Assembly: GCA_023485845.1 (NCBI GenBank)
Contig: JAMCZE010000010.1
Location: forward strand, 20,160 to 84,159
From: Patescibacteria group bacterium
GTDB taxonomy: Bacteria > Patescibacteriota > Microgenomatia > JAMCZE01
Direction: 5' to 3'
Length of the DNA: 64,000 nt
In this document: positions 1-64,000 of the stretch, piece after piece
Numbering within the stretch: the stretch's first letter is position 1
Layout: each line of letters opens with the position of its first letter
Notes under the pieces: model-generated
Told to the model about the DNA's origin: nothing
Databases searched by the model: none
What the model saw: the letters and a program-made list of their open reading frames with translations, nothing else
Position numbers and translations under genes: made by a program

Positions 1-2
1 AC

Positions 3-155
3 CCCAATGTCTATAAAGCGGCTGGCATTGACCCAAGAGGGTGGACCGGGTTTGCTTTCGGCATGGGCCTTTCCCGCCTGGCCCTTCTTAAAAACCAAAT
101 TGATGACTTACGGGTTTTAACCAACTCGGATTTGAGAATTCTTAAACAGTTCTAA
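3..155 (+). CDS. pheS: phenylalanine--tRNA ligase alpha subunit, C-terminal fragment (5' partial)
   Basis: Frame-3 translation ...[43 protein letters not shown] matches the conserved PheS C-terminus; pheT follows immediately downstream. Confidence 0.7.
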
Positions 156-250
156 TTCAAAACTCAAAAATCAAAATGCAAAATTGCAATTCAAAATTAA
201 TAATTTTAACTTGGACTTTTAACTTTTAAATTTTGATTTTTAAATTACTA
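153..250. repeat. AT-rich degenerate heptamer array (TCAAAAN units) in the pheS-pheT spacer; bases 153-197 are an exact 45-bp duplicate of 459-503
   Basis: Read directly: taattcaaaactcaaaaatcaaaatgcaaaattgcaattcaaaat occurs at 153-197 and again inside pheT; 205-250 nearly matches 52690-52735. Confidence 0.8.
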
Positions 251-252
251 TC

Positions 253-2220
253 ATGTTAATTCCATTAAGCTGGTTAAAAGAATACGTTGACATCAAAATC
301 CCGTTTAAGGATTTAGCGGAACGGTTGTCGGAAGTTGGCCTGACGGTCGAAACCTGGCACGAGCAGGACGGAGATATTATTTTTGACCCTGAGGTCACCC
401 CGAACCGACCGGATTGGATGAGCGTTTATGGGATTGCCAGGGAAATAGCCGCGGTCACTAATTCAAAACTCAAAAATCAAAATGCAAAATTGCAATTCAA
501 AATAAATAAATCTTTAAAAATTGATATTAAACAAAACTATGACTTAATCTCCCGGATGACGTCGGTAATCATCAAAGACGTCAAGGTGAAACAATCACCA
601 GAATGGCTGCAGAAGCGGATAAAACAAATCGGGTTACGACCGATTAATAATTTGGTGGATATCACCAACTATGTGTTGTGGGTTTATGGCAGTCCGTTGC
701 ATGTTTTTGATTATGACAAAATCCGCGGCCACCAGCTGATTGTGGAAAAATCGGCCGGCGGCGAAGCTTTCCGCAGTCTGGACGGCATTGATTATCATCT
801 GCCCAATGGCGCCATCATTATTAAAGATCTCGGCCGAATTGTCGATTTGCCACCGATTAAAGGCGGGCAGAACACGGCTGTCTCGACGGAAACGAAAACC
901 GTGTTGTTACACTCGGTGGTTTGCAATCCAATTCTTTCCCGGCGGGCATCCCAAGCCCTGGGGGTGCGCAGTGACTCGTCAGCCGTTTCCGAACGGGGAG
1001 TGGATCCAAACGGGACAGTGGCCGCCGTTGATCTTGCCCTGTCCTTAGTCTTAGAACTAGCCGGCGGGCAAGTGGCCAGTGAAATTATGGATCACAAAAC
1101 GCAAGAGTTTGCCCCCTGGACCGTGGAAATGTCTCATGACCGGCTGGAGAAAATCTTAGGGATCAAAATTTCTTCGCGGGAAGTTAAGGACATTCTAACT
1201 CGGCTGGGCTTAGAAGTGGCGGGGGAATATAAGGTGACGGTGCCAACCTTTCGGGACGACCTCCACATTGAAGAAGATTTGATCGAAGAGGTGGGGCGGA
1301 TCCATGGTTATAACAATTTCCCCAAAACTCTGCCGGCCGGGCCGGTGTCCACCGCCCCGGTGGCCTACGCCCGCGACTTTGATTTAGAATTTCGCGTCAA
1401 GAGTCTGCTTAAAGGCGACGGCTACAGCGAAATTTACACTTATTCGCTGGTGGGGGAAAGACAACTGGTTGATCTTGGCATTGATCCGGGCAAAACCCTG
1501 CGCGTGGACAACCCCATCTCCCGCGATTTTGAATATCTGCGGCCGCGGATGATCGGCAATCTTCTGGAAGCGATGAAACTTAACCAAGCAAATTTTTCCG
1601 ACATCCGCCTTTATGAATTAGGTAAACACTACACCGGACCGACGATTGGCAAAGCCAAAGAAGAGTATTGGCTTAGCGGCGCCCAGACTGGAGAGAAATT
1701 TTATGAAGTGAAGGGAATAATCGAGACACTGCTAATCCAATTTGGCGTGCCTTACGAAATTAAACCGGACAACACTTCTGCCCAGGGCCACCCGGGGCGC
1801 AGCGCGGTGATTTCATCCGGGGATAAACTTTTGGGCTATCTGGGAGAAATGCACCCGGCGCTGCTCGCGCGGTTTGGAATTAAGGGCCATGTCAGCGGCT
1901 TTACAATTAATTACGATACATTCACATCTCTGGTTAATTTAAATAAAAAATACCGCCCTATTTCCAAGTTTCCGGCGGTGGTGCAGGATGTGTCGTTAAT
2001 TATTCCAGAAAAAGTCCTTTATGGCGACGTGCTGGAAGCAATTTGGTCAACTAGCAAATTAATTGCCGACGTCCAGTTACTCGATAAACATGAGCAAAGC
2101 ACCACGTTGCGAATCACGTTTCAGGACACGACAAAAAATCTGACTGACAGAGAAGTTAACGAGCTTCGGGCAAAAATTTTAAAGAAATTAGCGGAATTAG
2201 GAGTTAAGAACAAGGACTAG
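253..2220 (+). CDS. pheT: phenylalanine--tRNA ligase beta subunit
   Basis: 655-aa ORF; the N-terminus MLIPLSWLKEYVDI... and overall organization are typical of PheT; it directly follows pheS. Confidence 0.85.
   Translation: MLIPLSWLKEYVDIKIPFKDLAERLSEVGLTVETWHEQDGDIIFDPEVTPNRPDWMSVYGIAREIAAVTNSKLKNQNAKLQFKINKSLKIDIKQNYDLISRMTSVIIKDVKVKQSPEWLQKRIKQIGLRPINNLVDITNYVLWVYGSPLHVFDYDKIRGHQLIVEKSAGGEAFRSLDGIDYHLPNGAIIIKDLGRIVDLPPIKGGQNTAVSTETKTVLLHSVVCNPILSRRASQALGVRSDSSAVSERGVDPNGTVAAVDLALSLVLELAGGQVASEIMDHKTQEFAPWTVEMSHDRLEKILGIKISSREVKDILTRLGLEVAGEYKVTVPTFRDDLHIEEDLIEEVGRIHGYNNFPKTLPAGPVSTAPVAYARDFDLEFRVKSLLKGDGYSEIYTYSLVGERQLVDLGIDPGKTLRVDNPISRDFEYLRPRMIGNLLEAMKLNQANFSDIRLYELGKHYTGPTIGKAKEEYWLSGAQTGEKFYEVKGIIETLLIQFGVPYEIKPDNTSAQGHPGRSAVISSGDKLLGYLGEMHPALLARFGIKGHVSGFTINYDTFTSLVNLNKKYRPISKFPAVVQDVSLIIPEKVLYGDVLEAIWSTSKLIADVQLLDKHEQSTTLRITFQDTTKNLTDREVNELRAKILKKLAELGVKNKD
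459..503. repeat. 45-bp exact copy of the upstream intergenic repeat, inserted in-frame in pheT (encodes [15 protein letters not shown])
   Basis: Identical string to 153-197; the translation is low-complexity K/N/Q-rich. Confidence 0.8.
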
Positions 2221-4777
2221 CTGACCCAGAGGCGGCCGGGGAGTTCCAGTCGGCATTAACCCCAATGGTGATGTTTGTTTCTCCGGTATTGCCGGCCGAG
2301 TCAGTGCCTTTAACCTTGACTGTGTGGGAACTATTTGACAGACAAATCGTCTCATCAAGATTATCGGTGGACTTGCTCACTTTTTGGTTGCCGTCAATAA
2401 AAAGGGTCATGTTGACAATGTCATGAGTGGAAAAAGCCCGGGCTTTAAACTCCACATTGTTATTTGTTAGATTCTGGTGATCCTGCGGCGTGTCAATCAG
2501 GGTGCTCACGGAATCGCTGTTGGCGGTGGAGGTGTCCGTTGGTGGATGATAGCGGGAGTCACCGGCTTGGTTAGCAGCAATCCAATCATCAATGGCTTGC
2601 TGCCAACGGTTGGTTCCGGACGCACTCACCGGATCGTCTTCGGCAATAACAATGAACTCTTTGGAGTCATATTGGCCGGTTTTAACCTGTAAATCATTGG
2701 CCAGTTTCCCATCCGCCTTGGCGATTTTCAGGGTTTTATAGATCGGGCTGACGGCTGTCGGCTCTGTTCCCTTAATAAAATACTCTGCCCGGGTGGGATC
2801 GCTGCCATGGGGCAGGCCGCCGCCTAAAGCATCAACGGTGACCGCCACCACGTCATCCGGTTTTTGGAATGGTTGGTCGGGCTTGCCGGCCAGGGCGGCT
2901 TTCATTATTCGGTTCCAAATTGGAGACGCGCCGGTCACCCCGGAGGCAATTGCCTGGTTCATGACCGTGTTGTCGTTGTTGCCCACCCAAACACCAACCA
3001 CCAGCGAAGGGGTGTAGCCCACCGTCCAGTTGTCACGCTTCAAATCAGTGGTTCCTGTTTTCACCGCCACCGTGTGGCCGGGAATCTGGAGCAAATTAAC
3101 CGGCCCAAAAACCGTTTCCCGCGCGTTATTGTCCGACAGAATATGGGAAATTAAAAAACTTACGCCGGTGGAAAACACCCGCCGGCCAGTGACCTGGTGA
3201 TAGTCATAAAGCACATTGCCTTTACTATCCGTCACTTTGAGAATGGCTACGGGGTCATTCCTCACTCCGCCGGTGGCAAAAACGCCATAAGCGCTGGTCA
3301 GATCCAACAGGCGCACCTCACGGCCCCCCAAAGCCAGGGACAAGCCGACGTTGCTCATGTTGGCCGTTGTCGGCTCCCAAGTGGAAATGCCGGCATTGTA
3401 GCCATTAGTCATAATGTCCTTTAGCCCTGCCAGGGCGGTGAGCTTGACGGCAATGGTGTTAATGGAATTGCCAAGGGCAAAGCGTAGCTGCATCAGCCCG
3501 CGATATTTGCCGTCATAGTTTTCCGGGGTGTAAAGCGCGTTAGGATTAGCCGGGTCACCAGACGGGTAGGAAGTTTTGACGTCCATGAGCATCGTGGCTG
3601 GCGTATAGCCCTTAGTAAAGGCAGTGGCATAAATAAAGGGCTTGCCGGAAGAACCCGGCTGGCGCAGGGCGGTCGCGACATTATAGGAACCGTAGTCCTT
3701 GTCGAAATAATCATAGGACCCGTCCATCGCCAGAATTTCTCCGGTTTGGGGATTAATCGCCACCGCCGCTCCGTTGGTGGCATGGAGATATTTAATTTTG
3801 TTGACCTCCTGGTTAACAATTTGCTCCACTTGTTGCTCTAAATCCAGGTCCAAAGTGGTGGTCACCCGCAAACCGCCGGACTCTACCATCTGTTCCCCAA
3901 AGCGCGCCACCAGCTGGTCCCGGACATAAAAGACAAAATGGGGAGCGTTAATGGTGCCGGAAATCGTGGCAAATTTAACATTTGGCAGCTGCTTATCCGC
4001 ATCCGATTCCTGCTGGGCGGAAATGTAGCCGTCTTCGCGCATCCGGCGCAGCACGTCGCGGGTTCGGTCCACATAGGCCGTCGAGTGTTCACCAAGCGGC
4101 GAGTAGTAGCTGGGGGATTGCGGCAGACCGGCAAGAATTGCCGACTCCACCAGATCCAAATCCTTAGCATCTTTGCCGAAATAAGTTTTAGCTGCCGATT
4201 CAATGCCATAGGCCGAACCGCCATAGGGGATCTCGTTTAAATACATCTGCAGGATTTGGTCTTTAGAAAACTTTTTCTCGATTTCGTTGGCCAGAATAAT
4301 TTCTCTAACCTTGCGCAAAATTGTTTGTTCCGGAGACAAAAGAACATTTTTAACTAATTGCTGGGTGATAGTGGACCCGCCGGACAGACCTTGCAGGGTG
4401 ACAATGTCGAAAGCCGCCCGGGCGATGCCGGTGACGCTGAAGCCACCGTGCTGGTAAAAATTTTTGTCTTCAATAGAGACGGTGGCTTCCTGGACATATT
4501 TAGGAATGTCGGACAATTGCAATGGGATGCGGTTTTCGCCGTTATAAAGATCGTAAAGGACTTTGCCGTTGCGGTCGTAAATCACCGTGGAGAAGCCCTG
4601 CTGACGCACGATTTTGTTCGGGTCGGGCAATCCAAAGGAAAAAACGGTGAAGACCAGGGTGGTCACCAGGAACAAGCCAATGACCCCCAAGAAGGCTCCG
4701 ACCGAGGCCATTTTCAACAATTTCACCCGTCCCACGGGCGAATACCACATCCGTCTGTACCTTGCAAACATACGCAC
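2204..4777 (-). CDS. class A penicillin-binding protein (transglycosylase + transpeptidase), with a C-terminal extension
   Basis: 857 aa; N-terminal TM segment, GT51-like region (EDKNFYQHGGFS, TITQQLVKN), then a transpeptidase region; the C-terminal ~150 aa are Ser/Thr-rich and Ig-like. Confidence 0.85.
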   Translation of the reverse strand: MRMFARYRRMWYSPVGRVKLLKMASVGAFLGVIGLFLVTTLVFTVFSFGLPDPNKIVRQQGFSTVIYDRNGKVLYDLYNGENRIPLQLSDIPKYVQEATVSIEDKNFYQHGGFSVTGIARAAFDIVTLQGLSGGSTITQQLVKNVLLSPEQTILRKVREIILANEIEKKFSKDQILQMYLNEIPYGGSAYGIESAAKTYFGKDAKDLDLVESAILAGLPQSPSYYSPLGEHSTAYVDRTRDVLRRMREDGYISAQQESDADKQLPNVKFATISGTINAPHFVFYVRDQLVARFGEQMVESGGLRVTTTLDLDLEQQVEQIVNQEVNKIKYLHATNGAAVAINPQTGEILAMDGSYDYFDKDYGSYNVATALRQPGSSGKPFIYATAFTKGYTPATMLMDVKTSYPSGDPANPNALYTPENYDGKYRGLMQLRFALGNSINTIAVKLTALAGLKDIMTNGYNAGISTWEPTTANMSNVGLSLALGGREVRLLDLTSAYGVFATGGVRNDPVAILKVTDSKGNVLYDYHQVTGRRVFSTGVSFLISHILSDNNARETVFGPVNLLQIPGHTVAVKTGTTDLKRDNWTVGYTPSLVVGVWVGNNDNTVMNQAIASGVTGASPIWNRIMKAALAGKPDQPFQKPDDVVAVTVDALGGGLPHGSDPTRAEYFIKGTEPTAVSPIYKTLKIAKADGKLANDLQVKTGQYDSKEFIVIAEDDPVSASGTNRWQQAIDDWIAANQAGDSRYHPPTDTSTANSDSVSTLIDTPQDHQNLTNNNVEFKARAFSTHDIVNMTLFIDGNQKVSKSTDNLDETICLSNSSHTVKVKGTDSAGNTGETNITIGVNADWNSPAASGSASPCS

Positions 4778-4799
4778 TCTAGTTTACCATATATTAACA

Positions 4800-5126
4800 A
4801 TGACCAAGAAACAGCAACCACCCAGCCTAGCCGATATCAGAAAATTATTCCAAGATAATAACAAAAGCCTTTTTAGTTTTATTGAGGAGCGGCTTAGGGC
4901 TAATGACCAAATCATTCTAGCGGCTTTCGACCGGGATATTCGATTGCTGGAAGGGAGACTAAATAGTTTAGAGACAAAAGTAGATAAGGGATTTGACGAA
5001 GTCAACAGGCGTTTTGACATCAACGACGACACTCATCAAGAAATCCTTCAAGTGGTCAGCGAGATGACGGACAAAAAAATTAAAGATCACGAGCGCCAAA
5101 AGCACATATTTTCGACTGTCAATTGA
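4800..5126 (+). CDS. small coiled-coil protein, paralog family member 1
   Basis: ATG at 4800 after the PBP start; shares the motif LE.KVDKGF.EVNRRFD with the ORF at 16442. Confidence 0.45.
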   Translation: MTKKQQPPSLADIRKLFQDNNKSLFSFIEERLRANDQIILAAFDRDIRLLEGRLNSLETKVDKGFDEVNRRFDINDDTHQEILQVVSEMTDKKIKDHERQKHIFSTVN

Positions 5127-5150
5127 CAACGAGAATTTTTCTGATAAAAT
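5123..5150 (+). promoter_or_regulatory. sigma70-like promoter (TTGACA, 16 nt spacer, TAAAAT) for the T-box leader
   Basis: Read directly from the sequence upstream of the leader. Confidence 0.4.
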
Positions 5151-5156
5151 AGGCAG

Positions 5157-5480
5157 ACAAGTTAATATTTAAAGGCTTTGATGGAGAAGCAGTAGAAACT
5201 TTAAGGTGACACCAGAGAAGAGGCGGTTGCTGCAAGACCTCTCGCACTTAAAGAATCGAATTACTCTCCGGAGCTGAAAGACTGAAATCACAGTAAGTTT
5301 TTCCGGGTAAGCCCGTGATAGCAGAAAAGCTGTGTCATTGAAAGATAGAGCAGTTTGAGGCTAATGGACGATCCCGCCTCAGCGGGATTTTTTAGTGCTT
5401 TAGTAAAGTAAGGTGGTACCGCGAGAAACCTCGCCCTTACCAATCGACCATGTTCATGGTTGGTGAGGGTGAGGTTTTTT
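5157..5480 (+). promoter_or_regulatory. T-box riboswitch leader (Tyr-specific inferred), with Stem III, antiterminator and intrinsic terminator
   Basis: T-box motif AAGGUGGUACCGCG at 5410-5423. Antiterminator: AAGG pairs with CCUU and GCGAG with CUCGC, flanking a UGGUACC bulge. A 13-bp terminator stem (5429-5441 with 5462-5474) is followed by T6 (5475-5480). Stem III hairpin cccgcctcagcggg at about 5372-5386. Candidate UAC specifier at 5262-5264. Confidence 0.7.
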
Positions 5481-5487
5481 GTGTTTT

Positions 5488-5574
5488 ACACGGGTGGCAG
5501 AGTGGTCAATTGCAACTCTCTGTAAAAGAGTCGCCCTAACAGGCTGCGAGGGTTCGAACCCCTCCCCGTGTACC
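5488..5574 (+). tRNA. tRNA-Tyr (anticodon GUA), long variable arm
   Basis: Hand-folded cloverleaf: 7-bp acceptor stem ACACGGG/CCCGTGT, D-arm with GG, anticodon stem ACTCT/AGAGT with loop CUGUAAA (GUA), a 16-nt variable arm, T-arm GAGGG-TTCGAAC-CCCTC, discriminator A, then CC (the terminal A of CCA is not encoded). Confidence 0.85.
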
Positions 5575-5587
5575 TATGAAGAAAGAT

Positions 5588-6505
5588 ATGGATACACTCA
5601 ATCATTCACAAACAATGAGCCACGAAGTGAAACGACTGTTTCCCGACACCAGGGAGCCAGAAAAGTTCGGTCAACTTTTTGGCATCACAGAACTGGGAAT
5701 GGGGCTAAGTTGCTCGCCGGAAACGATTAGGCGAGTCGGGTGGTGGTGGCTAGAGATAATGAAGTTAGGAATTAGCAATATGAAGACAAACGAAATAAAG
5801 CATGCCATTCGTAAAACCGCTTTGCTTGCCACCGAATCGGGCCAGTCCGTAGAATTTATTTCCACTCGCAGTCCCGATTTCATTCTTCATTTTACCGAGC
5901 ACCGTGAAGGACAACCAGAGCTTGGGCAGCGATCAATAGTGGCTCTCAATAAGCTTACCGAGATTAAACAAATATCAGAAAGATTTATACCAACCAAAGC
6001 AACGGTTTTTCTGGCCGATATTGCGCTGGCAAACGCTGATGATCCCCAGAACGGAATTCCAAGTAATTTCGCCGATGACTTATTAGATAGCAATTTGAAA
6101 GCGCTGCAATTGGCTTCTGCTAAAATTGACCCGTCGCTGGGCATCTCAAGACTGGGAGATATTGTCCACCCGTCCGGGAAGACCCGGAGAGACATTGTCG
6201 GGGTTGATGGGAATGGCAGTGCCTTCCGACAACTTACAGCCGATGCTTTTACGCATATTCGGGCGGTGGTCAAGGAAAGCTTGGAATTTCATCAAAAACT
6301 CGGTTGGTCTGAACGAGATGTTGAGGAACGAACAACGAAATTGGCAAAAGTTATGGCTACTGCTGGCCAAGCGTTTCATGCACAAAGGCCACGACCAATC
6401 ATGCTCTTTATGGAATCGTTTGTTAAAAGGGCTGCTTTTAATAACCTTCTAATTGACAGACGGGATCCACTTCCAATAATCTGCTTTAACGATCTGCGAC
6501 GATAG
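5588..6505 (+). CDS. hypothetical protein (no recognizable domain) located between tRNA-Tyr and tyrS
   Basis: 309-aa ORF in the tool frame; I chose the ATG at 5588, preceded by purine-rich GAAGAAAG, because the ATG at 5576 abuts the tRNA 3' end. Confidence 0.5.
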   Translation: MDTLNHSQTMSHEVKRLFPDTREPEKFGQLFGITELGMGLSCSPETIRRVGWWWLEIMKLGISNMKTNEIKHAIRKTALLATESGQSVEFISTRSPDFILHFTEHREGQPELGQRSIVALNKLTEIKQISERFIPTKATVFLADIALANADDPQNGIPSNFADDLLDSNLKALQLASAKIDPSLGISRLGDIVHPSGKTRRDIVGVDGNGSAFRQLTADAFTHIRAVVKESLEFHQKLGWSERDVEERTTKLAKVMATAGQAFHAQRPRPIMLFMESFVKRAAFNNLLIDRRDPLPIICFNDLRR

Positions 6506-6522
6506 CATATAATAGTGGTGTC

Positions 6523-7668
6523 ATGGATAAGATTGACGAATTGCTAGCCAGGGGGGTGGACAAAATTTATCCTTCAAAAGAGGCCCTGGAAAAGGTTCTG
6601 CGATCAGGGAAAAAACTTAGACTTTACCAAGGGTTTGATCCTACGGGGACCCAACTTCACATTGGTCATCTTGTTGGTTTCCGCAAATTACGACAATGGC
6701 AAGATCTTGGACACCATGTGATTTTTCTGATTGGTGACGGCACCGGCCAGGCCGGTGACCCTTCTGGCAAGAGAGGAGCCAGAGAAAAATTCATGGAGAG
6801 AGATGAATTACGGGCAAACGCCAAGGACTACCTTATGCAGGTTGCCAAGATCGTTAATTTCGAGGGATCTAATCCGGTGGAAATCTTATACAATAGCGAC
6901 TGGCTTAATGAGTTAAAATTGGTTGATATTCTTCACATCGCCCAGAATTTCTCCGTTCAACAATTGATCGAACGGGATATGTATCAGGAACGTCTCAAAA
7001 GGGGAGAGCAAATTAATTTACGGGAGTTCCTCTATCCGCTTCTTCAAGGCTATGACTCTGTCGCAATGGACGTTGACTTGGAGCAGGGGGGGACTGATCA
7101 AACCTTTAATATGTTGGCCGGGCGGACGCTGGTTAAAAATATGCTCGGAAAGGAAAAGTTTGTTATGACCACACCCTTGTTGACAGACGCTGAGGGAAAC
7201 AAAATTGGGAAAAGCGAAGGAAATGTTATTGGAGTAACTGACCCACCAAGCGAACTTTTTGCTAAAATTATGTCCCTAAAAGATAGTGCTATTATAAATT
7301 GCTTCACCTTAATTACTGCATTGCCTCTCAATAGTGTCGCGCAGAAAGAAAATCGGCTAAAAGATGGTGAGAACCCAATCAATCTTAAAAAAGAATTAGC
7401 CGCACAGATTGTTTCTGAAGTGCATTCGCCGGCGGCGGCGAAGAAGGCGCAGGAGGAATTTGAAAAGACGTTTCAGAAAAGGGAAGTGGCGGCGGATTTG
7501 ATTGAAGAGGTTTCGGCGGCGCCGGGAAAGATCACTGACCGGTTGGTGGAGGCGGGGATTGTGGCCAGCAAATCCGAGGCCAAACGGCTGGAAGACCAGG
7601 GGGCAATTGAAGAAATTGAACCAAATCTATATCGGATCGGAAAAAGGAAATTCATCAGATTCAAATGA
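6523..7668 (+). CDS. tyrS: tyrosine--tRNA ligase
   Basis: GFDPTGTQLHIGH (HIGH motif), KIGKS (KMSKS-type motif), C-terminal S4-like domain. Confidence 0.9.
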   Translation: MDKIDELLARGVDKIYPSKEALEKVLRSGKKLRLYQGFDPTGTQLHIGHLVGFRKLRQWQDLGHHVIFLIGDGTGQAGDPSGKRGAREKFMERDELRANAKDYLMQVAKIVNFEGSNPVEILYNSDWLNELKLVDILHIAQNFSVQQLIERDMYQERLKRGEQINLREFLYPLLQGYDSVAMDVDLEQGGTDQTFNMLAGRTLVKNMLGKEKFVMTTPLLTDAEGNKIGKSEGNVIGVTDPPSELFAKIMSLKDSAIINCFTLITALPLNSVAQKENRLKDGENPINLKKELAAQIVSEVHSPAAAKKAQEEFEKTFQKREVAADLIEEVSAAPGKITDRLVEAGIVASKSEAKRLEDQGAIEEIEPNLYRIGKRKFIRFK

Positions 7669-7962
7669 ACTTTTTTAGAAAACATTAGCGGCTCACCAAG
7701 GTGATTATTGCCATCGCCTCCTTAGGCTTGATTGCCTCCGCCTTTCTGCCATATATTGTTTCTCTACGCTGAGTTAAAATAATTGAGTGAAAGTTTGCAT
7801 TGACCAATCGGGAAAAATTGAAAGCACTTCCAAAAATGAAATTACGCTGGCCGAACTTCTCGAGGCAATAAAAAAGACCGAGGTCGGTAAACGACTGAAG
7901 GATACTTAAGCCAGGACTGGTTACCTGTGGGTCGGTATCCACTCGGCCGAATTTATTTTATC

Positions 7963-9846
7963 ATGCAAAGTCAAGTTGGTCAATTGCCATCGAAGATACC
8001 ATTTGTTGGACCGGTTTTTGCCAAGCGGTTGGAAAAATTAGGAATCTATAGCGCTGACGATCTACTGCACCATCTGCCCTTTCGCTATGACAACTTTGCC
8101 CAGGTGGCCAAAATTGCCTCTTTGCAGGAGGGGGAGACCGTCACCGTTCAGGGGAAAATTCTAGAAATTAAAAACCAATACACCCGCCGCGGTTTTGTTC
8201 TCCAGCAGGCAAAAATGGCTGACGACAGCGGCACTCTGGACGTTATTTGGTTTAACCAACCGTTTTTGACCCGAATCTTGCACACCAATGATCCGACCAG
8301 TTTGTCCGGTAAAATTGAAAAAAAAGGAAATAAGCTAATTTTGAAGTCTCCAAAGTACGAACATCTAGCTTCAAGAGAGGTGGTCTCGCGAAGCTACGAG
8401 ACCACCTCTCAGGAAATGATCCACACCGGCCGATTGGTCCCGGTCTACCCGGAGACGCAAGGTATCTCCAGCAAATGGCTGCGAAATAAGATTCATCATC
8501 TGCTGGCAACAAATCTGGACCAACGGCTCCACCAGGTTCATTTTCCTGACAGCCTGGAGCAGGCCGAGCAAGCCAGAGAGCAACTGGCTTTTGAAGAGCT
8601 GCAGGCCGCTTTTGAGAAGGCCCGAAAGCGAAAAGAAGAATGGCAGCAAAAAGCTGTCGGCCGGAAATTTAAAATTGTAGAAATCCGTGACCAACTGACA
8701 ACATTTGTTAAAAACCTTCCCTTCTCTTTAACCGGGGCCCAGAAACGAGTGATTAACGAGATTTACAAAGATCTGGCCAGGGAAGTGCCTATGAACCGGC
8801 TGCTTCAGGGTGATGTCGGCTCCGGCAAAACAGTGGTGGCCGCCCTGGCAATGCTGGCCGCCCACCTTAACGGTTTTCAATCGGCGCTGATGGCCCCCAC
8901 CGAAATTCTCGCCCAGCAGCACTACCAAACATTAACCACGCTCTTGGCACCGCTGAAAATCGGTGTCGGCCTAGCGACTGGCGCTTCTAAGGACTATGTA
9001 AATTATGACGTAATTGTCGGCACCCATGCTTTAATCGCCGACCAGTTAAAATTTAAAAACCTTGGCCTGGCGGTGATTGACGAACAACACCGCTTCGGCG
9101 TGGAGCAGCGGGGAAAGCTGGCTGCTAAGGGGAAAAATCCCCACGTTCTGACGATGACGGCCACTCCCATTCCCCGAACAGTGGCGTTAACCCTCTACGG
9201 TGACCAGGATATGTCCGTTTTGGACGAAATGCCGCCGGGACGAAAACTGGTCAAAACCTGGTTAGTTCCTCCCGGCAAACGAGACGCGGCTTACCAGTGG
9301 ATTAAGGATCAACATTCCCAAGCTTTTATTATTTGTCCGCTTATTGAGGACTCAGAAACCCTGGCCGATGTCAAAGCCGTTAAATCGGAGTATGCGCGCT
9401 TACAAAAAGAGATTTTTCCAAATCTGAAATTGGGTCTGCTTCATGGCCAAGTTAAGGACAAAGATAAAATTATCGACAGTTTTCGCCGAAAGAAGACCGA
9501 TATTCTTGTGGCCACTCCGGTCGTGGAAGTTGGGCTGGACATTCCTGACGCCACCATTATGCTCATTGAGGCGGCGGACCGTTTTGGTTTGGCCCAGTTG
9601 CATCAACTGCGCGGCCGGGTGGGGCGCGCCGGCCAACAGGCTTATTGCCTCCTATTCAGCGATAATTCCGCCGCCAGCCAACGGCTAAAGTGTTTGGAAA
9701 AAGTTAATAACGGATTGGAACTGGCGGAAATTGACTTAAAACTGCGTGGTCCAGGGCAGCGTTTCGGGGCCAGTCAGCACGGCCAATGGGAGCTAAAAAT
9801 TGCCACCCTTGCAGATTTGCAAAAATTCAGTACAATTAAAGCATGA
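7963..9846 (+). CDS. recG: ATP-dependent DNA helicase RecG
   Basis: Walker A GDVGSGKT, VIDEQHRFGV, and a helicase C-terminal region; I chose the ATG at 7963 within the tool ORF. Confidence 0.9.
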   Translation: MQSQVGQLPSKIPFVGPVFAKRLEKLGIYSADDLLHHLPFRYDNFAQVAKIASLQEGETVTVQGKILEIKNQYTRRGFVLQQAKMADDSGTLDVIWFNQPFLTRILHTNDPTSLSGKIEKKGNKLILKSPKYEHLASREVVSRSYETTSQEMIHTGRLVPVYPETQGISSKWLRNKIHHLLATNLDQRLHQVHFPDSLEQAEQAREQLAFEELQAAFEKARKRKEEWQQKAVGRKFKIVEIRDQLTTFVKNLPFSLTGAQKRVINEIYKDLAREVPMNRLLQGDVGSGKTVVAALAMLAAHLNGFQSALMAPTEILAQQHYQTLTTLLAPLKIGVGLATGASKDYVNYDVIVGTHALIADQLKFKNLGLAVIDEQHRFGVEQRGKLAAKGKNPHVLTMTATPIPRTVALTLYGDQDMSVLDEMPPGRKLVKTWLVPPGKRDAAYQWIKDQHSQAFIICPLIEDSETLADVKAVKSEYARLQKEIFPNLKLGLLHGQVKDKDKIIDSFRRKKTDILVATPVVEVGLDIPDATIMLIEAADRFGLAQLHQLRGRVGRAGQQAYCLLFSDNSAASQRLKCLEKVNNGLELAEIDLKLRGPGQRFGASQHGQWELKIATLADLQKFSTIKA

Positions 9847-10013
9847 CACCGTTACCAAAGCGAAAGCTATCGACCAGGCGGCAAGGTGACCGGCGATCGC
9901 ATTTCCGGCTAAAGTTGCCCGGATTATCTTTGTGCTCTAATTGCCACAAGCCAATTATCTCGCACCGGGCCTGTCCGCACTGTGGTTTCTATCACGGGAG
10001 AAAAGTCCGATGA
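9843..10013 (+). CDS. rpmF: 50S ribosomal protein L32
   Basis: 56 aa, MTPLPKRKLSTRRQGDRRSHFRLKLPGLSLCSNCHKPIISHRACPHCGFYHGRKVR; the Zn-ribbon CxxC...CxxC is typical of L32. Missed by the ORF track (<60 aa). Confidence 0.8.
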   Translation: MTPLPKRKLSTRRQGDRRSHFRLKLPGLSLCSNCHKPIISHRACPHCGFYHGRKVR

Positions 10014-10594
10014 AAACACCGCTTGATCCCAGACACCTGCGCCGGCGAAAGCAAGTTCAGGAGTTATTCGCTTGGGAGGCGCAATCAAAAGTCAAAAATC
10101 AAAAGTCAAAAATCAAAAGTCACGACGACGGGGTTGAAAGAACCATAAATTCGTTAGAATTAATCGACAAAATAATCAGCGAGGCGGCGCCGGAGTGGGA
10201 GATTGCCAAAATTAACCAGATTGACTTGGCCATCCTGCGGCTGGCTGTTTTTGAACTGGTGGTGGAGGCAACCGAACCGCCAAAAGTGATTATTGATGAG
10301 GCCATTGAACTGGCCAAAGAATTTGGTAACGAAGCCTCGCCTAGCTTTATCAATGGAGCGCTGGCTAAAGTGCTGGTCAGTCGGCGCCGGGCGCTGGCCA
10401 TTATCGCCAACAAACTCGGGGTGGAGACGGCAAAGCTGACTCCGGAGGCAAATTTTAAACAAGACCTAAACATCACCGACCTGGAATTGGCGGATTTGAA
10501 AAGCACCTTAGAACGTCAATTCGCCGTCTCTTTTGAAAAGGCGCCGAAGATTCAAACCGTTAATGACCTTTTGGAAATTATTGAAGAAGAATGA
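10010..10594 (+). CDS. nusB: NusB antitermination factor fused to a C-terminal acyl-carrier-protein-like domain (degenerate; Ser replaced by Asp)
   Basis: N-terminal HLRRRKQVQELFAWEAQ... is NusB-like. The C-terminal ~65 aa, LGVETAKLTPEANFKQDLNITDLELADLKSTLERQF, align to the ACP helix II region (DLGADSLDTVEL) but show TDL instead of DSL. The ORF is continuous. ATGA start overlap with rpmF. Confidence 0.65.
   Translation: MKTPLDPRHLRRRKQVQELFAWEAQSKVKNQKSKIKSHDDGVERTINSLELIDKIISEAAPEWEIAKINQIDLAILRLAVFELVVEATEPPKVIIDEAIELAKEFGNEASPSFINGALAKVLVSRRRALAIIANKLGVETAKLTPEANFKQDLNITDLELADLKSTLERQFAVSFEKAPKIQTVNDLLEIIEEE
10085..10120. repeat. TCAAAAG/TCAAAAA heptamer x5, in-frame in nusB (encodes SKVKNQKSKIKS)
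   Basis: Read directly. Confidence 0.8.
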
Positions 10595-11238
10595 TTACGA
10601 TTCCATTTAAGGACCCGCGCCTTTTGGACCAAGCTCTGACCCACCGATCATTTTTAAATGAAGACTCCAAAACCACCGTTTCCAATGAACGGCTGGAATT
10701 TTTGGGCGACAGTGTTTTGTCCCTAATCGTCTCCACCGAACTATTTGCCCGCTTTCCCAACTATCCGGAGGGGAAACTAACTTCGCTGCGCTCCGCCTTG
10801 GTGCGAACAAAAACCCTGGCAAAGCTGGCCAAAGCCTTAAACTACGGCGATGCCCTGAAAATGAGCCGGGGAGAGGAGAAAACCGGCGGGCGGGAAAATG
10901 AATCGCTCTTGGCCGACACCTTTGAAGCAGTGTTGGGCGCCATTTATCTGGACCAGGGTCTGGAAGCCGCCCGGAAGTTTTTGCAAACCCATCTCTTCCC
11001 TTTAATTGACGGGCAAACCATTTTTGACTATAAAAGCAAGCTGCAGGAAGTCACCCAACAACAGAAAAAAGTCTCCCCGATTTATAGAGTGCTGTCGGAA
11101 ACCGGCCCGGACCACGATAAGGTTTTTGTCGTGGGTGTTTATCTTTCTAGCAAGCTTTTGGCCCAAGGATCGGGCAAAAGCAAACAGGAGGCCCAACAGG
11201 AAGCCGCCCATCTTGCGCTGGAAGGACAAAAAGGATAA
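10591..11238 (+). CDS. rnc: ribonuclease III
   Basis: ERLEFLGDSVL signature and a C-terminal dsRBD. Confidence 0.9.
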   Translation: MITIPFKDPRLLDQALTHRSFLNEDSKTTVSNERLEFLGDSVLSLIVSTELFARFPNYPEGKLTSLRSALVRTKTLAKLAKALNYGDALKMSRGEEKTGGRENESLLADTFEAVLGAIYLDQGLEAARKFLQTHLFPLIDGQTIFDYKSKLQEVTQQQKKVSPIYRVLSETGPDHDKVFVVGVYLSSKLLAQGSGKSKQEAQQEAAHLALEGQKG

Positions 11239-11247
11239 AATACCCCC

Positions 11248-11481
11248 ATGGCGGTGAAATTAAGACTCACCAGAATCGGAAAAACCGGCAACGCCCAATA
11301 CCGGCTGATTGCGATTGATGAACACAAGCGGCGCGGCGGCCGGGCCATTGAAGTGCTTGGCTCTTACAACCCCCATCAGAAAGTTAAAAGTCAAAAGTTA
11401 AAAGTCAAAAGTGAAAGAATTAAATATTGGTTGTCGGTCGGGGCAAAACCTACCGAAACCGTTGCCCAGCTTCTCAAATGA
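11248..11481 (+). CDS. rpsP: 30S ribosomal protein S16
   Basis: MAVKLRLTRIGKTGNAQYRLIAIDEHKRRGGRAIEVLGSYNP; carries a heptamer-repeat insertion. Confidence 0.85.
   Translation: MAVKLRLTRIGKTGNAQYRLIAIDEHKRRGGRAIEVLGSYNPHQKVKSQKLKVKSERIKYWLSVGAKPTETVAQLLK
11384..11418. repeat. TTAAAAG/TCAAAAG heptamer array, in-frame in rpsP (QKVKSQKLKVKSE)
   Basis: Read directly. Confidence 0.8.
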
Positions 11482-11711
11482 AAAGCTTTTTAGAATATCT
11501 CGTTCAAAACATCGTTGATAAGCCAGAAGCGGTGCACGTTTCGGAAGAATCTCAGGCGGGGATGACAGTGTTAAAACTGTCTGTTGACGGCGCCGACATG
11601 GGCAAAGTGATTGGCAAAAGCGGCCGGATCATTAAAGCCATCCGCGATTTGACCCGAATTTTAGCCGTGAAGCAAAACGCCCGCGTTAACGTTGTGGTGT
11701 CGGAAGAGTAA
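11478..11711 (+). CDS. KH-domain RNA-binding protein (YlqC/UPF0109-like)
   Basis: GKVIGKSGRIIKAIRDL KH motif; its position after rpsP matches rpsP-ylqC synteny in other bacteria. Confidence 0.7.
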   Translation: MKSFLEYLVQNIVDKPEAVHVSEESQAGMTVLKLSVDGADMGKVIGKSGRIIKAIRDLTRILAVKQNARVNVVVSEE

Positions 11712-12339
11712 ATAGATCTACCGAACTAAAGGTCCCCAGCAGTTTTTTGTCTGCCTCACTGATTGTTGGCATTGATTGCCAACTGGTGACACCGTTTTGG
11801 GGAGGAAGATAATAAACAATTAGGCTCACCGTTCCCCCGGCCGGATTGTCCGCCAAATTATAGTTTAAGTCAGTTGCCCCCAGCAGTTGGGTGGCCGTCT
11901 GCACCCGGGAGACAAAATCCGTCAGACTAGTCAACTCTCCCGAAACCGACAGGCCCACCGGGATCGCCTTCACTCCCGAACCAACATCAATGTCTCCGCT
12001 GGAACTGGCAATTAGTCCCGGAGAGAAATTAATGTCCTTAAGAATCACTCCGGAAGCGGCCGCCAGATCGTTAAGGCCGGTCACCAGTCCGGAAGTCTTT
12101 TTCTCATCAGGCAAAACCGCTGTCACTCGGTCAACCTGACCCGCCAGAATCTTTTCGTCAAGCGAGTTTAAATACGTCGTGGCTTGTTTTAGCCCGGCAA
12201 CATCCTTGGCAGTCGTGGTCAGTTCTTCGTTCATTGCCAAAATGCTATTGACCTTACCGGGGAAAACAACAACGGCCGCGACCAGTTCGCTGGCGATCAG
12301 ACTACCGAGGAGCATGTTAATTATTAAATTTCGGTTCAT
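11686..12339 (-). CDS. pilO: type IV pilus assembly protein PilO-like
   Basis: N-terminal TM segment, coiled coil, and a position downstream of pilM-pilN. Confidence 0.55.
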   Translation of the reverse strand: MNRNLIINMLLGSLIASELVAAVVVFPGKVNSILAMNEELTTTAKDVAGLKQATTYLNSLDEKILAGQVDRVTAVLPDEKKTSGLVTGLNDLAAASGVILKDINFSPGLIASSSGDIDVGSGVKAIPVGLSVSGELTSLTDFVSRVQTATQLLGATDLNYNLADNPAGGTVSLIVYYLPPQNGVTSWQSMPTISEADKKLLGTFSSVDLFTLPTPQR

Positions 12340-12887
12340 AGTTTGCTTTTATCAAATTGGCCTGTTAGATCAAAATTAAAAGTGCCATCAGCGTTTAGGG
12401 TCATTGCTGTTAGCGTAACATTATTGAAAAATTTCGCGGTGGTCGGACTGGTGATTTGGTCGACATAAGCATTAAAGGCCGACTGATCCTGGCAATTCAC
12501 CTTAATGCTGACGTTGCCGTTAACACTAACCTCTTCCAGGGCATAAGTCACCCCACCGATGCTGCGAAAATCGGTTAGCTTTTTTAAGATGGCCGTAATA
12601 TCCGGCCGAGTGGTTTGCACCATCCGGATCCCCATTAGTTTGTTCTTTAATTTCACCAGTTGAGCAGCTTTGGCGGCATCGGCGGAAAATTGAGCCGCCA
12701 ATTGCTGCTTTTGGACCGATATATCAGTCAGGCGCCGATCCCAATAACTTTCAATCACCAGCAGGCTGGCCAAGGTTACCAAAAAAATTATTGACACGGA
12801 GATTGCCCCCGTCACCAACCGGCGGCGCAGAGCCGCCTCTTTTTTCGATAAAAGATTCTTAGGGGGGAGCAGATTTATTTCAATCAT
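12336..12887 (-). CDS. pilN: type IV pilus assembly protein PilN
   Basis: MIEINLLPP start, a single TM segment, coiled coil; overlaps pilM and pilO by 4 nt. Confidence 0.7.
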   Translation of the reverse strand: MIEINLLPPKNLLSKKEAALRRRLVTGAISVSIIFLVTLASLLVIESYWDRRLTDISVQKQQLAAQFSADAAKAAQLVKLKNKLMGIRMVQTTRPDITAILKKLTDFRSIGGVTYALEEVSVNGNVSIKVNCQDQSAFNAYVDQITSPTTAKFFNNVTLTAMTLNADGTFNFDLTGQFDKSKL

Positions 12888-13894
12888 GTTTGTTTTTGGG
12901 CAAGACCAACCGCCACCGTAAAAACTGCACCGCTCTCGCCAATGTCTTTTTTTTGCATATCTGTTAATCCCACACTAGCAAACGGGTTGCCAATTTGCAC
13001 CTCCATGCCCAGCGCAATGGCGGCATATTGCACCAAACCCGACAGCTGGGCCAGGCCACCGGAAAGAACGACTCTTTTAACAGGATCATTGACTTGTTTG
13101 CTTTCATAAAAGGCGAGAGCGCGTTTAATTTCGCCAATAATTAAATCAACCACCGGTTTAATGGCCGTGGCAACTTTTCCTTCGAGTTTAGTTTCATCCA
13201 AACCATAGGAACGCATATACTCCTGCGCTTGCAGTTGTTCCATCTTCAAATTTCCCGCCAAGGCGCGGGCCACCCCCGTGCCGCCGTAGCCGATTGACTG
13301 GGTCAAAACCAGGTTGCCTTGCCGGGCCACCGCAATAGTCGAGGTCTCTGCACCTAAATGCACCACCAAACTGGTGGGGGCGTTAGGATCTGACAAAAGG
13401 GACCTAATCACGGCCAGAATTTCCGTTTCCACCGCCAGAACGTCTAAGCCCGCCTGAGAAAAAATCTGCAAATAACGGTTCATCACTTCATTGGGAACCG
13501 CCACTAAGAGCACGCTCATTTTTGCGCCCGGCACGCCTGGCTCCGGTTCACTTAACACCTGGTGTTTCAAAATCACATCGTCCAGAGGCACGGGAATATA
13601 TTGTTCCGCTTGAAAGGCAATAGTGGAAGTCAGCTCCGGCTCCACCAATTGCGGCATCTCCACCACTCGGGTGTAGACCAAGGATTCCGGCAAACTGAAA
13701 ATAACCGTTTTAACCGTCGTCTTAATTTGAGCCAGCAATTTTTTAATCGCTGCCACCCGGGCGGGGTCATCCTGACCAGCAGCTGCCTGGCCCAAAGCCG
13801 CTAATTGAAATTTTCCTAACCCGACCGAAGACAATTGCACCAGCTTGATAGCAGTGGAACCAACGTCTACGCCGATGTGATTTTCCCACTTCAT
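12884..13894 (-). CDS. pilM: type IV pilus assembly protein PilM (actin-like ATPase fold)
   Basis: IGVDVGSTAIKLV N-terminus, 336 aa. Confidence 0.8.
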   Translation of the reverse strand: MKWENHIGVDVGSTAIKLVQLSSVGLGKFQLAALGQAAAGQDDPARVAAIKKLLAQIKTTVKTVIFSLPESLVYTRVVEMPQLVEPELTSTIAFQAEQYIPVPLDDVILKHQVLSEPEPGVPGAKMSVLLVAVPNEVMNRYLQIFSQAGLDVLAVETEILAVIRSLLSDPNAPTSLVVHLGAETSTIAVARQGNLVLTQSIGYGGTGVARALAGNLKMEQLQAQEYMRSYGLDETKLEGKVATAIKPVVDLIIGEIKRALAFYESKQVNDPVKRVVLSGGLAQLSGLVQYAAIALGMEVQIGNPFASVGLTDMQKKDIGESGAVFTVAVGLAQKQT

Positions 13895-13897
13895 AGT

Positions 13898-14713
13898 TTA
13901 GTAGCCAAGGTTGCCGCCGTTGAAAATAACGCTGTCAAAAACCGTCGGCAGAGTCCCGGAAATCAAAGTGGACTGCACTTTTTTGGTGACACCCCCGGAA
14001 GTGGTGGCAATAGCCGTCACTTGGTAGTTTTGCAATGACAAACCAACGGCGCTATTTCCTGAAGCAAAGCCGCAAACGGCCACGTCGGAACTGGCATACA
14101 GCGGCTTCACCCGCAAAAGCTGGTCACCATTATTAAAAGGAATTTCCGCCACTCCGGTGCAACTGCCATTATTAAACGAGTTGTCAGCACAGCCGGACGA
14201 AACACAGGCGGAACCGGGCATGGGGGTAGCAAAATTGTTCGCCGGATTGGAATTATCGGGACTGCGGTCATAAATGTAACGCGTCAGCACGTTGTTTTTG
14301 TCTATTTTAATAATTTCCAGCGCCGCGTTCGGGTTTTTCCAAAGAACCGCCAGCGATTTAACATTGGGCTGCAAGCCGGATAGATCAATCTGGTAAACAT
14401 CGTCCTGGGCCACCGCTGGCATCAAGCCATAGGAAGAGGTGTCCGCGCAAACCGTATATTGAACGCCTTTAATTCCGTTAAGCGACAGCCCGCTGGCCGC
14501 CAGGGGCGTGCAGGAATTGGAACCTTGGCTAAGTTGATTTAAACCATATTGAATCCCGGCCTCCGCCGCCGCCAGCGCTTTTGTCCCTTGGTCCACCACT
14601 GTCACTTGTTTTAGATCCGACAGGGACCGGCTGGCCACCGAAAGGCTGATTGTTAAACCCACCAACCCTAAAAGAATAGCTAAAATGGCAATTTGTCCCC
14701 GCTTTGGTTTCAT
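13898..14713 (-). CDS. hypothetical membrane-anchored secreted protein in the T4P operon (possible minor pilin/PilX-like)
   Basis: N-terminal hydrophobic anchor with no canonical prepilin cleavage motif; operon context only. Confidence 0.4.
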   Translation of the reverse strand: MKPKRGQIAILAILLGLVGLTISLSVASRSLSDLKQVTVVDQGTKALAAAEAGIQYGLNQLSQGSNSCTPLAASGLSLNGIKGVQYTVCADTSSYGLMPAVAQDDVYQIDLSGLQPNVKSLAVLWKNPNAALEIIKIDKNNVLTRYIYDRSPDNSNPANNFATPMPGSACVSSGCADNSFNNGSCTGVAEIPFNNGDQLLRVKPLYASSDVAVCGFASGNSAVGLSLQNYQVTAIATTSGGVTKKVQSTLISGTLPTVFDSVIFNGGNLGY

Positions 14714-14725
14714 ATATTCATCATA

Positions 14726-15280
14726 TCATTTTGTCCGCAATGTGATCGAGTCGGATAATTTGACTGAGGCACAAAAATCTGAGCGGACAAGACCAGGCAA
14801 CTGCTGGGCCCAAACACTGACGGTCACCGGCACGTCATCCGGCACCTTGCCGGCCGGGGAAATCACTAAACCGGGCTGGCAGCTGCTGCCCGTGCCGCCG
14901 CAAGCCGCCGTCCCACCAGCGGAACAATCCAAGATGGCCGTGTTAGCAGAATTAAGCACCCCCACCCCTGATTTTGTCACCACCCCATTGCCATCCTGCG
15001 AGTAGGTCACCGTGTTGCCGTTAGAGCACGTGGCATCAACGGCATCATCGGAAATTTGCAGCAAGGTGGCGGTGGAATAAACACATTTGGCCTGGCGAAT
15101 TTGGGCTGCCACGTCCTGCAAAATCAAACTAGCGTTCTCCCGGACATCATTTTCAATTGTTGCCTGGTTGGCATTACGCACTGTTTGAATGAGAAAATCG
15201 GAGCCGCCAACCATGATGACCCCAAGAATTGCCATGGTGATCATAATCTCGATTAAAGTGAACCCTCGATTTTTTTTCAT
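14726..15280 (-). CDS. prepilin-type N-terminal cleavage/methylation domain protein (pseudopilin/minor pilin)
   Basis: KNRGFTLIEIMITMAILGVI prepilin motif; internal start chosen at MKKNRG. Confidence 0.7.
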   Translation of the reverse strand: MKKNRGFTLIEIMITMAILGVIMVGGSDFLIQTVRNANQATIENDVRENASLILQDVAAQIRQAKCVYSTATLLQISDDAVDATCSNGNTVTYSQDGNGVVTKSGVGVLNSANTAILDCSAGGTAACGGTGSSCQPGLVISPAGKVPDDVPVTVSVWAQQLPGLVRSDFCASVKLSDSITLRTK

Positions 15281-15741
15281 TAATACGAATAAAAACTGCT
15301 GTCCAACTCCTGCACCCGGCAAATGCCGCCAACATCCGGCCAATTAACAAACACCTGGGCCAACACTGCTCCGCTATTAATCGTTAGCTTAATATAGCGG
15401 GACAAAGTTAAATTTCCCGTCACCGGTTGGCCGGAAACGCAAGCGGGGGATTGGGGAGAGGAAATTGGGCAGCCGCCGCCCAGGACCGTTAATGTCAATC
15501 CGTCGTCGGCAAAATAGTAGCATTTGTTATTGGCCTTGTTATAAAGCGTTTGGAAACCGTTAACCTGATAGTAATTGCGCAGCTGTTCCATGGCTTGCTG
15601 GGCAGCTGCCACTGACTGGTTTTTTAGCTTGGCGGAGCCGTTAAGGGAAATCACCGCCAGCATTAAGGAGATCACGGCCGCCGTGATTATAGCCAAAATC
15701 ATTATGGCCACCATGGTTTCGATAATAGTAAAGGCGCGCAT
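15280..15741 (-). CDS. prepilin-type N-terminal cleavage/methylation domain protein (pseudopilin/minor pilin)
   Basis: MRAFTIIETMVAIMIL motif. Confidence 0.7.
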   Translation of the reverse strand: MRAFTIIETMVAIMILAIITAAVISLMLAVISLNGSAKLKNQSVAAAQQAMEQLRNYYQVNGFQTLYNKANNKCYYFADDGLTLTVLGGGCPISSPQSPACVSGQPVTGNLTLSRYIKLTINSGAVLAQVFVNWPDVGGICRVQELDSSFYSY

Positions 15742-16412
15742 AGGGCAGCAAGAACAACACCGGCAACCAAAAATGGTCCCAAAGCTATTGTGTCAGAAAA
15801 ACGAACTTTCTTCAACACCAAGAGCGCCAAGGCCCAGGCCCCGCCCAAAACAAAAGCGATCCAAAAGGCAATCAAGGTTTGCGGCCAACCCATCACCCAG
15901 CCGATGAGAAAAGCCAAATAGATGTCTCCTTCACCCATGCCTTTACCACGGGTAATCCTGACGATAAACCAAAAAATCAGCCCGGAAAGTATTCCAGTCA
16001 ATAAATTTGGTACTAAATTTAAAATTAGGGCAAGGAACGAGCCCATGACGATCATTTCCATCGGGATTAGTCCATAAATTAAATCGGAGAAGAAAATGAC
16101 AATAAACACCGCGGCTAAACCAAGTAGGGCCGGCTGGAAACCAATAACGGCAAAAGATGCCGCCGTAACTAGCTCCACCACCGGATATTGCCAGCTAATT
16201 TTTTTATGACAATACCGGCAGTTGCCCTTTAACAGTAAAAACGAGAGGAGGGGAACATTATCAGTCCAGGAAAGCTGGTGTCGGCAGCGCGGACAAAAAC
16301 TTCTCCCTTGCCACCACTTCGGTGCCTTCGGCGTATTCAGCCGGTAGATTAAAACGTTCAAAAAGCTGCCAATGATTAGCCCCAGGAAAAATAAAAAAAT
16401 CACAACTTGCAT
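15702..16412 (-). CDS. pilD: prepilin peptidase (A24 family)
   Basis: N-terminal CPRC...CRYC zinc-binding motif plus a polytopic membrane domain. Confidence 0.8.
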   Translation of the reverse strand: MQVVIFLFFLGLIIGSFLNVLIYRLNTPKAPKWWQGRSFCPRCRHQLSWTDNVPLLSFLLLKGNCRYCHKKISWQYPVVELVTAASFAVIGFQPALLGLAAVFIVIFFSDLIYGLIPMEMIVMGSFLALILNLVPNLLTGILSGLIFWFIVRITRGKGMGEGDIYLAFLIGWVMGWPQTLIAFWIAFVLGGAWALALLVLKKVRFSDTIALGPFLVAGVVLAALCAPLLLSKPWWP

Positions 16413-16441
16413 TTGTAATTAATTCAACCAATAATTATTGT

Positions 16442-16609
16442 ATGTCAGACACAAAAATTTTGCAGGCGATTTTAAACGGACAAGCAGCAATCCGGGAAGT
16501 GATTGAAAAACTAGAGAAAAGGGTCGATGCCGGATTCCAAAGAGTCGATGAGCGGTTTGACAAAATGGAGAAGAGAATAGCCTCGCTGGGAGAGACCCTG
16601 CGAGCCTAA
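16442..16609 (+). CDS. small coiled-coil protein, paralog family member 2 (55 aa)
   Basis: MSDTKILQAILNGQAAIREVIEKLEKRVDAGFQRVDERFDKMEKRIASLGETLRA; shares the VD.GF..V.ERFD motif with 4800-5126. Missed by the ORF track. Confidence 0.35.
   Translation: MSDTKILQAILNGQAAIREVIEKLEKRVDAGFQRVDERFDKMEKRIASLGETLRA
16581..16603. repeat. 23-bp direct repeat, copy 1 (cctcgctgggagagaccctgcga), at the 3' end of the small ORF
   Basis: 22/23 identical to 17226-17248; the pair brackets def. Confidence 0.7.
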
Positions 16610-17178
16610 GAAAACAGCGGTCTATCCCTTAAAACTTCTTTTAACGGATCGTCAGTAACAATTTCCAGACTTCCCGGCTGTGCAACGTCAATGTTTAGTT
16701 CACCGTGCAAGTGGCGTTCTTCATGCTGCCAGAGTCTTGCCAGAAAACCATCAACTTCTTTGGTTATCAGATTTCCCTTAAAATCAGTCCACTTCATGGT
16801 TATTCGCTCCGGCCGCCTGACATCACCCCAAATGATTCCGGAGCTTAGGCATAATTCCCGATAGTAGTTATACGTGTCGGATGAGGCGGTGATTCCAGGG
16901 TTAATGTAGCCTTGTACTTCATCATCAAGAAAAGTAACGAATACCGATTTACTTATGCCAATTTGCGGGGCAGCCAGGCCACGGCCGTAGCCCACCAGCT
17001 TGCGGTAGTGAACCAAAACATCACCAAGATTTCGACCGATTTCCACCCCCTCGGCTAAAGTTGCTTCTTGCGTCTCCTGCCGCAGGATCGGATCGCCGGC
17101 ATAGCGAAACTGTGGAAACTCCTTAAAAACTCTTTGAAAGTTTTGGATTGTTCTATCGATCGATTCAGCGCGCGTCAT
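16606..17178 (-). CDS. def: peptide deformylase
   Basis: GLAAPQIG (motif I), ELCLS (motif II, Cys ligand), QHEERHLHG (HExxH motif III). Confidence 0.7.
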   Translation of the reverse strand: MTRAESIDRTIQNFQRVFKEFPQFRYAGDPILRQETQEATLAEGVEIGRNLGDVLVHYRKLVGYGRGLAAPQIGISKSVFVTFLDDEVQGYINPGITASSDTYNYYRELCLSSGIIWGDVRRPERITMKWTDFKGNLITKEVDGFLARLWQHEERHLHGELNIDVAQPGSLEIVTDDPLKEVLRDRPLFS

Positions 17179-17225
17179 TAGACTTATTTTACCATAGGAA
17201 TCATAGTTTAGCACTCGTCTTGTAG

Positions 17226-17248
17226 CCTCACTGGGAGAGACCCTGCGA
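17226..17248. repeat. 23-bp direct repeat, copy 2 (cctcactgggagagaccctgcga)
   Basis: Continues in frame as ...SLGETLRSSK*, a duplicated 3' end of the small ORF at 16442-16609. Confidence 0.7.
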
Positions 17249-17306
17249 AGCAGCAAATGAGCAAATGGGTTTTTACGCCCGGCAGGTTGTCTGGTAAACT
17301 TATAGG

Positions 17307-19154
17307 GTGTTAGACTTTCTCAAAAATTTTTTGATCTTAACGCCGGATTTTGGGAGGAGCGATGTTTGGCACTTCGACTTCGCCTTGAAATTTTTTCTCT
17401 CAGAAGCGCTGAAGAACGGCTACCTGCCGTTTTGGTCCAAAAATATCGGCACCGGGTTTCCCCTTTTTGCCGAGGGCCAAATCGGAATGCTGATGCCCGT
17501 CAATCTTTTTCTTTTTAAATTTTTCGACGCGGTCACCGCCTTCAATCTTGGACTCATCTCTATCTTTCTTACGGTTTTTATCGGCTCGTACCTGTTCGGA
17601 AAGGCTAGGGGACTGGCAAAACTTTCCGGTCTCTTTCTGGCCGTTATTTTCAGTTTCTCCGGGGTGTTTGTGACCCAAATGACCCATTTTAATCTGATCC
17701 AAGCCGCGGCCTTTTTGCCCTGGGAATTCTTCGCCGCCGAGGAATTTATAAAAAGCAACAAACTTCGTTATTTATCACTTTTTGGTACGGTGTTAGCCCT
17801 GCAACTTTATGCCGGCTTTCCCCAGGCGGCAATGATTTCCCTGATCGGGGTGGGGCTTTATGTTTTTTGGCGAAAACCCCGGGCCATTATCGGCATCGGC
17901 GCGGCAACAATGCTGGGGGCGGCGCTGGCTGCCCCGCAACTGCTTGCCTCCTGGCAGATTGCCCAGCTGTCGTTTCGCTCCAGCATTCCCGTGGCGGAAA
18001 TGGCCCGGTTTCCCTTTAATCCCAAAAGTTTTTTGACCTTCCTTAATCCCTATCTTTTAGGCGATCCAAGAATCGGGACCTATCCGCCGTTTTCCGCTGA
18101 CTGGGGAATTTTCTGGGAATCCACCGGCTATTTTGGCATTTTGCCACTGTTGCTGATTCCCCTTGCTTTCAAAAAAACACCAGACAAATCGATCTTAGCA
18201 ATTCTTGTCACTGCTTTTATTTTAATGCTGGGCCGCTTCACCCCGCTCTTTTTTGTTTTCCAGCTGCCGACGCTGGATTTTTTCCGCGTTCCGGCCCGTT
18301 TTATTCTTCTCTTTGTCTGGGCGCTGGCTGTCCTGGCCGCCAGCGGGTTTAATCACCTAAAAAATAAGGGATTACAAATTTTTATTCTGCTATTTTCCGC
18401 GGTCAATTTGGCTTTTTTTGCCGGCACCTATCACGGCGTCACATTGGCCGCCCAAAGTTGGCTGGCGCCGCCGGCCAATGTCCAAACCCTCTCCCGGGAT
18501 CATTCCTGGTTTCGCATCTACAGCATTGGGGCCGCTGACCCTTGGAACCAGGTTTTTTATAAAAGCGGCTGGAAAGACGTTGCCGCCTACAAACCGTTTC
18601 GCAATTTTCTGGACCCGAACCAAAACCTTTATTGGGATGTCCCTTCGGCCCAGTTCTACACCGCCGTCGCCAGCCGACGCCAAACACTGTTTGATGCCTT
18701 GATGGCTGCCGGCCCGTCGACCAAACTGCTTTCCCTGGCCGGAGTAAAATATTTTATTAAACCGGATTCGATCGCCACCTTATCAGCCAAACCCCATGCC
18801 TATTTAACCAGCCACTATGAGGTGGTTTCCGACCTGGAAAGCCTGGTGCAAAGACTAACCGACGCTTCCGACAGCGCCGCGATTGTGGAAGAGAAAGTCC
18901 CGGTCACGCCGTCAATCGCCGATTGCGGCCAGGCCCAAGTGATTAAAAACGAAGATTTGGAAGTGGATATTAAAATCTTTGCCAGCCGAGACTGTCTATT
19001 AATTTTATCGGACAGCTATTATCCCGGCTGGGAAGCCCGAATTGACGGCCGGCCAACAAAAATCTACCCCGCCAATCTTAACCAACGCGCAATTCTGGTT
19101 ATGTCTGGAAGTCATCTGGTTATCTTCTCGTTTAATCCTTTAAAAATCCTTTAG
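17307..19154 (+). CDS. YfhO-family polytopic membrane protein (GT-C-like glycosyltransferase)
   Basis: 615 aa; the N-terminal polytopic region is YfhO-like and is followed by a C-terminal soluble domain. Confidence 0.6.
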   Translation: MLDFLKNFLILTPDFGRSDVWHFDFALKFFLSEALKNGYLPFWSKNIGTGFPLFAEGQIGMLMPVNLFLFKFFDAVTAFNLGLISIFLTVFIGSYLFGKARGLAKLSGLFLAVIFSFSGVFVTQMTHFNLIQAAAFLPWEFFAAEEFIKSNKLRYLSLFGTVLALQLYAGFPQAAMISLIGVGLYVFWRKPRAIIGIGAATMLGAALAAPQLLASWQIAQLSFRSSIPVAEMARFPFNPKSFLTFLNPYLLGDPRIGTYPPFSADWGIFWESTGYFGILPLLLIPLAFKKTPDKSILAILVTAFILMLGRFTPLFFVFQLPTLDFFRVPARFILLFVWALAVLAASGFNHLKNKGLQIFILLFSAVNLAFFAGTYHGVTLAAQSWLAPPANVQTLSRDHSWFRIYSIGAADPWNQVFYKSGWKDVAAYKPFRNFLDPNQNLYWDVPSAQFYTAVASRRQTLFDALMAAGPSTKLLSLAGVKYFIKPDSIATLSAKPHAYLTSHYEVVSDLESLVQRLTDASDSAAIVEEKVPVTPSIADCGQAQVIKNEDLEVDIKIFASRDCLLILSDSYYPGWEARIDGRPTKIYPANLNQRAILVMSGSHLVIFSFNPLKIL

Positions 19155-20720
19155 GCTGGTTTTCGGGGCGGGGGAGGGGGAAACGGCCGGGTTGGGAGCG
19201 CCGTAGCCATAGCCATAGAAAAGCAGCGCCTGATCGGCTAAGGTCAGGTGAGCGGGCAGGCCGGATGGCGAGCCGGCAGAAAGCTCACCCCCGGGGAAGC
19301 CGGTCACGCCGGCATAAGCGATGGGCACCCTGTCAAGATTAGCCTCGAGAAAACCGGCAATCGAAGCGGTTTTGGGCAAAGAAATGTCCAATTGAGGCCG
19401 GACAGATTTAAGATAGCGAAATCGGTTGTCTGGCCCGATCATGTTGGGCATAATCAACTCCACATCCGGCCGAAAATGGTCCACATAGCGGGCATAGAAC
19501 GTGGCAAAAGTCAGGGTGTCTCCCTGGAGAAAAATCACCGCGTTTTTCGGCGCCGAGCGCAGCAGGTTTGCTCCCAAATTTAGAGCCAAGAAATTGCCGC
19601 TTTGGTTGACCAGCGGATAATGGTTAATAATTAATAGAACGACGTACCAGCCGGCGATAATTACCAAAAGCGGGGGGCGCAGCAGCTTCAGGCCAAAGGC
19701 AATAAAGACCGCCCAGAAAATGTTGGGCAAAAGATAAAACCGTTCGGTCACCGCCAGACCCATGATGCTGTAGTCATAAAGCGGGAAATTCGCGTAGGAA
19801 AGGAAAAAGATTCCGCTGGTAATAAAACCCAGTAGGAGAAAAATTGCCAGCCGGCGCTGTCTTAACAAGAGCCAAATCACCCCCAGTGCTCCCAAAAATA
19901 TTCCCAGCCAGAGGAAATCGTCGACCAAAAAACGAAAGTAGGTCGTCACCTGGGCGACTTTGTCGGAAAGAAGGGCCAGGGCCGGGTCCTGCCCGACGGT
20001 CGGGGAAAAACTGCCGTAGTCCGCCCGAAACATCAGCCGCGCCAGCGAGTCCAGATTGTCCGGAAAACTCCACATCAGCGGCCCGACCCGGGTTTTGGCC
20101 ACCACTACCACATATAGATAAGGAATAAGGCCCACCAGGGCAGCCGGAACAAACTTCCATTGCCACTTTCTTTGTTGCCACCACCAATAAAGCAAGGCCG
20201 GCACCAATAAGATAATCGTCAGATGGTGGAAGAAACCAAAACCAAAGAAAAGCGCCGCCCACACCCATTGCCGGCGCAACGCGAAATAAATAATCAGCAG
20301 GGCAAATAAATCGTTAAGGGCAAAAACTTCGGCCACCAAGCCATAAAGCCAAAAAGTGTAGGAAAACGCCAGAATCAGACTGCCGGCCAGGGCAGTTAGT
20401 CGGTTCTTGGTTAATTGGAAAATTAATAAGAAAAGGACGCTGACGGCGGCAGCTTGGGTCAGGGCGGAAAAAAGATTCACTCGCCAAGCCACCGAACCCC
20501 ATGGTAAGAGGGTAAAAAAATGCGCCACAAAAGTGTAGAGAGGATAGCCGGGAGGGTGGGGGATGCCCAGAGTATAAGCGGCAGTCACCAATTCTCCCGA
20601 GTCAGCCTGTGGCGCCACCGACGGGGCGATCATGAGGAAATAAACCAGCAGCGTGGCCAGTCCAACGCAAACTGCCCAAATTAATGGGCAGTTTAAAGAA
20701 AAGCTCTTCCTCTTAATCAT
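19140..20720 (-). CDS. DUF2723/TMEM260-like polytopic membrane protein (GT-C fold; putative protein glycosyltransferase)
   Basis: N-terminal SVAPQADSGELVTAAYTLGIPHPPGYPLY motif characteristic of DUF2723. Confidence 0.6.
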   Translation of the reverse strand: MIKRKSFSLNCPLIWAVCVGLATLLVYFLMIAPSVAPQADSGELVTAAYTLGIPHPPGYPLYTFVAHFFTLLPWGSVAWRVNLFSALTQAAAVSVLFLLIFQLTKNRLTALAGSLILAFSYTFWLYGLVAEVFALNDLFALLIIYFALRRQWVWAALFFGFGFFHHLTIILLVPALLYWWWQQRKWQWKFVPAALVGLIPYLYVVVVAKTRVGPLMWSFPDNLDSLARLMFRADYGSFSPTVGQDPALALLSDKVAQVTTYFRFLVDDFLWLGIFLGALGVIWLLLRQRRLAIFLLLGFITSGIFFLSYANFPLYDYSIMGLAVTERFYLLPNIFWAVFIAFGLKLLRPPLLVIIAGWYVVLLIINHYPLVNQSGNFLALNLGANLLRSAPKNAVIFLQGDTLTFATFYARYVDHFRPDVELIMPNMIGPDNRFRYLKSVRPQLDISLPKTASIAGFLEANLDRVPIAYAGVTGFPGGELSAGSPSGLPAHLTLADQALLFYGYGYGAPNPAVSPSPAPKTSLKDF

Positions 20721-20734
20721 GAGATTCTCTCTTG

Positions 20735-21178
20735 TTATTGCGGACTCGCAAACACGGCTGATCCGCCACCTTCCTTATACACAACCACTGAGTATCCTGT
20801 CTTCACACTGGAATATGAATAACTCGGCAGAGTGCCGGCACCACATGGCCACCATTGTGAGGCGCTGAAGGCACCTTGGGTTGTAAAGGTCTTCTGACCT
20901 GTTCCACAACCTGGATCTACCATTGACGATAGATAATTCCCAGTTGTTAGAGAGACATACATATCAGAAAAATTACCCCCGGAATTCGGATAGCCATTAT
21001 TATCTCCGTTATATCTCTCTAAGGATGCACGCACCGCGTTGGCCATCTGTTCCCGCTGGGTGTCCCGAGCGGACTTCTGGGCGCTGGTGAGACCAAACAA
21101 GGAGATGGTTGCTAAAATCGCGATCACGGCGATCACGATCATAAGTTCAATCAATGTAAAACCTCTATTTCTTTTCAT
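20735..21178 (-). CDS. pilA: type IV pilin (major pilin candidate)
   Basis: MKRNRGFTLIELMIVIAVIAILA prepilin leader plus hydrophobic helix; 147 aa. Confidence 0.75.
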   Translation of the reverse strand: MKRNRGFTLIELMIVIAVIAILATISLFGLTSAQKSARDTQREQMANAVRASLERYNGDNNGYPNSGGNFSDMYVSLTTGNYLSSMVDPGCGTGQKTFTTQGAFSASQWWPCGAGTLPSYSYSSVKTGYSVVVYKEGGGSAVFASPQ

Positions 21179-21245
21179 TTTTCACCTCCTTTTCAGAATT
21201 CTTTCTCATAATTAGCTTGACGGATTTTTTCACCCCTGTCAAGCC

Positions 21246-22457
21246 CTATTTAATCACGTTCACCAGATTAAACATCGGTAGTAAAACGGCGATGGCCAGA
21301 CCGCCAACCGAGAGGCCCATCACCAGAATAATGATCGGTTCCATGGCGGAGGTCACGGTTTTAACCCGCCGCTCCGCCGCCTCCTGATAGAACTTGGCCA
21401 AGCGGGCCAGGCTTTGGTCTAAAGTGCCGGTTTGCTCACCAATGGCCGCCAGCTGAGCCATCATCAACGGGAATTGGGGATAACGGTGCAGCGTTTGGGA
21501 CAACGGCAACCCTTTTTCCACCGCTTTAGCGCAGGCTTCGATCCCAGAACGGAAATGGTCGTTAACCATCGTTGCTGCCACAATATTGAGGGCGTCCAAA
21601 ATAGCCACTCCGGAAGAAAGCAGGGTGGCAAGCGTCCGGTTAAGAATCGTTAATACCGTGTCGTTTTCCAGTGGACCGAAAATCGGCACCCGGTAGCGCA
21701 GATTATTAAGCCAATAGTCCGACACTTTATTGTTGCGTAAAATTCGGTAGCCAACGGCCAGCAGGGCAATGGCAGCCAACACCAACACCAGATAGTTTCG
21801 AATGATCATGGAGATGCCGATTAAAATTTTGGTCGGCAGCGGCAGCTCGGCGTTAAATTGAGAATAAATAGTCGAAATTTGGGGGATAATCGTTGTCACC
21901 ATAAAAGCCCCGATGCCCCCCATCGCCGTGACAATAATCGCCGGGTAAATGAGCGCCCCCCGAACTTTAGACTTAAACTCCAGATCGGCCTCCAGGGTGT
22001 CGGCAAAATCCTCCATCGTTTCGCCCACTTTTCCCGATGCCTCGCCGGCTTTCACCAGATTAACGTAAAGATTATTAAAGATCTCCGGGTAACGGCTCAT
22101 GGAGGCAGAGAGCGAGTCGCCGGACTGGATGTCGTTTTGGATCGAACGGATCACTTGCGAAAAATAGCTGCTGCCAAACTGGTTGGCCAAGTTGGCCAGG
22201 GCATCGGACAGCGGCAAACCGGTTTGGATCATGGTGGCTAACAATCGGGTGAAAACAGCCACATCCCGGGCGGAAACCTTATTGCCGGTTTTCGGAAACA
22301 AATTAGTTAGGGAAAACTCTTTTTTTTGGGTCAGGGAAACCACCACCAGACCCCGTTCCTGCAGAATCTTGATGGCGTGCTTTTCATCCAGGCTTTCAAT
22401 TGTGCCGGAAACTTTCTTGCCGGTTTTGTCAATAACTTTATATTGGAACTGTTTCAT
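21246..22457 (-). CDS. pilC: type IV pilus inner-membrane platform protein PilC (GspF family)
   Basis: 403 aa with the duplicated GspF domain architecture. Confidence 0.85.
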   Translation of the reverse strand: MKQFQYKVIDKTGKKVSGTIESLDEKHAIKILQERGLVVVSLTQKKEFSLTNLFPKTGNKVSARDVAVFTRLLATMIQTGLPLSDALANLANQFGSSYFSQVIRSIQNDIQSGDSLSASMSRYPEIFNNLYVNLVKAGEASGKVGETMEDFADTLEADLEFKSKVRGALIYPAIIVTAMGGIGAFMVTTIIPQISTIYSQFNAELPLPTKILIGISMIIRNYLVLVLAAIALLAVGYRILRNNKVSDYWLNNLRYRVPIFGPLENDTVLTILNRTLATLLSSGVAILDALNIVAATMVNDHFRSGIEACAKAVEKGLPLSQTLHRYPQFPLMMAQLAAIGEQTGTLDQSLARLAKFYQEAAERRVKTVTSAMEPIIILVMGLSVGGLAIAVLLPMFNLVNVIK

Positions 22458-23506
22458 CCTTTTTGCACCAAGGAGCGCATTTCCTGCGCATTAGTCGCAT
22501 AGGCGGCCGCCATGTCAAAATCAATTTTGCCGGTGGCCACTAACCGGGCCAGGGCCAGATCGGCCGTCATCATCCCGGCGTCACCGGAGGTTTGAACAAT
22601 GTTGTCAATAAGATGGGTTTTGCCTTCCCGAATCACGGAGCGCACCGCCGGGGTGGCAGTTAAAATTTCCACCGCCGGCACCCGGCCGCCACCAATGGCG
22701 GGCAGCAACCGTTGGGAAATGATCGCCTCTAGCGAGTTGGACAATTGGAGGCGCACCTGAGCCTGCTGATTATCCGGAAAGACATCGACAATCCGGTCCA
22801 CCGTTTGGGCCGCTGAATTGGTGTGCAAAGTGGCAAAAACCAAGTGGCCGGTCTCAGCGATGGTGAGGGCGGCGGCAATGGTTTCGTAGTCGCGCATTTC
22901 TCCCACCAGCACCACGTTGGGATCTTCCCGAAGCGCCGCCCGCAGCGCTTGGCCCCAAGAATAGGTGTCAGAACCAATTTCCCGCTGAGAGACCAAGCCT
23001 TTGGCCGGGCTATAAAGATATTCTATCGGATCCTCAATGGTGAGAATGTGGCCGCCGCGTTTTTGATTAATTTCCTCAATAATCGCGGCGATGGTGGTTG
23101 ATTTTCCGTGCCCGGTCGGCCCGGTCACCAAAACAAACCCTTGGGGGAGGGTGGCAAAATTATGACAAATCGAAGGGAGGTTTAGCTCTTCCACTGATTT
23201 AATCCGCAGGGGAATAAGCCGAAAAGCCACCGAGGGAAGCCCTTTTTGAAAGTAGGCATTGACCCGAAATCGGCCCTCGCCAAAACTGTAACCAAAATCC
23301 AATTCGTGATTGGCCTTAAAAGTTTCCTGCTGCTCCGACGACAACAAAGGGGAAAGCAGGGCAGTGATCTGCTGCCCGGAAAGCGTGGGATAATCCACAT
23401 TGGAGAGTTGGCCGTCAACCCGAATCACCGGCCCATAGCCAGCCACCAGATGCAGATCGGACGCCTTCCGATTAATCGTCAGCTGCAATAAATCTTGGAT
23501 AACCAT
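22454..23506 (-). CDS. pilT: twitching motility ATPase PilT
   Basis: GPTGHGKSTT Walker A plus the Asp/His boxes. The tool ORF starts at a TTG at 23515; I prefer the ATG at 23506. Confidence 0.85.
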   Translation of the reverse strand: MVIQDLLQLTINRKASDLHLVAGYGPVIRVDGQLSNVDYPTLSGQQITALLSPLLSSEQQETFKANHELDFGYSFGEGRFRVNAYFQKGLPSVAFRLIPLRIKSVEELNLPSICHNFATLPQGFVLVTGPTGHGKSTTIAAIIEEINQKRGGHILTIEDPIEYLYSPAKGLVSQREIGSDTYSWGQALRAALREDPNVVLVGEMRDYETIAAALTIAETGHLVFATLHTNSAAQTVDRIVDVFPDNQQAQVRLQLSNSLEAIISQRLLPAIGGGRVPAVEILTATPAVRSVIREGKTHLIDNIVQTSGDAGMMTADLALARLVATGKIDFDMAAAYATNAQEMRSLVQKG

Positions 23507-23578
23507 AAAAAACAATTTAAAATTTACAATTTGAAATTTGAACTAAAACTTTTCAATTTGAAATATTTAATTTTCAAT
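23507..23578. repeat. ATTTGAA-type heptamer array, the left arm of a hairpin element flanking the four-helix-bundle ORF
   Basis: aaatttacaatttgaaatttgaactaaaa here is the inverse complement of a segment in 23943-23992. Confidence 0.7.
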
Positions 23579-23942
23579 CAGATTTTGTTGAATAAGCAAT
23601 TTTCCCAAATATCAGCACGAATTCCTGGGCCTCCTGATAAAGCTGTCGACACTCACCTTTAAGCTTCTCGTCATCGAGCGAGCCGCCAATCAACCTCAAC
23701 CAGTATACCGTTTCTTTTGCCTCTTTCTTACTAATAAAAATTTTATTTTGAAAATCCTTTTTACTTGAGGCTCCGTTTGCCTCCCGATAGTTGGCCCCGA
23801 TACTCGTTCCCGATCTGACCGCCTGATCAACTAATGGAATAGTTATCGAATTTTTAAGAATTCTCTTCAAAAACTCAATTAATTTCTCCGAAAATCTCGC
23901 GGTTCTTTCTTCCAAGTCGTAATTGTTTGATGATTGAGCCAT
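23574..23942 (-). CDS. four-helix-bundle protein (the family found inside 23S rRNA intervening sequences)
   Basis: 122 aa; ...VRSGTSIGANYREA... and ...KEAKETVYWLRL... are hallmarks of this family. Confidence 0.7.
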   Translation of the reverse strand: MAQSSNNYDLEERTARFSEKLIEFLKRILKNSITIPLVDQAVRSGTSIGANYREANGASSKKDFQNKIFISKKEAKETVYWLRLIGGSLDDEKLKGECRQLYQEAQEFVLIFGKIAYSTKSD

Positions 23943-23992
23943 TTCAAATTTTATATTTAGTTCAAATTGTAAATTTCAAATTTCAAATTAAT
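23943..23992. repeat. TTCAAAT-type heptamer array (right arm, inverse of the left arm)
   Basis: Read directly. Confidence 0.7.
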
Positions 23993-25688
23993 CCTGGGCG
24001 ACTCTAAGGACTTCCTCAATTGTGGTGACGCCTTCCAGGGCTTTTAGGTAACCATCTTGTTTCATGGTGATCATCCCTTCTTCCACTGCTAGCTTGGCCA
24101 CCGAGCCGGCGTCGGCATGGGACAAAATCAGTTTAGCAATTTTGTCCGACACCGGCAAAACTTCAAAAATTCCCACCCGGCCTAAAAATCCGGAATCGGC
24201 GCATTCCTTGCAGCCTTTGCCCCGATAGAGAGTGACTTTGTCCCCGTGATACATGTCTCCCAAAACGTTTTTAATATCTGCCGTCATAATTTCCGGTGGG
24301 GAATATTCTTCCTTGCAGTGCGGGCAAATCTTGCGCAAAATCCGTTGGCCCACCACGGCATTTAAAGAACTGGCTAAAAGAAACGGTTCGGCGCCCAAAT
24401 CCAAAAGGCGGGGAATGGCCCCGGCACTGTCGCTAGTGTGCAGGGTGGAAAAAACGAGATGGCCAGTGAGGGCCGCCTGAATAGCTAAATCGGTGGTTTC
24501 CTTGTCCCGGATTTCTCCCACCAGAATCACGTTGGGGTCCTGGCGCAAAAAAGAACGCAGTCCGGTGGCAAAGGTCAGCCCCGCCGCCGGATTAATCTGA
24601 ACCTGGTTGACGCCAGCGATTTGGTATTCCACCGGGTCCTCGATTGTCACGGTGTTCACCTTGGTGGAATTAATTTTAGACAGGACCGCGTAAAGGGTGG
24701 TGGTTTTACCCGACCCGGTCGGGCCGCAAACAATAATAATCCCGTGGGGGCGCAAAATGGAAATCTCCAAATTTTTCAGGGCCACACCGCGAAGGCCTAA
24801 CTCATCCAGCGTCGGCACGCCGCCGCTTTTGGGCAGAAGGCGCAAGACCACTTTCTCGCCATAAACCGTGGGCAAGGTGGACACCCGGACGTCCACTTCA
24901 CTGTCACCGGATTTATAGTTAAACCGGCCGTCCTGCGGCATCCGTCGTTCGTCAATTTTTAAATTAGACATGATTTTAATTCGGGAAACCAGAGCGTCAT
25001 GAATCCGCTTAGGCAATTCCAGCTTCTCGTAAAGAATGCCGTCGATCCGGTAGCGCACCCGGGTGTGGTCTTCCAGCGGCTCAATGTGAATGTCCGAGGC
25101 CCGGGACTTAATGGCAAAATCAAAAAGGGACGAGGCAATTTTGGCCACCGGGGCGTCGCGGATAATGTCCTCTTTGGCCGGACTACTGGTTGTCAATGAT
25201 GATTCGGGCTCTTTTTTTTCTTCTTCCAGGGCAGCTGACACCTCGGTGGTGAGCACCTGGCTGTATTTATCAGTGATGGCATTTTTAATCTCTGCGGCCG
25301 GGGCAATAAAGGGCCGCACCTTTTTGCCGGTCTTTTTTTCTAAAAAGGAGATAACCACCAAATCCAGCGGGTCGGCCATCGCCACTGAGAGACTATCAGC
25401 CGTCTTATCCAGCTCGAACGGGAGCACGTTATAGCGCTCCGCCACCGGCCGGGTGACCAAATTCAAAACTTCCAGCAAAATCACTTTATTAGCCAGATCG
25501 ATATAGGGGATGCCGTAAAGCTTGGACCGGGCCTGGGCAATCTGCATATCGGTGGCAAAGCCATGGTCAGAGAGAATCTGATCCACGGTTTTGCCGGAGT
25601 TCACCGCTTCCAGCTTCACTAAACCAAGCTGATCCGCCGTGATCACTTTGTCGGCTGCCAGAATGTCTTCCAGGGCAGTGGCATTCAT
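23988..25688 (-). CDS. pilB: type IV pilus assembly ATPase PilB (GspE family)
   Basis: 566 aa; GPTGSGKTTT Walker A, CxxC tetracysteine motif, N-terminal GspII domain. Confidence 0.85.
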   Translation of the reverse strand: MNATALEDILAADKVITADQLGLVKLEAVNSGKTVDQILSDHGFATDMQIAQARSKLYGIPYIDLANKVILLEVLNLVTRPVAERYNVLPFELDKTADSLSVAMADPLDLVVISFLEKKTGKKVRPFIAPAAEIKNAITDKYSQVLTTEVSAALEEEKKEPESSLTTSSPAKEDIIRDAPVAKIASSLFDFAIKSRASDIHIEPLEDHTRVRYRIDGILYEKLELPKRIHDALVSRIKIMSNLKIDERRMPQDGRFNYKSGDSEVDVRVSTLPTVYGEKVVLRLLPKSGGVPTLDELGLRGVALKNLEISILRPHGIIIVCGPTGSGKTTTLYAVLSKINSTKVNTVTIEDPVEYQIAGVNQVQINPAAGLTFATGLRSFLRQDPNVILVGEIRDKETTDLAIQAALTGHLVFSTLHTSDSAGAIPRLLDLGAEPFLLASSLNAVVGQRILRKICPHCKEEYSPPEIMTADIKNVLGDMYHGDKVTLYRGKGCKECADSGFLGRVGIFEVLPVSDKIAKLILSHADAGSVAKLAVEEGMITMKQDGYLKALEGVTTIEEVLRVAQD

Positions 25689-25710
25689 ACCACTTCAGGT
25701 TACACCATCT

Positions 25711-26892
25711 TTACTGCGGTTTCAACGAAGTAAATTTAGCTCTTTGTTTATCCCAAAACTTTCCCCGGCGGCAAAGTTTTGCCGCGTCGGTTTTATTGGC
25801 CAGGCACATTTCTACTGCCGCTTCCAAGAAGATGGTGTTTTGCGAACCCTTAAATAAGACGACATCGCCAGGTTGAATAAAAGTTTGGAGAAATTTTCCG
25901 GCTTGGAAGGAATTATCAAATTGCGCTTTTAACTTTGGGTTTTGCGGGAAGAATTGTCGACACAACGGCCCCACAGTGATCACGGCATCAGCAACTTGAT
26001 ATGCCTTTTTCGCCACTTCACGATGATATTTTGGTGCCAGATCACCAAGTTCTCTCATGTCTCCAAGAACGGCAATTTTTCGGGATAGTTCCTTCTTGAC
26101 CGTGTCAGGGTTGTCAGGGTGGAACCCTGACAGATCGTGCAGGGCATTCAAAACAGGCACGGGGGAGGCGTTATAACTGGAGTCGATTATTGTGCTGTTG
26201 TGAATGCCCTTAAAAATGCTGTTTCGTCCCGGTGGCGGAGAGAAGCGAGTGGCTAGTTGCTGGTGGCTAGTGGCCAGGGAAACGTCAAAAAGCCTGCCGA
26301 CAGCCCTGGCGGCGGAGAGGGAATCGCCGGAAAAATAAACGGTCTTGGCCCGGGTTTGAATATGAGTGCGCGGATCGTTTTTATTAACAACGGCCGTCCC
26401 GTCGGCGGGAAGAGTGGCGATCAGTTTGCCCTTTTCGGCGGCAATATTATCCACCGATTTCATCTGCATCGTGTGGGCGGGCAAAACGTTAAGAAAAACA
26501 CCGATCTTGGGTTGGACAATGGAAAGCAGATAGTCCATATTCTTGGGCCAAACCAGCTCATCAATGCCCATCTCGCACACTAAAATGTCAAATGAGCAAT
26601 GGGCAATGAGCAATGAGAATGGCGCCAAAAGAAGCACACGAATCCAGTCAAGAGGAGAGTAGTCTTCCATCTTTAGACCAAGAACAGACAGGGGGAGGCC
26701 GGATTCGGAGTTGGACGTGCCGGTGGTCCTAACCTGATATTTTGTTTTTAGAATCACTTCGATAGCCGCCACACAAGTGGATTTTCCGGCGGAGCCGGTG
26801 ACCCCAATAATAATCGGCTTAACCTGTTCCAGGCTGCGCCTAGCCCAAAAACGAAGGTAGTAAAGAACAGTCAGGGACAGCAACTTTTTCAT
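25711..26892 (-). CDS. murF: Mur ligase family protein, MurF-like (UDP-MurNAc-tripeptide--D-Ala-D-Ala ligase)
   Basis: IIGVTGSAGKST P-loop and Mur ligase middle and C-terminal regions; start chosen at MKKLLSL to avoid overlap with rpmG. Confidence 0.6.
   Translation of the reverse strand: MKKLLSLTVLYYLRFWARRSLEQVKPIIIGVTGSAGKSTCVAAIEVILKTKYQVRTTGTSNSESGLPLSVLGLKMEDYSPLDWIRVLLLAPFSLLIAHCSFDILVCEMGIDELVWPKNMDYLLSIVQPKIGVFLNVLPAHTMQMKSVDNIAAEKGKLIATLPADGTAVVNKNDPRTHIQTRAKTVYFSGDSLSAARAVGRLFDVSLATSHQQLATRFSPPPGRNSIFKGIHNSTIIDSSYNASPVPVLNALHDLSGFHPDNPDTVKKELSRKIAVLGDMRELGDLAPKYHREVAKKAYQVADAVITVGPLCRQFFPQNPKLKAQFDNSFQAGKFLQTFIQPGDVVLFKGSQNTIFLEAAVEMCLANKTDAAKLCRRGKFWDKQRAKFTSLKPQ
26587..26622. 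repeat. CAATGAG heptamer array, in-frame in murF
   Basis: Read directly: gtcaaatgagcaatgggcaatgagcaatgagaatgg. Confidence 0.75.
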
Positions 26893-26897
26893 TGGTG

Positions 26898-27074
26898 CTA
26901 TTTCCCCAGTTTTTCGTTTTCCTTGTGCTCTGTGTGTTTGCGGCAGTGGCGGCAATATTTGGAGAGGGTTATCTTCTCCTTGTTTTCCAGCTTATTCTTG
27001 GAAGTCACGTAATTGCGGCTCCCACAAACGGAGCAAACTAAACCAAACCTGATAACCGCACCTGCTTTTGCCAT
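26898..27074 (-). CDS. rpmG: 50S ribosomal protein L33
   Basis: [52 protein letters not shown], with the CxxC...CxxC zinc ribbon of L33. Confidence 0.8.
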
Positions 27075-27095
27075 AATCAGATTATAGCGGAAATT

Positions 27096-27114
27096 CTTGT
27101 CTAAGACAAGAACT
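27096..27114. promoter_or_regulatory. perfect 9-1-9 palindrome ttcttgtct-a-agacaagaa in the divergent rpmG/mntA promoter region (operator candidate)
   Basis: Read directly. Confidence 0.3.
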
Positions 27115-27164
27115 CCTTGTCCTTGTCTTGGCAATTGTGATATGCTTTAATATATAAGAAATAT

Positions 27165-27461
27165 ATGTCCAAAAATCTGCAGCAAATAAAAAAAACCATT
27201 GGCGATAACATTTCTCCGCTGCGAGACCAATTTGGTGTCCAAAAATTGGGAGTCTTCGGCTCCTTCACCCGCAATGAGCAAACTGACCTTAGCGACGTCG
27301 ACATTCTCGTAGAATTTTCCCGGACCCCAAGCCTGTTTAGATTCATTGATTTGGAACAAACTTTAACGAGCTTGGTTGGGCGGAAAGTTGATCTAGTGAC
27401 CAAAAATGCGCTAAAGCCTTCAATTAAAAATGACATCTTAAACGAGGTTGTTTATGTCTAA
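27165..27461 (+). CDS. mntA: MntA-type minimal nucleotidyltransferase (antitoxin of the HepT/MntA pair)
   Basis: GVFGSFTRNEQTDLSDVDILVEF (GS...DxD) motif; 8-nt overlap with the downstream HEPN gene. Confidence 0.75.
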   Translation: MSKNLQQIKKTIGDNISPLRDQFGVQKLGVFGSFTRNEQTDLSDVDILVEFSRTPSLFRFIDLEQTLTSLVGRKVDLVTKNALKPSIKNDILNEVVYV

Positions 27462-27807
27462 ACGAGACCCAAAACTTTACCTTCAGGATATTTCCGACGC
27501 TATTTCGAAAATTGAGGCCTTTACATCGGGCGTGTCCTACGATAACTTCGTTCGCGACGAAGAAAAAATGGATGCTATCATTCGAAACCTGGAGGTAATT
27601 GGCGAAGCAGCTAAAAATGTCCCCCCGGAAATAAGAGAAAAATATCCGGAAATTCCTTGGGAAAAAATGACCAGCACTAGGAATAAAGTTCTGCACGAGT
27701 ATTTTGGCATTGACATGGAGATTCTTTGGGAGACAATTCAAGAGGACATCCCATCCCTAAAAGTAAAACTTGATAACATTCCCGGATTAGCCAGGAAACT
27801 AATTTAA
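27454..27807 (+). CDS. hepT: HepT (DUF86 HEPN) toxin
   Basis: Rx4HxY motif RNKVLHEY near the C-terminus. Confidence 0.75.
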   Translation: MSKRDPKLYLQDISDAISKIEAFTSGVSYDNFVRDEEKMDAIIRNLEVIGEAAKNVPPEIREKYPEIPWEKMTSTRNKVLHEYFGIDMEILWETIQEDIPSLKVKLDNIPGLARKLI

Positions 27808-27837
27808 TCCCACTACTTTTAATTAAGTTTTAATGAA

Positions 27838-28206
27838 AAAAGATGGCGCTTTTATTGTTCTCTTTAAGGATAATACCCGGCAGGAAGTTTTTTTGGTTCG
27901 CCGGTCAGACATTCCCATCCCCGTATGACTTATTTATTCGAGGGTAGGGTTGTCTCCGGAAAGTTCCGCCCAGAATTTCCCGGCTGTCTGGGAAAGTGGT
28001 TTTCTATAGCCAGCCTCCCCGCCGACATCGTCCCACGAACTAAGACCAAAATCTTTGATGTTATCAATCATCGTTCAAGCGCTCCGTTCCAAAAAACAAT
28101 TCAGGAAACCAGTTTCGCCTTAAACTTTCATATTTTCCTTCGCCATCCCCACCAAGCAAGCAAGTTTCTTCTCTCCTGTTGGCTAAAATCCCACCTTACT
28201 GGATAA
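27838..28206 (+). pseudogene. possible degenerate/frameshifted NUDIX hydrolase remnant
   Basis: The first frame gives MKKDGAFIVLFKDNTRQEVFLVRRSDIPIPV* (NUDIX N-terminus-like); the next frame has PEFPGCLGKW, resembling WEFPGGKVE; no intact REx2EE box. Confidence 0.3.
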
Positions 28207-28224
28207 GTGAAGAAAAGCAGTCGG

Positions 28225-28260
28225 GTTGGGGAGCTTCAAACGCCACAAAAGTGATATAAT
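28225..28260 (+). promoter_or_regulatory. extended -10 promoter (TGaTATAAT) for the NTase-NDK operon
   Basis: gtgatataat at 28251-28260, 12 nt upstream of the ATG at 28273. Confidence 0.4.
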
Positions 28261-28272
28261 GAGCTATAGGAT

Positions 28273-29514
28273 ATGGCCCTACGCAATCAAGAACTCTTTA
28301 ATTTTGATAGTGACATCCAAAAAACTAGTGATTTTGTCGCAATAGCTGCGGAGACATCTGGAACAATTGCCATTCTTAAAGGTGGTGCCGTCCGTGATCA
28401 ACTATGGAACTACTATCACGGAACAGATTTCAGACCGAAAGACCTAGACTTTTTTGTCGTCTCGAATATCCACTTGGTTCATCGCCAACTGCAAGACAAG
28501 GGCTTTAACCTGGTCGAAAGAAGAAAACGGAAGGGCACCCCAGTTTTCAAATACAAAAGTCCTTTATCTGGAACGGACTTTGAATTAGGGACGCTCATTG
28601 GCAGACCAAAAAAATATAGCCAAAGGGATTCATTACAAGATTTATTGTACATTGACGCAGAAAGCACAGATCTAACAATTGACGCACTATCGTTAACGTT
28701 AAGACCCAGCAAATATTCTTGGGACGAGAGCGAAGTAAATGACCCAATCGGAGCAATGCGGGATATTAAAAATGGTGAAATAAAAACACCCCATCCGGCT
28801 ACATTTTTTAGGGCACCCGACGCAATGTTAAAAGCGGTGCGGCTTGCTTCCCAATTGGATGCAACATTACCAATTGAGACATTGGCTAGATTATCAGAAG
28901 CATGCAGCTTAGTTCCGAAAGTACCTTTTAAGCTTATTTATAAAGAGGCACATAGAATTGTAGAATTTGGGGGAACTGACATTTCCCAAGAGGTGCTCCA
29001 TGGCACAGGAATAGTTGACGCCCTGTTTCCGGGCCGAACGCTTGATGCCGCCGATTTATTTAAGCAATGGTTTATAACTGATGCCCCAGACTACACGATT
29101 GTGATGCTAAAACCGGACGGAGTTGAGAAACAGTTGCAAATTGAGGTCATCAAGGGGCTGCAAGAGTTAGGACTAACATTGGCAGCAAGAAAAAGATTAA
29201 AACTGGAGGTTCCGGACATAGATAAAATCTACACAAATGTTAGAAATGAATGGCTCATACCGAAAATCCAGGCGCATCTTACATCGGGCGAGAGCGAGGC
29301 AATGATTTTTTTGGGAGATGGCTCGATACAAATAGCCAGAAAATTTATTGGAGCTACGGCGTTAGGTGAAAGACAAGCAGGTGGGCTGCGTGGTAAATAC
29401 TCCAATGATTTTATTAAAAATATCGCGCACTCCCCGGACAGTCAGGAAGAACTAAACAGAACGGCAAAGGTCTTATTCCCAACTTTACCAATAGCAAACC
29501 AAGATGCCGAATGA
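28273..29514 (+). CDS. fusion protein: class II CCA/poly(A) polymerase-type nucleotidyltransferase head domain + C-terminal nucleoside-diphosphate kinase domain
   Basis: N-terminal GGAVRDQLW...KDLDFFVV (GGxVRD...DxD) and RDSLQDLL...DLTIDAL (RRD-FTINAL-like motif B). C-terminal TIVMLKPDGVE... and NIAHSPDS (the NDK catalytic His in the NxxHxSD context). Confidence 0.7.
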   Translation: MALRNQELFNFDSDIQKTSDFVAIAAETSGTIAILKGGAVRDQLWNYYHGTDFRPKDLDFFVVSNIHLVHRQLQDKGFNLVERRKRKGTPVFKYKSPLSGTDFELGTLIGRPKKYSQRDSLQDLLYIDAESTDLTIDALSLTLRPSKYSWDESEVNDPIGAMRDIKNGEIKTPHPATFFRAPDAMLKAVRLASQLDATLPIETLARLSEACSLVPKVPFKLIYKEAHRIVEFGGTDISQEVLHGTGIVDALFPGRTLDAADLFKQWFITDAPDYTIVMLKPDGVEKQLQIEVIKGLQELGLTLAARKRLKLEVPDIDKIYTNVRNEWLIPKIQAHLTSGESEAMIFLGDGSIQIARKFIGATALGERQAGGLRGKYSNDFIKNIAHSPDSQEELNRTAKVLFPTLPIANQDAE

Positions 29515-30445
29515 AGTAGTTACTATTTTAATAGTAACCAGCAATTCTCTCCCTTATCTAGAGTTAACTGTTAGATCAATCGGGGAAAATACAAAAATTC
29601 CCTACAAATTACTTGTTGTCGACAATGGATCAGCTTCTGATACAAAGTTGTATTTGCAAAAAAATAATATTCCCTATCTAAGAAACCCCAAAAATGTTGG
29701 CTACATCAAAGCGCAGTGGCAAGGATTCAGAAAAATAACAACCAAATATGTTTGTTCGTGTAATGATGATATCATCGTCACTGAAAATTGGCTAACTAAA
29801 TTACTAGAAATTATTAAGACAGACAAAAGAGTAAAAATCGTTGCCCCGATAAAATGGAGCTCTCGAATGATCTATCCCTATGACAAGAGACGCAACTGCC
29901 GACAGGTTTGGGAAGAGATAAAATTGAAGTCCGATGGTAAAGACCTAAATAAATTAATCGATAAATTTACTTTGGGAAAGAGGCTTGAGATTTTTTCCGA
30001 AGACCTAAAACGAATTAATGGACTTCGGAACGTTTTTGTAGAATCACCTCCGGATTTTGTCCCGGGATTTTGTTTTCTGACGGAGAAAAAATTTTGGGAT
30101 AGGCACGGCGGGTTTGTTAATACAGATTTTAAAATATATGGGACAGAGGATGCTGAACGGTGTTGGCGTTTAGGAATCCTGGGGTACAAGATAATCAAAA
30201 CCCCCAGTGTTTACGTTCACCATTTTGAAGGAGGGTCTGTTGGATTAAACAAAGTACCTACAAACAAAGTATTAATCTATAATAATAGGATTCTGCTTAA
30301 AAAGATGGGGAAATACTTCTGGAATTGGCTGGAAAAGGAACAAACAATAAAACCACTTGGGGAAATCATAAAAGACCACTGGTTCGTTGGTGAATTGCTT
30401 AAGAATTCAGGGCATGATAACATACCTTATGAGCCCAGTAATTAA
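29504..30445 (+). CDS. family 2 glycosyltransferase
   Basis: ILIVTSNSLPYL...LLVVDNGSASD and a downstream DDD-type acidic motif; overlaps the previous gene by 11 nt. Confidence 0.8.
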   Translation: MPNEVVTILIVTSNSLPYLELTVRSIGENTKIPYKLLVVDNGSASDTKLYLQKNNIPYLRNPKNVGYIKAQWQGFRKITTKYVCSCNDDIIVTENWLTKLLEIIKTDKRVKIVAPIKWSSRMIYPYDKRRNCRQVWEEIKLKSDGKDLNKLIDKFTLGKRLEIFSEDLKRINGLRNVFVESPPDFVPGFCFLTEKKFWDRHGGFVNTDFKIYGTEDAERCWRLGILGYKIIKTPSVYVHHFEGGSVGLNKVPTNKVLIYNNRILLKKMGKYFWNWLEKEQTIKPLGEIIKDHWFVGELLKNSGHDNIPYEPSN

Positions 30446-31082
30446 AAAGTGCTTACCAATATTGGATAAAGCCTTCAGGGAATCGAACGAGTTGGCAGGT
30501 GGCATGAACTATCGCTATCTCCATGGTCTAAGAACAATGCTTGCCTGTGAACAGATTATTAATTCCCCAGAACTTCGAAACAAAAAAATAGACAGGGAGT
30601 CACTGTTTATTGCTGCACTATTTCATGATATTGGCAAGGTAATTCATATCGAACAGGATGGGACGCTTCAGGGAGACAGATCAGGTGATGCTATTTCTCA
30701 CGAGGAAATGGGCGCAAGGATTCTTAAAGATTACATAGGAAATCTGCTGTCGGAAAAGCAGGTCGAGAAGATCGCAAACATGATTCGTAACCAGCATGAT
30801 CCCAAACCGGATGATTATGAGATTAAAGTCCTCAGTGATGCCGACATATTGGATTCAATCGGATTAATAAATGTCTGGCGGATGTTCACTTACTCCGGTA
30901 AAAAGTCCCGATCACTTGAGGAAACCCTGGACTATTATAAGAGTACAAGTGGGGATAAAACCCGCCAAGAGAAAATTTATTTTTCTTTTACTAAGAGGGT
31001 CGCCAACGACCGGAGAAGTCGTTTGAAAAAGTTTATCAAAGAGTTTATAAAAGAGTATAAATCTAAAGACCTAGGGGTATGA
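30429..31082 (+). CDS. HD-domain phosphohydrolase
   Basis: LFHDIGK (the H...HD motif) and downstream D...D; 17-nt overlap with the GT2 gene. Confidence 0.75.
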   Translation: MSPVIKKCLPILDKAFRESNELAGGMNYRYLHGLRTMLACEQIINSPELRNKKIDRESLFIAALFHDIGKVIHIEQDGTLQGDRSGDAISHEEMGARILKDYIGNLLSEKQVEKIANMIRNQHDPKPDDYEIKVLSDADILDSIGLINVWRMFTYSGKKSRSLEETLDYYKSTSGDKTRQEKIYFSFTKRVANDRRSRLKKFIKEFIKEYKSKDLGV

Positions 31083-32260
31083 AAGTTGTCCTTCTTCTGT
31101 TTAACATGCCCCTATCAAAACCCTGTGGAAGTGCCCGTTTCACAGTCCAAGTTGCAAATAAATTAACAGACTTGGGCCATGACGTGACGGTGATAGCTAA
31201 CACAGACGCCGACAACACAAAATATGATTTCCGGTATGTGCAGGTCAATACTCCACCATACGGAAGCTGGAAAAGCTGCCTGACGAATCCAGACAGTTTT
31301 CTGGAAACGACGCATAAATACGCCCAGACCTTGTTTGACCTGCAGGTTAAATATGGGTTTGACATTTTGCATGTCCAACACCTCCTGTTCTCAACACTTG
31401 TAGCAACAATATATAAAGACATACATTGCAGGCCGTTTGTCGCTACCTGTCATGGAACAGAAACTTTCGAGACGGGAAATAATACTAAGATGAAAGGCTA
31501 CTTTCGCTATGCAGCTAACGCCGACTTCATTACTGCCGACAGCAACTCAATCGTTGGTGACGTTAGAAAGTTCGTAAAATACCCGGCTTCAAAAATCGCA
31601 GTCATTAACACGGCTGTGGATGTTAACAAATTTAAATTTATTAAATCGACTAGGCGCGCAATTCGCAATAGGCTGGGGTTTAGCACAAATGACAAAGTAA
31701 TTCTATTTGCCGGAAGGTTAGTTAAAGAAAAGGGGGTTCTCGAAATTCCAATTATCTTTAAAGAATTAATAAAACCAAACAAGAACATAAAATTGCTAAT
31801 TGTCGGTGATGGGCCAGAAAAGAAACAGCTGCTTAGTAATCTCCACGGGCTCAAGGTGCCACACTCTTTGTTTAGGCTAACCGGTTTCATTTCTCAGGAT
31901 TTAATGCCTGATTATTATATGGCCGGAGACATCTTTTTGATGCCATCCCTTTGGAATGAACCGTTTGCAACTAGCGCACTGGAAGCAATGGCTTGCAAGT
32001 GCCCGGTCATCGCTTATGACAATGGCGGAATTGCGCATGCCCTAAAAGATAACGGGTATAAATGGCTTGTATGCAGACGGGGAAATAAAGCAGAGCTTAT
32101 TAACAAAACAACACAGCTATTAACAGACAAAGGGAGACTAAGCGGTTATCAAAAATCATTAAGAGCTTTTGTCCAAAATAATTACACCTGGGATATAAGC
32201 GTTGCTAAGCTAATTAAAATCTACGAGGAATGCATAGCTAAAACCAAACATGAATATTAA
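31079..32260 (+). CDS. family 4 (GT-B fold) glycosyltransferase
   Basis: GT4 architecture, with the EPFATSALEAMACKCPVIA motif (the E-x7-E region). Confidence 0.8.
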   Translation: MKVVLLLFNMPLSKPCGSARFTVQVANKLTDLGHDVTVIANTDADNTKYDFRYVQVNTPPYGSWKSCLTNPDSFLETTHKYAQTLFDLQVKYGFDILHVQHLLFSTLVATIYKDIHCRPFVATCHGTETFETGNNTKMKGYFRYAANADFITADSNSIVGDVRKFVKYPASKIAVINTAVDVNKFKFIKSTRRAIRNRLGFSTNDKVILFAGRLVKEKGVLEIPIIFKELIKPNKNIKLLIVGDGPEKKQLLSNLHGLKVPHSLFRLTGFISQDLMPDYYMAGDIFLMPSLWNEPFATSALEAMACKCPVIAYDNGGIAHALKDNGYKWLVCRRGNKAELINKTTQLLTDKGRLSGYQKSLRAFVQNNYTWDISVAKLIKIYEECIAKTKHEY

Positions 32261-33179
32261 ATATAAAATTCAGTCATGCGAAAGAATAATCTCATTTCAA
32301 ACGCATGATAATGATGTTATCAATTATTTGTCCAACGACCCACTGCCATTAAATCATATTCCATGCTATAAAATTTCGCTGGGAAAATCCGCAAGTGATT
32401 TTTCTTTCGTCCATAAATTTGGTGATAAATCCAGTCTGGTGTGTAATCTTCAAAAATCGGAGGTTGTGCTGACGGCTGCAAATAAAATTCCCGGAGGGCA
32501 ATTTGTGTTTGCATTTTTGCCAATTTTTGAACGGCTATATGAGTCAAGAGGGCTATATGGTCTCCATGCGGGATTAGTAATCCTAAATGGATGTGCCGTA
32601 TTTCTTATAGGAGACACAAAAGCTGGTAAGTCGATAATTTCGGCAAAGCTACATTACGATTTTGGCGCGGATTTCGTGACTGACGAGAGAAGTATTATCA
32701 GTACTGCAGACAGTCAAATTTTCGCCGGCTCAAAAATCCTCTCCCTAAGAGAGAGTGCCATTAAAGCTGCTGATATTAAAGACATTGAAAAGTATCGGCT
32801 TTCAGACAGCAACAGCACAAGTAAAAACTACTACAAGCCTAAATCCAATCTTAGTCTCCCAATAAAGATTGAAGGGGCCCTGTTTATCTTCCCCCATTTT
32901 GGAAATACCGAGCTGACAACCGAGATACCGAGCGATTTTGTTCTAACTTATATGCTGTACGAGAACATTACCGCTACTATACGTTCATGCATATCAATAT
33001 TTGTGCCTGAATCAGTAGGAATGCCGTCAATGGACAATGATGCCCTTTCTACAAGACGAGCTCATGACATAAACAAACTCCTATCTAGGATTCCACATAA
33101 ATGTTTCGACATCACTGGTAGTCTAGACGCAATATGCAGCAAGATTTACAAAGAGGCAAATTTACAAAATTTTTCTTGA
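32250..33179 (+). CDS. HPr kinase/phosphorylase C-terminal-domain-like P-loop protein (HprK-related kinase)
   Basis: GLHAGLVILNGCAVFLIGDTKAGKSIISAKLHYDFGADFVTDE resembles the HprK C-domain P-loop (GvLi.G.sG.GKSe.aL.L...G..lv.DD). Confidence 0.55.
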   Translation: MNIKYKIQSCERIISFQTHDNDVINYLSNDPLPLNHIPCYKISLGKSASDFSFVHKFGDKSSLVCNLQKSEVVLTAANKIPGGQFVFAFLPIFERLYESRGLYGLHAGLVILNGCAVFLIGDTKAGKSIISAKLHYDFGADFVTDERSIISTADSQIFAGSKILSLRESAIKAADIKDIEKYRLSDSNSTSKNYYKPKSNLSLPIKIEGALFIFPHFGNTELTTEIPSDFVLTYMLYENITATIRSCISIFVPESVGMPSMDNDALSTRRAHDINKLLSRIPHKCFDITGSLDAICSKIYKEANLQNFS

Positions 33180-33195
33180 CAATCCGGACCCAATA

Positions 33196-33300
33196 ATGAA
33201 CGACACGATTGCCCCTGCCAATCTCATTCTCGCCGTGACTGTTGCCTTCATTGGTCTTATTGTCAACCGAAATATTGAAGCACAAAAAAGAACTCTCTAG
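33196..33300 (+). CDS. small single-TM peptide (34 aa) distal in the operon
   Basis: MNDTIAPANLILAVTVAFIGLIVNRNIEAQKRTL; it lies between the HprK-like gene and the terminator. Missed by the ORF track. Confidence 0.3.
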   Translation: MNDTIAPANLILAVTVAFIGLIVNRNIEAQKRTL

Positions 33301-33365
33301 CAAATATTGCCTTTCTCGACACCCCCCCTTCCTGATATACTTTGTTCCGGCGAACGGGGGGGTTA

Positions 33366-33396
33366 CCCCGGGTTTATCTCGGGGCGGGGATTTTTA
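33366..33396 (+). terminator. intrinsic terminator candidate (GC hairpin ccccg/cgggg followed by a T5 tract)
   Basis: Read directly; it is preceded by a C7...G7 hairpin at 33322-33362. Confidence 0.35.
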
Positions 33397-33420
33397 GTTT
33401 TTTTGTGATATAATTTCTCC

Positions 33421-33819
33421 ATGGACCAGAAAACAGTCGTAAAGAATTGGCTTGATGGTGCAAATGAGGCTTGGAAGGCAATATCGAAATTTGCCGGTTC
33501 CAAAGAGGGACATCTTGCCTTGTTTTTTCTTCATTTATCATTAGAAAAAACCCTAAAAGGGTTGTATTTAGCGAAATTTAATGAACCGGCGCCTTTTACA
33601 CACGATCTGTTACAATTGACCGACAAGATTGGACTTAAAACAACGGACGTTGAGAAGAAACAATTAGCAGAAATTTCCACTTTTAACATTGCTGCCAGAT
33701 ATGACGATTACAAGTATCGCCTCCAAGAAAGGGCGACTTTTGAATTCGTCAAAGAGTGGACGGCAATCGGTGAAAATTTGAGAAACAAGTTTATAAAAGA
33801 AATGGAAAAATATGAATGA
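33421..33819 (+). CDS. HEPN-domain protein (PF05168-like)
   Basis: HLSLEKTLKGLYLAK...FTHDLLQL...IAARY pattern; 8-nt overlap with the downstream NTase gene. Confidence 0.7.
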   Translation: MDQKTVVKNWLDGANEAWKAISKFAGSKEGHLALFFLHLSLEKTLKGLYLAKFNEPAPFTHDLLQLTDKIGLKTTDVEKKQLAEISTFNIAARYDDYKYRLQERATFEFVKEWTAIGENLRNKFIKEMEKYE

Positions 33820-34120
33820 CGCTTTAAACAAAGCCAAAAAATTTGTTGTCCAGTTAAGAAATGATGGGGTGGAAGTTGACTCTGCTTTTTTGTTTGGTTC
33901 TTATGCCAAGGGAACACAGCACAAGGACAGTGATATTGATGTTTGCATTGTTTCTCAAAGATTTGGGAAGGATTATATCGAAGAAATGGTGGACTTGCGG
34001 ATGAAAGCTTTAAAAATTGATATTCGTATTGAACCAATTCCGTTAACCCCGAGGGATCTGGCTGACCCCTACAGTTCGCTTTCAACAGAAATCCGCAATA
34101 CCGGTTTGGCCATTACCTAA
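33812..34120 (+). CDS. minimal nucleotidyltransferase (the MNT partner of the HEPN protein)
   Basis: LFGSYAKGTQHKDSDIDVCIV motif. Confidence 0.75.
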   Translation: MNDALNKAKKFVVQLRNDGVEVDSAFLFGSYAKGTQHKDSDIDVCIVSQRFGKDYIEEMVDLRMKALKIDIRIEPIPLTPRDLADPYSSLSTEIRNTGLAIT

Positions 34121-34191
34121 GAAATCCCCAGCCAGAGGAAAGCTTGTCTGTGATAACCAAGCGCAAAAAAGAGCTCCCCAATAAATTTTTC

Positions 34192-34221
34192 TTGACAATC
34201 CCAACCTAATCTTGATATACT
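34192..34221 (+). promoter_or_regulatory. sigma70-like promoter (TTGACA, 18 nt spacer, TATACT); a copy of the module tttttcttgacaatcc...gatatactttg
   Basis: The same 16-18-bp strings occur at 33168-33185 and 33331-33343. Confidence 0.45.
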
Positions 34222-34239
34222 TTGAGGCAGTAGCAAATT

Positions 34240-34530
34240 ATGCCTGCGGCAGAATATCACATCAAACCATTGGCCCAAGATCTGCGAGAAATTGTTAGCG
34301 GAATCCTGTTTATAACGCTGCCTGGGCTGCTTGCTGTTACCTGGGCAATTTCTCATCAGCCCGTTAAAATTTCTCAACAGCCGCTGGCGATTCAATCCGG
34401 ACCGATTTGTGGTCAGATCCAAGGAGAACCACCGGGAAAATTCCTGAAAACCGTGGAAATCCAAAGTGATGGCACATCCCGAACCACTCTCACCGAGCTC
34501 CATGAACCCTGCTCGGCAAATCCGCACTAA
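34240..34530 (+). CDS. hypothetical protein
   Basis: 96-aa ORF directly downstream of the promoter above; the overlapping antisense ORF at 34117-34644 was judged spurious. Confidence 0.35.
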   Translation: MPAAEYHIKPLAQDLREIVSGILFITLPGLLAVTWAISHQPVKISQQPLAIQSGPICGQIQGEPPGKFLKTVEIQSDGTSRTTLTELHEPCSANPH

Positions 34531-34586
34531 TTTTGACCTGTGTGAGATAATAAAACTGTTAATTGACAAAGGGAAAATAAAACTAT

Positions 34587-35399
34587 ATGCTGAAAACCGA
34601 AATGGCAGATTCAAGTCAGCAGGAACAACAAGGAAATGGCCCAATTACCCAGCCAGAAAATCTTGGAATATCAAGAAGGGGATTTATCAAGGATATGGCT
34701 GCTTTGGGCGCATTGGTGGGAATGGGAGCAGTGGCCGGAACAAAAATTGCAGAAGCCCAATCTGATCAAACCTCGAATACCATAGTGAAAAAACCTGAGA
34801 CTGGGCCAACTGGAGGCGGGGAAGTAATTAATTTTGATGTTTCAGCTCGTGAAGGTGGCCAACTAGATTTCTCCGGAGCTAACGCCGGTGATGTTATGCA
34901 AACCGGATTGGGAACTCTTTTGGAACCAATTAACGCCCGCGAAGGAAAATACAAAATAAAACCGTGTTCTGATGCTCTACTGGAGGCAGCAGTTTCAAAG
35001 GCTTTACGTTTCTCAATAGCACCAGTTTCTGATAATGTCCAGGTGATAGTTGTTGACTCTATTAAAAAATCAAGACAAGTTAACGGAAATGAAGAAGTTA
35101 CAGCGGAAGGGAATCATGTCATAGTGACACAAAATAGCGGCCAGGGTTGGGCAATTACCGAATCAGAACCCTGGGTAAATCTTCCTTCTTCCAAAAACGA
35201 TCAATTAAAAAAGGAGGGCTATATGCCAGTTGATGGCCCAACCAGCACTATTGACCTGATAAGAGCCAATAAAAATAACCCAACTCTTATTGGGTTTAAA
35301 ACTGCATTTATTCCTAGTACTCCCGATGGATCTATCAGGTTTTCAACCACACTAATGACCCTTAATTCTAGTACACATCAGCTCGAAGCCGCCCCGTAA
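34587..35399 (+). CDS. Tat-signal secreted hypothetical protein
   Basis: ISRRGFIKDMAALGALVGMGAVAG, a twin-arginine signal. Confidence 0.55.
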   Translation: MLKTEMADSSQQEQQGNGPITQPENLGISRRGFIKDMAALGALVGMGAVAGTKIAEAQSDQTSNTIVKKPETGPTGGGEVINFDVSAREGGQLDFSGANAGDVMQTGLGTLLEPINAREGKYKIKPCSDALLEAAVSKALRFSIAPVSDNVQVIVVDSIKKSRQVNGNEEVTAEGNHVIVTQNSGQGWAITESEPWVNLPSSKNDQLKKEGYMPVDGPTSTIDLIRANKNNPTLIGFKTAFIPSTPDGSIRFSTTLMTLNSSTHQLEAAP

Positions 35400-35441
35400 C
35401 TCGCTTGACTCCTTAGCCTTCTTTCGTTTAAGCTATATGTC

Positions 35442-37559
35442 GTGAAGCAATTACTTCTTTGGATAGCGTTTACTTCGTTTACCCTGTTAGGGTTAACATT
35501 CACTAACCCTAAGATTATCTTGGCTGGTTGCGCCTGGAAAATGACTGGTGATCCTCACTGCGAAAACTGTGCAAATGGGACAACAGGTGGCTTTTGTACC
35601 GTTAATGGCAGTACCGCCTTTGTGGGAGCTTATTGTGTGGGAGGTAATCCTTATAACTCTTGCTATTGGGGAGAATTCGACTGTAGCTCTCAGACTGAGG
35701 CCCAATCCCAATGTAATGCTGGAGGGGGAGGGACAACTGGGCCATCTTGTCCTGGTGCCTCGCCGGTATCCTGTGATAACAGCACCTGTGCCACAACGGG
35801 GGGGTGTAATTGTAACGACTACGACACTCAAGCATCCTGCCTAGGACAGCCGCCTTATTCCTGGCACAGCACCTGCCAATGGAACGGCAGTATCTGCACC
35901 GGAAAATACTGTTGCGTGGAACATCCAGATGTGGGCAACGGTGCCGGGCAGGGGTGCGGGTATTATAATCAGGTTCGGGCCACCTGCGTTGGGGCTGGTT
36001 GTCACTGGACTCCGGCGCCAAATTCCTGCGCGCCGGGATCATCCTGCGCCGGCGGCAGTTGCACCACCGAGTGCGGGGACACCGCTTCCTGCACTGTCAC
36101 CCCTTACACACCCATTTACCCTTTCGGCACCATTTCCGAGCTTAATCCCACTTTCACCTGGAACGTGGTAGTGCCGGCAGACTATAACGGCACGAACTAC
36201 TACACCAATTTAGCTGTCTATGCCGGCAGCAATTGCCCCGGGAGTCCGATCTTTTTTAACCAACCGGCCATGTCCGACACGTCAAAAAGTTGGTCCGTGA
36301 TTTCACCAAACCAATATCTTTCACCAAATACGCAATACTCCTGGAACTTATACGAAGGCTATAACGGTGTTGGACATCCTGAAAGCACTTCGGCATGTTT
36401 GAATTTCCAGACAGCAGCCTCCTGCACGGTATCTCTCTCTGCCAGCCCCACCACGATTGTTAACAGCGGCACAGCTACGGCCACCGTTTATCCCACCGGC
36501 AACGCCACTGTCACCGCTGTCAATTGGAATTTTAATCCCACCGGGGTGGTGAGCACCCCCGCTCCCAGCACCACCCCCACCGGCAGCAGTGTGCCGGCTT
36601 CGTTTAGTCCCAACTCCGGCGGCGATCTTCTCTCCGGCCTGGTTGCTTATTGGAAACTGGACGGCGGCAACGTGGGGGACAACAGCGTTCCCGCTCAGAA
36701 CTCCGTTTCCGGAACATACGGCCCGGCTAGCGGAACCACCGTCATCGGGCCTTCGTCCAGCCCAGCCAGCAAGATCGGCAATGCCCGGTCTTTTAACGGC
36801 ACCAGCGACATTATCACCGCTGCCAACCCCCAAGCGTTATCCGGATCCCGCACAATTGCTGCCTGGGTCTATCCCACTAACACCAGTAGCAAGGCCAACC
36901 CGGTGCTTGTTGGCGGCACTGCCAGCTTAAATAATGGCGATCTATTTGGTGTCTCCGGCTCCGGGGCGGTGGGCTGTGCCGGAGCCGGAAAAGTTTATTT
37001 TGATCATTGGGGCTACACCTGCAATTTATCCACCGGCACGGTGCCACTTAACACCTGGAGCCTCATCATGATGACCTTTGACAACACCACCAAAAACATT
37101 AATTTCTATATTAATAATCAACCGGCCGGGACAATTCTCGGCTCCACCGGCGCTGCCACTTACAACGCCAACCAAATATGGCTTGGTGGCAACCCCTACA
37201 GTGGCAGCAGCACCACCGGTTTATCCTTCGCCGGCAGCATTGATGAAATAGGAATTTGGAACCGAGTATTGTCCAGCGGAGAAATCCAGGACCTCTACCA
37301 CGGCGGGGCGGGCAACACCTACCAGCCGGCAGCCACGGTTTGGACGGCCAGCTCAACGTTGACAAACCAAAACAGCGGCACGACCACCACCAGTTTCACC
37401 GCCACGGCCACCCTGGACACCGGCGGCAGCTGCACCTCCAGCCCGGTTGCCCTTAGCACTGTCGGCACCTTTTTTCAGACCTACGGGGGAGACGTGATTG
37501 GTAAGGGAACCGTTAACGACAGCCACTTGCCATCCGGTGCTTACATTTCGGGAAATTAA
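35442..37559 (+). CDS. secreted Cys-rich protein with a C-terminal LamG/concanavalin-like lectin domain
   Basis: Signal peptide; more than 40 Cys in the first 270 aa; C-terminal LVAYWKLDG...NARSFNG...IAAWVYP...SIDEIGIWNRVLSSGEI (LamG-like). Confidence 0.7.
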   Translation: MKQLLLWIAFTSFTLLGLTFTNPKIILAGCAWKMTGDPHCENCANGTTGGFCTVNGSTAFVGAYCVGGNPYNSCYWGEFDCSSQTEAQSQCNAGGGGTTGPSCPGASPVSCDNSTCATTGGCNCNDYDTQASCLGQPPYSWHSTCQWNGSICTGKYCCVEHPDVGNGAGQGCGYYNQVRATCVGAGCHWTPAPNSCAPGSSCAGGSCTTECGDTASCTVTPYTPIYPFGTISELNPTFTWNVVVPADYNGTNYYTNLAVYAGSNCPGSPIFFNQPAMSDTSKSWSVISPNQYLSPNTQYSWNLYEGYNGVGHPESTSACLNFQTAASCTVSLSASPTTIVNSGTATATVYPTGNATVTAVNWNFNPTGVVSTPAPSTTPTGSSVPASFSPNSGGDLLSGLVAYWKLDGGNVGDNSVPAQNSVSGTYGPASGTTVIGPSSSPASKIGNARSFNGTSDIITAANPQALSGSRTIAAWVYPTNTSSKANPVLVGGTASLNNGDLFGVSGSGAVGCAGAGKVYFDHWGYTCNLSTGTVPLNTWSLIMMTFDNTTKNINFYINNQPAGTILGSTGAATYNANQIWLGGNPYSGSSTTGLSFAGSIDEIGIWNRVLSSGEIQDLYHGGAGNTYQPAATVWTASSTLTNQNSGTTTTSFTATATLDTGGSCTSSPVALSTVGTFFQTYGGDVIGKGTVNDSHLPSGAYISGN

Positions 37560-37560
37560 T

Positions 37561-38130
37561 ATGACAAATTTTCAAAAAGGACTTATTTTCGGAACAGTGA
37601 TACTCCTCGTCCTGGCCGCTGCCAGCGGGGGATGGTTGTTAACACGAAACCGGGTGGCTGGCCCAATTCAAAAACCAATGGTTCCAATCACCGTCACCGC
37701 CTGGAAAACCTATTTTAATAGAGATTTCAGTTTTCAATATCCCGCCGACTGGCAAATTGCCACCAGTGAAGCCAAAATTTCAGCTGATTCTGCACCTATG
37801 AAGATTGAGACTGTCTCCAATGCCGTTTTGTCAGGAAACACTCCACCGGAGGGGGAAACTGTCACTATTCAGCAAATTTCCCTCACTGATGTACAGTTTC
37901 CACCGACGATGTTTAATCAGGCTGCTAAAATTAAACTAGGGGGACAGGAGATTCAAACCTACGCCACCAAGAATAACGGTGCCTCCACCAACTATCTCCG
38001 GTTTATCTATAAAGGCACCAGCAAAAACAACTATCTGTTTTCATTTGACTATTATAATGGCCAGCACCCTAACCGGGATTATCCCAAATTGTCTGATCAG
38101 ATTATTAAATCTTTTGTCGCCAGGCCATGA
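37561..38130 (+). CDS. membrane-anchored hypothetical protein
   Basis: MTNFQKGLIFGTVILLVLAAASGGW signal anchor; ATG at 37561, immediately after the upstream stop. Confidence 0.5.
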   Translation: MTNFQKGLIFGTVILLVLAAASGGWLLTRNRVAGPIQKPMVPITVTAWKTYFNRDFSFQYPADWQIATSEAKISADSAPMKIETVSNAVLSGNTPPEGETVTIQQISLTDVQFPPTMFNQAAKIKLGGQEIQTYATKNNGASTNYLRFIYKGTSKNNYLFSFDYYNGQHPNRDYPKLSDQIIKSFVARP

Positions 38131-41100
38131 GAAATAAATTAATCAAGTCGGTTATTTTCAGTGCTACCTTAATAGGGCTACTCACAGTCATAAGACCCCA
38201 ACCTGTTCGGGCCGCCTGTCCGGCCGGCAACCTGGCTTGCGGTAAGACCGTTTACACTGCCTCTCAATGGCATTGGCCCCAATATCTTAACGACGGTGAC
38301 TACACCACAATTGAGGGCACCACTACCAGCAACGGTCTTATACAAATTGCCCTTGGAGCAAACTATCCCATTAATAAGATCCACATGCTTCCTAACGTCA
38401 CCTCAATCGGGGCTCATGGCTCAGGCGGTGTTGACTATCACATGGAAGTGTGGGTAACCCCCAACAGCATTGATTGCGGCTTTTACTGGTCCAACGCTTG
38501 GACAACCATTATAGACATCACCGCCAATCCGCTGGTAGCTAACCAATGGTATGACATTAACGTCCCCAATGTCTCCGGCTCTTGCATCACCATTCAATTT
38601 CTAGATACCTATGGTATGGGTCAGCAGTGGTATGAGGTTGAAGCTTATTGCGCCGGAACCACTGCCATTACCGGAAGTGTTAGCGGCGTGTCTAATCCGG
38701 TGGCTGTCTGCACCGCCGGGGGGGTGTGCCAAAATACCCAAAGTTCTTATTCTCTGTCGGTTTCTAATCCGTCTTCTAATTTCGTCTATGCTCCCTCTCT
38801 GATGAATTACTCTCTGGGTCCACCGCCAACCAACGTCACCGCCGGCCAGTGCGTGGCCAGCGTCGCCGGACCCAACTTCACTTATAGCGCCAGCGGCGCT
38901 TGTTCGCCGCCAACCGCCCTCTCTAACTGGTGGAAAATGGAAGATTCCGGCAGCACTATTACCGATGCGATCGGCGGGGCCAATGGGACGGTGTCCACTG
39001 CCCCAGTCTGCGGTTTTCCTGCTAGCAATCCCGGCTCTTCGGGTTTAGTTTCCTATTGGAAAATGGATGAAACCAGCGGGCCAATGGTGCCTGACGCGCT
39101 CAATATTAATAACGGCACTACCTCATCCTCTATTTCCTGCACTTTCCCTAACAATAACCCCAGTAGTTCTGGTCTAATCTCTTACTGGAAGATGAATGAG
39201 GCCAGCGGCCAGACAGCTAGCGATTCTGCAGGCATAAATAACGGAACGGCCACAGGCACCACGATTACAACCGGTAAGCCCGGCCTTGGCAATGCCAGAA
39301 ATTTCAATGGAAGCACCGATTATGTTGCTGTTACTAATGAATCAAACTTTGATTTTGAATACACCCAGTCATTTTCCTTATCTGTCTGGGTAAAATACAA
39401 TGGAAGCGGTGTTTACAGAAACATCTTCAGTAAGGCTCTTTCTACCTCCCCCTACACTGGATACACCCTAAGGATTGACCAGGATAACGGCTTTGGTCTG
39501 GTTTTGATTCGCCAAGATTCCAACTATATCTGGGCCCACAGCACCAGCTCGTTCAATGATGGTAACTGGCACTTTATTACGGCAACATATAATGGTAATG
39601 GTCAGGCGGGTGGTGTTAATCTATATTTGGATGGCCAACCGAAGACCGTTCTAAACTATAGTGCTGGAACCATTGGCAGCATTCTTAATAATGTTAACTT
39701 AACAATTGGTGGAGCAGGAGCAGGCGCCCCAGCCTTCTCGGGGTCAATAGATGAAGCTGCCGTCTGGAACCGGGCCCTCTCCACCAGCGAGATCCAGGCC
39801 TTATATAACGGCACCGGAGGCGGGGCGGGGGAGACTCCATCATGTAACGCGATATACCCTGCTGTGATCGCCGGTAAACCCGGCCTTGGCAATGCCAGAA
39901 ATTTCAACGGCAGCACTGATTCTATCCGTGCAACAGACAGCAGCCTCCCAACAGGAAACAACCCAATGTCACTCACCACATGGTTTAAAACCTCAACTTC
40001 ACTTAGTCCCAACAGTTATGCGATAGCTGCAAGCTATGGAACGGCCAGCAGTGCTCAATCTATATATTTTGGCCTGGGAAATGATGCTAGCACTGGTCCT
40101 AACCATCTCTATGTGGGCCCTTATGGGAATGCTGTTGGAACCACCACTTCCCCCAATGATGGGCAGTGGCACTTCGGAGTGGCTACTTTTGACGGCACCA
40201 CCTGGAGGCTTTATCTGGACGGTCAACTCAATAATTCTAAAGCTATGAGTGACAACATTATTAAGAATGGGACCTTATATATCGGTAGCAGTAATATCGG
40301 CTACCCCTGGAACGGCTCACTTGATGAAGTTAGTGTTTGGAACAAAGCCTTATCGCTAAGTGAGGTCCAAGCCTTATATAATGGTCCAGAGACTTATTCC
40401 TGCGCCAGTCCCAGCTCGTCCTCCACCAACGGAAGAATCGGCCAAGCTAGAAACTTCTCCTCCGGTGCTTATGTCGGCATACCCAACACTGCCTCTATCA
40501 ATGTCGGCAACATCAAAACCGTTGGTGCCTGGGTGAAAACAAACCCAATAGCCGGGAACCAAATAGTCTTTAGCACTTGGGACAATTCTAACGGCTATCT
40601 ACTTTATATTAACTCCGCCGGTAAGGCGGTAGTTTCCAACGGCACGGCTACCGCCGTCTCCAGTGCCACCGCGGCCGACGGCAGTTGGCATTACGTCGCC
40701 GGAGTTTGGGACGGAACAAACGGCAAAATCTATGTGGACAGCAACGCGGCTGTCTCCACGGCAATGACCATTAATTCCAGCACCGGCACCAACCAAATCG
40801 GCACCAGTTTTTCCGGCGCTATTGATGAAGTGCGGCTCTATAACCGAGCACTGTCCGCCACCGACCTTGCTGCCGAAGCGGGGCCGGGCGTTGTGCCCTC
40901 GCCAGTCTCCAGCAGCTGCGGCACCTGTGGGGGAGGCACGTCTTGCGGTGCCGGCAGTCAGACGTGTTACGACGCATACTGTCAATCATTCTCACAATCG
41001 TGCATCATCGGCGGGGGTGGTCTAACGATCAGCGGCTCGATCATGAATGCACCGGCAGCAATCACGATCAACACTAATCCGGGAAATTATAGCGCCACCG

Positions 41101-42008
41101 GACAGCATAGTTATTCACTCATTGTCCCCGGCAACACCACCTATACCCTTTCGGCCCCAAGCGGCTACACCCCGGTTAACCCCCAAGTGGCTGTGGCGTG
41201 CGACAATGTCACCGGCCCGACTTTTTGGAACTCGATTGGTGATGCTGGCGTGGTTGGCTCTTCGGGAACGATTAATTATGGCAGCGGCGGTATCTCTCAA
41301 GCCGGTTCTCAAATCCCTGGCTATAATCTGCAAAACTATAATAACCAAGCGCCCACCGATCAAATCACTTATAATGCTCTCCTTGGTAGCGTTTTAACCA
41401 ATGCGGCGGTGGCCCTAAGTGATCTGAACAGCGCCTGCACCGCCAATCCCAGCACCGGAACCGTCGTGGGCCACGGCATTGACTTTTATTGTTACGGTTC
41501 AAACTTGGACAGCCTGTTAACCTCGGTTCTGGGCGGCAGCGACAACAATAAAATCATCTTTTACCCCTCACCGGGCTATGGCGACGGACCGCAAACAATC
41601 GGCACCCACAGTGCCAACGGGAAAGATGCCATTGTCTTTGTCAACGGTAACTTAACGGTGGCCGGAAATATCATCGTGGATCATGCCAGCCAAACTGCCG
41701 GCATCGTGTTTATCCTTCAAGATAATCCTATCAGCAACCTGTCGATTAACTCCACAGTGACAAACCTATCGGGTATCTATATTTTTAAAGGAAGTTTTAA
41801 TGACAATGCCGACAACGGCAGTGTCACCAGCCAACTGTCCGGTTACGGCTCACTGATTAACACCGGTTCTGTCACACTCACTCCCGGGCGCGCCCCCACG
41901 GGAGGGGCTGCCGGCTGGAGTTGGACCTATGAACCGAAATATCTCACCTTATTCAGGAACGTGTTGACCGTTACCCAATACACTTGGACCGAGTTGCCGC
42001 CGCAATGA
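38127..42008 (+). CDS. giant (1293 aa) secreted surface protein with at least three LamG-like domains
   Basis: Signal peptide; motifs SYWKMxE...GxARNFNGSTD...SxDEAAVWNRALSxSEIQALYNG recur three times; internal 47-bp near-identical DNA repeat (39274-39320 and 39874-39920). Confidence 0.75.
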   Translation: MRNKLIKSVIFSATLIGLLTVIRPQPVRAACPAGNLACGKTVYTASQWHWPQYLNDGDYTTIEGTTTSNGLIQIALGANYPINKIHMLPNVTSIGAHGSGGVDYHMEVWVTPNSIDCGFYWSNAWTTIIDITANPLVANQWYDINVPNVSGSCITIQFLDTYGMGQQWYEVEAYCAGTTAITGSVSGVSNPVAVCTAGGVCQNTQSSYSLSVSNPSSNFVYAPSLMNYSLGPPPTNVTAGQCVASVAGPNFTYSASGACSPPTALSNWWKMEDSGSTITDAIGGANGTVSTAPVCGFPASNPGSSGLVSYWKMDETSGPMVPDALNINNGTTSSSISCTFPNNNPSSSGLISYWKMNEASGQTASDSAGINNGTATGTTITTGKPGLGNARNFNGSTDYVAVTNESNFDFEYTQSFSLSVWVKYNGSGVYRNIFSKALSTSPYTGYTLRIDQDNGFGLVLIRQDSNYIWAHSTSSFNDGNWHFITATYNGNGQAGGVNLYLDGQPKTVLNYSAGTIGSILNNVNLTIGGAGAGAPAFSGSIDEAAVWNRALSTSEIQALYNGTGGGAGETPSCNAIYPAVIAGKPGLGNARNFNGSTDSIRATDSSLPTGNNPMSLTTWFKTSTSLSPNSYAIAASYGTASSAQSIYFGLGNDASTGPNHLYVGPYGNAVGTTTSPNDGQWHFGVATFDGTTWRLYLDGQLNNSKAMSDNIIKNGTLYIGSSNIGYPWNGSLDEVSVWNKALSLSEVQALYNGPETYSCASPSSSSTNGRIGQARNFSSGAYVGIPNTASINVGNIKTVGAWVKTNPIAGNQIVFSTWDNSNGYLLYINSAGKAVVSNGTATAVSSATAADGSWHYVAGVWDGTNGKIYVDSNAAVSTAMTINSSTGTNQIGTSFSGAIDEVRLYNRALSATDLAAEAGPGVVPSPVSSSCGTCGGGTSCGAGSQTCYDAYCQSFSQSCIIGGGGLTISGSIMNAPAAITINTNPGNYSATGQHSYSLIVPGNTTYTLSAPSGYTPVNPQVAVACDNVTGPTFWNSIGDAGVVGSSGTINYGSGGISQAGSQIPGYNLQNYNNQAPTDQITYNALLGSVLTNAAVALSDLNSACTANPSTGTVVGHGIDFYCYGSNLDSLLTSVLGGSDNNKIIFYPSPGYGDGPQTIGTHSANGKDAIVFVNGNLTVAGNIIVDHASQTAGIVFILQDNPISNLSINSTVTNLSGIYIFKGSFNDNADNGSVTSQLSGYGSLINTGSVTLTPGRAPTGGAAGWSWTYEPKYLTLFRNVLTVTQYTWTELPPQ

Positions 42009-42583
42009 GTTATCTTAATAGTATTTTGATTGTTGGACAAATAAAAGATCTTTTCCCCGATAATCCTAACAAAATTATTATTGAACCGGAGGCAGTGACA
42101 ATTGGCATCGAGCAGATCCGGCAGCTGAAGAAAGCATTAATTATCAGGCCAACCAACAATCAACCGTTGGTCGCCATTATCTCTCAGGCAGAAAAACTAA
42201 CCGAGGAAGCGCAAAATGCCCTGCTCAAAACCCTAGAAGAACCACCGGAAAATGTGTTCATTGTGCTGTGCACTCCCGACGAAGACCTGCTTCTTCCCAC
42301 TGTCGTTTCTCGTTGTCAAGTGATTTCCAACTTAAGTAACCTAAGTGGCTTAGGTAACTTAAGTGACTTAAAAAAAGTTCTCCTCTGGATGGAGCAGGGG
42401 AGCATTAAAGAAGGTTTTGCCTGGGCCGCCGGCAAAGATCGTCAGGAAGGGCTAAAAATAATTGACCAGTTATTGACGCTCAAACCTTATCGACAGGCGA
42501 GAAAACTATTGGCCGCCAAAAAACAACTTTTGGCCAACACCAATGTCCGTTTGGCCCTGGAAAATCTCTTCTTAAATTGCTAA
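42005..42583 (+). CDS. holB: DNA polymerase III delta-prime-like subunit (short form, no P-loop)
   Basis: LLKTLEEPPENVFIVLCT...SRCQ motif; carries a 9-bp tandem repeat. Confidence 0.6.
   Translation: MSYLNSILIVGQIKDLFPDNPNKIIIEPEAVTIGIEQIRQLKKALIIRPTNNQPLVAIISQAEKLTEEAQNALLKTLEEPPENVFIVLCTPDEDLLLPTVVSRCQVISNLSNLSGLGNLSDLKKVLLWMEQGSIKEGFAWAAGKDRQEGLKIIDQLLTLKPYRQARKLLAAKKQLLANTNVRLALENLFLNC
42330..42368. repeat. 9-bp tandem repeat cttaagt(a/g)ac x4, in-frame in holB (SNLSNLSGLGNLSDL)
   Basis: Read directly. Confidence 0.75.
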
Positions 42584-42588
42584 AATAA

Positions 42589-46526
<3,938 letters not shown>

Positions 46527-46534
46527 TCAACTAA

Positions 46535-46771
46535 ATGGCAGGTAAAGAAATAAAACTTCGTCTCGCAAAAATAGTGTCAGATGACAGAGTAATCGCCGCA
46601 AGACGCTCACTTATTGACCTTAATGCTGCCATGCAAAAAGATTCCAAAAAGAAAGTTGTGCGGCGGCGAACCAGGCGACTTCTTACAGCCACCGAAGTCT
46701 TAGTAAATAGGGCAGAAACTGGCACTGAAAAAACCAAAAATTTATTGTTAGAATCTATTCGTTTTGTCTGA
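46535..46771 (+). CDS. hypothetical small basic protein
   Basis: ORF only; an antisense alternative exists. Confidence 0.25.
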
Positions 46772-46829
46772 CCTGCTTTGTCCTCTTTGTTTCCATTGAC
46801 AAAAAACTCTAATAGGGTAGAGTAAGTGC

Positions 46830-47114
46830 ATGAAGAAAAATCTTAAAAAGACGGCAACATTGGGAGATGTGATTGTGGCCGTCAACGGAATCAAACATGA
46901 TATCCAGTTTCTTCGCGACGATTCTGCCGACATGGAAGACCACATTGGCGAAAAAATTAAACAATCGGAGTTGAGGCTTTCGGGACAAATGGCCAACAAT
47001 CAAGAACAATTGATGGCCAAACTCGAGGAAATCTCCGGACAAGTGGGCGACCACACGTCCCGCATTAAAAAACTGGAAAAATTTAGCCTCGAATTTGGCC
47101 ATTTACCTCTTTAA
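46830..47114 (+). CDS. small coiled-coil protein, paralog family member 3
   Basis: Preceded by TTGACA-17nt-TAGAGT; its coiled-coil pattern is similar to the ORFs at 4800 and 16442. Confidence 0.4.
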   Translation: MKKNLKKTATLGDVIVAVNGIKHDIQFLRDDSADMEDHIGEKIKQSELRLSGQMANNQEQLMAKLEEISGQVGDHTSRIKKLEKFSLEFGHLPL

Positions 47115-47144
47115 TTTCCTCCAAAAACATAGTACAATTTAGGC

Positions 47145-49589
47145 ATGGAAATTGGGAAGGTTTTGCCCACGGAAATCTCCGGCGCGATGGAGTCCGCCTA
47201 CATCGACTATGCAATGTCGGTGATCACCGCCCGGGCCCTGCCGGACGTTCGCGACGGGCTAAAACCGGTGCACCGGCGCATCATTTACGCGATGCACAAA
47301 ATGGGACTGCACCACACTGCTAAGCATGCCAAATGTGCTGCGGTCATTGGGGAAGTTCTAAAAACTTATCACCCCCATGGTGATGTCCCCGTGTACGACG
47401 CTCTTGTTCGGATGGCCCAGGATTTCTCTCTGCGTTACCCATTAATTGATGGTCAAGGAAACTTCGGCTCAATGGATGGCGACCCGCCAGCTCACTACCG
47501 CTACACCGAATCGAGAATGGCCGCCATTGCCGATAGTATGCTCCTGGATATCGACAAAGAGACGGTTGATTTTGTTCCTAACTATTCCAACACTGATACT
47601 GAACCTAGTTCTCTTCCGGCCTTGCTGCCCAATCTTCTTTTGATGGGCGCTGAAGGAATTGCCGTGGGGATGGCCACTAAAATCCCGCCGCATAATTTAG
47701 CCGAGGTAGTCGATGCCATTTGCCTCTTGATTGATAAAGGTGAAGATAACGTCAGCGTCGAACAGCTGGCGGAAATCATCAAGGGGCCGGACTTTCCCAC
47801 CGGGGGAATTATCTATGATCACCAGGAGGTTTTGGCCGCCTACGCCACCGGCAAGGGAAAGATTGTCATTCGGGCTAAGACGGAAATTGAGGAACAAGCC
47901 AACGGAAAGTCTGCCATTATTGTTTCCGAAATGCCATACCAAATTAACAAAGCGGATTTGGTGGCCCGGATTGCCGACCTGGTCAAAGAAAAAAAGATTG
48001 AAGGCATCGCCGATTTGCGCGACGAATCGGACCGCCGGGGAGTGCGGGTTTACATCGAATTAAAACGCGACGCCCGGCCGCAGGCCGTGTTAAACAACCT
48101 GTTTAAACACACCGAGCTGCAAACTTCCTTTCCGGTGAACATGGTGGCGCTGGTGGACAACACCCCGCAGACTTTAACCCTAAAAATGATTTTGTCGGAA
48201 TACCTCAAACACCGCCGGAGTGTCATCACCCGGCGCAGCCAGTTTGAACTGCGGGAGGCCACCGCCCGGGCCCACATTCTGGAAGGGCTAAAGATCGCCG
48301 TGGACCACATTGACGAAGTGATTGCCATCATTAAAAAAGCCGAGTCCGCCGATGCCGCGAAAATTAAACTGATGGACCGGTTTAAGTTAACGGACATCCA
48401 GGCCACCGCCATTTTGGATATGCAGCTGCGCCGACTGGCCGCCCTGGAACGGCAAAAAATTGAGGATGAGTTGGCGATGGTCCGGGAGACGATTGCCTAC
48501 TTGGAAGACTTGCTGGCCCACCCGGAAAAAATTATGAAAGTGGTTAAAGACGAACTTCTAAAAGTTAAAGAACGGTTTGAAGACCCCCGCCGGACTAAGG
48601 TGATCAAGGGCAAGGTCGGGGAATTTTCCGATGAGGATCTGATCCCTAACGAGTCGATGGTCGTCACCGTCACCAAAACCGGTTATGTCAAACGGCTTAG
48701 TCCCAGTGCCTACCGGGCTCAGGGCCGCGGCGGCAAAGGAGTGACGGGAATGACCACTAAAGAGGAGGATGAAATTGAACATCTCACCTCCGCCAGTGCC
48801 CACGACAACATTCTTTTCTTCACCAACCGCGGCAAAGTTTATCAGACAAAAGTTTATGAACTGCCGGAAGGCAGTCGCACCGCCAAAGGCCAGGCGATTG
48901 TTAACATCATTAACGTGGACCAAGGGGAAAGTGTCCAATCAGTCCTGGCGTATGAAAGTAAGAAAGCAGGTGAGCAGGTAAGTAATCAATTTATCTTTTT
49001 GGCGACCAGAAACGGCACGGTTAAAAAAACCGCCATTGCCGACTTTGCTAACATCCGCAGAAACGGCTTGACAGCCATTAAGCTAGAAACGGGTGATGAA
49101 TTAGTTTGGGCGCGGTTAACTGCCGGGACTGATGATATTCTTTTAGTAACTAACCAGGGGAAGTCCATCCGGTTTTCGGAAAAAGAGGCCCGATCGCAAG
49201 GCCGGGACACCATCGGCGTCCGGGGCATTAAACTGGCCAAAAACGATTTCGTCGTCGGTATGGAAGTGGTTGGCCAGGGACAAAATATTCTTACGGTTTC
49301 CCAGAAGGGAATTGGCAAGCAAACACAGGTTACTAACTTCCCCCGACAAAAGCGCGGCGGACAAGGAGTCAAAGCTATGCAACTAACCGCCAAAACCGGC
49401 ACCCTCGTCACTGCCCGAGCTGTTGGCAACCAAGTGGACCAGATTATTCTCACCAGTGCTAAAGGGATTGTTATTAAACTGCCACTCTCCAGCATTCCGA
49501 TTTTATCCCGCGCCACCCAAGGAGTAATCTTAATGCGCTTCTCGGAGAAAGACGACCACCTCGCCGCCGTTGCCACCTTAGAAAAATAG
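47145..49589 (+). CDS. gyrA: DNA gyrase subunit A
   Basis: [23 protein letters not shown], active-site Tyr region HPHGD, C-terminal beta-pinwheel repeats. Confidence 0.95.
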
Positions 49590-49604
49590 TGGCATAATAT
49601 TTTT

Positions 49605-50336
49605 ATGAAATCTTTTGTTGGGGCAATTTTACTTTTTTTTATTTTCCTCTTTTTCTATTCAAGATTTGGGCCGGGTTTTCCGTTATCAGTAAATCAGATC
49701 ACCACCACCAAAAATGATCTCTTCACCGTGACGGGGGAAGGGAAAGTGACAGCGGCGCCGGACACGGCCCAGGTCAATTTAGGATTCACTGCCAGTGCCG
49801 CCAACGTGACGGACGTGCAAAATCAAGCTAACCAAATTATCAAAAAAATTTCTGACGACATTAAGAAGTTGGGGATAGGGGAGTCGGATATCCAAACAAC
49901 GGCCTATAGTCTTCAGCCAAACTATAGTCCCAATCAAAGAATCACCGGCTACAGCGCCACCGTTAATTTGACCGTTAAAGTTCGTGATTTTAATAAAATT
50001 AACCAAATTATCGACACCGCCACTGCCGACGGCGCTAATCAGGTCGGGGGGCTTGCCTTTACATTAGACGACGCGACCCAAACAAAGCTACAATCCCAGG
50101 CCCGTAAAATAGCCATTGACCAGGCCAAAGCCAAAGCGGCGGAAATTGCGGCCGATGCGGGAATTAGTTTAGGTCGAATCGTCGGCGTTTCTGAGAACCA
50201 ACCAAACCCAATCCGACCGCTTTATGCCGCCGGCGCCATTAAAACCGATGCCGCGACTCCCCCCGTGCCGACACAAATCGAACCCGGCTCCGCCGAAATC
50301 ACCATCGACGTAACCCTCTCCTACGAAACAAGATAA
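49605..50336 (+). CDS. SIMPL (DUF541) domain secreted protein
   Basis: Signal anchor plus the pattern typical of the 26-kDa periplasmic immunogenic protein family. Confidence 0.65.
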   Translation: MKSFVGAILLFFIFLFFYSRFGPGFPLSVNQITTTKNDLFTVTGEGKVTAAPDTAQVNLGFTASAANVTDVQNQANQIIKKISDDIKKLGIGESDIQTTAYSLQPNYSPNQRITGYSATVNLTVKVRDFNKINQIIDTATADGANQVGGLAFTLDDATQTKLQSQARKIAIDQAKAKAAEIAADAGISLGRIVGVSENQPNPIRPLYAAGAIKTDAATPPVPTQIEPGSAEITIDVTLSYETR

Positions 50337-50343
50337 GAATTAT

Positions 50344-51234
50344 TTACTTACTGTGATATTTCTCGAATATCTCCCGGAGATGGGCGTTGGTTACATGAGT
50401 ATATATTTGCGTCGTGGCCACGTTCTTATGACCGAGAATCTCCTGAACTGACCGAAGATCAGCCCCGTTCATAAGTAAATCCGTAGCCGTCGAATGCCGG
50501 ATCGTATGTGGTGTGGCGGCAACCGGCAGGCGGGCTTTCTTAACATATTTTGTCACCATCCGTTCAACACTGCGGGCGGAAAGACGCCTATTTTCATCCA
50601 TCTTGCCACTATAGCGAATAAAAAGCGGTCGAGCCTGATCAAGGCGCGTTGTAAGGTACCTAGAAAGGGCGTCTTTTGCCCGGGTGGAGATAAACACCAC
50701 CCGGCCGCGGCCGCCTTTGCCGATGATGCCAAATTCCCGGGTCTCCAGATTAATTTTGTCCCGGTCCAGTTTCACCAGTTCCGCCACCCGCAGTCCTGTC
50801 GAAAACAATAATTCCAAAATAGCTCGATCACGCAAGCCTTCGTCTTTTGAAGTGTCCGGGGCGGCAATTAAACGTTCCAGCTGCTCATGGGCCAGGAATT
50901 TAATTTGCCGGTCCCGATTTTTGCCCAGTTCAATTTGGTCCGGCGCCAGGGTTTTAATGCCTTTCTTATTCAAAAACCGCAGCATCGCCCTGATGGCAAT
51001 TAGAAAATAGCCTTGGGTAGACTTAGCCAGCGGCCCCTTAACCGGGTTCACATAGCGGCTTAAATATAAGCGATACTCCCGGATCGTGTCCTCGGTGATG
51101 GCCCGGTCACCCAACCAGCCGGCAAAAGTGGCGAGATAATAGCCGTACATTTTGACCGTGAGCGGACTTAAATTGCGGTCTAGTTCGCAATATTCCAGAA
51201 AATCGGTGATTTGCTTATTAAGTGATTGCCCCAT
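50344..51234 (-). CDS. xerC: tyrosine site-specific recombinase, XerC/XerD-like
   Basis: C-terminal HTIRHSTATDLLMNGADLRSVQEILGHKNVATTQIYTHV (R..H.R..Y catalytic residues). Confidence 0.8.
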   Translation of the reverse strand: MGQSLNKQITDFLEYCELDRNLSPLTVKMYGYYLATFAGWLGDRAITEDTIREYRLYLSRYVNPVKGPLAKSTQGYFLIAIRAMLRFLNKKGIKTLAPDQIELGKNRDRQIKFLAHEQLERLIAAPDTSKDEGLRDRAILELLFSTGLRVAELVKLDRDKINLETREFGIIGKGGRGRVVFISTRAKDALSRYLTTRLDQARPLFIRYSGKMDENRRLSARSVERMVTKYVKKARLPVAATPHTIRHSTATDLLMNGADLRSVQEILGHKNVATTQIYTHVTNAHLREIFEKYHSK

Positions 51235-51239
51235 CTTTA

Positions 51240-51850
51240 ACCTATAGTAGGCAATAAGTCGTATCTAACTGACTGGGTGACAGTTAAGATAACATTCTCT
51301 CCCCGCAGTCAAATCATAAAACAATTAACGTCCATTTATGACGAAAGCCCTAAAAACGCCTCCTTCTCCCTAATAGGCTGCCTAGCGTCGTTAAAGATAC
51401 AATTTACGACATAATCAATTCTATCCTCCCGACTGCCAGGGTGTCAATAAGCAACCATATTTGGGGGACCTCGAGCTTGAGAGAGAATGGTAACGATAAT
51501 GGTCTCAAGCCCTCGGTGTTCTTCGGGGATAAATAACAATTAATTAACTAATTAATCAACGAGCATTAGTAAAACAATGCATTAATATTTTGAGAGAGGG
51601 TTCCAAGCCCTACTCTATTTTGGAGCGTAACATCAATCCAAATAATAAATTTCGAGCGCGGAATATTTATTATCTAATTAATACATAACTCCCATTTTGG
51701 AGCGTAGCAAGGCCCTATGACTTTAGAAGTGAAGCTGGGTTTTCGGGTTTTTTATGACTCCACCGGCTGGTGGGATGATATAGTTTGATATTCGTGAAAA
51801 ACTATCCCCAAACTATGAGCTTAAACTATGGGCTTGCAGTTTTCTCCCAC
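51240..51850. other. 600-bp AT-rich non-coding region with internal direct repeats and hairpins (candidate ncRNA, dif-like site, or element remnant)
   Basis: attttggagcgta(a/g)ca occurs twice about 76 bp apart; gg(t)ytc(c)aagccct hairpins occur twice; aaactatg(a/g)gctt occurs twice; no ORF. Confidence 0.3.
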
Positions 51851-51854
51851 TTCC

Positions 51855-52667
51855 CTACACCCCCCATTGGGTCGTTATTAAAGTTAGAAGAAATAAAATT
51901 ATGGCGACAATAATAAATTCGTTGGCGATTCGCTGGTTCAATTTCTCACCAATTTCAAACTGGATGATGCCCACCAGCTCGTAGAAGATGCCGGTGAGAA
52001 AAAGCGCAAAGATAGAGACGGTGACCGGCCAAAAAGACAAAATCCAGGCGATTTCTCCCAAAATCACGGCGGCGGCCAGCGAGTAGTTTCGCACTTGCCC
52101 ACTGATCCTCTCCTCTAGGTTGACACTCCAAATTGCCTGAAAGGACAACGGCAAAGAGATAATAAAAACTAAAAGAAAATTGTAAAAACTTGGCAGGTGC
52201 AAAGAGGAAACGACAATAAACAGCAGCAGCCCGGCGGCCACCGTGACAAGGAAACCAATGGAATGAGCCACCCGCAGCAGTTGGATGGTGCGAATTGCCG
52301 CGATGTTATAGATGTTGGCTGTCAGCAGCGCCGCGTAATACCCCACCACAAATACCCCCAAAAAAGCCAGCCGCAGGGCCATGGCCAACAACTGGCCGGA
52401 ATCGCCGCTGCCGATAATTGTCGGCAAGAGCGGCAACACCAAAAGTGACCCCAGGGAAAACATCGCCGGCAAAATCGGCAGGGTCAACCATTCAATCCCG
52501 TTAAAGTCCTGATCGTGCAGGGCAAGGATGCTGGCCACCAGTGAAGCTGCGGCAAAGATCACCACCCGGAAGCGCCACTGAAGAAAACTGCCCAACCCCG
52601 CCCGGGAAACAATAATTCCCGCAAGAAGAACCAAGGTGGCGATGACAAACTTCTGACGCTTGGACAT
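51855..52667 (-). CDS. polytopic membrane protein, hypothetical
   Basis: 270 aa with about 8 TM helices. Confidence 0.5.
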   Translation of the reverse strand: MSKRQKFVIATLVLLAGIIVSRAGLGSFLQWRFRVVIFAAASLVASILALHDQDFNGIEWLTLPILPAMFSLGSLLVLPLLPTIIGSGDSGQLLAMALRLAFLGVFVVGYYAALLTANIYNIAAIRTIQLLRVAHSIGFLVTVAAGLLLFIVVSSLHLPSFYNFLLVFIISLPLSFQAIWSVNLEERISGQVRNYSLAAAVILGEIAWILSFWPVTVSIFALFLTGIFYELVGIIQFEIGEKLNQRIANEFIIVAIILFLLTLITTQWGV

Positions 52668-52735
52668 CTAATTTAAAATTAAAAATTTAAACTTGGACTT
52701 TTAACTTTTAAATTTTGACTTTTGAATTAGTCTTG
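52668..52735. repeat. AT-rich heptamer array; bases 52690-52735 nearly match 205-250; it also supplies the last codons of ruvC
   Basis: acttggacttttaacttttaaattttga(t/c)ttt is shared with the pheS-pheT spacer. Confidence 0.75.
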
Positions 52736-53211
52736 ATATAGTGTGTGATGGCGATGGCTAGGCCGTCAGCGGCATCATCGGGTTTGATGATTTTTTTCAT
52801 CCCAAGATATTTTCGCACACTTTCCTGAATTTCTTTTTTCTTGGCCCGGCCAAAACCGGTGAGAGCAAATTTCACCGACAGGCCCTGGTATTCAAAGACG
52901 GGCACATGGTAGCGGGCCGACTCTGCCAACACCACTCCCCTCGCCTGGCCAACGGCAATGGCCGTCTTGGCGTTGATGCCAAAAAAAAGCCGCTCAATAG
53001 CTAAAACATCGGGCTTACGTTTGGCTAAAATCTTGCCGATTTCCGTTTGCAGGTATAAAAGCCGCTCGGGCATCGCTGTTTCTAAAACCGTTTCCAGACA
53101 CCCGGCGTCAACAAATTTGACATTATTCTTGACTTTTGACTTTTGACTTTTGACTTCGATTAAGCCGTAGCCTAATCGAGCCGTTCCCGGATCAATGCCT
53201 AAAATTAACAT
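52708..53211 (-). CDS. ruvC: Holliday junction resolvase RuvC
   Basis: MLILGIDPGTARLGYG N-terminus; carries a heptamer insertion encoding KSQKSKVKNNVK. Confidence 0.85.
   Translation of the reverse strand: MLILGIDPGTARLGYGLIEVKSQKSKVKNNVKFVDAGCLETVLETAMPERLLYLQTEIGKILAKRKPDVLAIERLFFGINAKTAIAVGQARGVVLAESARYHVPVFEYQGLSVKFALTGFGRAKKKEIQESVRKYLGMKKIIKPDDAADGLAIAITHYIKTNSKVKI
53128..53158. repeat. GACTTTT (inverse complement of AAAAGTC) heptamer x4, in-frame in ruvC
   Basis: Read directly. Confidence 0.8.
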
Positions 53212-53213
53212 AC

Positions 53214-53459
53214 TTAATCAGCTACTTTACCTCCACATTTTTCGCATGTCACCCGACCGGTAACCTTGACCCAATGGCCATTGGCAAAAATCCTAACCGG
53301 CACCATTATTTTTTCTCCGCATGTATCACATGGTCGCAATTCACATTCTGCTTTTGGTTTTTCCTGGGCCCAGCTTCTCTCTGTCTGTCGCGGTCCTTCA
53401 CCGAGAGATCTAACATAAAAACCATATCCTCTTGTCTCTTTTTTCCTAGCGCTTTCCAT
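53214..53459 (-). CDS. zinc-ribbon small protein
   Basis: CDTCGEK...CEKCGGK; lies between yebC and ruvC. Confidence 0.4.
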   Translation of the reverse strand: MESARKKETRGYGFYVRSLGEGPRQTERSWAQEKPKAECELRPCDTCGEKIMVPVRIFANGHWVKVTGRVTCEKCGGKVAD

Positions 53460-53460
53460 A

Positions 53461-54111
53461 TCAGTTTATATTCTCGTAAACATTTTGGACATCGTCGAGA
53501 TCGTCAATGGCACTGAGAAATTCGTGGACTTTTCCTTCCTGGGCGGGACCAGTCAAGGTGACCATCGTCTCTTTATTAGGCCGGAACACCAGATTCCCGG
53601 TCAGGTTTAAAGTTTGGCTGATTTTATGCAAATCCTCTGGATTTGTATAAATAATCCCGTCTTCAAAATCTAAAGCGCCCACCTCCACTGCCTTCTCCAA
53701 GGTCCCCCCCTCAATCTCCCCCACTCGACTAAACATATAGGCCACACAGCCCGGCGTCCCCAAACTGCCGCCATGTTTTTCAAATAAACTGCGAAGTTCG
53801 CTAGCCGTTCGATTTTTATTATCGGTGATAACTTCCACCATCACCGCCACCCCAAATGGGCCAAAGCCTTCATAAACGGCGTGCTCCAAAGCCGGTCCGC
53901 CACCGGTCCCTTTGCCCCGGTCAATGGCACGCTGAATGTTGTCCTTGGGCATGTCCGCTGCTTTGGCCCGGGCAACAGCATTTTCCACTCCTGCTCCCTG
54001 GCGAACAGCAATGGTGATCGCATTACCTAATTTTGTAAAAACGGCGCCCCGTTTGGCGTCGGCAGTGCCTTTTTGCCGTTTAATCGTTGACCATTTCGAG
54101 TGTCCGCTCAT
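53461..54111 (-). CDS. yebC: YebC/PmpR family transcriptional regulator
   Basis: MSGHSKWSTIKRQKGTADAKRG N-terminus. Confidence 0.85.
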   Translation of the reverse strand: MSGHSKWSTIKRQKGTADAKRGAVFTKLGNAITIAVRQGAGVENAVARAKAADMPKDNIQRAIDRGKGTGGGPALEHAVYEGFGPFGVAVMVEVITDNKNRTASELRSLFEKHGGSLGTPGCVAYMFSRVGEIEGGTLEKAVEVGALDFEDGIIYTNPEDLHKISQTLNLTGNLVFRPNKETMVTLTGPAQEGKVHEFLSAIDDLDDVQNVYENIN

Positions 54112-54150
54112 CTTGTTTTTTTATTTTACTCCTGCTAGACTCTAACCTCA

Positions 54151-54909
54151 ATGCCGGATACCAACGACATCAATCTTGCCATCTCTGCTGCTCTCTCCTG
54201 CGATTGGCATAAAGCTTGCCTCCTCAACAAAAAACTCCTCACACAAAACCCCAGAGACGTTGATTGCCTCAACCGCCTTGGTAAGGCTTATCTGGAATTA
54301 GGCGACAAAAAACAGGCGATTGCCATTTTTCAAAAAGTTCTTCGGCTAAGCCGATATGATCCGATTGCCCAGAAAAACCTGGCCCGGGCAATGATAAGCA
54401 AGGCCGGAAATAAAACTGCCCCATCGCCAATTATTTCCAAACCGCAGCGGAATAATTTTTTGGAGGAACCGGGGAAAACAAAATTGGTCAACCTAGTCAA
54501 TGTTGCTCCGACGACTTCTCTTTTGAAGCTCGACTATGGTGACAAAATCAAACTTGCCCCCCGACGCCACACGGTGGCGGTGTGCGATGAGAACAATAAC
54601 TACGTCGGCGCCCTCCCCGACGATTTGGGTCACCGGCTCTCCCTTTTGATTAAGGGTGGCAACACCTATGACGGTCTGATTAAATCGGCCTCAAAAAACA
54701 CCGTGGTCGTTTTCCTGCGCGAACTTACCCGGGCAAAACGCTTTGCCAACACGCCGTCATTCTCCGCTTCCGGCACTGACTATTTCACCTTTGTCCGGGA
54801 AGAAACCACTCCCGAACATGAACCGGCTAAACCGGAAGCCGATGAAGAGTCCGATGACGAATCACCGGCTAGCCATTTGCACGACGATGAGGAGACGGAA
54901 GGTGAATAA
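54151..54909 (+). CDS. TPR-repeat protein with an acidic C-terminal tail
   Basis: TPR-like helices (LGKAYLELGDKKQAIAIFQKVLRL); C-terminal EESDDESPASHLHDDEETEGE. Confidence 0.55.
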   Translation: MPDTNDINLAISAALSCDWHKACLLNKKLLTQNPRDVDCLNRLGKAYLELGDKKQAIAIFQKVLRLSRYDPIAQKNLARAMISKAGNKTAPSPIISKPQRNNFLEEPGKTKLVNLVNVAPTTSLLKLDYGDKIKLAPRRHTVAVCDENNNYVGALPDDLGHRLSLLIKGGNTYDGLIKSASKNTVVVFLRELTRAKRFANTPSFSASGTDYFTFVREETTPEHEPAKPEADEESDDESPASHLHDDEETEGE

Positions 54910-55022
54910 CCCCCGAAAGCGTCCGGCGAACTTTTTTCTCAAATCGGGGCACAAAATTTTCCGGGGCCTTTAGGTCCCGCAGTGACCAGGCCGCCCAGAG
55001 GGCAGAAAGAATCAGGATAAAA

Positions 55023-55877
55023 CTAAAAATTGCTAGCATAATCTTCCCCTAAGGTTAGCACCACGTCCGCCCGACCCGCGCCCTTAGACATAATTTGGCA
55101 ATGAAAAATCGCCGCGATACGATTAACTGTGACTGTGTTTTTTTGTTTGGGGTCCACCAGAAGCTGGCAACCGGGCAGGGCAATGTCGGAATTGTCCACG
55201 CTCACCACTGACACCCCAATGTTAGAAAGCAACCGGGCAGCGCGGTTTCCCAGGCCGGTGACATTAGTGGAGTTAATTACTGCTACCCGCAGGTTTTCTG
55301 TTCGAATCCGATCCTCAACAAACAGTCCGGAGAGGGCGTTATCCAGAGCGTCCTGGTCAATTGAGGTTGCCTGTGATCCGTCAACCAAAACCAGCGGGCT
55401 AGCAAGGCTGGCCAGATTAACAACGTTGACTTTGTCTGCCCGGGTGGTGAACATTGCCAGCAGCACCCTGGCCCGGTCCATGAGGTTTAGATCCGAGGGA
55501 CTGGCTCTAAGGGCATCATTGCCCAAAACATAACCATCCACCGGCACCCCGAGATAGTCAGACACGGTGGCCGCCACCGTTTCCCCTCCCCGACGGTCCA
55601 ATTGGCCGACCGCGTAAATTTTCCCCACCTCAAACGGTCCATAACCATGAGCCAATTGGGGAATATAGAGATCATTCGGAAAGGAGATAATATCAATGTT
55701 TTTTGCCGCCACGTTCACAGAAACCAGTTTGACCGGCGACCCGACAAACACCACGTTAAACCGGTCAAAACGGTCAAATCGGCTGCCTTGATATAAAACC
55801 AACAAGCCAGCTGCCGCCAAGAATATCGGAATCAGCGCCAGAAGCGACAAAAGATTGCTACCACGACGTTTTCTCAT
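55023..55877 (-). CDS. LytR-CpsA-Psr (LCP) family protein with a LytR_C-like C-terminal domain
   Basis: TM anchor, then an LCP-like core (IISFPNDLYIP...), 284 aa. Confidence 0.6.
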   Translation of the reverse strand: MRKRRGSNLLSLLALIPIFLAAAGLLVLYQGSRFDRFDRFNVVFVGSPVKLVSVNVAAKNIDIISFPNDLYIPQLAHGYGPFEVGKIYAVGQLDRRGGETVAATVSDYLGVPVDGYVLGNDALRASPSDLNLMDRARVLLAMFTTRADKVNVVNLASLASPLVLVDGSQATSIDQDALDNALSGLFVEDRIRTENLRVAVINSTNVTGLGNRAARLLSNIGVSVVSVDNSDIALPGCQLLVDPKQKNTVTVNRIAAIFHCQIMSKGAGRADVVLTLGEDYASNF

Positions 55878-56013
55878 CCTTCTTCCCTTTCTTAATAACC
55901 TGGGGGGCAGGCGCGGACCAGGAGGAAGAAGGAACCCGAGCTGCCTTACGCGCCAACTCCTCTTTGGACAATTTTTTCTTGTTTTTATTATAAAAATCTC
56001 CGTAACCCGCCAT
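55858..56013 (-). CDS. small Lys-rich ORF (51 aa) filling the tgt-LCP spacer
   Basis: MAGYGDFYNKNKKKLSKEELARKAARVPSSSWSAPAPQVIKKGKKDEKTSW; ORF evidence only. Confidence 0.2.
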   Translation of the reverse strand: MAGYGDFYNKNKKKLSKEELARKAARVPSSSWSAPAPQVIKKGKKDEKTSW

Positions 56014-56016
56014 ATC

Positions 56017-57153
56017 TTATTTTACCCATTTTTGTTTTAATTTTGCAAATCGTTTTTCCATAATCGATTGGCGGATGTCGGCCATCAGGTTCATCATAAA
56101 CTTAACGTTGTGGATGGTGGCCAGACGATAAGCCAGCAGTTCCCGCGCCCGGAACAAATGATGAAGATAGGCAAACTTCGGATCATCTTTATAAACCGCC
56201 TTAGTCACGTCAATGTTTGGCAGCAACAGTCCCGCTCGGGCCAGTCGGGTGGGCGTGACGCAATCAAAGATGTCCACCCCCCGCTCCACCGCTTCAAAAA
56301 TATCATCAATGGCGCCAATGCCTAATAGATGCCGCGGTTTAGCCGGATCCAGGTGCGGGCCGATCCAGTCCAAAATCTCACGCATTATTTTTTTATTCAC
56401 CAGCGCCCCGCCAATCCCCACCCCAAAAAAATCACCCTCGCTGACAAATTTTGCTGAGGCCACTCTTAAATCTTTAAACGGACCACCCTGAATGACCCCG
56501 AACATATTCTTATCCCGAGCGGCCAAGAGGGATCGCATCTCCCATCGGTGGGAGCGCTCCATAGAAACTTTTGTGTAGTCATAATCATGAAGCGGTGAGG
56601 TGCACTCGTCCAAAGCCACGATAAAATCCGCGCCCAGCTTAATTTGCGTGGCCACGCTTTTTTCGGGGGGGAAAAAATGGACCGATCCGTCCAGGTGTGA
56701 CTGAAATGTCGGCCCTTCTTCCTCCACCTTGCACAGCTTGGTCCGAACCGCAAGGGTTGAACCCTGGTCGCCACCGGGGTTCAACCCTCCGGAAATTTCG
56801 CCGGAAAATAACTTCGTCATCTTCCCCACTTCATGTTCAATGCCAAAACCCAGGGAAAAAACCTGAAAACCGCCGGAGTCAGTGAGAATCGGGCCGTCCC
56901 AGCCCATGAATTTGTGCAGTCCACCCAACTTGGCAATCGTGTCCGCTCCGGGACGAAGATAGAGGTGGTAGGTGTTAGAAAGGATCATTCCCACCCCGGC
57001 TTCATGGAGATCCCGGGTGTCCAGCGCCTTAACGCTCGCTTGGGTGGCCACCGGCAAAAACGCCGGCGTCTCCACCGCTCCATGTGGGCTCATCAGTTTC
57101 CCTACCCGCGCCTTTTTATCCTGGGCAACAACTTCAAACTTAAAACTCTTCAT
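56017..57153 (-). CDS. tgt: queuine tRNA-ribosyltransferase
   Basis: FKFEVVAQDKKARVGKL...AVETPAFLPVAT N-terminus, zinc site CxCxxC...H; start chosen at MKSFKFEV. Confidence 0.85.
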   Translation of the reverse strand: MKSFKFEVVAQDKKARVGKLMSPHGAVETPAFLPVATQASVKALDTRDLHEAGVGMILSNTYHLYLRPGADTIAKLGGLHKFMGWDGPILTDSGGFQVFSLGFGIEHEVGKMTKLFSGEISGGLNPGGDQGSTLAVRTKLCKVEEEGPTFQSHLDGSVHFFPPEKSVATQIKLGADFIVALDECTSPLHDYDYTKVSMERSHRWEMRSLLAARDKNMFGVIQGGPFKDLRVASAKFVSEGDFFGVGIGGALVNKKIMREILDWIGPHLDPAKPRHLLGIGAIDDIFEAVERGVDIFDCVTPTRLARAGLLLPNIDVTKAVYKDDPKFAYLHHLFRARELLAYRLATIHNVKFMMNLMADIRQSIMEKRFAKLKQKWVK

Positions 57154-57373
57154 CATTACCAACCCACTTTGCTCCTTGAATGATAACCTGGACACCACAA
57201 TGTGAGCTCATAACTGACACTCGTTCGTGAGCACCAATGTATGTGCTCACTCGTCTCACACCATCTTTGATAACGTCACCATCTTCAACTCGCACGCTGC
57301 CACCGTCACTCCCCTTGATCGTTGCCAACCTGATTGTTTGATAGACGACTCCGCTTTGATCTCTTACTTCCAA
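57140..57373 (-). CDS. hypothetical small protein
   Basis: ORF evidence only. Confidence 0.2.
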   Translation of the reverse strand: MEVRDQSGVVYQTIRLATIKGSDGGSVRVEDGDVIKDGVRRVSTYIGAHERVSVMSSHCGVQVIIQGAKWVGNDEEF

Positions 57374-57525
57374 CGTATCTTCCTCGCTAGTTGCCTCTCC
57401 AATGATTCTTTGCTTGTCGGTAATAGTTATATTTAATCTATTATGAACTTCCCCTTTTTTATCTGGATCAATAATCTCTCACCTAAAGCTTAATGGCATA
57501 ATCTCACCTCCTCAGGGCAGAAAAA

Positions 57526-57714
57526 TTAAACTTCTTTCTCTTTATTACTGGCTGTAGCCCCGTTATTTTCTACTTTCCCACCACGGGCTTTCAAGATCTC
57601 CACGCAAATTCTATAACCCTCAATTCCCCTACGTATATGATCCCCGAGAACATAACCTAGCACCGAGATTAAACCTATCCCGGAGACAACGATTGCAATG
57701 TTACGTCCATCCAC
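57526..57714 (-). CDS. small membrane protein, hypothetical
   Basis: One TM helix; ORF evidence only. Confidence 0.25.
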   Translation of the reverse strand: MDGRNIAIVVSGIGLISVLGYVLGDHIRRGIEGYRICVEILKARGGKVENNGATASNKEKEV

Positions 57715-57731
57715 TAAAAATCACCTCCCAT

Positions 57732-58049
57732 TCATTTTATCGGTAACCCCGAAAGTTTTACTAATTCTTCTTCACTATCATCTGCTGCAACACGATTATA
57801 TCTCTCAAAACCGCATTTGCAACACTTATGGGTTAAAACATATTCCCCAGTGCGCCGGGTGGCCACGGCGATGGGTTCCATTAGACCCTGGCAGGGATTA
57901 GACCGGTCGCCTGGAACGGGGCCGTCAACGTGTTTGCTCCACAAACAAAACGGGCAGTGGTTGCGGTAGCTGCCACCATACATAATCGGCGCCACCTGCT
58001 TGTGACAATGTTCACAAATAAATGGATCGTTATGGGCGATGAACTTCAC
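57732..58049 (-). CDS. RNHCP-domain zinc-binding protein
   Basis: YRNHCPFC plus additional CxxC pairs. Confidence 0.6.
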   Translation of the reverse strand: MKFIAHNDPFICEHCHKQVAPIMYGGSYRNHCPFCLWSKHVDGPVPGDRSNPCQGLMEPIAVATRRTGEYVLTHKCCKCGFERYNRVAADDSEEELVKLSGLPIK

Positions 58050-59691
58050 GTTTCAGTTCTCCTAACTTTCTTTCCCGATCTTTGGCCAATTCCGAAAGAT
58101 TATCCTGGTAATCATAAATTAATCGGCTGATACTGACCCCCTCCAAGGCCAGCGGTAAAGACACATGATGGGCGCCCCGCTGGTAAAGCGTCACCGCTTC
58201 GGCGGCATCGGCGGCAGTGATAATCACCACTGCTTTTGACTGAGCCTTCTCCACTCCGTCCAAAAGGGCCAGATTATCTTCTAAGTCCCGGACAGTGGAC
58301 ACGATTAATTTTGCTTCCTTTAAATTTAACCGCTCCTGAATCTCCACATCGGCAATGTCCCCATAGACACAGGCCACATAGTGATTTTTTAACTCTTCAA
58401 TCACGTCCGGGTTGAAATCCAGCACCAAAAGATTTTCGCCGAAGGTCTTGCGCAGCCGGGCCAAAACAATCTGGCCGCTGCGGTGGCAGCCAATCAGGAT
58501 CGCGTGGTCAGAAAAAGTTTTTTCCGCCGGGACAAAGTCCAGGCTCAATAGGTTTTTGCGTTCCGCCCGTTTAAGGACTGACCGCAGCCGACCGTAGAGG
58601 ACGTGGCTGTGAGTGATTAAAAGCGAGGAGAAAACAAAAGACAAAATGGTCGCCAAAACCACCGGCGCCACCAAGGCCGCGGGGATAATGCCCGAGCGCT
58701 GAGCCAAATAAACAGTGATCAGAGAAAATTCGGAGATGGAAGACATCAGCACCGCCGCCCGAAAAGCGGTGTGGGCTCGAAAACGCTGAACAATAAAGAT
58801 AAAATAAAAAATCGTTGGTTTAAGAACCACTGCATAAATAATCAGGGCCAGCACCAACCAGGCGGCGCCGGCCAGGGCGGACAGGGACAAACCCGCTCCC
58901 AAGTCAATAAAGAAAATCATCACGAAGAAATCCCGCAGGGGCTTGATCCGGCTGGAAACCTGGGTGCGATAAACCGACTGGGCCAGGCAGACCCCGGCCA
59001 AAAAAGCCCCAATGGCCAGCGAGATCCCCAGAAAAAGTGCTAAGGAGACAAAAAGCAAACACCAGCCGATGGCGGTTAGGAAAAGCAGTTCCGAATTGTC
59101 GGCGGCAACGCGAAAAAGTCGCGGTAACAGCCGCCGACCAGCAAAAAGGGCCAGCCAGATTAAAAGAGCCGCTTTAAGAAAAACTACCAAAACCGACCCG
59201 ACGCCAATGCCGCTTAGTCCCAGTAACATGAGTAAGATAACGGCCAGCATGTCTTCGGTTAAAAGCACGCCCACGGCCAGCTTGCCTTGCAATGAGACCA
59301 GGTCCCGCCCTTCCAAAAGCAATTTCACTACCAAAATGGTGCTGGAGAAAGAAACAGCAATGCCCACCACCGGGTTGCCAAATACCAAGGTCATCAAAAT
59401 TGCCCCGACGGCCACTTGCCCTAGTGCCGCCAAGAGAATGCTGCGGCCAAGATTTTTAAATTCATTCAGGTCCAACTCCATTCCCACCAAAAACAGCAAA
59501 AAGGCTAAACCAATGTCCGGCAGCAGCTGGACGGATTGAAGAAAAGTGGTGTTAACCACCCCGAAGAGGGACAAAATTGCTCCCGCCACCAGATAGGAAA
59601 CCACCAGTGGCTGTTTGGCCCGCCGGACCAAAATGGCCAACCCCGCCGCCAAACAAACCACCAACGCCAAAAAATATATCCCGGTCATCAA
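58030..59691 (-). CDS. monovalent cation:proton antiporter (CPA2/Kef-type) with a C-terminal TrkA-N (KTN) domain
   Basis: About 12 TM helices followed by a Rossmann-like ILIGCHRSGQIV domain. Confidence 0.75.
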   Translation of the reverse strand: MMTGIYFLALVVCLAAGLAILVRRAKQPLVVSYLVAGAILSLFGVVNTTFLQSVQLLPDIGLAFLLFLVGMELDLNEFKNLGRSILLAALGQVAVGAILMTLVFGNPVVGIAVSFSSTILVVKLLLEGRDLVSLQGKLAVGVLLTEDMLAVILLMLLGLSGIGVGSVLVVFLKAALLIWLALFAGRRLLPRLFRVAADNSELLFLTAIGWCLLFVSLALFLGISLAIGAFLAGVCLAQSVYRTQVSSRIKPLRDFFVMIFFIDLGAGLSLSALAGAAWLVLALIIYAVVLKPTIFYFIFIVQRFRAHTAFRAAVLMSSISEFSLITVYLAQRSGIIPAALVAPVVLATILSFVFSSLLITHSHVLYGRLRSVLKRAERKNLLSLDFVPAEKTFSDHAILIGCHRSGQIVLARLRKTFGENLLVLDFNPDVIEELKNHYVACVYGDIADVEIQERLNLKEAKLIVSTVRDLEDNLALLDGVEKAQSKAVVIITAADAAEAVTLYQRGAHHVSLPLALEGVSISRLIYDYQDNLSELAKDRERKLGELKREVHRP

Positions 59692-59694
59692 TGA

Positions 59695-60357
59695 TTATTG
59701 TAGCCCATCCAGAACTTTTCGCAAATCGACCGGAAGAGGGCTGTCGAATTTTAGGATTTCGCCGGTTTGGGGGTGAGCAATTTCCAGATGGGTGGCATGG
59801 AGAAAGAGGCGCGGGCAAAACCTTTTGTCCGCCTGAAGGTTTTTCCGGCCGCCGTAGATGGGGTCAGCCACAATGGGATAACCGAGATATTTCAGGTGGA
59901 CTCTAATTTGATGCGTCCGACCCGTGTGGGGGATTAATTCCAACAATGAAAAATTTGAAATTTGAAATTTGAAATTTGAAATTGTTTTGTAATCCGTCGT
60001 GGCTTCACGGCCACCGGGAAACACCCCAAAATGCATTCGGTTAAACGGGCTTCGGGCAATCGGGGCATTGATGCTTCCCTGCTGTGGGCTGACTTTTCCA
60101 TGAACCAGCGCCAGATATTTCTTGACAGTCGTCCGGCTTTTAAACTGGGCCTGGAGATTTTCCAGCGCCACCGGAGTCTTAGCGATAATTAATAGGCCCG
60201 AGGTGTCTTTATCCAGCCGGTGAACAATAAACTTGCCGGCGGCCCAATCTTCCATGGTTTCCGTCCCCGCCGCCGTCTCCGACTTGTTGACCACCAACCC
60301 CGAGGGCTTATCAACAACCAACAAATAGTCATCCTCAAAAATTACCTTGATATCCAT
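59695..60357 (-). CDS. RluA-family pseudouridine synthase
   Basis: HRLDKDTSGLLIIAKT catalytic Asp motif; carries an ATTTGAA repeat insertion. Confidence 0.8.
   Translation of the reverse strand: MDIKVIFEDDYLLVVDKPSGLVVNKSETAAGTETMEDWAAGKFIVHRLDKDTSGLLIIAKTPVALENLQAQFKSRTTVKKYLALVHGKVSPQQGSINAPIARSPFNRMHFGVFPGGREATTDYKTISNFKFQISNFSLLELIPHTGRTHQIRVHLKYLGYPIVADPIYGGRKNLQADKRFCPRLFLHATHLEIAHPQTGEILKFDSPLPVDLRKVLDGLQ
59950..59984. repeat. ATTTGAA heptamer x5, in-frame in the rluA-like gene
   Basis: Read directly. Confidence 0.8.
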
Positions 60358-60436
60358 AATTAATTTGAAATTTACAATTTAAAATTTGAATTGATTGAAA
60401 CATTTAGTTCAAATTTCGAATTTCAAATTGAAAATT
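60358..60436. repeat. palindromic heptamer element (ATTTGAA arm + TTCAAAT arm), a cargo-less counterpart of the element at 23507-23992
   Basis: aatttgaaatttacaatttaaaatttgaa...ttagttcaaatttcgaatttcaaattgaaaatt. Confidence 0.65.
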
Positions 60437-60470
60437 CGAGACAGCGGAAGAAAACAGAAAAACAGGCAGA

Positions 60471-60830
60471 TTACTTCTCCCGTTTCTTTTCACAGGTCAA
60501 ACACAGTGTGGCCGTTGGCATGGCCGCCAGTCGATCCGTGTCAATCATTTTGCCGCAAGACTCGCAGATGCCATATTTGCCGACCTTAATCTTGGTCATC
60601 GCCTTGCGGGTTTGCACCAGCATCAGATCTAATTGCTTGCGCAGGGCTTCTGTTCGTTCGTGGCCCGCTTTATTCTGGGCATCGGAATCTTCCGCCGCCC
60701 GATCCAACAGTCGGGATTTGTCCTCAAAAGGATCCTCCTTCTTCAGTTTTGCCATGTGACTCTCCAAGTCTTCCCTTCTTGTTTCCAAATGCTTATTAAT
60801 TTGTCTTAAAAGATCTTTTGGGAATTGCAT
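60471..60830 (-). CDS. DksA/TraR-family C4 zinc-finger protein
   Basis: C-terminal CESCGKMI...CLTCE plus an N-terminal coiled coil. Confidence 0.65.
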   Translation of the reverse strand: MQFPKDLLRQINKHLETRREDLESHMAKLKKEDPFEDKSRLLDRAAEDSDAQNKAGHERTEALRKQLDLMLVQTRKAMTKIKVGKYGICESCGKMIDTDRLAAMPTATLCLTCEKKREK

Positions 60831-61425
60831 AAAGCAATAACTTAAATAACCGCCAATAGCGAGCAATCAGAATTATCAAAATCACCGCTGCCGGCAACCA
60901 CATTAAAAGGGATGATAATTGAAAAATCAAGTAGCCAAGAATAAATAGGCCATAACGGCGCGAGAAATCAGCCAAAAACACATTGTGGCGCAGCTGTCGG
61001 GCCAAAAAGAACATTAGAACCGTTAAAAGTGCCGCCACCGCGGACAGGGAGTAGTTTTGTGTTCCCAAAAAACCCAGTGCCAAAACCGGGAAGCTGGCCA
61101 GACCAAAGATATCCAACATTAACAGCCAATCAAGACCAAAAGAAATTGAGGCAAGGATGGTGGCTATCCCCGCCGCGGCCACAAATGGCAGCAGTTCCCA
61201 ACCGGGATATTTGACAACTAGAATTAACCGGGACAAGTCGTTCGAGAAAATCCCCCAATGAAGATAAATGTAGCCGGCCCGGGCGGCAATTAGACCCAGC
61301 ATTGTTGCCAAAAGCAGCGTGTCCAACACCTGCTCTTGGGCCAAACCACGCGTTCTAGCCTGGTTCCACACCAGAAAAGTGAAAACAAGAAACGAAATTA
61401 CTAGTGTTAAGCCAATTGGGACCAT
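60796..61425 (-). CDS. Lgt-like (prolipoprotein diacylglyceryl transferase homolog) membrane protein, divergent
   Basis: ATMLGLIAARAGYIY and GLFILGYLIFQ resemble the Lgt G-R-x-G-Y and GYG-FR regions, but the protein is short. Confidence 0.4.
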   Translation of the reverse strand: MVPIGLTLVISFLVFTFLVWNQARTRGLAQEQVLDTLLLATMLGLIAARAGYIYLHWGIFSNDLSRLILVVKYPGWELLPFVAAAGIATILASISFGLDWLLMLDIFGLASFPVLALGFLGTQNYSLSAVAALLTVLMFFLARQLRHNVFLADFSRRYGLFILGYLIFQLSSLLMWLPAAVILIILIARYWRLFKLLLYAIPKRSFKTN

Positions 61426-62675
61426 CGCCGATAATTATACACGGCAAAGCCGGTGAGGACTAACCCCAAAAGCAGCATCACCAGGCGAACGCCAAAAACA
61501 TCGGCAATCGCCCCGGCCAAAATCACCGGGAAAAGCGAGGCCATCCCCACCACGGTGGAGATCACACCATAAACCCGGCTGCGCACCGCCTCTGGAGTGT
61601 TTTCTTGAATTAGGGTGTTAGTTGGCACGTCCAGGAAAGCATTAGCCACCCCCAAGATCAGCAACATCGCCGTGCTGGCGATTAACGTGGCTGGTAAAAA
61701 GTCAACAAAACTATAGCTGATCACCACGGCCCCGGCCACAAACAGGCCAGCGCGCACCACCGCCACCCGGGATTGGTGATGGAAAAATTGGCCCACCAAC
61801 ATTGCCCCGGCAATCATGCCCAGGGCTGCCGGGGCCATAATAAACAGGGACACGCCAGCCGCGCCAACGCCAAGAATCTTATCGGCAAAGCCCGGGGCAA
61901 TGGCACCTAACACGCCAATGGACACCTGGGACACGCCCATGATTAAGATGCCCTTACGCACAACCGGGGTTTTGTAAAGATAGTCCAGCCCCTCCATAAG
62001 ATCGGCAAAGATCAAACCCCGGCGCCAGGTTTTAAAATTAAGCCAGGAGGGCTTAAGTGACTGCCCTTGCCAGTGCCGAACCAGCCACTCCCGAATGGCA
62101 TTGCCCGGCAGTCGGGCGGTGAAAGCAGAAGCCGCCAGAAAGGCTAAAGCCACAATAAAAAAAGTGATCTTGTCTCCCAGCAGAGACAAAAACGGCCCAG
62201 CTAACACGTTGCCGATGATCACCGAACTAAAAAATGTCAAGGAAAAAAGGCTGTTGGCCGTCAGTAACATCTTTTTGTCCTTGACCACCTCATGAATGGT
62301 GGCCGCCTCGGCCGGGAAGAAAAATTGGGTAATTGTGGAAATTAAAAAGATCAACAAATAAAGCCAGCTTAAAGTTTCGGCGGAGATCAAAAAAGCCAGC
62401 ACGGCCAGCACCCGAAGAAAATGGGCAAAAAACATGACCACCTTGCGCTGCGATCGGTCCACCAGCACCCCTGCCAGAGCCCCGAAGATGACGTTGGGAA
62501 TGGTCACCAAGAGCACCACCACCGCCACGGCCGCGTTGCTGCCGGTTAGCTCATAAACCCGGATCATCAGGGAGAAAAAAAGCAGCTGGAGAAAAATCTG
62601 GGAGATCACCTGGGCCAGCCACAAATTGCGAAACGGCTCAATTTTGAGAACTTTTAAGACGGCGATGTCATTCAC
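61407..62675 (-). CDS. MFS transporter
   Basis: About 12 TM helices, 422 aa. Confidence 0.75.
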   Translation of the reverse strand: MNDIAVLKVLKIEPFRNLWLAQVISQIFLQLLFFSLMIRVYELTGSNAAVAVVVLLVTIPNVIFGALAGVLVDRSQRKVVMFFAHFLRVLAVLAFLISAETLSWLYLLIFLISTITQFFFPAEAATIHEVVKDKKMLLTANSLFSLTFFSSVIIGNVLAGPFLSLLGDKITFFIVALAFLAASAFTARLPGNAIREWLVRHWQGQSLKPSWLNFKTWRRGLIFADLMEGLDYLYKTPVVRKGILIMGVSQVSIGVLGAIAPGFADKILGVGAAGVSLFIMAPAALGMIAGAMLVGQFFHHQSRVAVVRAGLFVAGAVVISYSFVDFLPATLIASTAMLLILGVANAFLDVPTNTLIQENTPEAVRSRVYGVISTVVGMASLFPVILAGAIADVFGVRLVMLLLGLVLTGFAVYNYRRWSQLA

Positions 62676-62703
62676 AGGATTTAATGATATACTATTCGGA
62701 CTT

Positions 62704-63159
62704 ATGACCGCAACCGCTCATGCCATCGTTGGCGCCGCGATCGCCTCGAAAATCCCTAACCCCGTCATTGCCCTGCCGATTATCTTTGTTTCCCATTTCC
62801 TGGGCGACAAGCTCCCCCATTGGGATCCGATGACCGCCGCCAAAACCAAGACTAAAGCCCAAATTTTTTGGCAGACGGTGGCAGACGTGCTGCTGGGTTA
62901 TTCCCTGGTGCTGCTTTTCATCTGGTATAAAGACCTTAACCCCGTCTATATATTGCTAGGGGCGTTCACGGCCCAACTGCCGGACTGGTTGGAGTTGCCC
63001 CATATGTTCACCGACCGCAAATTCGTTTTCAGTGAAATTAACTATAAGGTTCAGAAGTGGTTCCATGACATCGGTTTCAACTCCCGAATGGCCGCCCCCT
63101 GGGGTGTGGTCCCCCAAGCCCTCGTTGCCGGCGCCTTTCTCCTGTGGGCCCTTATTTAA
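62704..63159 (+). CDS. DUF457-like membrane-bound metal-dependent hydrolase
   Basis: MTATAHAIVGAAIA N-terminus and conserved His/Asp; start chosen downstream of the divergent MFS gene. Confidence 0.4.
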   Translation: MTATAHAIVGAAIASKIPNPVIALPIIFVSHFLGDKLPHWDPMTAAKTKTKAQIFWQTVADVLLGYSLVLLFIWYKDLNPVYILLGAFTAQLPDWLELPHMFTDRKFVFSEINYKVQKWFHDIGFNSRMAAPWGVVPQALVAGAFLLWALI

Positions 63160-63727
63160 CCCGCTCGACGTAATCGCCGGTTTCGGTGTTCACCAGGACT
63201 TCCTGGCCGGTTTCCACAAACAGCGGCACTTTGATTTTGGCACCCGTTTCAATTTGGGCCTCTTTATAAATGTTAGTCACACTGTTGCCCTTAAATCCCG
63301 GCTCGGTATCAGTCACCATAAATTTCATTTTCAGGGGTAAAGCGATGGAGATAGCTTTGTCATTATAAAATTTCAGGTCCACTTCTGTTCCCTCTTTTAA
63401 AAATTTGCCGTAGTCCCCCACCAAACTGCCGTCGACCGGGAACTGTTCATAGGAAACCGGGTCCATGAACACATAGCCGGAAGCGTCTTGATATAAATAT
63501 TGCGCCTTTCGCTTTTCCAGATTAACGTCCTGCACCCGGGCACCGTTAATAAAAGCCTTTTCAATGGTGGCGCCGGAAAGAAGATTTCTTATTTTCACTT
63601 TAATCGTGGCGGTGCCCCGACCCATTTTGACATGCTCATATTTGAGCACCACCCAAGGTCCATGCCCTGAGCCTGTCGAAGGGTCCTCAAAGACAATTCC
63701 CGCCCGCAGGTCGGTGACGTTAATCAT
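63152..63727 (-). CDS. efp: elongation factor P
   Basis: KPGKG-like loop region (KMGRGTATIKVKIRNL) and three OB domains, 191 aa. Confidence 0.85.
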   Translation of the reverse strand: MINVTDLRAGIVFEDPSTGSGHGPWVVLKYEHVKMGRGTATIKVKIRNLLSGATIEKAFINGARVQDVNLEKRKAQYLYQDASGYVFMDPVSYEQFPVDGSLVGDYGKFLKEGTEVDLKFYNDKAISIALPLKMKFMVTDTEPGFKGNSVTNIYKEAQIETGAKIKVPLFVETGQEVLVNTETGDYVERVK

Positions 63728-63729
63728 AG

Positions 63730-63936
63730 TTAAATTTTACCTAATTGCCGCGCTAAACTCCAGGCCTCATTTAAATTCTTTTCAAACTCGGCAATCCCCG
63801 CTTCCCAAAATTGGCTGTCGGTGATGTCTGCCCCCATTCGCAAAAATAAATCCTGCGGCGCCCGGGACGTTCCGGCGGACAAAAAGGCGATCACTTTTTC
63901 GATAAACTCCGGATCTTGGCGGACCTTGCCTTGCAA
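63730..63936 (-). CDS. hypothetical protein, C-terminal part (the ORF may extend beyond the window)
   Basis: ORF evidence only. Confidence 0.25.
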   Translation of the reverse strand: MQGKVRQDPEFIEKVIAFLSAGTSRAPQDLFLRMGADITDSQFWEAGIAEFEKNLNEAWSLARQLGKI

Positions 63937-64000
63937 AAACTTAGAGATTAGCAGCCCAGAAGAATAGGAATAGACATAAAAATAGTATCGGAAGTGATTA

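Follow-up and report, generated by a model that had tools for sequence, protein, structure and literature searches.

The intervening sequence (IVS) in Coxiella 23S rRNA is closed by a 28-bp stem of inverted repeats that RNase III cuts in vitro, and tandem heptamers GACAGAT, variable in number, stand just upstream of its S23p open reading frame (ORF) (PMC4990558). 23S_rRNA_IVP ORFs are found in rRNA insertions of CPR bacteria too (PMC11270868). The 23S IVSs with an S23p ORF, of the Coxiella burnetii, Leptospira, Brucella and Xanthomonas type, encode the same protein family as the unit described here. Thousands of genes carry the annotation 'four helix bundle protein', and we know of none with a known function.

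Other short elements are known from gene junctions. Correia/NEMIS (Neisseria), ERIC/IRU (enterobacteria) and REP/REPIN are palindromic multi-copy junction elements of ~100-160 nt, co-transcribed with their neighbours, and the RNA hairpins of Correia and ERIC are cut by RNase III or affect mRNA stability. Tandem heptamers have been described as TAACTGA repeats in Beggiatoaceae, Cyanobacteria and Bacteroidetes (PMC4679880) and as heptanucleotide elements in Geobacter (PMC2700814).

We analysed a 64-kb stretch of Patescibacteria DNA (the window), in which a small unit lies between pilB and pilT. A reading made from the letters alone (the sequence-only reading) had pointed there to a four-helix-bundle (4HB) ORF of the 23S rRNA IVS type between inversely complementary arms; this observation is real. 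The features, in their order along the transcribed strand, are:

23988..25688, - strand: pilB-like ATPase, the upstream host gene, T2SSE with MshEN domain (PF00437, E 6e-127)
23507..23987, - strand: entire inserted unit, 481 nt, occupying the pilB-pilT junction (from junction comparison and GC)
23956..23989, - strand: 5' arm in ORF sense, the heptamers AATTTGA, AATTTGA, AATTTAC and AATTTGA followed by ACTAAA (inverted repeat; exact 22-mer at 23961-23982)
23943..23955, - strand: short A/T-rich leader from the 5' arm to the ATG, with no Shine-Dalgarno (read from the sequence)
23574..23942, - strand: 4HB gene, PF05635/TIGR02436, 122 aa (profile match, AF2 model)
23548..23573, - strand: 3' sub-terminal heptamer units from the stop codon to the 3' arm (two direct-repeat families)
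23514..23547, - strand: 3' arm, reverse-complementary to the 5' arm (at 23514-23535 the 22-mer with a single mismatch)
22454..23506, - strand: pilT-like T2SSE ATPase, host gene downstream of the unit, start codon ATG at 23506, 350 aa (profile match)

Both arms are built of tandem 7-nt units, three to five per arm, with 13% GC. Over their 34 nt they are 85% complementary, rising to 95% in the 22-nt core; the claim that they are inverse complements stands to that extent, but the match is imperfect and offset by one heptamer register. The 5' arm overlaps the pilB stop codon by 2 nt, the 3' arm ends 7 nt short of the pilT ATG, and the 5' arm sequence is also found 5' of 4HB genes at three other loci (L003, L006 and L007). 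In the minimum-free-energy fold of the sense RNA of 23500-24000 (-126.1 kcal/mol, z = -4.0) the arms pair as the outermost stem, which is the hairpin that the sequence-only reading had expected, and the units at 23548-23573 pair with 23943-23953. Neither a sigma70-like promoter on the - strand nor a terminator was found inside the 481 nt. An Rfam search found no rRNA in the window, and the unit stands between two protein genes. The pilT product is 100% identical to a 350-aa protein (P0121).

In profile searches the 122-aa protein matches PF05635 (E 2.5e-14, 53.8 bits, cut-off 33.8) and TIGR02436, 'four helix bundle protein' (E 9.8e-19, 67.6 bits, cut-off 24). Its AF2 model, a monomer made with close homologues as the input alignment, has a pLDDT of 92.7 and four helices (residues 10-26, 34-56, 61-88 and 92-120). 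The top PDB matches of the model in Foldseek, 2rld (TM 0.74-0.83) and 2gsc (TM up to 0.78), both belong to the S23p family; together with the profile matches they establish the proposed S23p/IVS type of the ORF. The conserved motif of that family is GxxRxxxSxxxNxxE (PMC3936711). It is present here as R43, S47, N51 and E54 within ...QAVRSGTSIGANYREA..., and its first position is Q40, which is invariant across a 30-sequence cross-phylum alignment. PDB entry 2rld has five chains, and a statement in PMC4990558 that cites Lin 2006 describes S23p and Avd as pentameric rings. The family is under purifying selection, with dN/dS about 0.08 (range 0.04-0.14). Homologues are 65-83% identical across CPR lineages, while the best PilT relative is only 76% identical. 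Matches to the exact protein came only from contigs of the same organism (L001 and L002), which leaves no population polymorphism to compare. PADLOC and PHROGs gave no matches to it, so that assignment to a defence or phage family was rejected, and profile searches found no transposase domain in it, the sole ORF of the unit.

In four related genomes with PilT 70-76% identical, the distance from the pilB stop to the pilT start is 1, 2 or 7 nt (L133-135, L130, L131/132), against 481 nt here, and the closest relative (L128/129) has a different heptamer palindrome at this spot. The GC content of the unit is 33.5%, that of the flanking genes 52.6% and 54.5%. This comparison of relatives shows an insertion into a formerly tight pilB-pilT junction of the Patescibacteria pilus operon, and not an ordinary gene conserved at this place; the sequence-only reading had named the pilT-pilB spacing in relatives as one check on its proposal. 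A second pair of filled and empty sites was found (L070 and L064). The empty-site genomes are only 70-84% identical and their junctions cannot be aligned base by base, so that relatives are too divergent for a target-site duplication to be defined.

We judge it about 60% probable that the unit represents a copy of a selfish hairpin cassette, of the IVS type, that rides on host operons. The earlier interpretation, a small mobile hairpin element that occurs with or without its ORF and inserts in places other than rRNA, is supported. The kinship with rRNA IVSs is closer than that interpretation knew. The Coxiella IVS measures 428-444 nt and the unit here about 470-480 nt, which is similar. Both enclose the ORF in a stem formed by inverted repeats at the ends (34 nt here), the tandem heptamers that separate stem and start codon differ in number from strain to strain (here L006 and L007, which are otherwise identical, differ by one heptamer unit), and the Shine-Dalgarno is weak or absent in both (PMC4990558). 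They differ in that the unit occupies an operon junction in mRNA and not helix 9, 25 or 45 of 23S rRNA, strong purifying selection acts on its ORF while that of Coxiella is decaying, and numerous ORF-less derivatives of it exist. The Coxiella S23p protein is apparently not made (PMC4990558), which we count against the cassette reading.

We infer the following about how the cassette moves and what the 4HB protein does. Read-through from the host operon would transcribe the cassette, and in the RNA the arms would pair into a long A/U-rich stem of ~34 bp. RNase III, by analogy with the rRNA IVSs, would cut this stem, which would free a monocistronic 4HB transcript and part the pilB from the pilT mRNA while leaving both genes intact. 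The pentameric protein is predicted to bind the AAT(T)NNN arrays of its own element, with about one subunit per heptamer, and through this recognition would help the element to persist or spread. Copies that lack the ORF would be deletion derivatives that need the 4HB protein in trans. Besides the indefinable target-site duplication, we count against the cassette reading that the genes within 10 kb of the unit include neither a transposase nor a reverse transcriptase.

The core 22-mer of the arms, AATTTGAAATTTACAATTTGAA, was found exactly in more than 120 genome blocks, mostly from Patescibacteria, among them at least 12 in the MAG CAWIDW01 and at least 14 in CALRFZ01. The distance from one arm to the arm facing it has two modes (about 70-120 nt and 386-446 nt), and two classes of unit are bounded by the 22-mer: one of ~470 nt with the 4HB gene and a more numerous one of ~125-140 nt without an ORF (10 and 39 copies in the sampled blocks). 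The short units are the long unit minus its ORF and keep its 5' leader and 3' trailer. 4HB genes with unrelated neighbours are flanked by the identical 22-mer. The arm is unchanged in units that have diverged at 55-63% of the third codon positions of their ORFs, and likewise in a pair of copies with dS about 1.1. Comparison of the copies thus shows that the unit ends in the conserved termini of a multi-copy family, which has members with the ORF (~470 nt) and members without it (~130 nt). With these shared ends and two size classes, the suggestion of a small hairpin family present at many sites held up.

Within one genome the ORF-less copies are 62-93% identical; no pair above 93%, and no sign of recent bursts, was seen. 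The 22-mer is absent from the viral contigs of IMG/VR, and no vector is evident. Both observations are counted against the cassette reading. A phage vector was rejected on the IMG/VR result and on a phage collection that gave only two weak tblastn matches. We also rejected an occurrence of these arms within an rRNA gene: of about 220 loci, one alone (L083) has an rRNA operon, where a 22-mer remnant lies in the 23S-5S spacer and the 23S insertion encodes a LAGLIDADG protein.

The same family could be a MITE-like non-autonomous DNA transposon, whose 22-nt inverted ends serve an unlinked transposase as recognition sites for moving short and long units, the 4HB protein being a passenger that benefits element or host. 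Terminal inverted repeats conserved far above synonymous sites would fit, as would the excess of ORF-less copies, the insertions at tight gene junctions and the arrays within coding sequences; inverted ends, many copies and presence or absence at orthologous sites (pilB-pilT; L070 against L064), which are features of MITEs, are all found. However, one would not expect a passenger to belong to the same family in every heptamer flavour and phylum. Inspection of the units revealed no adjacent transposase gene and the long form holds no cognate one, no target-site duplication was seen in comparison with empty-site genomes of 70-84% identity, and near-identical copies are lacking. We regard a MITE-like origin as quite unlikely. 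To Correia/NEMIS, ERIC/IRU and REP/REPIN the units are alike as short palindromic multi-copy elements at gene junctions; they differ in having no sequence relationship to these, in arms made of tandem heptamers and no TA duplication seen, and in a full-length form that encodes a four-helix bundle and not RAYT or another known transposase.

In diversity-generating retroelements (DGRs) Avd acts as an RNA-bound reverse-transcriptase cofactor, and CPR genomes are rich in DGRs. The 4HB protein belongs to the same four-helix-bundle superfamily as Avd, for which a pentameric ring and nucleic-acid binding are established, and Avd structures (8ube_D and 4dwl_E, TM 0.58-0.72) come next after the S23p structures among its Foldseek matches in the PDB. 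PF05635 is also the Pfam family discussed for Avd (PMC10053308). An RNA-mediated route of spread would have the excised hairpin RNA bound by an Avd-like 4HB pentamer, which recruits a reverse transcriptase encoded elsewhere so that the RNA is copied into DNA, with tandem heptamers as a by-product of repeated short-template copying. This proposal is entirely speculative and in our judgement very improbable: no reverse transcriptase gene is found up to 10 kb from the unit or beside the other copies inspected, those contexts have no pairs of template and variable repeats and no A-to-N pattern, and the structures closest to the protein are of the S23p type (2rld, 2gsc), not Avd.

The anatomy extends beyond this family of arms. 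The 7-nt periodicity at 80 metagenome 4HB loci was 0.71, compared with 0.48 in controls; 56% of 4HB flanks and 0% of control ORFs at the same loci had an inverted-repeat score of 14 or more. A further 12 4HB loci on plasmids have lineage-specific heptamer arrays, inverted in most; their genera are Nostoc, Dolichospermum, Planktothrix, Euhalothece, Gloeocapsa, Treponema, Chondrinema and Chlorohelix, from the phyla Cyanobacteria, Bacteroidota, Spirochaetota and Chloroflexota. Cross-phylum claims rest on these plasmids of cultured strains; some MAG labels ('uncultured Gammaproteobacteria', 'Saccharibacteria', co-assembly bins) look unreliable and were not used for them. The heptamers have the consensus AAT(T)NNN (4.38 bits, null 2.35 +/- 0.13). 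Over the 80 metagenome and 12 plasmid loci, 4HB genes appear to be almost always flanked by inverted heptamer arrays, and the arrangement of gene plus inverted heptamer array is shown to be common to the 4HB family across phyla and to the Coxiella 23S IVS. In the literature searched, no paper ties the 4HB protein family to heptamer arrays in general.

Neighbouring genes are co-oriented with the 4HB gene in 106 of 116 cases. Antisense orientation to the neighbours, found for 2 of the 12 plasmid copies, is counted against the cassette reading, as is the lack of a G:U bias in the arms: selection specific to RNA was rejected, mismatches over 61 elements being 50 of G:U type and 49 of A:C type with no sense-strand signature, so that RNA pairing is not singled out as the selected property. 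A role of the heptamers as frame-independent translation stops was likewise rejected; the 5' arrays close all three frames in 14 of 81 cases and none in 16 of 81.

The position of the arrays bears on another explanation, resident regulation, under which the 4HB protein is an RNA-binding post-transcriptional regulator, the junction arrays are its operator sites (a regulon) that arose or were copied in place, and the pilB-pilT unit is the regulator gene with auto-regulatory sites. The arrays do lie exactly at co-directional gene junctions, abutting start codons; the copies are old and diverged, and the protein is under strong purifying selection. Translational regulation was proposed for the TAACTGA repeats by MacGregor in 2015 (PMC4679880), and the Geobacter elements were annotated as regulator sites (PMC2700814). 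Against a resident regulator stand the absence of the unit from the orthologous junction in relatives, its foreign base composition, and 4HB genes in unrelated neighbourhoods in every genome examined. ORF-less units keep the leader and trailer as deletion derivatives should, and several flavours of heptamer, every one with a 4HB gene of its own, are found together on single contigs (L118, L150). Resident regulation is in our view unlikely. It is compatible with the part of the cassette reading in which the protein binds heptamers.

With the described heptamer repeats (STRR, TAACTGA, Geobacter) the arrays have in common 2-6 tandem 7-nt units at junctions, often right before start codons, occasional in-gene copies, and a patchy distribution across phyla that suggests horizontal spread. 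Arrays of this kind flank 4HB genes on plasmids of Nostoc, Planktothrix, Euhalothece and Chondrinema, with units resembling the TAACTGA/STRR-type families in Chondrinema and Euhalothece. The unit in our window differs, being AATTTGA/AATTTAC and not TAACTGA, CCCCAGT, TTGGTCA or CAACAGT. No paper in the literature searched connects these repeats to PF05635 genes or IVSs. That all such arrays derive from 4HB cassettes is at most a candidate reading.

A much broader proposal, which we offer tentatively and with the odds against it, is that PF05635 pentamers are the cognate binders of AAT(T)NNN arrays, and that gene and inverted arrays together form an unrecognised, phylum-spanning class of mobile elements that hitchhike on operons and have MITE-like ORF-less derivatives. 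This class would take in the S23p-bearing 23S IVSs, the cyanobacterial STRR and TAACTGA-type repeats, the Geobacter heptanucleotide elements and the 'CRISPR-associated' 23S_rRNA_IVP genes of cas operons, and a ring protein without enzymatic activity, in place of a classical transposase, would underlie its mobility or maintenance.

Under the cassette reading, the 'four helix bundle protein' family would gain a concrete genomic identity as the cargo of a hairpin cassette, and the 30-year-old IVS puzzle would reach beyond rRNA into ordinary operons, which allow a comparison of insertion, empty sites and ORF-less derivatives. It also links the family to tandem heptamer repeats, described independently and without a mechanism in cyanobacteria, giant sulfur bacteria, Bacteroidetes and Geobacter, and the link suggests a testable hypothesis, that a pentameric ring reads 3-5 heptamers with an invariant AAT core. 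4HB genes in cas, restriction-modification, efflux or pilus operons should not be taken as functional partners there, nor heptamer arrays for CRISPR-like or regulatory features. In Patescibacteria the repeats form a major family, which interrupts assemblies and extends even into coding sequences.

Related repeats lie elsewhere in the window:

60358..60436: palindrome without an ORF, of the heptamer family of the arms, flanked by a DksA/TraR zinc-finger gene and an RluA-type gene
60471..60866, - strand: DksA/TraR zinc-finger gene, adjoining the ORF-less palindrome
59695..60357, - strand: RluA-type gene, adjoining the ORF-less palindrome
59951..59985: array of five AAATTTG units in tandem, likewise of that heptamer family, within the RluA-type coding sequence, encoding ISNFKFQISNFS
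137..252: at the junction of pheS and pheT, palindrome made of a second flavour of heptamer (AAAACTC.../TTTTAAC...) (repeat search)
52668..52730: second-flavour palindrome at the RuvC / DUF5656 junction (29-mer in common with 207-235; fold z -3.05)
459..505, + strand: 45-nt copy of 154-199 in the pheT coding sequence, in a variable linker (repeat search)
11384..11420, + strand: heptamer array (AAAGTTA AAAGTCA ...) in the rpsP coding sequence, encoding KVKSQKLKVKSE

The palindrome at 60358-60436, which the sequence-only reading had taken for a copy of the arms without cargo, has arms of 36 nt (60362-60397 and 60401-60436) that are 75% complementary around a 3-nt loop, and that description is right. 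The hairpin expected of it has the better fold score on the + strand (z -3.15), compared with z -1.6 on the transcribed - strand; the better fold of the non-transcribed strand is counted against the cassette reading. The second flavour also flanks a divergent 4HB gene at another locus (L021).

Could the arms be an A/T-rich, low-complexity spacer that is self-complementary by accident and lies beside an unrelated small gene? With 13% GC, simple heptamer repeats pair easily, and the palindrome at 137-271 folds no better than shuffles (z -0.26). But the 22-mer occurs seven times in the window at up to 3 mismatches and in none of 100 shuffles, its exact form recurs across the genome blocks counted above, and control ORFs never reach the inverted-repeat scores of 4HB flanks. 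These 22-mer counts and flank scores refute a chance origin, to which we give practically no weight.

The copies within the RluA-type, S16 and PheT genes recall the Rickettsia palindromic elements (RPE), which have in-frame copies in genes, in tolerant surface or linker segments. They differ from RPE in sequence and host, and they are single-arm arrays that change length by 0-4 aa and not whole palindromes. The segment ISNFKFQISNFS makes the RluA-type protein 4 aa longer than its PDB homologues, and KVKSQKLKVKSE makes the rpsP product (S16) 2 aa longer than its homologues.

Between its PilB-like and PilT-like ATPase genes, a type IV pilus operon of the window carries a unit of 481 nt (23507-23987), measured from the pilB stop to the pilT start.

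Pilus operon and unit
20735..21178, minus strand, pilin
21246..22457, minus strand, PilC
22454..23506, minus strand, PilT-like ATPase
23514-23547 and 23956-23989, arms of the unit, 34 nt each
23574..23942, minus strand, 122-aa ORF (four-helix-bundle gene, 4HB)
23988..25688, minus strand, PilB-like ATPase

In profile searches the ORF matches PF05635 (23S rRNA-intervening sequence protein; E 2.5e-14) and TIGR02436 (four helix bundle protein; E 9.8e-19), the family that the sequence-only reading had assigned. An AlphaFold model, with an alignment of 31 homologues as input, shows four long helices (pLDDT 92.7). Its nearest solved structures are 2rld and 2gsc of the S23p family, then Avd, the accessory protein of diversity-generating retroelements; this fold similarity is the one argument for an Avd-like route of retro-mobility, which we consider very improbable.

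The inverted arms that had been noticed around the ORF are 85% complementary and composed of tandem heptamers (AATTTGA, AATTTAC), and further 7-nt units lie sub-terminally. In the predicted fold of the sense RNA (23500-24000) the arms pair as the outermost stem (z = -4.0). The GC content of the unit is 33.5% (arms 13%, ORF 39.8%), against 52.6% and 54.5% for the flanking genes and 48.6% for the window. Placed precisely between stop and start codon, the unit leaves both host genes intact. A sequence scan found no sigma70-like promoter or intrinsic terminator on its coding strand; the cassette would most likely be expressed through read-through of the host operon, and the arms, pairing in the transcript, may form a stem for RNase III to cut, as happens in rRNA.

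The exact 122-aa protein was found solely on contigs of the same organism, a Patescibacteria MAG, and PilT homologues 70-76% identical were traced to their contigs for comparison of the junction. In three related lineages only 1, 2 or 7 nt separate the pilB stop from the pilT start (for example caggatTAAgATG in L133), against 481 nt here. With these tight junctions and the foreign base composition, the ORF is not an ordinary gene conserved at this locus; the unit is an insertion. The closest PilT relative (L128/L129) has 134 nt directly after the pilB TAA (L128 2926-3059), forming a different, GC-richer heptamer palindrome (CAGTTTT/CGGTTGT ... AACTGAA/GACAGAA; z = -5.5). The junction has thus been struck twice independently, and its type may be a preferred target. 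The fetched loci contain a second filled and empty pair, with a 188-nt element in L070 and the tight junction TAAtttttATG in L064.

Further heptamer sequences lie in the window, including the ORF-less palindrome that the sequence-only reading had pointed out.

Heptamer copies elsewhere in the window
60362-60397 / 60401-60436, inverted arms of an ORF-less palindrome, AATTTGA-type family
137-252, pheS-pheT junction, palindrome of a second family (AAAACTC/AAAAGTC and TTTTAAC/TTTTGAC)
52668-52730, RuvC-DUF5656 junction, palindrome of the second family (same units)
459-505, single-arm array, in frame inside pheT
11384-11420, single-arm array, in frame inside rpsP (S16)
59951-59985, single-arm array, in frame inside an RluA-type pseudouridine synthase gene

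The two second-family palindromes have a 29-mer in common, and this heptamer kind is also present on the flanks of a divergent Daviesbacteria 4HB gene (L021). The in-frame arrays encode low-complexity peptides in place of variable segments, with a net length change of 0-4 aa; the pheT array shares 45 identical nt with the intergenic copy that lies 300 nt upstream.

Outside the window, 4630 homologues of the 4HB protein were matched at E<1e-5. Those 65-83% identical occur in gene contexts unrelated to one another: one follows a giant surface protein (L003), others lie between Laminin_G_3 proteins (L004/5), and two copies within 0.9 kb are upstream of TraC-like genes (L006/7). These units have common ends, 5' AATTTGAAATTTACAATTTGAA ... 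TTCAAATTGTAAATTTCAAATT 3'. In a scan of one genome per species, the exact 22-mer AATTTGAAATTTACAATTTGAA, the conserved arm core, occurs in at least 120 genome blocks among the matches listed, mostly in Patescibacteria lineages; some MAGs have twelve blocks or more. The spacings of facing arms fall into two modes, about 70-120 nt and 386-446 nt. The long class contains the 4HB gene and the short class is a full palindrome of 113-165 nt (39 short and 10 long in the sample). In one MAG the short units consist of the long unit's 5' leader up to the ATG position, fused to the post-stop 3' trailer; they relate to the long unit as a MITE does to the full-length element. The unit has conserved ends and ORF-less derivatives, which upholds its reading as a hairpin element, with or without the ORF, found at multiple sites.

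Arms are identical among units whose ORFs have just 37-45% third-position identity, near synonymous saturation, and between the two L006 copies (dS 1.08), so the arm sequence itself must be constrained, beyond mere complementarity. A resident regulator with the heptamer arrays as its operators would account for the positions at junctions and for the age of the copies; it leaves the empty sites, the foreign base composition and the deletion-derivative structure unexplained, and we regard it as unlikely.

Exact 22-mers, solo or in short intergenic arrays, also occur in ten loci (L009, L024, L034, L058, L063, L069, L077, L115, L122, L125) of MAGs with the bin labels, as given, Bacteroidales, Chitinophagales, Omnitrophota, Nitrospira, Terriglobia, Ignavibacteria and Thermodesulfovibrionia; some are 53-57% GC, and no 4HB gene was detected nearby. 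Five ORF-less elements (L032, L071, L072, L114, L119) contain an extra GC-rich mini-hairpin of ~24 nt, such as CCGCGCGCCTGCGGGCGCGCGG, at varying nested positions; it looks like a second, yet smaller inserted repeat. In L053 (1-700) an AATTTGA-type 4HB unit lies within an array of another kind, with the 25-mer CAATTACCGATTTACAATCAATTTT on both sides, either a nested insertion or a long duplication.

The same anatomy extends across phyla. By tblastn, 30 plasmid records, mostly Nostocales, have 4HB matches. In 10 of the 12 regions inspected the gene has the same orientation as its two neighbours and is set into an operon: between helicase-type and methyltransferase genes or equivalents (Dolichospermum, Planktothrix, Chlorohelix, Gloeocapsa), between csx2 and cas1 inside a CRISPR-cas operon (L139, a Pseudanabaena plasmid), between RND adaptor and permease, or between FabH and peptidase. 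The other two are antisense to their neighbours (Euhalothece; Anabaena L147, between cas2 and cas1). Flanking arrays are particular to the lineage and inverted in most cases; that of Bernardetia appears direct, and that of Pseudanabaena has 35-nt tandem units.

Arrays flanking 4HB genes
Nostoc flagelliforme plasmid copy: (AATTCGT)4 ... (ACGAATT)4
Second copy, same strain: (AATTCAA)4 ... (TTTTGAA)4
Planktothrix: AATCCCC/AATCGTA and TACGATT/TGGGATT
Euhalothece: ACCAGTG and (CACTGGT)13
Gloeocapsa: TTTTAGA/TCTAAAA
Treponema: GGAAAGN/CTCTCCG
Chondrinema: TAACTGA-like units

Scanning metagenomes with a cross-phylum alignment as query added 80 4HB loci, which show the same anatomy. On both 4HB flanks the best 21-nt 7-periodicity is 0.71, compared with 0.48 for 91 control ORFs of the same loci, and the median inverted-repeat score is 16 against 7. 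Chance origin is excluded by scores of at least 14 in 56% of cases against 0% of controls, together with the 22-mer blocks and the window's 7 copies of the 22-mer with no more than 3 mismatches (0 in shuffles). Arms mostly have 3-5 units. Among 135 arm consensus heptamers in register, A, A and T occupy positions 1-3 in 132, 127 and 130, position 4 is T in 97 and positions 5-7 are variable; the heptamers carry 4.38 bits of information, compared with 2.35 +/- 0.13 in shuffled units. Neighbouring genes are co-oriented with the 4HB gene in 106/116 cases. The dN/dS of the ORF is 0.04-0.14 (median 0.08); this purifying selection indicates a functional protein. One divergent 4HB gene (L194 3938-4291; E 3e-10 to the profile) has inverted arrays of an 8-nt unit, AGGCTGGA / CCCAGCTT.

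Given the invariant AAT core, 3-5 units per arm and the pentameric ring of solved members, an attractive candidate model is that a 4HB ring would read the heptamer array. Arm mismatches have no sense-strand G:U bias (50 vs 49), which counts against an RNA-only rationale. Counting against current mobility, no target duplication was found at the two filled and empty pairs, whose empty sites come from relatives too divergent for base-by-base alignment, no transposase or reverse transcriptase is among the genes within 10 kb, and within-genome copies are 62-93% identical. A MITE mobilised by an unlinked transposase would account for the conserved ends and copy numbers; we think this rather improbable, as the cargo is invariably of the same family across heptamer kinds and phyla.

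The evidence supports the unit as an S23p-type intervening sequence (IVS) element outside rRNA, with MITE-like relatives. The 23S IVS of Coxiella burnetii (428-444 nt) has the same anatomy, an S23p ORF enclosed by an inverted-repeat stem of 28 bp, which is cleaved in vitro by RNase III, with tandem heptamers in varying number shortly before the ORF (PMC4990558); heptamer number also varies here, between the otherwise identical contigs L006 and L007. An idea of Ralph and McClelland (1993), as relayed in PMC4990558, is that the IVS is mobile and that its ORF promotes this mobility. In CPR bacteria, 23S_rRNA_IVP ORFs are known in 16S and 23S gene insertions (PMC11270868). Such genes within cas loci have been interpreted as CRISPR-associated (PMC3936711, PMC10910872), a listing for which cassettes inside cas operons (L139, L147) probably account.

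That PF05635 genes of different phyla lie within inverted AAT(T)NNN heptamer arrays is a regularity which appears undescribed, and it renders several old puzzles testable. The STRR repeats of heterocystous cyanobacteria are tandem heptamers at gene junctions for which no mechanism is given. The same holds for the Geobacter heptanucleotide elements (PMC2700814) and for TAACTGA repeats at gene junctions of Beggiatoaceae, Cyanobacteria and Bacteroidetes, where a repeat-binding protein was speculated to be perhaps the mobile entity (PMC4679880). A non-exhaustive full-text search found no paper linking the 4HB family with heptamer arrays in general, or describing ORF-less derivatives.

In a Patescibacteria rRNA operon (L083 2102-6136) the 23S gene, 3735 nt against 2925 for the model, carries a LAGLIDADG-type ORF (4398-4853), and the 23S-5S spacer contains a degenerate arm of the AATTTGA type (5951-5972). 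Near the pilus operon of the window are an MNT/HepT (nucleotidyltransferase/HEPN) toxin-antitoxin pair (27165-27807) and a further HEPN gene (33421-33819). Elsewhere in the window, a tRNA gene is unusually placed between a T-box and its synthetase (5169-7668).

T-box region
5169-5441, T-box leader (108.7 bits)
5488-5574, tRNA-Tyr gene
5576-6505, 309-aa ORF
6523-7668, class-Ib aminoacyl-tRNA synthetase

Follow-up and report, generated by a model that had tools for sequence, protein, structure and literature searches.

A recurring cassette of soluble nucleotide- and sugar-handling enzymes in a low-GC island of a Patescibacteria group bacterium

Paeninodin-type lasso peptides and linear polyphosphorylated peptides (LPPs), whose gene clusters often sit in glycosyltransferase-rich loci, are characteristically tailored by an HprK-like kinase paired with an NTP transferase. 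PsmN is required to place hexoses on phosphoserine, nucleotidylation followed by the action of a separate glycosyltransferase being a possible route. On the small-molecule side, BshA, MshA, sucrose-phosphate synthase (SPS) and GlgM all take carboxylate- or phosphate-bearing small acceptors. For the combination of genes reported here, located in a 64,000-nucleotide stretch of Patescibacteria DNA (the window), we, like the preliminary description of this DNA, found no described system. The core of the locus is a five-gene operon:

28273–29514, plus strand: NTase-NDK fusion (PolyA_pol head, 1.1e-6; NDK, 6.2e-24)
29504–30445, plus strand: soluble GT2 (GT-A) glycosyltransferase (Pfam Glycos_transf_2, 1.3e-18)
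30429–31082, plus strand: HD-domain phosphohydrolase of the YpgQ/YedJ type (Pfam HD, 4.5e-13)
31079–32260, plus strand: GT4 (GT-B, retaining) glycosyltransferase, BshA/MshA-like (Pfam Glycos_transf_1, 9.2e-33)
32250–33179, plus strand: HprK/PEPCK-fold P-loop kinase-like protein

Consecutive genes overlap by 11, 17, 4 and 11 nt, in line with the 4–17-nt overlaps noted previously; all nine genes that the preliminary description had named are present, and each of its domain calls is correct. Family-level homologies of the cassette enzymes lie below curated cut-offs (the GT4, for example, matches NCBIfam BshA at 5.5e-38, under the cut-off). The fusion protein joins a class II (CCA-adding/poly(A) polymerase type) NTase head and neck (about residues 1–270), for which the nearest structures are CCA- and A-adding enzymes, to an NDK domain (residues 274–404); the NTase lacks the tRNA-holding body and tail domains, its EDxxR templating motif is not conserved, and the fusion architecture is very rare (10 clusters among 5.8 billion proteins). 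The GT2 family profile matches the chondroitin synthase K4CP domain (1.8e-18) as well as ppGalNAc-T and GalT1, with invariant NDD (DxD) and YGTEDxERCWR motifs. The HD protein, whose start at the ATG at 30429 is backed by homologue alignment, is the best-conserved protein of the cassette (56–65% identity; invariant residues H32, H66-D67, H91 and D137/D139), and its family profile matches 3djb (1.2e-10), 3b57, 2pq7, 3dto and 5dqv (1.4e-5), the last of which we take to be YpgQ. The GT4 family profile, with a conserved EX7E motif, matches BshA structures (8e-30), MshA (9e-21) and then PimB', SPS and GlgM, lipid-linked PglA reaching merely 1e-14. For the kinase, PEPCK is the top full-length structural match, while its wider family matches HprK_rel_B in 40 of 62 members, HprK_rel_A in 38 of 62, and also ScmC, families linked to peptide maturation. 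As the catalytic motifs are invariant, the cassette enzymes look active. No convincing hydrophobic segments were found in the cassette proteins, the sole peak above the usual threshold being core β-strands of the kinase, and all six, including the sixth protein described below, appear soluble.

The five genes are strictly linked elsewhere: the order NTase-NDK, GT2, HD, GT4 and HprK/PEPCK-fold kinase is identical in seven or more further metagenome lineages of Patescibacteria, whose flanks are unrelated. Order and overlaps are shared by loci L001-3/L045, L005-7/L042, L008, L009, L043/L044, L010 and L011, and a partial cassette is found in L004 and L046. Because order and overlaps are kept despite unrelated flanks, there is good support for treating the five central genes as a genuine, conserved functional unit, a mobile and Patescibacteria-specific cassette of soluble enzymes only that reappears as one block in a small number of related bacteria from groundwater. 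The operon noted previously is, however, incomplete. A NodU-type carbamoyltransferase gene (nearest relative NodU, 4e-54) lies downstream of the kinase in 7/7 lineages with visible downstream sequence, whereas none was found anywhere in the window; that the full cassette has six genes, with this O-carbamoyltransferase last, is well supported. In L047-rooted neighbour-joining trees of the kinase and the GT4, the window is sister to L005 within the carbamoyltransferase-bearing clade, which suggests that the window copy has lost its sixth gene; in the corresponding GT2 tree the window is basal. The position of the missing gene is taken by the first of two features:

33196–33300, plus strand: 34-aa hydrophobic ORF (by translation), within a duplicated promoter-like segment
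33321–33405, plus strand: G+C-rich hairpins and then a T-run, resembling a terminator at the operon end (-41 kcal/mol, z=-2.2)

The transmembrane peptide and terminator of the preliminary description do exist as a hydrophobic ORF and a U-tract hairpin region, but the peptide is not a conserved component: no homologue was found in the other cassette loci.

The deep conserved core comprises NDK, GT4, kinase and GT2, and accessory genes of the cassette loci have a nucleotide theme in common. L047, which lacks both NTase and HD, has a standalone NDK, two Nudix genes and a CYTH gene; L012 has a dNK-type kinase adjoining GT4, plus HD and CYTH; L010 has HD_3 and a weak CYTH; L001 has a nucleotidase-like HAD; and the distant relative L051 has a CTP synthase. 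Such neighbours could merely reflect NDP-sugar supply in nucleotide-salvaging organisms. Some cassette loci carry B12-radical SAM and methyltransferase add-ons of natural-product type; no riboswitch was found.

The AT-rich island proposed previously is borne out by base composition: GC content is 0.41 at ~27.0–35.4 kb versus 0.50 in the rest of the window (p=6e-6). In 1-kb windows the mean is 0.412 inside (n=8) and 0.497 outside (n=54; Mann-Whitney p=6e-6), with 0/54 outside windows as low as the island mean. In 500-nt windows, GC is 0.35–0.44 from about 26.75 to 35.5 kb with both flanks at 0.50–0.60, and in 2-kb windows 28–34 kb is the minimum of the entire 64 kb (0.396–0.410). GC3 is 0.36–0.48 in island genes and 0.52–0.63 in flanking genes, and the cassette has a GC content of 0.33–0.40 in every genome carrying it, against the window background of 0.50. 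Given the GC dip, the low GC3 and the uniformly low GC of the cassette, it is well supported that the region is compositionally foreign and that the core (28273–33179) is a horizontally acquired cassette copy. This core has a toxin–antitoxin (TA) pair on each side and, on the right, a repeated segment:

27165–27461, plus strand: MntA-type minimal nucleotidyltransferase, antitoxin of a type VII HEPN/MNT pair (Pfam NTP_transf_2, 2.4e-15; Polbeta, 7.4e-13)
27448–27807, plus strand: HepT-type HEPN RNase toxin (Pfam HepT-like, 2.9e-30)
33421–33819, plus strand: second HEPN-domain protein, PF05168 type (Pfam HEPN, 2.4e-13)
33812–34120, plus strand: second minimal nucleotidyltransferase, MNT (Pfam NTP_transf_2, 4.6e-13)
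34159–34228, plus strand: promoter-like segment, TTGACA, 18 nt, TATACT (direct repeats D2 and D4)

MntA carries a GS...DxD motif and scores 49 bits against NCBIfam MntA_antitoxin (cut-off 60); HepT, which likely starts at the ATG at 27454, has an Rx4H motif (RNKVLH), and the two genes overlap by 14 (or 8) nt. The pair beside the distant cassette L047 is 50% (MntA) and 60% (HepT) identical. The second pair overlaps by 8 nt; its HEPN protein lacks the canonical Rx4-6H motif as read from the sequence, and its MNT reaches 38.9 bits with NCBIfam MntA, under the cut-off. The promoter-like segment, the region's top promoter match (11/12), is a diverged copy of 33278–33345 and 33167–33199, and its repetition around the second HEPN/MNT block suggests that this block was inserted or recombined in. 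While the 64 kb contain no other HEPN/MNT pairs and both of these abut the cassette, only a minority of cassette loci have such pairs and most have none; it is therefore well supported that they are separate TA modules at the island edges, facultative passengers rather than cassette parts. The flanking pairs of the preliminary description are thus present, but do not belong to the conserved unit.

Our best reading, which we advance tentatively, is that the cassette would encode a cytoplasmic, self-contained pathway to a small di-glycoside on an anionic phosphorylated acceptor, which may itself be a nucleotide or sugar-phosphate. The P-loop kinase would phosphorylate an acceptor hydroxyl; the retaining GT4, whose gene always adjoins that of the kinase, would add the first sugar from an NDP-sugar, and the inverting GT2 the second. 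The YpgQ-type HD hydrolase would take off a phosphate, pyrophosphate or nucleotide handle, a step for which the mycothiol, sucrose and trehalose pathways likewise have a dedicated phosphatase. The NDK would turn NDP released by the glycosyltransferases, or some non-adenine NDP, back into NTP and pass it to the fused class II NTase, which, stripped of its tRNA-binding body and tail, would nucleotidylate a pathway intermediate at a hydroxyl or phosphate. In complete cassettes only, the NodU-like enzyme would O-carbamoylate a sugar; the window's product would be without this cap. A small-molecule product is favoured because the GT4 profile ranks BshA, MshA, SPS and GlgM above PglA, because the carbamoyltransferase is nearest NodU and the HD protein nearest YpgQ/YedJ nucleotide hydrolases, because PEPCK, the kinase's closest full-length match, is a small-molecule kinase, and because none of the six-gene cassettes was found to contain a precursor peptide, an RRE, a protease or an exporter. 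Nucleotide-sugar-dependent glycosylation of a peptide or other acceptor, one of the functions suggested previously, is the direction that the evidence favours. To our knowledge, class II nucleotidyltransferases have only RNA 3'-OH acceptors, and a small-molecule role would therefore be unprecedented. Secreted natural products usually come with genes for export or resistance; that the cassette has neither also counts against a small-molecule product.

The main rival, which we consider possible if rather unlikely, follows the logic of PsmK/PsmN (pseudomycoidin) and LppK/LppN (LPPs): the HprK-like kinase would phosphorylate Ser in a peptide or protein whose gene lies elsewhere, the NDK-fed NTase would nucleotidylate the phosphoserine or otherwise enable sugar attachment, and the glycan would be extended by GT4 and GT2 and capped by the carbamoyltransferase, with excess phosphates trimmed by HD. 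Characterised members of the HprK superfamily, PEPCK excepted, phosphorylate Ser on proteins or peptides, and the kinase's wider family matches best to HprK_rel_A/B and ScmC. The literature pairing of such kinases with NTP transferases in lasso peptides and LPPs points the same way, as do L051, which joins two HprK-like kinases, a Pol-beta NTase, radical SAM/SPASM, GT4, an ABC exporter and a C39 peptidase, the YcaO/dehydrogenase cluster 5 kb upstream in L004, and the resemblance of GT2 to ppGalNAc-T and GalT1. The kinase affinities, the radical SAM/SPASM enzyme, C39 peptidase and ABC exporter of L051, and the protein O-glycosyltransferases among solved GT2 relatives also speak against a small-molecule product. 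A peptide or protein substrate is, however, at odds with the lack of a conserved short ORF, RRE (PqqD), leader peptidase, cyclase or exporter in the six-gene cassettes and their neighbours; the window's 34-aa ORF has no counterpart elsewhere, the NTase is class II (PolyA_pol), unlike the PsmN-type transferase, and GT4, carbamoyltransferase and HD are each nearest to small-molecule enzymes.

An ordinary cell-envelope glycopolymer or protein-glycan locus, with glycosyltransferases at the membrane periphery acting on a lipid- or wall-linked glycan and the other enzymes supplying or decorating donor sugars, is improbable. Envelope genes do occur nearby: Mur ligase genes (window and L005), MurB and DUF218/ElyC-like genes (L005), LytR_C (L001), PMT/YfhO-like membrane proteins 7–10 kb upstream in the window, an ABC-2 type exporter with GT28-like, GT4 and GT2 genes in L051, and four glycosyltransferases with a hexapeptide acetyltransferase in L047. 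However, flanks are wholly different among genomes, and the window's Mur genes are no orthologues of those in L005; the six-gene cassettes and their flanks lack an initiating phosphoglycosyl transferase, flippase, polymerase and exporter, and all six proteins appear soluble. We know of no polysaccharide locus with a CCA-type NTase-NDK, YpgQ-type HD or HprK-fold kinase as components.

RNA (tRNA) 3'-end repair or modification tied to HEPN RNases, also suggested previously, is very unlikely: HepT would clip, HD heal and the NDK-fed CCA-like NTase rebuild the end, with the glycosyltransferases then modifying the RNA against re-cleavage. A HEPN toxin of this family removes the last four nucleotides of some tRNAs, as a passage of PMC10435456 states with reference to Songailiene 2020; the NTase head and neck are structurally nearest CCA-/A-adding enzymes, both HEPN/MNT pairs of the 64 kb abut the cassette, as do the related pair at L047 and a HEPN fragment at L044, and tRNA genes adjoin the cassette in L001 and L043/L044. 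At L047, the one distant locus with a closely related MntA/HepT pair, NTase and HD are both missing, so that the presence of TA and NTase/HD is uncorrelated. Conversely, no HEPN/MNT was found within the visible 2–10 kb of most NTase-bearing cassettes (L001, L005, L010 and L004). Nor does the NTase retain a tRNA-holding body and tail or a conserved EDxxR, the HD is of YpgQ type and unfused, whereas in the canonical CCA-adding enzymes of these phyla (~520 aa) the HD is a fused domain, the second HEPN has no Rx4-6H motif, and the deep core is glyco-centred.

Least probable of all is an anti-phage or conflict module making a nucleotide-derived signal or toxin, or glycosylating invader molecules, in a TA-marked defence island: distribution is patchy and mobile, composition foreign, TA modules lie at the island edges, HD and NTase are frequent defence domains and there is a weak Pfam GT4-conflict match (28.4 bits in the window; unmarked in L011 and L051), but nothing in the core looks like a known defence protein (no PADLOC matches for NTase-NDK, GT2, GT4 or kinase, and only generic Cas3/Cas10 HD ones for HD), the cassette lacks the architecture with sensor, STAND/NTPase or effector from which GT4-conflict domains were described, defence genes do not adjoin it at other loci, and viral contigs, phages and plasmids yielded no match to it.

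Three further features lie outside the core:

34240–35399, plus strand: 96-aa membrane ORF and 270-aa TAT-signal protein, the island's low-GC3 right-hand tail
27833–28100, plus strand: possible frameshifted Nudix hydrolase remnant without a Nudix box (joined fragments, weak Pfam NUDIX only, E 0.17)
27094–27135, strand not assigned: perfect 9-bp-arm palindrome TTCTTGTCT A AGACAAGAA and TTGTC(T/C) repeats (direct sequence reading)

The GC dip runs ~1.2 kb past the right boundary given in the preliminary description (34.2 kb) and takes in the two right-tail genes (GC3 0.454 for the 96-aa ORF and 0.325 for the 270-aa protein; TAT signal 6.5e-5), for which no homologues in other cassette loci and no connection to the cassette were found. 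The putative Nudix remnant, which over a short stretch also matches the Nudix protein of L047, is a possible decayed hydrolase gene, on weak evidence. The palindrome and repeats lie immediately 5' of mntA and may constitute an operator/promoter region as well as the left boundary of the low-GC island; promoter-resembling hexamers are found at 27049–27077.

The AT-rich island claimed in the preliminary description is borne out by base composition: the 500-nt GC profile falls to 0.35-0.44 over approximately 26.75-35.5 kb, as compared to 0.50-0.60 around it, and the lowest GC of the 64-kb window at 2-kb resolution is located at 28-34 kb. The mean GC of 1-kb windows is 0.412 inside the island and 0.497 outside (Mann-Whitney p = 6e-6), with none of the outside windows as low as the mean of the island interior, and third-position GC is 0.36-0.48 for the island genes versus 0.52-0.63 for those that flank it (pilus, Mur ligase and LamG). 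The surroundings themselves are usual for Patescibacteria, with type IV pilus genes, a Mur ligase gene and genes for large surface proteins with LamG domains. The genes that had been listed from the sequence alone were all found in their expected places, and profile searches, including Pfam and NCBIfam, returned the same domain assignment for every one of them. The proposed start/stop overlaps within the operon (locus tags M1484_03355 to M1484_03375 in the source MAG at NCBI) measure 11, 17, 4 and 11 nt, with the 17-nt value assuming that HD starts at ATG 30429, as backed by homologue alignment. The features are as follows:

27165-27807, first toxin-antitoxin pair, MntA/HepT
28273-33179, core cassette: NTase-NDK fusion, GT2, HD, GT4 and HprK/PEPCK-fold kinase
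33167-33199, promoter-like segment (TTGACA...TATACT), first of three diverged copies
33196-33300, 34-aa ORF
33278-33345, promoter-like segment, second copy
33421-34120, second toxin-antitoxin pair, HEPN/MNT
34159-34228, promoter-like segment, third copy

The five overlapping genes do form a linked unit, as had been proposed: the same order recurs in other Patescibacteria lineages. The NTase-NDK fusion is very rare, with only 10 related protein clusters among 5.8 billion; the kinase-like protein has 11. Contig look-up showed that gene order and overlapping frames are kept in L001-3/L045, L005-7/L042, L008, L009, L043/L044, L010 and L011, and two further copies, L004 and L046, are cut off by contig ends. 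Between the window and the other copies the order of the five genes is identical, the reading frames overlap and protein identity is 43-69%. The nearest relatives, P0012 and P0010, are on contigs of 2 kb. The flanks of the cassette are unrelated between lineages and include UvrC/Obg, Mur ligase/MurB, a YcaO cluster and tRNA genes. Synteny between the window and L005 through Mur genes was considered and rejected, the two Mur genes being non-homologous. The GC content of the cassette is 0.33-0.40 in all genomes; since the genome backgrounds are mostly 0.32-0.44 and that of the window is 0.50, this fits recent import from a lower-GC relative. Furthermore, tRNA genes (His; Trp) lie approximately 150-600 nt from the cassette end in two lineages, which fits insertion at tRNA loci:

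L001, 17200-17273, tRNA gene
L044, 6977-7048, tRNA gene
L043, 4351-4422, tRNA gene

Upstream of the cassette in the window and six other loci we detected no riboswitch or other known RNA, only tRNA genes. A phage or plasmid origin was considered and rejected: the cassette was found on no viral contigs, searches of plasmid and phage DNA and proteins matched only generic phage tRNA nucleotidyltransferases, and a PHROGs search gave generic matches only.

The NTase shows the fold of the class II head and neck and carries motif A (GGxVRD...DxD); it has neither the body nor the tail domain, which bind the tRNA/RNA primer, and the EDxxR nucleotide-templating motif is not conserved. The NDK domain fused to it has the NDK fold, the catalytic His and the nucleotide-binding K/Y/R/T/R/N residues. 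As other Patescibacteria (L039, L023, L036, L027 and L022; ORFs of ~520-540 aa) encode canonical CCA-adding enzymes to which HD is fused as the C-terminal domain, the NTase-NDK protein is, judging by sequence, an extra specialised paralogue and not the housekeeping CCA enzyme. The kinase has the HprK/PEPCK fold and scores 22.7 bits against HprK_rel_A (cut-off 200); a full HMMER scan places it in a wider family whose 495 representatives (E<=1e-3) are almost all ~300 aa long. When 62 family members were tested, matches to HprK_rel_B (40/62) and HprK_rel_A (38/62), all weak, were accompanied by ScmC (10) and PEPCK (4). The HD family profile leads to the YpgQ/YedJ group (3djb, 1e-10; 5dqv, 1.4e-5), with OxsA a faint match. 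GT4 is nearest to BshA (8e-30), then to MshA, PimB', sucrose-phosphate synthase and GlgM, scoring 130.9 bits with the BshA model (cut-off 273.7) and 78 with that of MshA (cut-off 462), and GT2 is nearest to the chondroitin synthase domain, followed by ppGalNAc-T and GalT1. None of the five proteins has a convincing hydrophobic segment, the one above-threshold peak corresponding to the core beta-strands of the kinase.

In all seven lineages with visible downstream sequence, the kinase gene is directly followed by that of a carbamoyltransferase of 559-566 aa, with NodU as best match (4e-54). No carbamoyltransferase was found anywhere in the 64-kb window by tblastn with three carbamoyltransferase queries; its position after the kinase is occupied by the 34-aa ORF, a terminator-like structure and the second HEPN/MNT pair. 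In neighbour-joining trees of the kinase and GT4, rooted on the distant cassette L047 and carrying no support values, the window is sister to L005 inside the carbamoyltransferase-bearing clade; the GT2 tree, built and rooted in the same way, instead renders the window copy basal. Given the kinase and GT4 nesting, the simplest reading of the sequences is that the window cassette lost its carbamoyltransferase. The copies of the promoter-like segment bracket the HEPN/MNT block and surround the 34-aa ORF, the first of them overlapping the kinase stop codon, and this triplication has the look of a scar left by recombination or insertion. The 34-aa ORF was rejected as a conserved precursor peptide, having no homologue at any other cassette locus, and we detected no other conserved short ORF around the cassettes.

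The preliminary description also had HEPN/MNT pairs bracketing the operon. While a pair is indeed present at each end – the only two in the 64 kb, both adjoining the cassette – they are probably not its components: no HEPN/MNT genes were found within the visible 2-10 kb at L001, L005, L010 and L004. The first pair has the MNT motif GVFGSF...DVDILV, the HepT Rx4H motif RNKVLH and gene overlaps of 14/8 nt; it reaches the Pfam gathering scores and falls below the NCBIfam equivalog cut-off of 60 bits (MntA 49, HepT 42.3). The second HEPN carries a PF05168 domain (2.4e-13), and its sequence shows no Rx4-6H motif. Both pairs share domains, sizes and gene overlap with type VII MntA/HepT modules, and the first also the catalytic motifs; both score under the NCBIfam type VII equivalog cut-offs, and here they are probably neighbours and not components of the cassette. 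A link is favoured by the position of the only two pairs of the window and by two other loci: L047 encodes MntA and HepT with 50% and 60% identity to those of the window, and at L044 a HEPN fragment lies 100 nt before the cassette. Against a link, L047 encodes neither a CCA-type NTase nor HD. Since four loci show no pair in the visible sequence and L047 has one without the NTase, the association is facultative and independent of the presence of the NTase, the pattern expected of addiction modules at the edges of mobile islands. Just upstream of mntA, at 27094-27135 and exactly where the island had been taken to start, there is a perfect palindrome with 9-bp arms (TTCTTGTCTAAGACAAGAA) plus TTGTC(T/C) repeats, which may be a toxin-antitoxin operator. 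On the other side of the pair, at 27833-28100, a short ORF begins Nudix-like (MKKDGAFIVLFKDNTRQEVFLVRRSD...) and stops, with a second fragment running on in a different frame: probably a decayed Nudix gene without the Nudix box. The flanks of L047 carry intact Nudix genes.

We compared the cassette with phosphorylated RiPP clusters, low-molecular-weight thiol, Nod-factor and CCA-adding systems, known defence systems and polysaccharide loci. It qualifies as a member of none of them, while taking recognisable enzymes from each. Searches of the literature turned up neither the NTase-NDK fusion nor this combination of genes, in agreement with the initial impression that no such system had been described, and we rate the locus as a biosynthetic cassette for glyco-tailoring, its NTase-NDK component being unprecedented.

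What does it make? In the mycothiol, sucrose, trehalose and maltose-1-phosphate pathways, a GT4-type enzyme glycosylates a small phosphorylated or carboxylated acceptor, and a dedicated phosphatase afterwards strips the phosphate. By analogy, we tentatively favour, as plausible though short of probable, a cytoplasmic-type pathway in which GT4-style glycosylation of such an acceptor is followed by phosphate removal. The kinase would produce the acceptor, GT4 and GT2 would add two sugars, and HD would strip the handle; in the complete cassettes the NodU-like enzyme would carbamoylate a sugar. The NDK would convert by-product NDP to NTP, supplying the fused NTase, which would nucleotidylate an intermediate. 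Similarly to the BshA/MshA pathways, the nearest relatives of the GT4 are BshA, MshA, SPS and GlgM, a kinase and a phosphohydrolase are encoded alongside, and the enzymes appear soluble; unlike these pathways, the cassette adds GT2, NTase-NDK and the carbamoyltransferase, its phosphohydrolase is HD and not HAD, and no BshB/C- or MshB/C/D-like gene (deacetylase, Cys ligase, acetyltransferase) was found in any locus. A further comparison is with the O-carbamoyltransferases NodU/TobZ/CmcH of Nod-factor and antibiotic pathways: carbamoylation of a sugar hydroxyl is suggested by the sixth gene of the complete cassette being closest to NodU and placed after two glycosyltransferases; as distinct from NodU systems, the carbamoyltransferase of the relatives scores 184 bits against the NodU cut-off of 1000 and is missing from the window, and NodA/B/C domains and aminoglycoside core enzymes were not found. 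Given the companions NDK, CTP synthase, dNK, Nudix, CYTH, HD_3 and nucleotidase-like HAD, a possibility is that the acceptor itself is a nucleotide or nucleoside, although these companions could equally support NDP-sugar supply.

The same chemistry might act on a peptide or protein serine; this is the main alternative, which we regard as unlikely, if worth serious consideration. Pairs of HprK-like kinase and NTP transferase tailor paeninodin-type lasso peptides and linear polyphosphorylated peptides: PsmK/PsmN (pseudomycoidin, a paeninodin-type lasso) and LppK/LppN are kinase/NTase pairs leading to phosphate-linked glycosylation, PsmN is needed to put hexoses on phosphoserine, and linear polyphosphorylated peptides have recently been described (PMC6993621, PMC9266682, PMC13381572). 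The cassette resembles them in combining an HprK-fold kinase with a Pol-beta-superfamily NTase amid many glycosyltransferases. However, its NTase, which is fused to NDK, has a head and neck of the class II CCA/PAP type and is no PsmN-like transferase, its fixed members include two glycosyltransferases, HD and (elsewhere) the carbamoyltransferase, and no precursor gene, RRE (PqqD-like), leader peptidase, cyclase or exporter was found in the window cassette and seven other lineages, nor in any of the six-gene cassettes. An envelope glycan locus is improbable: an initiating phosphoglycosyl transferase, flippase/ABC exporter and polymerase are absent from the cassette and immediate flanks at all six-gene loci, and the apparent solubility of all cassette proteins also argues against a polysaccharide or teichoic-acid locus.

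A more speculative and similarly improbable reading has a class II NTase, stripped of its tRNA-binding domains and fused to NDK, working in a new sequential logic with a kinase and two glycosyltransferases; it would make a new class of nucleotide-linked carbamoylated glycoside natural products of ultra-small episymbionts or, more exotically, rebuild and glycosylate RNA 3' ends clipped by the adjacent HepT RNases. Either version, if true, would give class II NTases their first substrate class outside the canonical ones. RNA-end repair coupled to HEPN is very doubtful. The likeness to a class II CCA enzyme with C-terminal HD extends to the head/neck fold, motifs A, B (partial), C and E-like, and the presence of HD in the operon; in contrast to that enzyme, NDK stands in place of body and tail, EDxxR is not conserved, HD is a separate YpgQ-type protein, and canonical ~520-aa CCA+HD enzymes exist apart in these phyla. 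Finally, a defence role is highly improbable, with PADLOC, phage and plasmid searches negative. A known defence system was rejected as PADLOC-DB 2.0 gave no match for NTase-NDK, GT2, GT4 or the kinase, only generic Cas3/Cas10 HD matches for HD, and a match to the candidate system PDC-S09 for the MNTs alone; likewise, the match to GT4-conflict is marginal, and the cassette has none of the architectures known for that family.

In Patescibacteria (CPR), with their tiny genomes, dedicated biosynthetic clusters have to our knowledge rarely been described. That several lineages have preserved such a compact, mobile set of six enzymes intact suggests that its product matters for their episymbiotic lifestyle; it could, for example, be a metabolite, signal or toxin, or a modification of a surface or peptide. 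The very rare NTase-NDK fusion makes a possible non-RNA role of a class II NTase directly accessible to experiment, and bears on how, in lasso peptides and linear polyphosphorylated peptides, an HprK-like kinase and an NTase jointly attach sugars through phosphate.

Distant relatives of the kinase and HD occur in other gene sets, in the following order:

L047, distant cassette: Nudix, GT64-like, stand-alone NDK, GT4, kinase, GT2, Nudix, GT4, acetyltransferase, MntA, HepT, CYTH
L048, kinase locus: kinase, 358-aa protein with DSDID motif, HD
L051/L052, kinase loci: Pol-beta NTase, kinase, HAD, radical SAM/SPASM, CTP synthase, second kinase, GT4; further genes: ABC-2 exporter, three more glycosyltransferases, C39 peptidase, Cys-rich small protein
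L012, 4973-8762, unclassified bacterial MAG, overlapping genes: HD, methyltransferase-like protein of 364 aa, dNK-type P-loop kinase, GT4, CYTH-like

The GT4 before the L047 kinase scores 338 bits with the cassette GT4 profile. The L051/L052 locus (L051 1-21000, and L052), with its very low GC of 0.275 and a Cys-rich secreted peptide of 85 aa, might represent a distinct cluster, as yet undescribed, for the tailoring of peptides or glycans. The genome-collection scan with the HD profile was swamped by generic HD proteins, the source genome not being among the results, and gave only two full-length distant HD homologues, L012 and L013. The HD of L012 is 34% identical to that of the cassette, and the kinase beside its GT4 is of a different, deoxynucleoside-kinase-like family; L049 and L050 are short contigs without gene context. 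In this wider context a GT4 gene always stands next to that of the kinase, with a Pol-beta-fold NTase, a phosphohydrolase (HD/HAD/Nudix) and an NTP-supply enzyme (NDK/CTP synthase) as recurring companions, and this recurrence across ~500 HprK-like relatives suggests a broader undescribed tailoring theme.

Several neighbouring genes are also of interest. Of the NTase-NDK cassettes, that of L004 diverges most. About 7 kb upstream of it, at 585-3162, genes for YcaO and a nitroreductase-type dehydrogenase form an azoline/azole RiPP-like set together with two small ORFs; an APH kinase and a histidine phosphatase are encoded between this set and the cassette. Directly after the island in the window, at normal GC, two very large secreted proteins of 705 and 1293 aa (35442-42008) combine LamG/concanavalin-like domains with Ser/Thr/Gly-rich stretches; these are typical CPR surface proteins and, conceivably, glycosylation targets. 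A second, sharper GC dip (0.34-0.42) at 23250-24000 coincides with a minus-strand gene, 23574-23942, which encodes a 122-aa protein of the '23S rRNA-intervening sequence protein' family and lies between two pilus ATPase genes.
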